This document shows positions 1 through 24,170 of a stretch of 24,170 nucleotides of DNA, piece after piece. The position numbers were made by a program, and so were the translations under genes. The stretch is from a virus. Where the stretch lies: positions 1 through 24,170 of IMG/VR virus record IMGVR_UViG_3300002092_000032, one strand, 5' to 3'. The stretch's first letter is position 1. Every line of letters begins with the position of its first letter. The notes under the pieces are model-generated. The model had not been told where the DNA came from. It did no database searches and saw nothing but the letters and a program-made list of their open reading frames with translations.

Positions 1-3000
1 CCAGCAGCAGCTAGGTTGATATTGCCGTTGATTGCGGGAATGTTGACACTTGATGTACCATTCGCATGAGGACCAAGTAAGTTACCGCCGGTGATGTTAC
101 CAGTTACAGATAGAGATGACAGCGTACCAACTGAAGTGATGTTTGGTTGGGCGTTAGTAGTGACAGTACCGGCAGTGGTTGCACTTGTTGCAGTACCGGC
201 GGTTGCAACATTTAAGTTTGCTACCTGAGTAGTTGATGTAACCACAAGAGGAGCAGTGCCGGTTGTTACAGTTGATATCAACTGTCCTGTTACATTAGCA
301 TTCCCTGCTGTTACGTTGCCTGTTACTGCCAGCGAACTTAATGTACCAACTGATGTGATATTAGGTTGTGCTGCTGTTGTTACAGTTCCTGCTGTAGTTG
401 CACTTGTTGCCGCTCCGCTCAATGCACCAACAAACGTTGTTGCTGTAATAGAGGAGTTACCTAAGTTCGCACTGATACCGGTGTTGATTACTGCACTTGA
501 GTTACCATTAGCACTACTTGTAGTGAATGTCGGGTAAACTGTGGTTGCAGTGCTTGTGTTCTGTAGTAATGCACTAGCATTCGTTGCTGCTGTAGCACTT
601 GCTACTGCACCTGAAACGTTAGCACCTTGAATATTTGCAAGAGTATTTGCATTAAGACCAGCAGTAAATGTTGAATTCCAAGTACCGACAGTAATGGTGC
701 CAACATTTGATATCGCATTTGTGACTGCTGTGGGTAATGTTCCAGTCACGTTTGCAGCTTGTAGTGAAGACAAGCCATTACCATTACCGGTAATCAGTCC
801 GTTGTTTAAAGTGATCGTGCCATTGCCAAACACCGCATTGGCAGTTGCATTACCTACGGTGAGTCCGGTCAACGTACCGACAGATGTAATTTGCGTCTGA
901 CTTGCATTAACACTAAATGTTGTTCCGGTGAGTGTTAAACCAGTACCTGCTGAATATGTACCGGCACCAGAGAACTGAGTCCAAAGTATCTGGGTTGTTC
1001 CTACAGTGATTGGATTATTTGTTATACATACCCAGCCAGTGTCAGCATTGTTAGTTCCAGTTTCAACGAACGTAAATGCACCTGCCATCTCAGTGCCTGC
1101 ATCAAAGTCAGTAGAACGAGTCAATACCCAAGCGACAGATGCGGTACCAACCGTTGTTACAGTGTAGATACCGTTGAATGCAGCAGACTGGGTTGTATTG
1201 TTTACAAACGCGCCGACTTCATTCTTAATAAGAACACGATCACCGACTGTTGGAGTGGAGCCATCAATACTAAGTGCAGCAGTTGTACCGCTATTAGTTA
1301 ATGTTGCACCAACACCACTTGTTCCGTTATTGTAAGTATATCCGGTACCACCATTACCAAACAATGTTGTTGTTGAAGCATACACTACTGATACTTTAGG
1401 ATCAAGTCCTTGAGCAACAGTATCAACGTAGTTCTTTGTGGCAGCATCAGCAGATGCAACCGGTTCCGCAAGACTTGTGATGTTCTTGGTGCCCATGTTA
1501 ATGTTACCACTAAGTGTCAGGCCAGTTAGTGTGCCGACTGATGTGACATTTGGCTGTGCCGCAGTAGTCAATGTTCCGGTTACTAGTGTTCCGCTAAGAT
1601 TACCGGCAGTAATGTTGCCAGTGCCAGTGATGACCCCGGTACCGAAACCTAAGTTACCTACGTTAGCGTTACCAGTAGTAGTGATAGCATTTGCGCCGGC
1701 AGCGATGATACCGATAATGTTACCACCCGAGATGTTAGCAGTTGTCGTGATATTACCTGTGCCGGTGACGACCCCTGATCCGAAGCCCAAGTTACCAACG
1801 TTAGCATTACCAGTTGTTGTGATTGTATTGCTTCCAGCAGCGATGATACCGATAATGTTACCACCCGAGATGTTACCGGTTGTCGTGATGTTCCCGGTAC
1901 CAGTATTCAACGTACCTGTGATGTTAGCACCAGTACCGGTGATCACGAGTGTCGTATTACCAGCAGCAGCTAGATTGATATTGCCGTTGATTGCGGGAAT
2001 GTTCACACTTGATGTACCATTTGCTAATGGTCCGACATGTGTTCCGATAATATTACCAGTAGTAATGTTGCCAGTGCCAGTGATGACCCCGGTACCGAAA
2101 CCTAAGTTACCTACGTTAGCGTTACCAGTTGTTGTGATTGTATTGCTTCCAGCAGCGATGATACCGACAATGTTACCACCCGAGATGTTACCAGTAGTAG
2201 TGATAGCATTTGCGCCGGCGGCGATGATACCGATAATGTTACCACCCGAGATGTTACCAGTTACAGATAGAGATGACAGTGTACCAACTGAAGTGATGTT
2301 TGGTTGGGCATTAGTAGTGACAGTTCCGGCCGTAGTTGCACTGACTGCTGTGCCGCTTACGTTGCTTACTAACTGAACCCATGCAGTGTTTCCGTTATCA
2401 TGGGCCCTAAAGAATATAGCATTTCCAGAAGTCCCTAATAAGTCAAATCCCCTAATAGTAGTATCGCCGGCGCCCATGCCGAACCAATAACCAAGTCCTG
2501 TAGCGCCTGTAGGTATGTTAGTACTGTTTGCAAAGTTTACGAATCGTGATTCATACAAACTTGGATATGTATTCATATCATAACCGAGGTATGTTCTTCC
2601 ACCTTGCTGATTTGCATATACGACAGCAGTACCAGGAGTTATTGTTATTGAGTTTGCGGTGACTAGGTTAACATTGCTTGCGATGAAGTTATTTGATGTA
2701 GTATTACCGGTTACAGATAGAGACGACAGCGTACCAACTGAAGTGATGTTTGGTTGGGCGTTAGTAGTGACAGTACCGGCAGTAGTCGCAGCACCGCTTA
2801 GTGCACCAACGAAAGTTGTAGCAGTGATAGAGGCGTTGCCTAAGTTAGCATTAATGCTAGTGTTGATAACAGCACTTGAGTTGCCATTAGCACTTGAAGT
2901 AGTAAACGTTGGGTAGACAGTCGTTGACGTTGATGTGTTTTGTAGTAGAGCCGACGCATTAGTCGCTGCTGTTGCACTTGATACTGTACCGGTAACGTTA

Positions 3001-3854
3001 GCACCTGTAATTGATGACAGAGCAGAACCATTACCTGTAAAATAGTTGGCAGTTACGTTTCCTGATATTGTAACAAGGTTTGATGTTTTATTAAAAGTAA
3101 ATGCCGCACTGCCATTAGCATTACCTGAATCATTAAATATTACCTGAGTGTTGGATCCACCAGACGGTCCGGCAGGCCCTGTTTGGCCACCACCAGAGGT
3201 TACCGCAGCATAACCAGATACTGAGCTATCAAATGTGATAGTTAGTGCAGTAGTATTGTTGAAGGTGATGGTAGGATAATTATATCTACCTGTATAGCTA
3301 TTGCCAGTAGAATCAATTACTTGAACGTTAACATACTGAACACCTAGATTGTGAGTTACGACCCATGTTGTTGCCGGAGTAGACTGAGTAAAAACATATG
3401 CACCGGATATTATCGTGTTTATGTTTGGATATGGTAGACTCCCGACATCTACCCACTGACTAGTCGTACCGTCATTTAGATATTCAAACAGTATACCATT
3501 GTATGTGTTATACCATTGGTCTCCTGCTTGCGGATTGGTTGGAGCAGTGTTTGATTGATATACCATACCCATTAGATCGTATGATCCACGGTATGCATTG
3601 TTATTAGTGAAAGTTATAACATTAGGAGTACCGGCAACACTTACTTGAATGTTGCCGCTTGATACAGGAATACTGACGTTTGAAGTGCCATTTGCATGAA
3701 CCCCGATTAAGTTACCACCAGTAATATTACCGGTACCAGTGATCTGGCCGGTGCCGAATCCGAGATTACCAACGTTAGCATTACCACTGGATGCTGTTAT
3801 ACTGGCATTTCCAACGGTAATACCGTTTTTTACTACAAAGTTCGTTGTCGTCAC
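1..3854 (-). CDS. Long Gly/Asn/Thr-rich tail-fibre-like virion protein, 3'-truncated by the window edge (>1280 aa); absent from the supplied ORF track
   Basis: GTG at 3852-3854 gives MTTTNFVVKNGITVG, matching the neighbour's MATQNFVVKNGLTVG. The same frame reads sensibly at about 1962 and at position 3 (INGNINLAAAG). It carries AQPNITSVGTL and GNIIGIIAAG repeats, a TWVVTHNLG module and a DAATKNYVD...DRVLIKN...NGIY...LTRSTD...TYSAGTGLTL domain. The frame was spot-checked by eye, not computed. Confidence 0.85.
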   Translation of the reverse strand, partial: MTTTNFVVKNGITVGNASITASSGNANVGNLGFGTGQITGTGNITGGNLIGVHANGTSNVSIPVSSGNIQVSVAGTPNVITFTNNNAYRGSYDLMGMVYQSNTAPTNPQAGDQWYNTYNGILFEYLNDGTTSQWVDVGSLPYPNINTIISGAYVFTQSTPATTWVVTHNLGVQYVNVQVIDSTGNSYTGRYNYPTITFNNTTALTITFDSSVSGYAAVTSGGGQTGPAGPSGGSNTQVIFNDSGNANGSAAFTFNKTSNLVTISGNVTANYFTGNGSALSSITGANVTGTVSSATAATNASALLQNTSTSTTVYPTFTTSSANGNSSAVINTSINANLGNASITATTFVGALSGAATTAGTVTTNAQPNITSVGTLSSLSVTGNTTSNNFIASNVNLVTANSITITPGTAVVYANQQGGRTYLGYDMNTYPSLYESRFVNFANSTNIPTGATGLGYWFGMGAGDTTIRGFDLLGTSGNAIFFRAHDNGNTAWVQLVSNVSGTAVSATTAGTVTTNAQPNITSVGTLSSLSVTGNISGGNIIGIIAAGANAITTTGNISGGNIVGIIAAGSNTITTTGNANVGNLGFGTGVITGTGNITTGNIIGTHVGPLANGTSSVNIPAINGNINLAAAGNTTLVITGTGANITGTLNTGTGNITTTGNISGGNIIGIIAAGSNTITTTGNANVGNLGFGSGVVTGTGNITTTANISGGNIIGIIAAGANAITTTGNANVGNLGFGTGVITGTGNITAGNLSGTLVTGTLTTAAQPNVTSVGTLTGLTLSGNINMGTKNITSLAEPVASADAATKNYVDTVAQGLDPKVSVVYASTTTLFGNGGTGYTYNNGTSGVGATLTNSGTTAALSIDGSTPTVGDRVLIKNEVGAFVNNTTQSAAFNGIYTVTTVGTASVAWVLTRSTDFDAGTEMAGAFTFVETGTNNADTGWVCITNNPITVGTTQILWTQFSGAGTYSAGTGLTLTGTTFSVNASQTQITSVGTLTGLTVGNATANAVFGNGTITLNNGLITGNGNGLSSLQAANVTGTLPTAVTNAISNVGTITVGTWNSTFTAGLNANTLANIQGANVSGAVASATAATNASALLQNTSTATTVYPTFTTSSANGNSSAVINTGISANLGNSSITATTFVGALSGAATSATTAGTVTTAAQPNITSVGTLSSLAVTGNVTAGNANVTGQLISTVTTGTAPLVVTSTTQVANLNVATAGTATSATTAGTVTTNAQPNITSVGTLSSLSVTGNITGGNLLGPHANGTSSVNIPAINGNINLAAA

Positions 3855-3896
3855 AGTTCCATTATCCCTGTTTAACTCATGTTATTATATATTATG

Positions 3897-6800
3897 TTAT
3901 GGTTTCAAGTACATCGGAATCACATTAACTTGGGCAGTTGCACCAAATGTCGTATTTGCCGCTGCATACAATGAAACTGTACCTGCATTGATGTTAGCTG
4001 TAATATCAATGACATCAGCATTAGGAGACGCATTAGATACAAGGCTAGCATATATTGTTATATATGCCGTTACGGTGTCTTGTACTAATAATACTTCAGA
4101 CGCTTGCCAACCTGTGTTTGCACCAGTTGCCTTTGCCATGATAACATACTTAGATACACTGAACAACGATGATGCGAACGAATCAATGAGAGTTGCAGTT
4201 GATGTTACCGAGACGTTTCCACGACTTGATACCACACCATTAGCTAATGATGAATAGTTTGAATTAACATTTGCAGCAGCTACGTTACCGAATGTACCAT
4301 TACCTGTAGAGTTGATGATAGTAGCACCGACGATGTTACCGGCTACTAAGTTACCTGTAGTTGTGATGTTACCAGTTGAGTTAACAATTGTAGCACCAAC
4401 GATGTTACCAGCAGTCAAGTTACCAGTAGTAGTGATAGCACCCGTAGAGTTAACAATTGTAGCACCAACGATGTTACCTACTGATAGGTTACCTGTAGTT
4501 GTAATATTAGCAGTCGTATTGACGAGGGTAGCACCAACGATGTTACCGCTTACAAGATTGCCAACTGCGAGGTTAGCAGTTGTTGTGATGTTACCAGACG
4601 AGTTGATGATAGTAGCACCAACGATGTTACCACTGACGATGTTTCCAGTAGTCGTGATATTACCAGTTGAGTTAACAATTGTAGCACCAACGATGTTACC
4701 ACCGACGATGTTTCCAGTAGTCGTGATGTTACCAGTTGAGTTAACAATTGTAGCACCAACGATGTTACCTGCTGATAGGTTACCAGTTGTTGTGATGTTG
4801 CCGCTACCAGTATTCAATGTACCAGCGATATTAGCACCAGTAGAAGTCACAATGAGTACGTTAGAAGTACCACCGACTGAGGTAGTTACATTTCCACCTG
4901 ATGCGTTGATGTTGACGTTTGATGTACCGTTTGCGATACCAGATACCTGAGAAGCAGTAATACCAGTCAACTGTGAACCGTTACCAATAAAGAAGCCAGC
5001 AGTGACGTTACCAGAACCAGTTAGCTGTCCTGTACCGAAGCCTAGATTACCAACGTTAGCATTACCAGTTGTTGTGATTGTGTTAGAACCAGCAGCGATA
5101 ATACCGATGATATTACCACCTGAGATGTTACCAGTAGTTGTGATTGTGTTAGAGCCAGCTGCGATGATACCGATGATATTGCCACCAGTGATGTTACCAG
5201 AACCAGTTAGCTGTCCTGTACCGAAGCCTAGATTACCAACGTTAGCATTACCAGTTGTTGTGATTGCATTGCTTCCAGCTGCGATGATACCGATGATATT
5301 ACCACCAGTGATGTTACCAGTAGTAGTGATTGCATTGCTTCCAGCTGCGATGATACCGATGATATTACCACCAGTGATGTTACCAGAACCAGTTAGCTGT
5401 CCTGTACCGAAGCCTAAGTTACCAACGTTAGCGTTACCAGTCACGCTTAGTGTGCCGAGAGTACCAACGCTTGTCAAGCTTGAAGTGACAACTGTTGACT
5501 TGAGGACAGTACCTGACAAGTTAGCAGCATTAGCTTGAATCACTGCGTTTGCTGCTGCTGTCAACTGGCCCTGAGAGTTAACAGTGAAGGTTGCAACACT
5601 ATCACCATTACCATAAGAACCAGCAGCCACTGCTGTGCTAGTGATACTAAACTGAGTACCAGATAGTGTTAAGCCTGTTCCAGCAGTATATGATTGAATA
5701 CTGCTGAACTGTGCGAATTGGATGTTGCTAGTACCAAAAGTGATCGTTCCTGATGGTGCACTAACAAGCCAAGAAGTGTTAATATTAGTCGCACCCTGAC
5801 TGACGAAGAAGTAGTCATTGATACTCAGTGCGTTAGCACTATCTGAACCGTATTCGTCAGCGTCTGTTGAACGAGTGATTGCTGCGGCATTAGTGTATGT
5901 GTAAACACCGTTCCAAGCACCATTTGATTCATTCTTGACGAGAATACGAGTACCCACTGTCTGAACGTTAGCGGTATCAATCAAGCTGAATGTACCAGTA
6001 GTGCTGATGTATGCCCCAATACCGTTAGATGTGCCATTAGGTGAAACATATGCAGTAGTACCGCCTGTTGCTACAGCAAGAGTAGTTGTTGTTGCTGCAT
6101 TAACAGCAACGTGGAACGAAATACCTGTTGTTGCGATATTATCTACATACGATTTAGTAGCAGCGTCCTGTGCGTTAACCGGATCAAGAACACTAACGAT
6201 ATTTTTGCTGTTCATGTTCAAGTTACCATTAATGGAACTTACGCCAGTGCCAGTTACGTTTAGAACGCCGCCTGTGACTAAGTTGCCACCAGTAACGTTA
6301 CCAGTAGCGACAAGCAAGCCGCCTGTGCCTAAGTTACCTACGTTAGCATTACCAGTAGTAGTGATTGTGTTAGAGCCAGCTGCGATGATACCGATTATGT
6401 TACCAGCAGTAATATTACCTGAACCGGTGAGTTGGCCAGTGCCGAAGCCTAAGTTACCTACGTTAGCATTACCAGTTGTTGTGATTGTATTGCTTCCAGC
6501 AGCGATAATACCGATGATATTACCACCTGAGATGTTAGCAGTAGTCGTGATATTACCAGTACCAGTGACGACCCCTGATCCGAAGCCCAAGTTACCAACA
6601 TTAGCATTACCAGTTGTTGTGATCGTGTTAGAACCAGCAGCGATAATACCGATGATATTACCACCTGAGATGTTACCAGTAGTAGTGATTGCATTGCTTC
6701 CAGCTGCGATGATACCGATTATGTTACCAGCAGTGATATTACCAGAACCAGTTAGCTGTCCTGTACCGAAGCCCAAGTTACCAACGTTAGCATTACCAGT

Positions 6801-7937
6801 AGTTGTGATTGTGTTAGAACCAGCAGCGATAATACCGATGATGTTGCCACCAGTGATGTTACCAGTAGTTGTGATTGTGTTAGAACCAGCAGCAATAGTA
6901 CCAATTACGTTGCCGGCAGTGACGTTACCTGTGCCAGTGATGACCCCTGCACCAAAGCCGAGATTACCAACGTTAGCATTTGCACTTACGGTGATTGCAG
7001 TGATATTTGCATTTGTAGCACCAATATTACCAACGTTAGCATTACCCGTGCCAGTGTTCAACGTGCCTGCTACATTGACCCCGGTGCCAGTTACGATGAG
7101 AACATTTGAAGTGCCGCCGACTGAGGTAGTTACATTTCCGCCCGATGTGTTGATGTTGACGTTTGACGTACCATTTGCGATACCAGATACCTGAGAAGCA
7201 GTAATACCAGTCAACTGCGAACCGTTACCAATGAAGAAACCGGCAGTGACGTTACCTGTACCAGTTAGCTGTCCTGATCCGAAGCCCAAGTTACCAACGT
7301 TAGCATTACCAGTTGTTGTGATCGTGTTAGAACCAGCTGCGATAATACCGATGATATTACCACCAGTGATGTTACCAGTTGTTGTGATCGTGTTAGAACC
7401 AGCAGCGACAGCACCGATGAAATTGCCAGCAGTGACGTTACCGGTGCCAGTGATGACCCCAGTACCGAAGCCCAAATTACCTACGTTAGCATTACCAGTA
7501 GTAGTGATCGTATTAGAACCAGCAGCAACAATGCCGATTATGTTACCTGCTGAGAGGTTACCAGTAGTTGTAATATTGCCCGTACCAGTATTGAGTGTAC
7601 CTGCTACGTTGACACCAGTAGCAGTTATGACAACAACGTTAGAAGTGCCACCGACTGAGGCTGTTACGTTGCCGCCCGATGCGTTGATGTTGACATTTGA
7701 TGTACCGTTTGCAAGAGTGGACCCAACTGCGGGTGCTGACCACTGTAGCGTATTACCGGTATTCCACGTAAGAACTTGACCAGATGAACCACCTGTGATA
7801 GTTACGTTAGCAGCAGGTCCCAAGTTAGCATTTCCTGATAAGGATAATGCGCCGAAGTTAGCTGCACCATTTGATGCTAATATATTTGCGGTACCTACTG
7901 TAAGACCGTTTTTTACTACGAAATTTTGTGTTGCCAT
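3897..7937 (-). CDS. Long fibre-like virion protein (1346 aa) with low-complexity repeats and a C-terminal beta-rich domain
   Basis: N-terminal FVVKNG motif; many GNIIGIIAAGSNTITTTGN repeats; central DAATKSYVD...RILVKN...NGVY...TRSTD...YTAGTGLTL domain; C-terminal IDSF...SKYVI...QASEVLLVQD domain shared with neighbouring genes; AAGGGA upstream. Confidence 0.85.
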   Translation of the reverse strand: MATQNFVVKNGLTVGTANILASNGAANFGALSLSGNANLGPAANVTITGGSSGQVLTWNTGNTLQWSAPAVGSTLANGTSNVNINASGGNVTASVGGTSNVVVITATGVNVAGTLNTGTGNITTTGNLSAGNIIGIVAAGSNTITTTGNANVGNLGFGTGVITGTGNVTAGNFIGAVAAGSNTITTTGNITGGNIIGIIAAGSNTITTTGNANVGNLGFGSGQLTGTGNVTAGFFIGNGSQLTGITASQVSGIANGTSNVNINTSGGNVTTSVGGTSNVLIVTGTGVNVAGTLNTGTGNANVGNIGATNANITAITVSANANVGNLGFGAGVITGTGNVTAGNVIGTIAAGSNTITTTGNITGGNIIGIIAAGSNTITTTGNANVGNLGFGTGQLTGSGNITAGNIIGIIAAGSNAITTTGNISGGNIIGIIAAGSNTITTTGNANVGNLGFGSGVVTGTGNITTTANISGGNIIGIIAAGSNTITTTGNANVGNLGFGTGQLTGSGNITAGNIIGIIAAGSNTITTTGNANVGNLGTGGLLVATGNVTGGNLVTGGVLNVTGTGVSSINGNLNMNSKNIVSVLDPVNAQDAATKSYVDNIATTGISFHVAVNAATTTTLAVATGGTTAYVSPNGTSNGIGAYISTTGTFSLIDTANVQTVGTRILVKNESNGAWNGVYTYTNAAAITRSTDADEYGSDSANALSINDYFFVSQGATNINTSWLVSAPSGTITFGTSNIQFAQFSSIQSYTAGTGLTLSGTQFSITSTAVAAGSYGNGDSVATFTVNSQGQLTAAANAVIQANAANLSGTVLKSTVVTSSLTSVGTLGTLSVTGNANVGNLGFGTGQLTGSGNITGGNIIGIIAAGSNAITTTGNITGGNIIGIIAAGSNAITTTGNANVGNLGFGTGQLTGSGNITGGNIIGIIAAGSNTITTTGNISGGNIIGIIAAGSNTITTTGNANVGNLGFGTGQLTGSGNVTAGFFIGNGSQLTGITASQVSGIANGTSNVNINASGGNVTTSVGGTSNVLIVTSTGANIAGTLNTGSGNITTTGNLSAGNIVGATIVNSTGNITTTGNIVGGNIVGATIVNSTGNITTTGNIVSGNIVGATIINSSGNITTTANLAVGNLVSGNIVGATLVNTTANITTTGNLSVGNIVGATIVNSTGAITTTGNLTAGNIVGATIVNSTGNITTTGNLVAGNIVGATIINSTGNGTFGNVAAANVNSNYSSLANGVVSSRGNVSVTSTATLIDSFASSLFSVSKYVIMAKATGANTGWQASEVLLVQDTVTAYITIYASLVSNASPNADVIDITANINAGTVSLYAAANTTFGATAQVNVIPMYLKP
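4290..4790 (-). repeat. Tandem coding repeat of about 69 nt (23 aa; GNIVGATIVNSTGNITTTGNxxx), about 7 copies
   Basis: Recurrent gagttaacaattgtagcaccaacgatgttacc on the + strand and the repeated peptide in the ORF translation; boundaries approximate. Confidence 0.85.
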
Positions 7938-7949
7938 CTCTTTTTCCCT

Positions 7950-8606
7950 TTAATCAGTGACATATATACTGGTTATATTAATAATTATGTTCGCAGACAA
8001 TGCAGTAGCAGATAATTGTACAGTTCCAGCGGTAACTGAAGATGTCAATATCACTATTTCATTTCCTGATGTTGTTATACTTCCGTAAATTGTTATATTG
8101 CTATTTATACTATCGTGCACCAAAAGCGTCTCTATGCCTTGAAATCCTGAATCTCCGCCCGCTTTTATTACGTACTTTGCTACCCGATAATCTGCTGCTA
8201 AAAATTGATCTATAACTACCGTATTAGATACGGCACCTAAAGATATATTTGCTCGGTTACCTACTACACTCTCACCGATCAATAGATTAGCAGTAACATT
8301 GCCTGAGATGACAAGGTTACTTAATGTACCGACCGAAGTGATATTGGGTTGAGCATTTGTTGTTACTGTGCCGGATGTGCCTGCACTTACTGAATAAGTT
8401 GCGTTTGCCACAGCACCTGTAACGTTTCCACCGTTAATGCTATGTAAGCCATATCCGTTACCGGACATTGTTCCGGAACCAAAATTAGAATTGCCATTTA
8501 CACTAAGATTATTAGCATATACGTTGCCGATTGGGTCTATTATAATGGTGTAGGTGTTGCCTAGTGAATATCCAGATATTGAATTAAACTGTGTTTCGCC
8601 TGACAT
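7950..8606 (-). CDS. Short paralog of the fibre proteins (218 aa), putative structural or adaptor protein
   Basis: N-terminal FNSISGYSLG motif, one AQPNITSVGTL repeat, and a C-terminal IDQF...AKYVI...ETLLVHD domain similar to the end of 3897..7937. Confidence 0.8.
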   Translation of the reverse strand: MSGETQFNSISGYSLGNTYTIIIDPIGNVYANNLSVNGNSNFGSGTMSGNGYGLHSINGGNVTGAVANATYSVSAGTSGTVTTNAQPNITSVGTLSNLVISGNVTANLLIGESVVGNRANISLGAVSNTVVIDQFLAADYRVAKYVIKAGGDSGFQGIETLLVHDSINSNITIYGSITTSGNEIVILTSSVTAGTVQLSATALSANIIINITSIYVTD

Positions 8607-8625
8607 TATAAACTTTCAACTTACT

Positions 8626-8633
8626 TATTTATT
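8626..8633 (-). promoter_or_regulatory. T4-type late promoter-like element (AATAAATA)
   Basis: TAAATA core 20 nt upstream of the ATG at 8606, immediately after a terminator hairpin. Confidence 0.55.
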
Positions 8634-8636
8634 AGG

Positions 8637-8674
8637 ATAAAAATACGGACCAACTTAATGACCCGTATTTTTAT
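8637..8674 (-). terminator. Intrinsic terminator hairpin, possibly bidirectional
   Basis: Perfect 12-bp inverted repeat ataaaaatacgg (8637-8648) / ccgtatttttat (8663-8674), extendable by G-U pairs on the minus strand, just downstream of the stop at 8690. Confidence 0.75.
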
Positions 8675-8689
8675 TATACTATAGAATTA

Positions 8690-11600
8690 CTAGATTAGTC
8701 TGTATTGTGTAGTGAATACTGTTGTGTTGCTACTTGAAGGAGTTACTGCTAGATTTAGTGTAGAGCCAACTATGTTCACTGAGAAGGATCCTACGCTAGT
8801 TCCTAATGAGACTCCACCGAAGACAGACCATCCTACATCCGTCCCGTCAGTTACTGCGTGAATGCTTGTAACCTGATACTTAGTTCCGCCTGCATCCACG
8901 CCCTTAATCAAGAACTCTGCACCAGTGATGTTTCCAGAAATACCTGCTACATTAACTGAAGCAATCGTAATATTAGGTCCAACAGTTGAAGTCGTTACTG
9001 ACGCATATCCAAGATATGCTGTTCCTTCCGCTGTATTAGCAACATTAGTCAAGACTATATTTCCACCTACCGTAGCATCAGCAGCAATGTTTGCACCAGA
9101 TGTTGCGATTAGATTACCACCACTGATATTGCCGGTAGTTGTGACAGTGTTAGAACCAGCAGCGATAGTGCCGATGATGTTACCACCACTGATATTGCCG
9201 GTAGTTGTGACAGTGTTAGAACCAGCAGCGATAGTGCCGATGATGTTACCACCACTGATATTGCCAGTAGTTGTGATAGTGTTAGAACCAGCAGCCACAG
9301 CACCTACGAAAGTATTTGCAGTGATGACGTTAGCACCGGAGATGTTAGAGCCAGAACCAGTGCCGATATTCAAGTTTCCACCAATATTTGCGTTACCAGT
9401 TACGTCAATGCTTGTCAGGGTACCAACTGAAGTAATGTTTGGCTGTGCATTCGCAGTGACTGTTCCAGCACTCAATGCATATGTTGCATTTGCTACGGTG
9501 CCAGTGACATTAGCACCAGTGATTGAAGTGAGGGCAGAACCATTACCGCTTACATTAGTGAAATCACCGTTAACAGCTCCGATGTTACCGACATTCGCAT
9601 TGCCACTAGCATATAGTGTACCGCTGATGTTAGCACCAGTAGTAGTTACGACAAACACATTAGCATTACCGCCAGCAGAAATATTGACATTTCCGTCCGC
9701 TGTAGGGATTTTCACATTTGATGTGCCGTTTGCGAGAGGACCGATGACATTACCTGCTGTAATATTGCCAGTTACCGATAGATTAGCGAGCGTACCAACG
9801 CTTGTCAGACTTGAGTTAACAATCGTTGCTGCAAGAGTGGTGCCAGTCAAGTTAGCAGCATTTGCAGTGATCGCAGTGTTAGCAGCAGCAGTCAGCTGGC
9901 CCTGAGAGTTAACAGTGAATGTCGCAACCGCATCTCCGCTGCCGTATGACGCTGCTGTTACAGTAGTATTAGAGAGGTAGAACTGATTGTTAGGATAGAG
10001 ACCTAATCCAGTACCAGCAGTGTATATCTGTACTTGCGCGAACTGAGCAAAAGTAAGATTAGTCGTGCCGAATACGATTGTGCCACCGGTGCTAAGAACA
10101 TATGCTTCGCCTGCATCACTGCCACTAATTACGAGGAAGAATGCACCTTGACTTAAACCTTGGGCACTATTCGGAATATAGGTGTCCCCGTCAGCAGCAC
10201 GAGTTAGAATCCAAGGACTGCCGCCGCCGCCAGCTACACCAACTTGTGAAATATAGTACACACCGTTCTGTGTTTGATCAGTCTGTCCAAGAACAAGAAT
10301 GCGATCATTCAACACAGCAGTGTACGACTCAATTATTAATGGACCGTTAGTGTTTGAGGTAAGAGTTGCACCAACCCCTGAATTTGCGAGTGAGGTAATA
10401 GACAACCCACTACCGTTAGTAAGAACGATCGGGTCGCCGTCAAATGTAAGTGCAAGTTTGATAGTTGTCGTTGTCGGCACCGCAGCAACAAAATACGGAG
10501 TACCGGCAGTAATTCCGTTAGTAGTACTCCCGAATACGATAACATTATTAAGTGTTAGTCCGTGTGCGGAACCTGTTGCAATAGTGTCAGCGTTGGTGAT
10601 AGTAGTCCAAGTCGGAGTAGTGCCACCACCGGTGTAGGACGCAGCTAAATTCTCATCAGCATCGTTGTTTACGGCAGGGTGGATGTCAAGTCCTGCTGCA
10701 ACAGCATTATCAACATATGCCTTAGTAGCGGCGTCTTGTGCTGATACAGGATTTGCTAGAGATTTGATGTTTACTTGATTTAGAATCACATTACCGTTTA
10801 CTGGAGAAAGATAGATGTTACCGTTACCAGTAGTCGTGACAATAAGATTGGCTCCCACACTCGTGAGTGTATTAGCAACGAGATTAGCATTGCTTTGAAC
10901 ATCACCGCTTGCGACTGAAGAACCAGTAAGTGCTAAATTACCGAAATTTGCATTACCTGTGCCAGTAGTCAATGTGCCTGTGATATTTGCACCAGTTGAA
11001 GTTACTACGAACACATTAGGAGTGCCGCCTACTGAAGTGATAACATTTCCGCCTGCTGTAGGGATGCTCACATTTGAACTGCCATTAGCGAATACACCGA
11101 GGATGTTACCACCAGTGATATTGCCAGTTGTTGTGATAGTGTTAGAACCAGCAGCGATGGTGCCGATGATGTTACCACCGGTAACATTTCCAGTAGTTGT
11201 AATGTTGTTAGCACCGGCAACGATAGCACCGATAAGATTTCCACCACTGATGTTTCCAGTTGTTGTGATAGTGTTAGAACCAGCAGCGATGGTGCCGATG
11301 ATGTTACCACCAGTGATGTTACCATTAGCGACTATCAAGCCATCTGTGCCTAAATTACCTACATTTGCGTTACCGGTTACATTAGCAGTACCGGTAATAT
11401 TAGCACCGGTTGCAGTGACGACAAGAACATTAGCATTACCACCAACTGAAACATTTACATTTCCGTTAGCTGTAGGAATGTTCACATTTGATGTACCGTT
11501 TGCGATACCTGATACTTGAGAAGCAGTAATACCGGTCAACTGAGAACCGTTACCAATGAAGAAGGTAGCAGAAAGATTACCGCTCGCATCTCTTAGTGCA

Positions 11601-12712
11601 ATAGTATCTGCTGTGTTTGCTGATGCACTTGATGCACCTGATAGTAGGCTAGCATTCAAGTTAGCAACTACTGTATTTGAGTTGACTAAGAAGGGAGCAG
11701 TGCCTTGTGCGATATTCGCAATAACTTGCGGAGTTGTAATATTAGCAGAAGCTAGAACTTGCGTAGTATCTAAGTTACCAACGTTTGCATTACCAGTTAC
11801 GTCAAGACTTGTTAGCGTGCCAACTGAAGTGATGTTGGGTTGTGCGTTTGTAGTGACCGTACCAGCAGTACCGGCACTACCAGCAGTACCAGCACTCAAT
11901 GCATATGTGGCATTCGCTACTGTACCGGTGACATTAGCACCGTTAATAGAAGTAAGAGAAGAACCATTTCCTGTGAAATAGTTTGCGTTTACGTAGTTGA
12001 CACTATTGATATTGCCACCGGACATAGTGATATTGCCACCAGAACCGCTTGTGCTGATATTACTAGCAAGGAGATTACCAGTGACATCAAGATTTCCTGA
12101 AACATTAGCACCAGTTGAAGTTACGACGAACACATTAGCATTACCACCAACTGAAGTGTTAACATTGCCTCCTGCTACCGGAACGCTTACATTTGAGTTA
12201 CCATTAGCAATACTAGAAGTTCCTACTGTGCCCCAACTTAGATTGCCTGCACCATCCGTTTTTAGGTATTGACCATTGGTACCTCCTTGAATCGTGATGT
12301 TGCCTACCGGACCCAGATTAGCAGTGCCAACCATTTCCAGTGAACCAAGATTAGCATAACCAGCGATGTTTACGCCTGTATTAGTGATAGTCAACTGTGA
12401 AGTGACATTACCATTTACATAGTTGTAGATATTACCGTTTGCAGTAGGAATAGAAACATTGCTGTTGCCGTTAAAAATTGCATTCTGTGATGATGCTGCC
12501 ACCCATGAAAGATTTCCTGCACCGTCTGTCTGCAACGAGTACCCAGCTGAACCGCCAGTGATGATGACGTTGCTAACAAGACCCAGATTCGCACTTGTAC
12601 TCGCGACAATGTTGTTAGAGGTTACGTCCCCGTTGCCATAAATAATTGTTACCGGTGTCTCTCCTACTGAGAAACCTGCGATTGAATTTAGTGGATTTAG
12701 TCCGCTGGCCAT
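8690..12712 (-). CDS. Long fibre-like virion protein (1340 aa)
   Basis: N-terminal LNSIAGFSVG motif; LQTDGAGNLSW, AQPNITSVGTL and GNIIGTIAAGSN repeats; DAATKAYVD...DRILV...NGVY...LTRAAD...YTAGTGL domain with an insertion; C-terminal beta-rich domain. Confidence 0.85.
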   Translation of the reverse strand: MASGLNPLNSIAGFSVGETPVTIIYGNGDVTSNNIVASTSANLGLVSNVIITGGSAGYSLQTDGAGNLSWVAASSQNAIFNGNSNVSIPTANGNIYNYVNGNVTSQLTITNTGVNIAGYANLGSLEMVGTANLGPVGNITIQGGTNGQYLKTDGAGNLSWGTVGTSSIANGNSNVSVPVAGGNVNTSVGGNANVFVVTSTGANVSGNLDVTGNLLASNISTSGSGGNITMSGGNINSVNYVNANYFTGNGSSLTSINGANVTGTVANATYALSAGTAGSAGTAGTVTTNAQPNITSVGTLTSLDVTGNANVGNLDTTQVLASANITTPQVIANIAQGTAPFLVNSNTVVANLNASLLSGASSASANTADTIALRDASGNLSATFFIGNGSQLTGITASQVSGIANGTSNVNIPTANGNVNVSVGGNANVLVVTATGANITGTANVTGNANVGNLGTDGLIVANGNITGGNIIGTIAAGSNTITTTGNISGGNLIGAIVAGANNITTTGNVTGGNIIGTIAAGSNTITTTGNITGGNILGVFANGSSNVSIPTAGGNVITSVGGTPNVFVVTSTGANITGTLTTGTGNANFGNLALTGSSVASGDVQSNANLVANTLTSVGANLIVTTTGNGNIYLSPVNGNVILNQVNIKSLANPVSAQDAATKAYVDNAVAAGLDIHPAVNNDADENLAASYTGGGTTPTWTTITNADTIATGSAHGLTLNNVIVFGSTTNGITAGTPYFVAAVPTTTTIKLALTFDGDPIVLTNGSGLSITSLANSGVGATLTSNTNGPLIIESYTAVLNDRILVLGQTDQTQNGVYYISQVGVAGGGGSPWILTRAADGDTYIPNSAQGLSQGAFFLVISGSDAGEAYVLSTGGTIVFGTTNLTFAQFAQVQIYTAGTGLGLYPNNQFYLSNTTVTAASYGSGDAVATFTVNSQGQLTAAANTAITANAANLTGTTLAATIVNSSLTSVGTLANLSVTGNITAGNVIGPLANGTSNVKIPTADGNVNISAGGNANVFVVTTTGANISGTLYASGNANVGNIGAVNGDFTNVSGNGSALTSITGANVTGTVANATYALSAGTVTANAQPNITSVGTLTSIDVTGNANIGGNLNIGTGSGSNISGANVITANTFVGAVAAGSNTITTTGNISGGNIIGTIAAGSNTVTTTGNISGGNIIGTIAAGSNTVTTTGNISGGNLIATSGANIAADATVGGNIVLTNVANTAEGTAYLGYASVTTSTVGPNITIASVNVAGISGNITGAEFLIKGVDAGGTKYQVTSIHAVTDGTDVGWSVFGGVSLGTSVGSFSVNIVGSTLNLAVTPSSSNTTVFTTQYRLI

Positions 12713-12740
12713 GATAACTTTGTTCCTTCTGTGTTGTTAA

Positions 12741-12748
12741 TATTTATC
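12741..12748 (-). promoter_or_regulatory. Late promoter-like element (GATAAATA)
   Basis: TAAATA core in the intergenic gap, upstream of an AAGGA Shine-Dalgarno and the ATG at 12712. Confidence 0.55.
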
Positions 12749-12768
12749 TTTTTCTCGTAATTCTAGTC

Positions 12769-13590
12769 CTAGGGAGCATATCTAGTGATTAATATTTTGT
12801 ATACAATCTGATTAGATGAGTTCGGTGAAACGTATAATCCTACTGTAGGAGTAACCCCTGGGTTGTATGCTACACTAAACGAACCTACGCCACCAGCAAG
12901 CTGCAAACCAGCATATTCAGAGAATGAAACTTGACCGGCGTATGTTATTCCAGAAATTTTTAATGATGATCTAGTTAATGCTACTGTATCAGTTGCTATG
13001 ATTTGAAAATCTATACCTGCGATGGATGCAGCCGGCACGCTATATAAAACTTGATCTGTTGCCGGTGAAGTAGTAACCGCAAAGTAGACTTCAGAAGTGC
13101 AGAATTCATTTGTACCAGCACCGATAGTGAGCGTATTTGCGATCAAAGGGCCGGTGATCGTTACTGTATTAGATGAATTATCAAATGTAAAATTACTACT
13201 ACCAGCGAAAGACCCATCGCTATTATATTGTATCTGGGTATTGGAACCTCCAGGAGAACCGTTTCCACCGTTACCTGTCTGAGCGGTCCAACTTAAGTGG
13301 CCTGCACCATCTGTCTGTAATACGTATCCGTTAGTACCGCCGGAAATTGTTATATTTCCTACAGAACCTAAATCAGACGTACCACTAACACTTACCGAAT
13401 TTAACGTAAGTGCGTCACTCCATACTCTAGCGTTGTCTGTTCCTAGAGTCAAAACTGCATTTGCGTTTCCCGAGCCAAGGTTTGGCTCTGCTTCTGAAAG
13501 CCCCAAAAATTGATAGCGGTCAATCGTTAGGTTACCGTAAGATGTAACCGGAACACGACCACTTAGCAGCCTTGAAGTGTTAATTCCCAT
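12769..13590 (-). CDS. Putative virion structural protein (273 aa), fibre-family paralog
   Basis: GGTNGYVLQTDGAGHLSWTAQTGNGG and PGGSNTQIQYN motifs shared with 13960..15942; C-terminal beta-rich domain resembling those of the fibre genes. Confidence 0.75.
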   Translation of the reverse strand: MGINTSRLLSGRVPVTSYGNLTIDRYQFLGLSEAEPNLGSGNANAVLTLGTDNARVWSDALTLNSVSVSGTSDLGSVGNITISGGTNGYVLQTDGAGHLSWTAQTGNGGNGSPGGSNTQIQYNSDGSFAGSSNFTFDNSSNTVTITGPLIANTLTIGAGTNEFCTSEVYFAVTTSPATDQVLYSVPAASIAGIDFQIIATDTVALTRSSLKISGITYAGQVSFSEYAGLQLAGGVGSFSVAYNPGVTPTVGLYVSPNSSNQIVYKILITRYAP

Positions 13591-13593
13591 ATT

Positions 13594-13932
13594 TTAATTG
13601 CCTGTAACTAATGTTTCTAGATAGCTTAAAACTAATTGGGCGCTAGAATTGTCACTACTAGTGAATTGTAATATGTCACCGTATTGTAATATTAATCGTC
13701 CTGTTAACACACTAGTAGCATCATTCACAGGTATACTAGTTCCGTTGATGAGCGAGGTAGCGGATCCCTGACGATATACACCAGCCGAAACCTGTATAGT
13801 AGCCAACCCGGTATTACTAACTTGGGCCATCAACACCACAGTGACATATCCAAGAGGAGGAGTGTATACGTTAGCTGTGGTTGTGGTTAGATCAGCTAGT
13901 GTAGTTCTAAAATTATTTAGTGCTGCTGCCAT
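13594..13932 (-). CDS. Small putative structural protein (112 aa), beta-sandwich-like
   Basis: VYTPPLGYVTVVLMAQVSN...GRLILQYGD...LSYLET pattern resembles small proteins that follow fibre genes in T4-like aquatic phages; AAGGA upstream. Confidence 0.65.
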   Translation of the reverse strand: MAAALNNFRTTLADLTTTTANVYTPPLGYVTVVLMAQVSNTGLATIQVSAGVYRQGSATSLINGTSIPVNDATSVLTGRLILQYGDILQFTSSDNSSAQLVLSYLETLVTGN

Positions 13933-13959
13933 ACTATTTCCTTCATTATTTTCTTAATT

Positions 13960-15942
13960 TTACAATCCGCCCAATGCTAAGATAAACGGAGTCATCTGAG
14001 CAAACAAACTTTGATAGAAGTAATCACCAGTGATAACCCCAGTAGCTTGATTAATAGTAAATCCTAGACCGACTTTAAAGTTACCTTTTTGGTCGGTACT
14101 TGTAAATGTTATCACGCCACCGTTCGTTGCTATGACTTCATTAGCTTCAATTGGTATACCGCCGTATTGAGGTAGTGCAGTTGCAGGATTAGTTCCGGCG
14201 CCCACATATTCAAATGTATGGGCACTTGCTATAATTGAGCTACGCACATAGAATGAAACATTTTTACCAACAACAGGGGTTTCTGTGTTATAAACTTGCT
14301 GTATGACTACTGTTGACTGTCCTGCGATAGGTTGATTGGGTGCAATCGTATCAATCGTATAATACTCTGGATCATCTTGTATTACCATAATAGTATTAAC
14401 GTGAGGTTGACCGTTTGATAGGTTATTGAGTACAAAGATACCTTGATATTCAGAAACTATAGTGCCGGTAGTCTGCAATGGACCATATCCATCTGCTACT
14501 AGACCATAGTTACCGATTGAACAGTCACTCCCGTTCAAAGTGCAGAATGCACCAGACTCTACTTTGATACCTATGTCACACGCAATAGTATAGATGTTAA
14601 CCAGCTGACTGTAGCCTGTATTCAAGATATGAATACCTTTACCACCTCGGTTGATGATAGTAAAGAAACCAACAATCATTGCCTTAGTACTGATGCTACT
14701 GACATTAGCGCCGTCAATGTAGACCGCAGTACCAGTTGTAGTAGATGAGGTCAGATTTTGAATATAAGGACTCACGAACACATTTTGCGTAGGTGTCGCC
14801 GGGTCAAAACTAAATCCATTAGCAGTATAATTTCTGATCGTGATGCCCCAAACATAAGATCCGCTACGCACATAGAATAAGTCAGCAGACGGAGTTTGTG
14901 GTATTACTGTAACATTTCGTAGATTGTCGCCCATCAATGCTACGTTAGCTGGTATAGTAATAGGATTTGCTTCTGTATATGTTCCCGGAGCCACGTGAAC
15001 GGAAAATCCGCCCGCTGAAGCAGCATTCAATGCAGCCTTGATTGTTCTATAAGGTTTGTTAATGTCACCGTTGTTAGCGTCATCTCCGTTAGTTGCTACA
15101 TAAAGTATTTTAGCACTAGTGTTAAATGTCATCGGGGTGCCGTTACCGATGAAATTGCTAGCAATGATGTTGCCGGTAGCATCAACAGTTCCATTACCAA
15201 ATGTAACGTTTGAAGTTGCATTGCCTACTGTTAATCCAGTAAGTGTACCGACTGAGGTGATGTTAGGTTGTGCATTATTTGTTACATTACCAGCATACGC
15301 TGCATAGTTTGCATTCTCTACATTTCCCGTAACATTACCAGCATACGCTGCATAGTTTGCAGTTACTGCATATGCGGCATTTGCTACGGTACCGGTTACA
15401 TTAGAACCTGCGATATTGCTTAGATTCCCACCTTCGCCTGATATGTGAGGTGCTGTTAATAAATTGGTAGTTGAGTCAAACGTGAAGCCCGAACTACCAG
15501 CAAAGTTGCCAGCATTATTATATTGAACTTGCGTGTTCGCGCCGCCCGGAGTGGCGTTGCCGCCACCATTACCGGTCTGTGCAGTCCAACTTAGATTACC
15601 TGCACCATCTGTTTGTAATACATATCCATTAGTGCCGCCACCGATACTAATATTAGACACGCTGCCTAAGGATAAGATATTGCCATTCCAAGTTACGTTT
15701 GGAATTCCGCCAAACGTTCCACCACTATTAAATTGTAGTTGGGTATTTGTTCCACCGGCAGTACCGATAAACGGTGCACCATTGGCTAGCTTGTAGTAAG
15801 TCGCATAGACTACATTAGCGGTAACATTACCAGTAGTGTTTACATTAGTAACGACGTTAGCGTTACCGTCAACTACTGGAACCGGAGGAATGCCTACTGA
15901 GAAACCACCAACCGAATTAAATGTATTTGCTGTTGAAGTCAT
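13960..15942 (-). CDS. Tailspike/fibre protein with a pectin-lyase-like parallel beta-helix domain (660 aa)
   Basis: LYVATNGDDANNG...PYRTIKAAL...VHVAPGTYTE..PITIP..VALMG is the typical N-cap of right-handed beta-helix domains; the N-terminal half shares fibre repeats and the FNSVGGFSVG motif. Confidence 0.75.
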   Translation of the reverse strand: MTSTANTFNSVGGFSVGIPPVPVVDGNANVVTNVNTTGNVTANVVYATYYKLANGAPFIGTAGGTNTQLQFNSGGTFGGIPNVTWNGNILSLGSVSNISIGGGTNGYVLQTDGAGNLSWTAQTGNGGGNATPGGANTQVQYNNAGNFAGSSGFTFDSTTNLLTAPHISGEGGNLSNIAGSNVTGTVANAAYAVTANYAAYAGNVTGNVENANYAAYAGNVTNNAQPNITSVGTLTGLTVGNATSNVTFGNGTVDATGNIIASNFIGNGTPMTFNTSAKILYVATNGDDANNGDINKPYRTIKAALNAASAGGFSVHVAPGTYTEANPITIPANVALMGDNLRNVTVIPQTPSADLFYVRSGSYVWGITIRNYTANGFSFDPATPTQNVFVSPYIQNLTSSTTTGTAVYIDGANVSSISTKAMIVGFFTIINRGGKGIHILNTGYSQLVNIYTIACDIGIKVESGAFCTLNGSDCSIGNYGLVADGYGPLQTTGTIVSEYQGIFVLNNLSNGQPHVNTIMVIQDDPEYYTIDTIAPNQPIAGQSTVVIQQVYNTETPVVGKNVSFYVRSSIIASAHTFEYVGAGTNPATALPQYGGIPIEANEVIATNGGVITFTSTDQKGNFKVGLGFTINQATGVITGDYFYQSLFAQMTPFILALGGL

Positions 15943-15959
15943 ATTTTATACCTTTATAT

Positions 15960-16029
15960 TATTTAGCAATTACTGTTCATTTAAAACCCGCAAAATAGCA
16001 TATTTTAAGAACAGAGGAGAGACTAAATA
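15960..16029. promoter_or_regulatory. Divergent pair of late promoter-like elements: GCTAAATA (minus, 15960-15967) and ACTAAATA (plus, 16022-16029)
   Basis: TAAATA cores upstream of both divergently oriented start codons (15942 minus, 16035 plus). Confidence 0.5.
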
Positions 16030-16034
16030 ACAAC

Positions 16035-16400
16035 ATGCACACTCAACAGCCACATAGACCTATATGCACTCACTGCAACTTTTCTCTAGCCAAACCAAAC
16101 GGCAAGAGCAAACATGGTTTCCAACAATGGCATAGATATTGCATTGACTGTGCTAAAGCGATCTACAATGATAGATTCAAACACCTACAGCACAAGAAAA
16201 TGATATGCGAGGATTGTGACTTTGTACCAGAAGATAAGGTTCAGCTAGACCTTGTTTTCAGAGATGGTAACAAGAGTAATAAATCAAAGAATAATCTCTT
16301 GACATTGTGTGCTAATTGTGCTAGACTATATAATAAGAAAATGCGTACAGGACGCAAGTCAATTCTCAACGCTACCGTAGACGGTGACACTAGGATTTGA
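16035..16400 (+). CDS. Zinc-binding HNH-like protein, probably catalytically degenerate
   Basis: Four CxxC pairs (CTHC, CIDC, CEDC, CANC); QLDLVFRDGNKSNKSKNNLLTLCANCAR follows the HNH pattern but lacks the usual His residues; the only credible plus-strand gene. Confidence 0.7.
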   Translation: MHTQQPHRPICTHCNFSLAKPNGKSKHGFQQWHRYCIDCAKAIYNDRFKHLQHKKMICEDCDFVPEDKVQLDLVFRDGNKSNKSKNNLLTLCANCARLYNKKMRTGRKSILNATVDGDTRI

Positions 16401-17183
16401 CTATTCGTGCGTTATCTCCATAATATGGAGAGACGGAAGAAAATGATAATCATATTGCTTGTGGATCGCATCTTCAATGCCTTCAGGGATTTTAGAGAGA
16501 ACATCAGGTATTTCCCATGCATAAACGGATTCATGCTCTTTTCCTGATGCTATTGCTTCCATTCTAAGATGATTTGTATATTTAAAAATCAAATCCTTGA
16601 AGTAATCTGTTATTTTTAGCCCAGAGCCTTCTAATATTTTTTCTGCTTTGGGTAAGGTAAGCCCTTCAGGTTCAGCACACTCAAATAGCAAAATTATCCC
16701 GTCTTCTTTTAAATTTTTCTTTATATTTGCAAAGAAATCCTTATGACTTTTCCACCCGACATCTATAGCTATTCTTTCAATGTCAGGGTTAGAACGATAT
16801 GCTCTAGTCATTGTTTCATCGTAGAAAGGGGGATCACTTACAATGAGATCAAATTTACCTTCTAGATTCTTAACTGTATCACTATGAACAATATTGACTT
16901 TATCTTTCCAATCATTATTAGGAAACAGTTGTGTTTTGATAGCATCTTCACATGCTTCAGCATGTTTTTCAAGTAAGGTGACATTGTTGCAAATTCCAGA
17001 TTCTAGAATGCTGTATCCTATAAATCCGGGCCCGGCACACCATTCTAAACAGTCATCAAATACCCTATCAGGATACCGATGTTTGAGATAGTGAATATAA
17101 TCTTGTCCAAACCATATACCGCCACCGTTATTTTTTGAACTGAAAAAAACAGTTTTAGAATTGATTTTAAACTCTTCTATCAT
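16401..17183 (-). CDS. Class I SAM-dependent methyltransferase (HemK/MTS-like)
   Basis: Motif I LEWCAGPGFIG, acidic residue after the next strand (TLLEK), motif IV FDLIVSDPPF. Confidence 0.8.
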   Translation of the reverse strand: MIEEFKINSKTVFFSSKNNGGGIWFGQDYIHYLKHRYPDRVFDDCLEWCAGPGFIGYSILESGICNNVTLLEKHAEACEDAIKTQLFPNNDWKDKVNIVHSDTVKNLEGKFDLIVSDPPFYDETMTRAYRSNPDIERIAIDVGWKSHKDFFANIKKNLKEDGIILLFECAEPEGLTLPKAEKILEGSGLKITDYFKDLIFKYTNHLRMEAIASGKEHESVYAWEIPDVLSKIPEGIEDAIHKQYDYHFLPSLHIMEITHE

Positions 17184-17191
17184 GATTTGCT

Positions 17192-17722
17192 TTAGGATTT
17201 AATGAGGTGCCAGGGTTCTTCTTTAAATCTTAGGCTGATTGATCTTCTCCAATTAGGACCATCATTTCTCACGCAATGAGAGACACTGTGGTTGAAAATA
17301 ATCGGCCTAGTCAACGTAAATTCGTCAATCTTTCTACAGTCTTCATGTTTATGGTATCGGGTAGCTTGGCTCGGAATGTCACCCACCTGAGGAGTATACC
17401 ATAGAGAAGGTTCTATATCACTCTCCCAGAATTCAGTCACTGCTGTTTCGCAATTCTCTAATGGAATATTCAATGCCAGCCCTGGTGGCAAATTCCAATC
17501 TCCGTCTTGATGTATCACGCCTGGAGCCATTGGAGGGGATTGTATCAAGAATGTCTGTTTCAACTCCAGTCCCATAAAGTGAGTGACATCTAATTTTAAC
17601 CATTGAAAATATGAGAATGGTTCTCTAACATATTCAGTGATAGCTGCTCTATACAGATTCTGCATATTGATGACCTCTTCTTCAGGGGGATCAATATACT
17701 GCCATATGAAATCTTTTATCAT
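17192..17722 (-). CDS. Putative 2OG-Fe(II) oxygenase / double-stranded beta-helix protein
   Basis: HxD (IHQDG), ALNIP strand, distal His (SHCVRN) and RRSISLRF motif. Confidence 0.65.
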   Translation of the reverse strand: MIKDFIWQYIDPPEEEVINMQNLYRAAITEYVREPFSYFQWLKLDVTHFMGLELKQTFLIQSPPMAPGVIHQDGDWNLPPGLALNIPLENCETAVTEFWESDIEPSLWYTPQVGDIPSQATRYHKHEDCRKIDEFTLTRPIIFNHSVSHCVRNDGPNWRRSISLRFKEEPWHLIKS

Positions 17723-17740
17723 TTTTTTCGTTATATAAAA

Positions 17741-18208
17741 TTATAGTGAATATGGATAATTTGTATCCGGAGAAGCGATGATCGTTACTGGAAAATTATA
17801 TGTTCCGGTGGCAAAAGTTTTATATGTAGAATCAGTAGGATCTAGCACAAATGCCCATATAGGTTGTGTGTTGAAGAAGTTATTGATGAATCCACACCAA
17901 ACAGGTGTAGTAGAATATGTACTTCCTTCACTCCATACTGCTGTGTAAATATATGTACCAGGGAAATTTTTGCCGATACTCATATTAGCAACTGTATTTG
18001 CTTGATCGGCTGTCAGTAACATCATAAAAGCAGAGCCAGTAACATCAGGAAGAACTGACTTTGGTGGTATACTATTCGGATTGATTATCACAATCCCGTT
18101 TCCATTCTTACCTGCACCAGGCGTTTGATCTGAGGTGAACACGACCTGAGAATAATCAATCACTAAAGTTTCTGCTGCATCTAATTGTTCTTGAGTTAAG
18201 TCTGTCAT
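17741..18208 (-). CDS. Hypothetical protein (155 aa)
   Basis: AGGAG Shine-Dalgarno and TAAATA elements upstream; no recognisable motif. Confidence 0.7.
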   Translation of the reverse strand: MTDLTQEQLDAAETLVIDYSQVVFTSDQTPGAGKNGNGIVIINPNSIPPKSVLPDVTGSAFMMLLTADQANTVANMSIGKNFPGTYIYTAVWSEGSTYSTTPVWCGFINNFFNTQPIWAFVLDPTDSTYKTFATGTYNFPVTIIASPDTNYPYSL

Positions 18209-18240
18209 AATGTTCTCCTAATTGACAAATTCTTTCTTTT

Positions 18241-18267
18241 TATTTATCAAAACTGCTGATATTTATA
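18241..18267 (-). promoter_or_regulatory. Tandem late promoter-like elements: TATAAATA (18260-18267) and GATAAATA (18241-18248)
   Basis: Exact T4 late consensus plus a variant in the intergenic gap upstream of 18208. Confidence 0.55.
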
Positions 18268-18792
18268 TTATTCCGCACGGACAAGTTGCCATGGATTTTC
18301 TTTGAATCGCAAGCTGATTGATCTTCTCCATTTGGTATTAGGAGTGTTGTCCACACTATGCAATACACTCGCATTCCATATAATAGGACGATCTAAGATA
18401 AACTTGTCTATCTCAATGCAATCTTCAAGATCATATGAAGTAGAAAGTATTCCGCTTTTAAGAGGCACCATCTTTGGTTTTTTATCTGTTTTGTAAAAAC
18501 GTGTATAGATGTTTTCGCAATTCTCTATCGGAATGTTTATCACCGCATTGGGTTTACCATCAAGATGTCCATTACCATCAGTGTGTATGACAACACGTTC
18601 ACCCGGAGGACACTGAATCAGAATGGTTCTTGCCAACTCAAGACCTAAAAAATGAGTAACACCTATGTCAAATGGTTGGAATCCCCAGTCGTTCCCCTCC
18701 CACTTAGCCAATGCATCTTTGCATCTACTTTGAATGTCCGATGCGATGTCGTCGGCGACATCCAAATATTGCCAGATAAAATCTGATGGCAC
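18268..18792 (-). CDS. Putative 2OG-Fe(II) oxygenase, paralog of 17192..17722
   Basis: IHTDG, INIPIENCE, LHSVDN, WRRSISLRFKENPW; shares DFIWQY, VTHFxGLEL and RPII with the paralog. Confidence 0.65.
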   Translation of the reverse strand: MPSDFIWQYLDVADDIASDIQSRCKDALAKWEGNDWGFQPFDIGVTHFLGLELARTILIQCPPGERVVIHTDGNGHLDGKPNAVINIPIENCENIYTRFYKTDKKPKMVPLKSGILSTSYDLEDCIEIDKFILDRPIIWNASVLHSVDNTPNTKWRRSISLRFKENPWQLVRAE

Positions 18793-18793
18793 G

Positions 18794-19354
18794 CTACATC
18801 ACCGGATCAGTTATCACTAGGACATTCCCACGCATCATGATATTCTGGCCATGAAGGTCTAGTTCATATGTGGGTGTCAACTTATCAGCGATGAGATCAC
18901 ATGCTGCTTTTATTCCAGGTTGATACTTTTCTATCATGTTCATCTGCTTTTCTCTATATTCATCTGGTGCAGCCGACATGTAGTTTTCCATAGTCCTACC
19001 TATCGTTAGTGGATTACCTAGCTCAGGTATCTCTACAGCAGGTGTCAATCGCTCTATCTGTATCGCATGATACTGGTTAGTGACTCTAATCAGCCTTCCC
19101 TTGAATACAGGAAAATGTATATTTTTGTTTTTCATCACCAGATCAATAAAAGCCATATAAGCAGTGTCTTTAGACTTAAAGAGTTTTAATACATGATCAG
19201 CACCGGGTCTTGCATAGACTTGAGCAAATACTGCATCATTCTTGTCTAGTCTCTTATATCCAGCCTTGAAGAGTATATACTCAGCCATTATCAATGGCGG
19301 CCTGGTTATCTCATTCAAGACTTTTAATTCGGTTAGGAATTCAAATGCTCTCAT
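18794..19354 (-). CDS. Protein kinase-like protein resembling the T7 gp0.7 Ser/Thr kinase domain
   Basis: GYKRL...VFAQVY, VLKLF (ATP-binding Lys), IERL, catalytic loop DLHGQNIM and terminal ITDPV, matching the gp0.7-type D(M/L)HxxNIM...ITDPV pattern. Confidence 0.75.
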   Translation of the reverse strand: MRAFEFLTELKVLNEITRPPLIMAEYILFKAGYKRLDKNDAVFAQVYARPGADHVLKLFKSKDTAYMAFIDLVMKNKNIHFPVFKGRLIRVTNQYHAIQIERLTPAVEIPELGNPLTIGRTMENYMSAAPDEYREKQMNMIEKYQPGIKAACDLIADKLTPTYELDLHGQNIMMRGNVLVITDPVM

Positions 19355-20958
19355 TTGTTTCTCTCAGCCGCCATTTTCACTTCTTCTGATGGATTGTTGA
19401 TGTAACGAATCACCCAACCATCTTTTTTAACAGCAGCCATCTGCACTTCTTCTGATGGATTCTTGATGTAACGAATTGCATATCCAGTTTCTTGAACAGC
19501 AGCCATCTGCACTTCTTCTGATGGATTCTTGATGTATTGAATCATCCGACCATTTTGTTGAACAGCAGCCATTTTCACTTCTTCTGATGGATTCTTGATG
19601 TAATGAATCACCCAACCATCTTTTTTAACAGCAACCATCTGCATTTTTTCTGATGGATTCTTGATGTATTGAATCGCCCGACCATCTTGTTTAACAGCAG
19701 CCATTTTCACTGCTTCTGATGGATTCTTGATGTATTCAATCGTCCGACCATCTTGTTTAACAGCAGTCATCTGCATTGCTTCTGATGGATTGTTGATGTA
19801 TTGAATCGCCCAACCATCTTGTTTAACAGCAGCTATCTGCGCTTCTTCTGATGGATTCTTGATGAAACGAATTGCCTTCCCATTTTGTTTAACAGCAATC
19901 ATCTGCAATGCATCTGATGGATTATTGATGTAACGAATTGCTAATCCAGCTCGTTTAACAGCAGCCATTTTCACTTCTTCTGATGGATTATTGATGTATT
20001 GAATCACATACCCATTTTCTTGAACAGCAGCCATTTTCACTGCTTCTGATGGATTCTTGATGTATTCAATCGTCCGACCATCTTGTTTAACAGCAGCTAT
20101 CTGCGCTTCTTCTGATGGATTCTTGATGAAACGAATTGCCTTCCCATTTTGTTTAACAGCAATCATCTGCAATGCATCTGATGGATTTTGGACGTAACGA
20201 ATTGCTAATCCTTCATGTTTAACAGCAGTCATCCATTTATCTTCCGAAAATAGATTATATACCGTAATTACTTGTTTAGGACTTAATCGTTCATCTCGTT
20301 CATCCATGAATTGTGCAGATTCAAAATGAAATTGCCATTTTACCCCTGATCCACGGAATATGATGTCATATAGAGGACCTCGTCTGCTATAGTACTTGAA
20401 CCGATTATCTTTATCCCCTGCTGTACACCAGCGGGTGCCACGCCCATAATATTTGGCTGCTTCTTTGGTCTTCGGAATCATGATCTTTAATGCACCAGTA
20501 TCTTTATACAGGACTGCTTGACCTGACTTGATTAGACTTTCTTCTTCGGCTGCTTTCTCCTCATTACCGGTCTTCTTTTCAGCATACTGATCCATCAAGT
20601 TCAATAACAAATTCATACTTTTGAATTTATTGATGTCTCTTTGGTCAGTGGGGATCCTGCCGCTCTGCGTTAATTTGGCATATCTGGTCAATGGATCAGT
20701 CAACTTAGATAGGTCTTCAACGAATCTAATACCACCATTTGGATCAACAAACCTAGATATGATCCATTTGGTATATTTGGAATTAGTAGTCGGATCAATA
20801 TTATTGGCTATATATTCAATGAACTTAGCTGGATCGTCTTTCATAGAAGACCCTTGCGGATCTTTGGCCAACTTAGCCATAAGTTGTTGGCCGAATCTAC
20901 CTGATGTGGCTTCAATCGCGGCTGGACTCAGTGCTTCAAAAAGTTCTTGTAGACGCAT
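19351..20958 (-). CDS. Phage protein (535 aa) with a globular N-terminal region (GTRWCTA motif) and about 13 C-terminal 22-aa helical repeats (DUF4116-like)
   Basis: Start reassigned to the ATG at 20958 (MRLQELFEA), 4 nt after TATAAATA; repeat consensus NPSEEVQMAAVKQDGxAIxYIK; ATGA overlap with the kinase gene. Confidence 0.8.
   Translation of the reverse strand: MRLQELFEALSPAAIEATSGRFGQQLMAKLAKDPQGSSMKDDPAKFIEYIANNIDPTTNSKYTKWIISRFVDPNGGIRFVEDLSKLTDPLTRYAKLTQSGRIPTDQRDINKFKSMNLLLNLMDQYAEKKTGNEEKAAEEESLIKSGQAVLYKDTGALKIMIPKTKEAAKYYGRGTRWCTAGDKDNRFKYYSRRGPLYDIIFRGSGVKWQFHFESAQFMDERDERLSPKQVITVYNLFSEDKWMTAVKHEGLAIRYVQNPSDALQMIAVKQNGKAIRFIKNPSEEAQIAAVKQDGRTIEYIKNPSEAVKMAAVQENGYVIQYINNPSEEVKMAAVKRAGLAIRYINNPSDALQMIAVKQNGKAIRFIKNPSEEAQIAAVKQDGWAIQYINNPSEAMQMTAVKQDGRTIEYIKNPSEAVKMAAVKQDGRAIQYIKNPSEKMQMVAVKKDGWVIHYIKNPSEEVKMAAVQQNGRMIQYIKNPSEEVQMAAVQETGYAIRYIKNPSEEVQMAAVKKDGWVIRYINNPSEEVKMAAERNK
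19365..20230 (-). repeat. 66-nt tandem coding repeat, about 13 copies
   Basis: tctgatggatt(c/a/g)ttgatg recurs every 66 nt; 13 NPS motifs in the translation. Confidence 0.9.
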
Positions 20959-20962
20959 TATG

Positions 20963-20970
20963 TATTTATA
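20963..20970 (-). promoter_or_regulatory. T4-type late promoter TATAAATA
   Basis: Exact consensus, 4 nt upstream of the ATG at 20958. Confidence 0.7.
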
Positions 20971-21076
20971 GTTCTTTACAGTTATTACCGTGCCAACGCG
21001 CATAACCATTCACTGCAACATCTTTACCACAATGTGGGCACTGTTTCTTCTCACGCTTTGTACCACGTACCGCTTC
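20966..21076 (-). pseudogene. Remnant 3' end of a homing-endonuclease-type gene (contains repeat copy A, core 20971-21001)
   Basis: Start-less frame EAVRGTKREKKQCPHCGKDVAVNGYARWHGNNCKEL*; CPHC...RWHxxNCK is a C-terminal zinc-finger motif common in phage HNH/GIY-YIG/NUMOD3 endonucleases. Confidence 0.7.
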
Positions 21077-21077
21077 A

Positions 21078-21446
21078 TTATTCAAACAGTCTGCGGGCCC
21101 GTGCTGTGGTAGCAACTTCATTCAGAACCTTGATATTCTTTTTAACTTCAGCAACATCTTCTTCTACATATGGATTATAAGCTTTAAAATCTCCACCGTG
21201 GCCAAGTTTGATATGACACTCGGTAGTTTTATTCATGCATAGTGTGATGAGATTTGTAGGTTCTAGTTCCAACTCCGGATGAAGATGAAATGGTTTCATA
21301 TGATGCACGTTCAGTCTGTTGGACGAACCACATGCAGCACAGGTTGAATGTTCTTTCAGGAACTTATTTTCAAGTGCTGGCCATTTAGAACTTCTTTTGG
21401 TGGTGATGCCGGCAGCTGCATCTCTGGTCTTTGTACTTTTGTCCAT
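21078..21446 (-). CDS. Small HNH endonuclease
   Basis: CAACG...LNVHHMKPF...NLITLC...CHIKLGH; AGGAG upstream. Confidence 0.8.
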   Translation of the reverse strand: MDKSTKTRDAAAGITTKRSSKWPALENKFLKEHSTCAACGSSNRLNVHHMKPFHLHPELELEPTNLITLCMNKTTECHIKLGHGGDFKAYNPYVEEDVAEVKKNIKVLNEVATTARARRLFE

Positions 21447-21466
21447 GCGAGGTAACTCCTATAATG

Positions 21467-21508
21467 TACTTAGCGTTCTTTACAGTTATCACCGTGCCAA
21501 CGAGCGTA
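21467..21508 (-). repeat. Cassette-boundary repeat copy B with promoter variant GCTAAGTA
   Basis: gttctttacagttatcaccgtgccaacgagcg at 21475-21506, identical to copy C; reads YARWHGDNCKER* on the minus strand. Confidence 0.9.
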
Positions 21509-21522
21509 GACTTTAACGACAT

Positions 21523-21804
21523 TTAGGTAGAAATGTGTTCTTGTATTGATTGATACAAATCCAGTAGTCCATCGTAAACCTTGTCAAAATCGGGGTCTCC
21601 CTCTAAATTTTGCCAAGTAGCATCAGTTAGCAACTCATGCACATAGCTTCCAAGTTGCAATACATTATTTTTCCCTCGAAACTTGTTAGTATCATTGATA
21701 AACTGTTCAAATGCACGATAGTATGAGTCAATGTTTATTCCGTGTATTGCCCAGTAAGTTTTTATATGATCTTCTGTTTCATATAGTATTTCAATGATCT
21801 TCAT
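21523..21804 (-). CDS. Hypothetical protein (93 aa), possible internal head protein
   Basis: Begins MKIIEILYE; overlaps the end of the upstream 49-aa ORF. Confidence 0.7.
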   Translation of the reverse strand: MKIIEILYETEDHIKTYWAIHGINIDSYYRAFEQFINDTNKFRGKNNVLQLGSYVHELLTDATWQNLEGDPDFDKVYDGLLDLYQSIQEHIST

Positions 21805-21940
21805 TATCGGTTTTCATCTCTTGTATAGCAGACTCAACAAAGTTATTTAACTCTTCAACTTTTTGTTGCAGTGTTTTTAGTGTTCCGTCTTCATTTAAGG
21901 TGTTGCTAGGTGTTTCTTTGTATAGTTTTATGTTTTTCAT
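21791..21940 (-). CDS. Small acidic hypothetical protein (49 aa), absent from the ORF track
   Basis: MKNIKLYKETPSNTLNEDGTLKTLQQKVEELNNFVESAIQEMKTDNEDH*, preceded by a TAAGGA Shine-Dalgarno and ATTAAATA. Confidence 0.65.
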   Translation of the reverse strand: MKNIKLYKETPSNTLNEDGTLKTLQQKVEELNNFVESAIQEMKTDNEDH

Positions 21941-21957
21941 GCTATTGTTCCTTATGA

Positions 21958-21997
21958 TATTTAATGTTCTTTACAGTTATCACCGTGCCAACGAGCG
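21958..21997 (-). repeat. Cassette-boundary repeat copy C with promoter variant ATTAAATA
   Basis: 32-bp core at 21966-21997 identical to copy B; reads ARWHGDNCKEH*; begins 1 nt after the stop codon at 21999. Confidence 0.9.
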
Positions 21998-21998
21998 G

Positions 21999-22451
21999 TC
22001 AGTATTTTTCAACCTTGACTATCTTTGCAGATGGAGTTAGGTATTCCCAGACAACTTCATTAGGACTTTCTTCACCTGACCAATACGCTTCAGCGGCATC
22101 TTTTATTTCATCACTGTCTAATGGAAAACCAAGATCAACTAATGAACTTATTTCAGATAACCAATTCATGTCATGACGCTGTACTTCGCCGATCGGAACA
22201 ACTGTAAATAACCAATCCGTCGCTGCTCCGGCAAGATCAACATCATCCGGGTTATCACACATAAAAACACTTTGCTTATGAGCTAATTTATCGGTGGGGC
22301 GATACATTTCAATTGCGGCGTAGAAATTGGTATCCTGCCAATCATTCTCATAGTCGTCTCTCGGTGTTAGAATAGTACCTACCGGAAGTTCGTTATAACT
22401 ACCGTGATAGTAGTGATTCACTGATTCAGTTATGATTTCTGTGATACGCAT
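21999..22451 (-). CDS. Putative ADP-ribosyltransferase (Arr-like ART fold)
   Basis: YYHGSYNELPVGTILTP resembles the Arr-family FxHG(T/S)...L.VG..L motif; later SVFM, LFTVVPIG and WEYL segments fit the ART strand order. Confidence 0.55.
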   Translation of the reverse strand: MRITEIITESVNHYYHGSYNELPVGTILTPRDDYENDWQDTNFYAAIEMYRPTDKLAHKQSVFMCDNPDDVDLAGAATDWLFTVVPIGEVQRHDMNWLSEISSLVDLGFPLDSDEIKDAAEAYWSGEESPNEVVWEYLTPSAKIVKVEKY

Positions 22452-22456
22452 GATTG

Positions 22457-22488
22457 TATTTATAGTTCTTTACAGTTGTTACCGTGCC
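22457..22488 (-). repeat. Cassette-boundary repeat copy D with late promoter TATAAATA (22457-22464)
   Basis: 22455-22488 tgtatttatagttctttacagttgttaccgtgcc matches 20961-20994 at 33/34 positions; reads HGNNCKEL*. Confidence 0.9.
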
Positions 22489-23006
22489 TAGCTATCCATT
22501 GAAAAAGTTATAACTTGATATTGAATATCTTTATTTACTCCGCCATCGTTGAATATCTCAACATCAGGAAGACGACCTATACCACGATGATCTGGATCCT
22601 TATTTACATATATTGATTCCCGAACACATTGCAGTAGACGTTTAAAAGTAGGATTATATATGATTTCTGATTCATATGGTCCGTGCCAAGTAACTACAAT
22701 AGTCGGTAAGTTGTTACATATCGCTTTTTCAAATGCAACGATCTCGTCATCAGGAATCGGATCATAGTAATCTGGAAGACCAGTTAAGTACCAATACAAA
22801 CTTTGTTTTTCCCACCGTGCTTCACCTCGCCCACGTGGTCTATCTGCTTTGGCTAACTCTCCTCTGGTCCAGCCAGCGGATTTAAAATACGCCATTAGGT
22901 CCTTATACGACGACCAGTTAGTGCTAAAATAATGATTTCTTACCACATCCAATGAATCTCGCTTGAGGTGTCGTATTAAATTTTCAGGTGTGATCTCTTT
23001 AGGCAT
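22488..23006 (-). CDS. Hypothetical protein (172 aa)
   Basis: GGAGG upstream; TAATG stop/start overlap with the upstream ORF; no recognised motif. Confidence 0.75.
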   Translation of the reverse strand: MPKEITPENLIRHLKRDSLDVVRNHYFSTNWSSYKDLMAYFKSAGWTRGELAKADRPRGRGEARWEKQSLYWYLTGLPDYYDPIPDDEIVAFEKAICNNLPTIVVTWHGPYESEIIYNPTFKRLLQCVRESIYVNKDPDHRGIGRLPDVEIFNDGGVNKDIQYQVITFSMDS

Positions 23007-23191
23007 TAATCCTCCATATACTCAAATCCACTAGGAATGATAACTGTGCTACCATTAGTTAGCGTGACTTCATATTCTGTTCTATCCGCACTCAGTGCTA
23101 CACTGGTACACTCATCTTCACTTATTCCATGATCAGCTAACGCAGATTTATACGCTGCTCTCATCATTTTTTCATACTGTCTACTATTCAT
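23006..23191 (-). CDS. Small hypothetical protein (61 aa)
   Basis: Likely start MNSRQYEK at 23191, in an ATGA overlap with the endonuclease stop; AAGGA upstream. Confidence 0.6.
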   Translation of the reverse strand: MNSRQYEKMMRAAYKSALADHGISEDECTSVALSADRTEYEVTLTNGSTVIIPSGFEYMED

Positions 23192-23943
23192 TTTCTTTTC
23201 CTTCCACCTAGTTGCCAACCTTGTTCTAACCATTGAGGTAGTGTGTCGGACTTAACTTTCTTTTCAGCACCGTCTTTGTTGATAGAGATGTTTCCTAATG
23301 TGGCATTACGGACGTTATCAGCATGTCCTTCTTTTTTCGCGACGCCAGTTTGAGTGAGAGACCTCTTTAGTTTTTCTTCTTCGCTCATCGGACCTTTTGG
23401 TTTGCCCTTGCTTGCGAGTGACATCTTTAGACAAGTTTCTTCTGATCTTTTTTGACCAAGTATTTTAGCAACTCGTTTTGCTTGACCTTCAGCCTGTTTA
23501 ACAGGATCTATCTTTCGGTTGCGTGTTCTTTCTCTGTGTTTTTCTAACTCTTCACCCTCAAGTTTTTGACCTTTGTTCCAGGCTGGTTTACCCTTCATTC
23601 TTTCAGAATGTAATTGAGCGTGTGCTATACGATGTTTTTCATATGCTCTTGTTATGATACGAGAATGGTATCTTTGTTGAAACTCGTTTTGGGCATTCAT
23701 TCCATTGAATGCGTATGACATTTTAACATGATCTGCGCCTTCAGTCATCTTTAACAAAGCCCAATGACAAAGTGCGTGTTCTCTTCCAGTCAGCCATACT
23801 TTGTTGGATTTGTCATCATTGCCTCCCATTGAACTAGGAATAATATGATGTCGTTCTTTGTATTGCCCTTTTGGCAATATACGATTTTTTGCTTTCTCAA
23901 CGAGAAGCATATAGTGTTTGGTGTATTTGTTATCTTTGAACAT
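23188..23943 (-). CDS. HNH homing endonuclease with NUMOD3-like basic repeats
   Basis: YKERHHIIPSSMGGNDDKSNKVWLTGREHALCHWAL is the HNH motif of phage homing endonucleases; KGKPAWNKG, RSEETCLKMS and MSEEEKLKRS are NUMOD3-like; start at ATG 23943, 5 nt after TATAAATA. Confidence 0.85.
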   Translation of the reverse strand: MFKDNKYTKHYMLLVEKAKNRILPKGQYKERHHIIPSSMGGNDDKSNKVWLTGREHALCHWALLKMTEGADHVKMSYAFNGMNAQNEFQQRYHSRIITRAYEKHRIAHAQLHSERMKGKPAWNKGQKLEGEELEKHRERTRNRKIDPVKQAEGQAKRVAKILGQKRSEETCLKMSLASKGKPKGPMSEEEKLKRSLTQTGVAKKEGHADNVRNATLGNISINKDGAEKKVKSDTLPQWLEQGWQLGGRKRK

Positions 23944-23948
23944 GATAT

Positions 23949-23956
23949 TATTTATA
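23949..23956 (-). promoter_or_regulatory. T4-type late promoter TATAAATA
   Basis: Exact consensus between the capsid terminator and the endonuclease ATG. Confidence 0.7.
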
Positions 23957-23983
23957 CATAATATCACATTCTATTATTTAAAG

Positions 23984-24015
23984 TCAAAAGAAAAGGGTGC
24001 CGAAGCACCCTTTTC
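23984..24015 (-). terminator. Rho-independent terminator with a C(UUCG)G tetraloop
   Basis: Minus strand GAAAAGGGTGC-TTCG-GCACCCTTTTC followed by TTTT, about 50 nt downstream of the capsid stop. Confidence 0.9.
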
Positions 24016-24067
24016 CATAGTTGAGTTCAGTGTATGACTTACGATTATCTCGTAAGCCATTGTATTT

Positions 24068-24170
24068 TCACTGAAAAGTAAGGTTCTGGACCGCAATTTC
24101 CCCAACATAGTCGGCAGCGTTACCGAATGACGATGCAGTATTAGTGAGTTCTATGTACCCGTAACGTGTC
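24068..24170 (-). CDS. gp23: C-terminus of a T4 gp23-like major capsid protein (5'-truncated)
   Basis: TRYGYIELTNTASSFGNAADYVGEIAVQNLTFQ*; the TRYG motif near the C-terminus is characteristic of gp23-family capsids, and a strong UUCG terminator follows. Only 33 residues are visible. Confidence 0.75.
   Translation of the reverse strand, partial: TRYGYIELTNTASSFGNAADYVGEIAVQNLTFQ

Follow-up and report, generated by a model that had tools for sequence, protein, structure and literature searches.

A short repeat that occurs four times downstream of the capsid gene in a giant (jumbo) freshwater T4-like phage is the 3′ end (the last 8–37 codons) of the zinc-finger tail (CxxC...RWHG[D/N]NCK) of a free-standing homing endonuclease gene (HEG). 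The repeat array is best read as a set of scars of HEG turnover that also offer short homology, which fits better than the integron-like cassette system proposed in an earlier note on this DNA. The window, i.e., the whole stretch of DNA that was analyzed, comprises 24,170 nucleotides of IMG/VR record IMGVR_UViG_3300002092_000032, and its relevant features are listed in Table 1.

The Repeat Array

The four direct repeats are real, as the pattern GGCACGGTRAYAACTGTAAAGAAC has exactly four matches, compared to an expectation of 0.00 (100 shuffles). A search for further copies found no fifth GGCACGGTRAYAACTGTAAAGAAC core in the whole 102,345-bp contig. Copies B and C are the same in 32 of 32 nt (21475–21506 versus 21966–21997), and copies A and D match in 33 of 34 nt, TATAAATA included; both observations had been reported before and were reproduced. 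Every copy starts 0 to ~15 nt from the stop codon of the preceding gene, and all array genes around the repeats lie on the minus strand. The genes separated by the copies (p172, p150, p49+p93, HNH122 and the DUF4116 repeat protein) are mutually unrelated, and three repeat-bounded cassettes of ~0.5 kb each (504, 491 and 499 bp) can be delineated. A TAA(A/G)TA-type box had been proposed to end every copy before the next ATG. The element in this position is TATAAATA in A and D, GCTAAGTA in B and ATTAAATA in C; the latter two copies lack the TATAAATA consensus. An assembly artefact is unlikely because independent assemblies from other samples (L108/L115, L127/L138 and the L110 family) show the same kind of arrangement.

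Copy A is the most complete one. Its stop codon falls within TATAAATA (20963–20970), it retains an ATG and all four of the putative zinc ligands, and the 51-aa open reading frame that holds it could represent a zinc-finger remnant standing on its own. Copies B, C and D are orphan stubs whose frame differs from that of the neighboring genes. Behind copy B come GCTAAGTA and the Shine-Dalgarno leader of HNH122. Copy C begins right behind the p150 stop codon, with ATTAAATA and the Shine-Dalgarno leader of p49 coming next. Copy D starts within the p172 stop codon, and its TATAAATA (22457–22464) lies 5 nt ahead of the p150 ATG.

Table 1. Repeat copies and genes of the variable island, with positions in the window.
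Feature	Position	Strand	Description
Repeat copy A	20963..21076	-	Complete zinc-finger tail (...KREKKQCPHCGKDVAVNGYARWHGNNCKEL, then stop) of a former HEG; core (24 nt) 20971-20994
51-aa ORF holding copy A	20966..21121	-	Overlaps the HNH122 end in a different frame
Repeat copy B	21467..21522	-	Orphan stub, own frame VVKVYARWHGDNCKER, then stop; core 21475-21498
Repeat copy C	21958..21998	-	Orphan stub ARWHGDNCKEH, then stop; core 21966-21989
Repeat copy D	22452..22488	-	Orphan stub ARHGNNCKEL, then stop, W codon lost; core 22465-22488
HEG259	23188..23943	-	HNH-NUMOD3 homing endonuclease, next gene after the capsid gene; phrog_655, E 1.6e-39
p75	23006..23233	-	Small conserved gene, overlaps the HEG259 end; 69% aa identity in L090, L091, L094
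p172	22488..23006	-	Cargo gene, hypothetical; 85-86% aa identity in L090-L094
p150	21999..22451	-	Cargo gene, predicted ADP-ribosyltransferase-like fold (structure model and Foldseek)
p49 + p93	21523..21940	-	Cassette; 58% and 52% aa identity in L091
HNH122	21078..21446	-	Second, unrelated free-standing HNH endonuclease gene, between B and A; Pfam HNH, E 1.5e-4
DUF4116 repeat protein	19351..20958	-	Directly behind copy A; thirteen 66-nt repeats; leader MRLQELFEAL
p186	18794..19354	-	T7 gp0.7-like kinase-like gene; phrog_15752; leader MRAFEFLTEL
ORF121	16035..16400	+	Conserved, opposite strand, far border of the variable island; weak HNH-like matches

The assignment to a homing-endonuclease tail, already suggested by the earlier note, is borne out by copy A. 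Its protein matches the C-termini of the endonuclease families phrog_27406, phrog_12324 and phrog_655 in a PHROG search, and its DNA is 84% (L011) and 87% (L101) identical to the last 100–116 nt of intact HEGs, with 81% identity to L068. In copies B, C and D, one frame reads ...ARWHG[D/N]NCKE plus one residue before the stop. Over 67–68 nt, copy D moreover shares 88–90% identity with the junction between tail and leader in L009 and L101. The intact HEG of L101 has its stop codon within TATAAATA, and the ATG of the next gene follows 5 nt on; this gene starts with the leader MRIxEIIxE, which resembles the T4 capsid-targeting sequence. At least two nuclease families carry the tail, HNH-NUMOD3 (phrog_655) and phrog_314. 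All four copies bear the extension AAAGAAC, one of ~40 types among 60 distinct tails, where it is found elsewhere only in L154. They thus represent one sequence lineage of an endonuclease 3′ end; within-genome duplication and repeated input of HEGs of the same lineage were not separated by nearest-neighbor analysis.

Genes of the Island

HEG259 itself has no zinc-finger tail and ends in an alternative C-terminus. Its NUMOD3 match is weak (E 8.8e-4; 19.6 bits, just below the Pfam cut-off of 20.4 bits), and its ATG has its own TATAAATA 5 nt ahead. More than 30 contigs have a homologue behind the capsid gene, in some cases with the zinc-finger tail (L006, L168). For p150, the structure model (pLDDT 78; residues 1–10 disordered) retrieved 2AUA (E 1.6e-4) and the rifampin ADP-ribosyltransferase Arr (probability 0.97) with Foldseek, and the protein starts with the capsid-targeting-like leader MRITEIITES. 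The N-terminus of p93 reads MKIIEILYE; a tail stub is also found behind the p93 homologue of L091. Homologues of p186 stand directly behind a tail and promoter in L110, L009, L093 and L101. ORF121 shares 63–76% nt identity with more than 15 relatives, and its weak matches are to phrog_14736 and phrog_1571 (E about 4e-4).

Comparison with Related Loci

Of 63 related loci around the major capsid gene, 17 carry such an HEG at most 1.5 kb downstream, and an HEG behind the capsid gene also occurs in more than 30 metagenome contigs and the cultured phage PA5oct. The hypervariable region between the capsid gene and ORF121 spans ~150 bp in L007 and L008 and 7.6 kb here. As anticipated by the earlier note, cargo differs between relatives: L110 has a capsid protein that is 98.7% identical, and its cargo is different. 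Exact-pattern scans of viral and metagenome collections retrieved no near-identical strain.

The island departs from its relatives at the repeat elements, with five junctions (indel or replacement) at the repeat or its leader. Homology with L090–L094 stops exactly at the p172 stop codon (22489; 5/5), and p75–p172 is an insertion relative to L009. The homology of HNH122 to L162, where the homologue (85.5% nt identity) adjoins tRNA genes, is limited to the gene (21434–21069). Compared to L110, the DUF4116 body is inserted between the leader and the kinase-like gene. Finally, the first 31 nt of p150 are identical (31/31) to those of the L101 kinase-like gene, while the bodies are unrelated. The proposed coincidence of breakpoints and repeats is thus found at several positions, but it does not imply causation: the element fills the whole intergenic gap, and therefore gene-wise breakpoints land on the repeat whether it is causal or not.

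Smaller arrays, in which an intact tail is accompanied by one or two orphans, are present in at least five other lineages. Intact tails with orphans are found in L102, L108/L115, the L110 family, L127/L138, L154, L038 and L118, and the repeat spacing in relatives is 46 to ~1,700 bp.

Late-Promoter Box and Leaders

T4-type late promoters have a TATAAATA box upstream of a late gene, direct transcription from a start ~6 nt downstream and depend on a gp55-type factor. Here, the TATAAATA box likewise lies upstream of a gene and is exact in copies A and D, with a match of 6/8 in C and 5/8 in B. The box is not enriched in overall number (11 seen versus 11.5 expected in 102 kb). Its position is: of the 108 distinct sites that 1.57 Mb of related loci contain, 27 have an ATG at exactly +5, compared to 1–3 for control motifs. 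Judged by this spacing, TATAAATA very likely represents a genuine late signal, in agreement with the late-promoter element initially suspected.

The capsid-targeting-like leader has the consensus M[KR][IL]xE[IL][ILF]xE. The motif M[KR][ILVA]x[ED][ILMFV][ILMFTV] starts 45 of 2,349 distinct ORFs, belonging to 20 unrelated body clusters, where ~1 ORF is expected according to our rough estimate from residue frequencies. Unrelated proteins thus have in common an N-terminal peptide of ~10 residues ending in hydrophobic-x-Glu, as in capsid targeting. A gene for a T4 gp21-like prohead protease lies nearby (phrog_207; E 1.9e-59). In T4-type phages, the prohead protease cleaves the capsid targeting sequence and the protein is packaged into the head.

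Origin and Possible Role of the Repeats

We consider it moderately probable that the repeats are HEG scars that were kept together with a downstream promoter and leader and that give short homology for recombinational shuffling. HEG bodies would have been deleted, swapped or displaced, leaving behind the 3′ end, whose junction with the promoter and leader of the following late gene would account for its retention. The identical direct repeats of 24–34 bp, extended by 20–30 nt of shared leader-coding DNA, would offer short homology to the general recombination of the phage, and breaks made by the resident endonucleases would probably stimulate recombination at the repeats. Cassettes could thereby be added, deleted and swapped with no dedicated site-specific recombinase. 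That recombination uses the repeats is what we infer; repeat-mediated shuffling and HEGs at exchange boundaries have precedents (PMC2839356, PMC4122927, PMC10055350). Counting against this explanation, 24–34 bp is short for efficient homologous recombination, stub retention is not obligatory, and the TATAAATA consensus is missing from two of the copies.

The same scars may have had no part in later rearrangements, if successive HEG invasions beside the capsid gene simply decayed into 3′ stubs and the copies reflect a young, dominant local lineage. We regard this passive origin as rather unlikely, though as the most serious competitor. Island turnover is very fast, as the different cargo of L110 illustrates, and stubs would therefore look conserved without selection. 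The arrays of relatives often have unlike extensions (L102, L108, L110), a fresh intact HEG stands 46 nt ahead of an older stub in L038 and L118, and most HEG259-type contigs have no stub at all. However, the four copies here share a single extension type, the two stubs of L127/L138 have the same ending, and the left edge of independent orphans lies 0–3 codons from WHG in nearly all cases, with the CxxC half lost in every one; such clustered edges suggest a constraint or a preferred joint. A different possibility is a conserved cis-regulatory element: selection would maintain the ~35 nt from TGGCAC to TATAAATA, either as an upstream section of the late promoter or as the AU-rich, unstructured start region of the next gene, so that repetition reflects function rather than recombination. 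The stub edges clustered just upstream of TGG, the strongly enriched TATAAATA-N5-ATG geometry and a degree of structure below that of shuffled controls (z +0.2 to +1.6) speak for it. Nonetheless, it appears improbable. A TATAAATA box is all that a T4-type late promoter requires (general statement: PMC1524935), other TATAAATA-N5-ATG genes (HEG259, ORF121 homologues, 72-aa head proteins and an 1115-aa gene) have unrelated upstream DNA, and many stubs have no TATAAATA behind them.

An integron-like system, in which the repeat is a specific site for a specialized enzyme that captures and expresses cassettes, would account for single cassettes of similar size between direct repeats with a promoter-like box at each joint. 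Yet, the repeat is plainly a coding remnant, its spacing in relatives is highly uneven, only four copies occur in 102 kb, and Pfam and PHROG scans found no integrase or recombinase in the 16 island genes of a contig that represents 29% of the genome. Apart from unknowns, the scans brought up just HNH nucleases, a methyltransferase and a kinase-like protein. Neither an attC-like nor a PeSL-like fold was found, as 71-nt folds of the four copies are weaker than shuffled sequences (z +0.24 to +1.64). We therefore set the integron-like proposal aside as very improbable. A role in decoy or immunity is just as doubtful: by binding or mimicking the DNA-binding tail of related endonucleases, the stubs or the 51-aa ORF would shield the locus from cleavage by competitors. 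The preserved ligands and ATG of copy A fit this idea, and domain-only HEG relatives have been discussed in phage conflicts (PMC10055350), but nothing marks tail-coding DNA as a recognition site, and B, C and D are unable to encode a finger.

Returning to the HEG scars with short homology, the stub, the TATAAATA box and 25–30 nt of leader-coding sequence might together constitute a portable 5′ adaptor. Any ORF recombined behind it would become late-expressed (possibly from a leaderless mRNA), capsid-targeted and injected with the DNA. The island would then be a set of rapidly reshuffled injected effectors (the ADP-ribosyltransferase-fold protein, the gp0.7-like kinase and the DUF4116 repeat protein), with turnover driven by adaptor-seeding endonucleases. 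This extension is tentative, and we hold it to be possible rather than probable. Decayed HEGs may leave a useful part, a promoter-carrying joint that is reused for splicing in new late genes. Should the leader-bearing cargo be injected, the island would be a place to search for new anti-defense effectors of uncultured jumbo phages, and the stub a simple sequence tag for such islands in metagenomes. Three T4-like topics that are usually kept apart are hereby linked: HEG turnover next to an essential gene, the shuffling of accessory genes through repeats, and proteins that carry a leader tag and are probably packaged.

Relation to Known Systems

Integrons rely on an IntI tyrosine-recombinase integrase, attI/attC sites and a Pc promoter, with attC sites consisting of imperfect inverted repeats that fold into hairpins. 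The island shares with them ordered single-gene cassettes, a repeated element in between and a promoter function at the joint; it differs by its coding-derived repeats and the absence of an integrase, a folded attC site and a single upstream Pc promoter. The array resembles PeSL elements or the T-even internal-protein locus more than an integron. PeSL elements combine an early sigma70-type (or middle) promoter with a stem-loop terminator (Arbiol et al. 2010, PMC2839356; Comeau et al. 2014, PMC4122927); homologous recombination between copies has been proposed and mini-circles were shown (PMC2839356; PMC4122927). Both systems have short repeated regulatory motifs in hyperplastic regions, beside ORFans or small cassettes and at indel or replacement breakpoints, and here, too, the region flanks genes that vary between close relatives. 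In contrast to PeSL, the element consists of an endonuclease coding remnant and a late TATAAATA box; no −35/−10 pair of an early sigma70 promoter (−35, N17, −10) was found in the repeat copies, and no stem-loop terminator in the element.

The T-even internal-protein locus encodes diverse injected proteins that, according to a secondary account, have only the capsid targeting sequence in common (PMC3012670, citing Repoila et al. 1994); in T4, this is MKTYQEFIAE (PMC8442874). Unrelated late proteins with a ~10-residue leader ending in hydrophobic-x-Glu, hypervariability and a nearby gp21-like protease are common to both. The leader here is one residue shorter, its cleavage and the packaging of the proteins are putative, and the genes lie behind the capsid gene, mixed with endonuclease genes and stubs. 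Free-standing HEGs are also known from boundaries of genetic exchange by essential genes, where they flank large (>10 kb) islands of high identity (Barth, Dunham and Seed 2023, PMC10055350). As in that system, the HEGs have an essential structural gene as neighbor, exchange their DNA-binding modules and mark recombination boundaries, whereas here the island is small and the short 3′ HEG stubs are themselves repeated.

Genomic setting of the repeat array

The contig of 102,345 bp, of which the window comprises the first 24,170 bases, has an estimated completeness of 29%, so that its source is a jumbo phage. All genes of the region lie on the minus strand, and T4-type head genes adjoin just past the window end. 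Judged by the capsid protein, Vibrio phage 2.275.O and Pseudomonas phage PA5oct come closest among cultured phages (66%). A megablast search of GenBank phages with this region gave zero matches.

Coordinates of the features discussed (window or contig numbering, unless another locus is named)
Feature	Position	Strand	Remarks
Three giant fibre-like genes	3-12712		1284+, 1346 and 1340 aa
ORF121	16035-16400	plus	weak HNH-endonuclease PHROG matches (E about 4e-4); CxxC N-terminus
p260 (island end)	16401-17183		small-domain methyltransferase; Pfam MTS E 1.7e-8; weak DNA-methyltransferase PHROG matches
Leader-bearing genes	18794-22451	minus
DUF4116 protein, tandem repeats	19351-20324	minus
DUF4116 protein, body	20935-19327	minus
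Repeat core, copy A	20971 (start)	minus
Repeat core, copy B	21475 (start)	minus
Repeat core, copy C	21966 (start)	minus
Repeat core, copy D	22465 (start)	minus
Left edge of copy D	22489
TATAAATA-to-ATG sites	20963-20958; 22464-22449; 23956-23941; also G000 90548
HNH122, part covered by L162 homologue	21434-21069	minus	85.5%
p150	21999-22451	minus
HEG259	23188-23943	minus	HNH-NUMOD3 body, alternative C-terminus
Major capsid protein	24068-25264	minus	phrog_138, E 2.5e-98
368-aa protein, function unassigned, in scaffold-gene position	beyond window end		phrog_10922
gp21-like prohead protease	beyond window end		phrog_207, E 1.9e-59
Portal protein	beyond window end
Kinase-like paralogues of L101	3219-4935 (L101)	reverse	191, 192 and 187 aa
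Nearest HNH122 homologue	3001-3520 (L162)		87% aa

Homing-endonuclease origin of the repeats

Behind the capsid gene, the 24-nt core GGCACGGTRAYAACTGTAAAGAAC occurs four times (copies A to D), with zero copies expected in shuffled sequence. B and C agree at all of 32 nt, A and D at 33 of 34 nt. The coordinates, the core spacing, which is 504, 491 and 499 bp although the cargo is unrelated, and the placement after each stop codon are as an earlier note had described them, and a search of the rest of the 102-kb contig yielded no further core copy, leaving four only. The exact 24-mer had 0 matches in the viral and metagenome contigs scanned, which thus provided no strain-level variants for comparison. 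Read in frame, the copies end in KREKKQCPHCGKDVAVNGYARWHGNNCKEL (A), VVKVYARWHGDNCKER (B), ARWHGDNCKEH (C) and ARHGNNCKEL (D), each followed by a stop codon.

Sequence comparisons trace the repeat to the 3' end of homing-endonuclease genes (HEGs). The 51-aa ORF of copy A contains the full CxxC...H...C finger. C-terminal parts of three PHROG endonuclease families match this copy, which shares 84%, 87% and 81% DNA identity with the final 100-116 nt of HEGs in the related contigs L011, L101 and L068, respectively. Intact endonuclease genes (about 260-330 aa) ending in this tail lie directly behind the capsid gene in L006, L011, L018, L038, L040 and L061-L068. Among the related contigs, which were retrieved by capsid protein and counted if they had at least 1 kb downstream, 17 of 63 loci carry a tail-bearing HEG behind the capsid gene. 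A scan with the 19-mer GGCACGGTRAYAACTGTAA identified 68 viral contigs, in which it either terminates an intact endonuclease gene (~47) or stands as an orphan stub without gene body (~20). Nuclease bodies of at least two kinds, HNH-NUMOD3 (phrog_655; L101, L068) and phrog_314 (L110, L102), bear this tail, which thus behaves as a common, swappable DNA-binding module. Between L011 and L068, protein identity is 78% for the tail and 41% for the body. HEG259, the endonuclease behind the capsid gene in the window, has close homologues with the zinc-finger tail in L168 (88% over residues 1-211) and L006. The alternative C-terminus recurs in L009 and L154, where it runs out of frame into a 10-codon remnant of the former tail.

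Frameshifting that would fuse the island endonuclease HNH122 to the copy A zinc finger was rejected: the +1 shift would have to occur at a site with no remarkable features, and in L162 the homologue terminates at the same stop codon and lacks the tail. This nearest homologue directly adjoins tRNA genes on the opposite strand, placing HNH122 as a mobile free-standing endonuclease in at least two unrelated contexts. If the nuclease identity of ORF121, the plus-strand gene at the far border, is real, nuclease genes bracket the island on both sides.

Stub arrays in related phages

An intact tail with one or two orphan stubs is found in several other lineages (also as an array in L154) and is not specific to the window, which has the largest array seen (four copies). 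The ~500-bp spacing was rejected as a mechanistic constraint because relatives span 46 nt (a stub behind the intact gene in L038 and L118), 413 bp (L102), 677 and 526 bp (L108/L115, two samples), 563 bp (L127/L138, both stubs ending in DNCKNKY), 1151 bp (L110 family) and about 1,700 bp; the regularity in the window is probably a coincidence. In all independent orphans the CxxC half is lost, and most keep just 0-3 codons before WHG.

All four window copies carry the extension AAAGAAC. Among 60 distinct tails with ~40 extension types, it is found elsewhere in L154 only. This argues for within-lineage duplication or repeated input of one endonuclease lineage, not four unrelated invasions. In a nearest-neighbour test for concerted evolution over 39 nt, the window and L009/L101 copies tie at 34-36 of 39, and for copy relatedness the shared extension alone is informative.

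Promoter box and leader peptide

The element joins the stub to a late-promoter box. In L101, the intact HEG ends in ARWHGDNCKQL with its TAA stop within TATAAATA, and 5 bases further lies the ATG of a kinase-like gene (MRINEIINES), followed by two tandem paralogues. This layout recurs in copies A and D, where 4 or 5 nt separate TATAAATA from the ATG. Across 108 distinct sites in 1.57 Mb of related loci, the ATG follows at +5 in 27, +4 in 9 and +3 in 8, compared to 1-3 for control motifs at the same offset; this enrichment marks the box as a genuine signal within the clade. Among the genes so preceded are endonucleases, ORF121 homologues, ~72-aa small head proteins and a 1115-aa gene. By the rules of T4 late promoters, the box distance would let transcription begin at the A of the ATG, and it suggests a predicted class of leaderless late mRNAs. 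Copies B and C have degenerate boxes (GCTAAGTA and ATTAAATA), followed by ordinary Shine-Dalgarno leaders. A sigma54 -24 box at TGGCAC at the stub start was discarded, as the -12 box is absent and TGGCAC encodes Trp-His.

Downstream of A and D, and of the corresponding elements in L009, L091, L093, L101 and L110, the genes start with M-[KR]-[IL]-x-E-[IL]-[ILF]-x-E, for example MRITEIITES (p150), MRLQELFEAL (DUF4116 protein), MRINEIITES and MRIKELFES. The motif opens 45 of 2,349 distinct ORFs, and these 45 are spread over 20 unrelated body clusters, where ~1 is expected by our estimate from typical residue frequencies. Leader-bearing genes also occur in L095 and L102. The leader is similar to the T4 capsid targeting sequence, MKTYQEFIAE (PMC8442874), and T-even internal proteins are diverse outside that leader (PMC3012670). 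A gp21-like protease gene lies nearby; cleavage of the leader and packaging into the head are putative. The three kinase-like genes of L101, tandem gp0.7-like paralogues, each start with a leader, and the stop codon of one overlaps the start codon of the next.

The first 31 nt of p150 equal those of the second kinase-like gene of L101, while the proteins are otherwise unrelated; p150 homologues elsewhere carry other leaders (MKLEEI, MKLNEI, MRLYEV). The p150 structure model has an ADP-ribosyltransferase-type fold (BC2332/2AUA, E 1.6e-4; the rifampin ADP-ribosyltransferase Arr, probability 0.97), with residues 1-10 disordered, which recalls Alt, the ADP-ribosyltransferase packaged by T4. An Atlas feature search suggests DUF2441 for p150.

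Breakpoints in the hypervariable island

The capsid gene and ORF121, followed by fibre genes, are conserved anchors, and the interval between them measures about 150 bp in L007 and L008 versus 7.6 kb in the window. In L110 and L102, the capsid protein is 98.6-98.7% identical to that of the window and the cargo is wholly different. Five junctions coincide with the element. From the capsid gene onwards, L090-L094 are homologous to the window up to and including p172, with the limit at the left edge of D. Relative to L009, the window has the p75-p172 segment inserted between stub D and the end of HEG259. The L162 homologue of HNH122 covers the gene only, which is bounded by B and A in the window. 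Compared to L110, the DUF4116 body is inserted between the tail-promoter-leader unit and the kinase-like gene. The fifth junction is the p150 leader swap. All five share the caveat that the element fills the entire intergenic space, so that any gene-wise exchange breaks on it. Other loci show further arrangements: in L091, p49-p93 is retained ahead of a stub and a leader-bearing gene, with by eye a possible second degenerate stub upstream of the p49 homologue; in L093, a stub and a kinase-like gene come after two small genes of another kind.

The stub would persist because it is physically continuous with the signals that start the following gene. Several direct stub copies and the leader may offer short homology to the recombination machinery, probably assisted by endonuclease-made breaks beside the capsid gene. 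The origin of the repeat, its linkage with the box and leader, the high variability of the island and, under the above caveat, the coincident breakpoints are shown; this role in shuffling is inferred. The main rival explanation holds that the stubs are passive and young. Stub-mediated shuffling as proposed here is analogous to PeSL-mediated shuffling (PMC2839356), and HEGs and stubs at the island joints are analogous to nucleases at exchange boundaries (PMC10055350). The element is read here as a variant of known phage shuffling elements. The repeats as observed, their reading as a homing-endonuclease tail and the differing cargo of relatives bear out the earlier note in part. Its integron-like system is not supported: no recombinase gene is found among the 16 island genes scanned, by which the analogy fails on defining features, and RNA folding of the four copies gave none better than shuffled sequence. 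Rfam had no match for the repeat region at E<=1.

The N-terminal domain of the DUF4116 protein has no relatives in the viral contigs searched. This protein also contains thirteen tandem 66-nt (22-aa) repeats, and the three giant fibre-like genes have 66-nt periodic repeats too, which cross-match one another.

Follow-up and report, generated by a model that had tools for sequence, protein, structure and literature searches.

The major capsid gene of the virus studied here is followed by a variable island in which otherwise unrelated genes alternate with copies of one short repeat, which raises the question of what this repeat is and how it came to separate the genes. The window, i.e., the whole 24,170-nt stretch of DNA that was analyzed, is the beginning of a contig from the IMG/VR record IMGVR_UViG_3300002092_000032. 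It contains four minus-strand copies of the 24-nt core GGCACGGTRAYAACTGTAAAGAAC with 0 mismatches, for which 100 shuffles yielded 0 matches, and a scan of the whole 102,345-nt contig returned only these four (20971-22488). The capsid gene occupies genome positions 24068-25264 and the whole array lies downstream of it, in the order endonuclease-o61-o172, copy D, o150, copy C, o49-o93, copy B, HNH122, copy A, and the DUF4116 gene (Table 1); the two nuclease genes, encoding the homing endonuclease and the small HNH protein, bracket part of the array. All four copies share the minus-strand reading WHG(D/N)NCKE-x-stop and are in register at their 3' ends, where the TAA stop lies inside TAAATA-type boxes, namely TATAAATA for A and D, ATTAAATA for C, and GCTAAGTA for B. 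Both the common endonuclease-tail reading and the stop within the promoter had been noted in a first-pass annotation of this DNA, and both were recovered here, as were the 5' extents of 24, 32, 34, and 105 nt that it gave for D, C, B, and A when these are measured to GAAC. Including the stop codon, the extents are 29, 37, 39, and 111 nt, each abutting a different upstream gene end, which points to several separate junctions. Copy A is a 36-codon stretch containing CPHC...WHGNNCKEL-stop and retains the complete C2HC zinc finger, while copies B-D retain the last His/Cys half only and have no ATG, GTG, or TTG in the endonuclease-tail frame; a nuclease domain is present in none of the four 29-111-nt fragments. 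Copies B and C are identical over 32 nt, and agreement among the copies amounts to 22-24 of 24 positions in the core vs. 8-11 of 17 in the promoter part.

Table 1. Features of the post-capsid array, listed from the capsid gene downstream along the minus strand.
Feature	Coordinates	Strand	Remarks
Major capsid gene 3' end (stop 24068) and hairpin terminator	23985..24170	-	Left border of the variable island
Intact 251-aa HNH/NUMOD3 homing endonuclease gene, phrog_655	23188..23943	-	Alternative C-terminal module replaces the C2HC finger
61-aa (o61) and 172-aa (o172) genes	22488..23191	-	Between endonuclease gene end and copy D; 708-nt indel relative to L041
Copy D, shortest stub, HGNNCKEL-stop	22460..22488	-	Core 22465-22488; TAG of the 172-aa gene (22488-22490) meets the first base of D (22488)
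TATAAATA late-promoter-like box with copy D stop	22457..22464	-	5 nt before ATG of the 150-aa gene
150-aa cargo gene (o150)	21999..22451	-	Between copies D and C
Copy C, non-coding stub, ARWHGDNCKEH-stop	21961..21997	-	Core 21966-21989; then ATTAAATA
49-aa (o49) and 93-aa (o93) cargo genes	21523..21940	-	Between copies C and B
Copy B, non-coding stub, YARWHGDNCKER-stop	21470..21508	-	Core 21475-21498; then GCTAAGTA and AGGAG leader
122-aa small HNH nuclease gene (HNH122)	21078..21446	-	Between copies B and A; complete at its own stop, unfused to copy A
51-codon predicted ORF containing copy A	20966..21121	-	Overlaps the HNH gene end in another frame
Copy A, orphaned 36-codon endonuclease tail and stop	20966..21076	-	Core 20971-20994; begins directly after the HNH gene stop
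TATAAATA late-promoter-like box with copy A stop	20963..20970	-	4 nt before ATG of the DUF4116 gene
535-aa DUF4116 repeat protein gene	19351..20958	-	First gene past the array

Judged by their sequence, the four repeats are identified as leftover 3' ends ("stubs") of MobE-like free-standing homing endonuclease genes. The copy A peptide matches the C-termini of PHROG endonucleases phrog_27406 and phrog_12324, and its tblastn matches in cultured T4-type phages, including RB43, Miller, and phiR1-RT, are genes for MobE or "homing endonuclease", with the C-terminal 33-34 residues of MobE-type proteins aligned at 50-61% identity. In IMG/VR, the motif was found at 32 loci, mostly at the end of 200-280-aa HNH or GIY-YIG/NUMOD3 proteins, in agreement with the original suggestion that the remnant is a homing endonuclease 3' end. 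This origin is directly visible at the nucleotide level: copy A is 81-84% identical to the intact post-capsid endonuclease tails of the related loci L043, L100, and L123, and copy C is identical over 27-28 nt to those of L043 and L100. The last ~12 codons of the parent-type gene close a C2HC zinc finger, and the tail's stop codon is, in this lineage, part of the late-promoter-like TAAATA box that precedes the next gene; the HNH catalytic motif is present in the intact relatives L020, L011, L015, L123, and L133. Over 35 codons, pN/pS between copy A and intact tails is 0.15-0.39, the same as among intact tails, which indicates only that A has decayed little. A comparison of synonymous and non-synonymous differences among the four copies themselves, proposed in the first-pass annotation, is uninformative given only about six variable positions. 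The same C2HC tail is joined to a GIY-YIG domain at several loci, including the post-capsid loci L050, L094, L124, L132, and L134; its occurrence on both GIY-YIG and HNH genes thus characterizes the tail as a shuffled DNA-binding module.

The intact endonuclease of the window shares 88% identity over its first 211 aa with the L133 endonuclease, which has the C2HC tail. By this similarity, the resident enzyme is assigned to the same family as the parent of the tails, with its C-terminal module swapped, and the different C-terminus supports the previous view that this gene is not the direct donor of the tails. Neither the module swap nor the common break point of stubs in relatives had been noticed in the first-pass annotation. 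In L041, an ortholog of the window's endonuclease runs into a stub in another frame, and comparison of the two loci directly reveals a 708-nt insertion in the window that lies exactly at the endonuclease/stub junction and ends at copy D.

The relatives form a clade of roughly 300-370-kb phages, with a capsid protein 66% identical to those of PA5oct and Vibrio phage 2.275.O. Occupation of the post-capsid site was directly observed in these genomes: of the 52 capsid relatives whose sequence continues for 1.5 kb or more past the capsid gene, 12 have an endonuclease gene immediately behind it, and nine of these have the C2HC tail. The layout that the first-pass annotation had predicted, i.e., capsid gene, CPHC-type endonuclease gene, TAAATA, and a variable gene, indeed exists in L038, L043, L050, L070, L072, L094-L100, L123, L133, and others, about a quarter of the relatives having a post-capsid endonuclease gene. 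L045, L055, and L061 have no endonuclease gene at this site and carry a tail-fibre-like gene ~120 nt after the capsid gene; overall, the length of the site varies from about 120 nt to about 8 kb. We propose that the position directly behind the major capsid gene serves as a homing site, where HNH or GIY-YIG endonuclease genes may come and go.

A new finding is that seven independent stubs in relatives, as well as copies B-D, are all broken just ahead of one and the same Trp codon: the breaks of the ten short stubs lie 0-14 nt upstream of its TGG, in genes of ~770 nt. The stubs in relatives were found by an exact-core search, so that the conservation of their core is partly built in. Two parent/stub pairs can be compared directly, namely L123 (intact) with L041 (stub) and L133 (intact) with L124 (stub); each is 85-100% identical for ~500 nt downstream, and all similarity ends 6-8 nt upstream of TGG. 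Most of these stubs are preceded by an incoming endonuclease gene, whether accompanied by cargo or not, and this arrangement recurs in L041/L190, L134/L223, L124, L129, and L164; L124 and L134 each contain one intact tail plus one stub, thus stacking is seen in independent assemblies. The L164 locus, which has the order endonuclease-o172-...-o93-like-stub-kinase, contains a homolog of o172 (85%) behind the endonuclease gene and a 29%-identical relative of o93 ahead of the stub, and is devoid of copy D, o150, and copy C. The four-copy array itself is known from one metagenomic assembly only, and the 20-nt core was recovered from 49 viral and 57 metagenome stretches, a single time in each of them. 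For the cargo genes, other contigs yielded no close matches at the DNA level, no stubs were found around homologs of o150 or HNH122 elsewhere, and the region 20900-24000 had no match to cultured phages by DNA similarity in either near or distant mode.

Serial replacement of endonuclease genes that leaves behind stubs and cargo is the best explanation of these observations, with an estimated probability of about 0.6. In a mixed infection, an incoming endonuclease gene together with the genes behind it would replace the resident endonuclease gene, the left exchange taking place in the conserved capsid gene or in the 5' region of the endonuclease gene and the right junction forming within a few nucleotides of the conserved tail core, on its upstream side. 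A right junction at this position would reduce the resident gene to its last 30-40 nt, and this stub would persist because it holds the stop and promoter of the next gene and is the sole sequence common to otherwise unrelated neighbors. Repeated rounds would yield the observed stacked order of blocks and stubs D, C, B, and A, where copy A, possibly the oldest stub, would have kept its whole finger because its junction formed elsewhere in the tail. We infer that the replacements are driven by the endonucleases' own cutting, that they succeeded one another in a definite order, and that each stub marks a separate invasion. Against the replacement model, no endonuclease gene bodies are left beside copies B, C, or A. 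Moreover, all four copies share AAAGAAC (K-E-x) and B equals C over 32 nt, thus spread or homogenization within the lineage fits equally well; of the successive captures suggested by the first-pass annotation, serial replacement stands as the best explanation, but four independent captures cannot be claimed. Random deletion does not explain the directly observed clustering of break points, and an extra ingredient is therefore needed, such as site-specific cutting, selection, or homology-limited exchange. The better conservation of the core relative to the promoter part would not be expected if stubs were retained for their promoter.

Spread within the lineage is central to a tentative alternative, according to which a single stub with its late promoter became a portable piece of homology that resembles PeSLs, the mobile promoter/stem-loop cassettes through which modules are shuffled in T4-type phages (Arbiol et al., 2010, PMC2839356; Comeau et al., 2014, PMC4122927). 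Cargo would then be inserted, deleted, or swapped by homologous recombination, possibly via excised circles; in A and D, the unit would reach ~10 codons into the following gene, and all four copies would descend from one unit in this lineage, not from four endonuclease genes. This is consistent with the identity of B and C and with the K-E-x ending, which is common to the four copies and unique to this contig, being absent from the 49 viral stretches with the 20-nt core and from the metagenome contigs searched. Homology between copy D and L041 also extends beyond the stub, across the promoter and as far as the initial codons of the following gene (67 nt, 90%), the L041 indel is bounded by the unit, and the T4-type phages provide the precedent. 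As with PeSLs, short direct promoter-bearing repeats lie on either side of small ORFs that are unrelated to one another, the region is hypervariable, and the repeats mark the borders of indels that distinguish close relatives (here, L041 and L164). However, the copies differ in their 5' extents and abutting gene ends, stretches of other contigs contain at most one exact core, and homologs of the cargo occur elsewhere without stubs. Unlike PeSLs, the window repeat is derived from the coding sequence of a selfish gene and is tied to endonuclease turnover, its promoter is of the late (TATAAATA) and not the early type, and it has neither stem-loop nor terminator.

True domestication, in which the 24-30-nt core is kept for a role in DNA or RNA, appears improbable. 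The core could be a putative cleavage or recognition site of competing post-capsid endonucleases, with the stub as an immune half-site, or a binding site for a regulatory protein. Such a role would agree with the tight clustering of break points in independent lineages, with the near invariance of the core in non-coding copies next to a variable promoter part, and with the identity of the copy C core to tails in phages that share only ~75-82% nucleotide identity in the capsid gene. A synonymous-change deficit in the core of a small unbiased set (copy A, L043, and L100) is suggestive only. However, conservation in the relatives' stubs partly reflects the exact-core search, and across the wider family these codons show unrestricted synonymous variation, the exact core being present in 0 of 20 distinct tails, so that DNA-level constraint on the core in intact genes was rejected. 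An RNA element was likewise rejected, as no stable or conserved fold was detected and the four copies fold no better than shuffles (z from -0.14 to +0.50), and so was a generic upstream promoter element, since the other TATAAATA/GATAAATA sites in the 102-kb contig have no core-like sequence upstream. "Self-immunity", in which invaders beside stubs have no canonical core, holds in all cases seen, yet it would be expected about 27% of the time by chance with the canonical core in roughly 17% of post-capsid endonucleases, and it was dismissed as not significant. The designation "domesticated" in the first-pass annotation is thus not upheld, as no stub function, no RNA structure, and no core at other late promoters was found. 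Chance similarity, or an assembler that stacked strain variants at a shared core, is highly implausible: the array comes from a single metagenomic assembly and none of its four cargo/stub junctions was found in a second contig, but shuffles yield 0 matches, the copies are homologous to real endonuclease tails, repeats of 24-39 nt fall below the k-mer lengths commonly used last in assembly, misjoining at a repeat would exchange sequence and not stack it, and two-tail arrays in L124 and L134 and the shared gene order in L164 argue against both.

The array can be compared with several known systems. MobE-type HNH homing endonucleases (mobE in RB43, Miller, and phiR1-RT; PHROG 655) are free-standing between conserved genes, and the intact post-capsid relatives have the same HNH motif, NUMOD3 repeats, and C2HC end; in contrast, the window copies are fragments without a nuclease domain, and the place they occupy is the slot behind the capsid gene in a jumbo-phage clade. 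Among GIY-YIG enzymes, the Seg-type homing endonucleases (SegE-like, Pfam PF19835) share the C2HC tail at several loci; however, the closest matches of copy A are HNH-type and the window contains no GIY-YIG gene. Goddard and Burt reportedly described a gain-decay-loss cycle, in which homing endonuclease genes decay after fixation and are then re-invaded, whereas decay in the window takes the form of clean truncation at one place and not of scattered mutations. Genes for T4 internal proteins were reportedly found by Repoila et al. in 1994 to be shuffled via a shared promoter and capsid-targeting leader; similarly, the unit of copies A and D runs into an MRIxE(I/L)-type N-terminus that resembles a T4 capsid-targeting sequence. 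In contrast to an integron-like cassette array, the repeats do not fold and no site-specific recombinase family was found among the ORFs at positions 18794-23943. The HEG-islands, in which essential-gene cargo lies between intact nuclease genes (Barth, Dunham, and Seed, 2023, PMC10448857), likewise feature capsid-adjacent endonuclease genes, interchangeable nuclease types at one site, shuffled zinc-finger DNA-binding modules, and cargo mobilized with a nuclease gene. However, the window cargo consists of accessory ORFs separated by dead nuclease-gene ends, and clustered truncation points are not described in PMC10448857.

The array provides a sequence-level trace of selfish nuclease genes remodeling a phage genome, in which dead gene ends mark the joins between blocks. 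Random decay does not account for the repeated breakage of stubs from independent lineages directly ahead of one and the same Trp codon, and this regularity offers a handle on the mechanism, which may be nuclease cutting, exchange limited by homology, or selection. If neighbors are taken along when endonuclease genes are replaced, this would be a route of accessory-gene gain for jumbo phages, with products that are possibly packaged in the virion. We consider it unlikely, though worth stating, that the ~24-30-nt tail core is the cut site through which competing post-capsid endonucleases home into each other. In that case, the resident gene would be truncated within the same few nucleotides at each invasion, an immune half-site would stay behind, and the invader's trailing genes would be added, so that the half-site stack would be a readable record of serial invasions and the process a general engine of accessory-gene gain beside the capsid gene. 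The tail core is also a practical marker for such islands in metagenomes. Finally, the possibility that copy A is the frameshifted end of the 122-aa HNH gene was rejected, since the 87%-identical homolog in L171, which like those in L172 and L173 has no finger, ends at the same stop and is followed there by a tRNA-like sequence.

The source contig, an IMG/VR viral sequence of 102,345 nt (estimated 29% complete) whose first 24,170 nt form the window, resembles T4-type phages in the order of portal, protease, scaffold-like and major capsid genes located just past the window. Its capsid protein shares 66% identity with its counterparts in Vibrio phage 2.275.O (349 kb) and Pseudomonas phage PA5oct (287 kb), and related IMG/VR contigs reach 300-374 kb. 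The capsid gene is followed by a hairpin terminator and a TATAAATA box, then by an endonuclease gene and small ORFs; all genes treated in the array region are encoded on the minus strand. The distance from the capsid gene to the first tail-fibre-like gene is ~8.1 kb in the window (15942-24068) vs. ~120 nt in some relatives (loci L045, L055, and L061 were compared), and this entire stretch is a hypervariable island. Its only plus-strand ORF has weak PHROG matches to HNH endonucleases (E about 5e-4). The 535-aa gene was ruled out as a capsid gene, its product being a DUF4116 repeat protein with ~13 tandem 66-nt (22-aa) repeats (19233-20324) showing 60-87% identity with a reference copy; certain units reappear nearly exactly.

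Features of the post-capsid island and the 24-nt repeat cores
Feature	Position	Strand	Remark
Major capsid gene	24068-25264 (genome)		
251-aa endonuclease gene	23188-23943	minus	first gene after capsid
Small ORFs of 61, 172, 150, 49, and 93 aa	23006-23191 (61-aa ORF)	minus	after 251-aa endonuclease gene
Core, copy D	22465-22488	minus	
Core, copy C	21966-21989	minus	
Core, copy B	21475-21498	minus	
122-aa HNH gene		minus	after small ORFs
Core, copy A	20971-20994	minus	
535-aa DUF4116 repeat protein gene	19351-20958	minus	last in post-capsid gene list
186-aa kinase-like gene	18794-19354		
121-aa ORF	16035-16400	plus	

The four repeat copies match the 24-nt core pattern without mismatches; the core was absent from 100 shuffles, and no fifth copy occurs anywhere in the 102 kb. 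In the minus-strand reading, copy B corresponds to YARWHGDNCKER, copy C to ARWHGDNCKEH, and copy D to HGNNCKEL, each followed by a stop codon, and copy A comprises 36 codons, including CPHC...WHGNNCKEL, plus the stop. All copies align in register at their 3' ends, and every TAA stop falls within a TAAATA-like box, namely TATAAATA (A and D), ATTAAATA (C), or GCTAAGTA (B). The first-pass annotation had described such aligned 3' ends, a stop inside the promoter, and unequal 5' extents; we confirmed this arrangement, and the lengths including the stop (29 nt in D, 37 in C, 39 in B, and 111 in A) agree with its values. Copies B-D have no start codon in the repeat frame and are thus non-coding; copy A is enclosed by a 51-codon ORF. 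The four-copy array is known from one metagenomic assembly.

The copy A peptide has matches at the C-termini of two PHROG endonuclease families and, by tblastn, at those of genes annotated as MobE/homing endonucleases in phages RB43, Miller, and phiR1-RT, as well as many Klebsiella and Enterobacter T4-type phages. A degenerate DNA pattern search identified 32 IMG/VR loci with WHG(D/N)NCK(D/E), at most of which this motif ends an ORF of 200-280 aa; Pfam classifies these ORFs as nucleases of the HNH or the GIY-YIG (SegE-like) type that carry NUMOD3 repeats. Thus, the tail is a predicted C2HC zinc-finger DNA-binding module common to two nuclease classes, and the earlier proposal that the repeat derives from the 3' end of a homing endonuclease gene holds. 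Copy A has 81-84% DNA identity to the tails of L043, L100, and L123, and its finger is undecayed, with pN/pS against intact tails (0.15-0.39) the same as among intact tails themselves. We rejected copy A as a part of the 122-aa HNH gene, as HNH homologs stop at the same place without the finger. The junction of this gene with copy A (21076-21082) shows possible microhomology; in L171, the same HNH stop is followed by a tRNA-like sequence (3355-3385) that agrees with the beginning of copy A at ~14 of 17 nt.

The capsid protein search retrieved 80 related loci (78-96% identity). An endonuclease gene immediately follows the capsid gene in 12 of the 52 relatives with at least 1.5 kb of downstream sequence, nine of these with the C2HC tail, and an exact search with a 20-nt core added further post-capsid cases. 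One of these, L123, encodes an intact 257-aa HNH/NUMOD3 protein (phrog_655) ending in NGYARWHGDNCKQL, with its stop within TATAAATA, followed by three kinase-like genes. The genes behind the tail vary by relative (kinase-like genes, homologs of the 61-aa and 172-aa ORFs, various ORFans), as expected from the previously predicted order of capsid gene, CPHC endonuclease, TAAATA box, and variable genes. Neither of the outcomes named earlier as disproving the proposal, a remnant peptide unmatched by endonuclease C-termini or matching genes that never lie behind the capsid gene, was observed.

Searches recovered the 20-nt core from 49 viral stretches and 57 metagenome stretches, invariably once in each. 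Of its 64 distinct contexts, 46 are intact genes and 11 are truncated tails, and the other 7 either lie at or close to contig edges or are unclassified for other reasons; the survey is biased to intact cores, through which the stubs were detected, and shorter or decayed stubs are invisible to it. Seven short stubs are independent (L041/L190, L134/L223, L129/L131, L140/L149, L158/L164, L124, and L126), and in these as well as in copies B-D similarity to intact tails ends 0-14 nt upstream of the Trp codon. Near-identical intact parents are available for two stubs (L123 for L041 and L133 for L124); both pairs share 85-100% identity over ~500 nt downstream, and similarity is gone 6-8 nt upstream of TGG. 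Uniformly placed deletions in ~770-nt genes would almost never yield such clustering of break points. An incoming endonuclease gene is usual upstream of a stub, directly in L041 and L134, and with 1-4 ORFs between in L124, L129, L164, and the window. L124 and L134 each carry an intact tail plus one stub, thus stacking is not limited to this assembly; the four-deep stack is. In L134 (+948 to +1000 from the capsid end) and L223, the stub lies 13 nt after an intact GIY-YIG endonuclease tail, forming two tandem tails with nothing in between, and its 3' part is a hairpin terminator.

The resident 251-aa endonuclease is 88% identical over residues 1-211 to the L133 protein and 61% to that of L038, both C2HC-tailed; past residue ~211 it has another module, also present in L041, L058, and L164. 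Therefore, as suggested previously, the tails were not donated by this gene, but it is a module-swapped member of the same family. In L041, its 93%-identical ortholog reads directly into the stub, where it terminates in another frame; compared with L041, the window contains an additional 708 nt, made up of the 61-aa and 172-aa genes, precisely at the junction of the endonuclease end with copy D.

We infer that the array most likely arose by serial replacement of endonuclease genes. The post-capsid slot would be a homing site where such genes displace each other, each replacement trimming the resident gene to its final 30-40 nt and delivering the invader with trailing genes, so that successive rounds could produce the gene/stub order of the window. 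Two properties may explain why the stub persists: the stop/promoter box for the next gene lies within it, and no other sequence is shared. Spreading of a PeSL-like unit (a promoter/stem-loop cassette) by recombination inside the lineage (PMC2839356, PMC4122927) also fits, as all four copies share the K-E-x ending (..AAAGAAC), which was found in no other core-carrying contig or metagenome contig searched (the intact GIY-YIG tail in L124 comes closest), copies B and C share an identical 32-nt stretch, and core identity among copies is 22-24/24 vs. only 8-11/17 in the next 17 nt, promoter included. The same three features are compatible with conservation of the core for a role at the DNA level, and they weaken a simple account of four captures. 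The proposed domestication of the repeat was not borne out, since no RNA structure was found in the copies, other late-promoter-like sites of the genome have no comparable upstream sequence, and synonymous sites of the core vary freely in the wider family.

The components of this system are known: free-standing MobE/Seg-type endonucleases, their decay and re-invasion, PeSLs as promoter-bearing repeats shuffling ORFs in T4-type hypervariable regions, and HEG-islands with nuclease genes and cargo at exchange borders (PMC10448857). The literature searched contains no description of their combination, in which clean zinc-finger-tail stubs of a selfish gene form cassette borders, stacked four-deep, with a truncation point shared across lineages.

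Homologs of the 61-aa ORF (39-46% identity) occur in post-capsid islands of other relatives, directly behind the endonuclease gene and overlapping its stop in L132, and with one ORF between in L129; this ORF may travel with the nuclease gene. Relatives of the kinase-like gene (43-46% identity) take the position right behind the endonuclease tail or stub in L041, L164, and L123, the last with three copies; thus, the kinase-like gene seems to have been the ancestral first gene following the tail. Many island proteins of the window and relatives (L123, L164, L124, and L129) share an M(R/K)IxE(I/L)xxE N-terminus resembling the T4 capsid-targeting leader, including the 150-aa, 93-aa, DUF4116, and kinase-like proteins (window starts at 22451, 21804, 20958, and 19354, respectively) and the three tandem kinase-like paralogs of L123. 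In copies A and D, DNA homology of the repeat extends into the leader-like codons.
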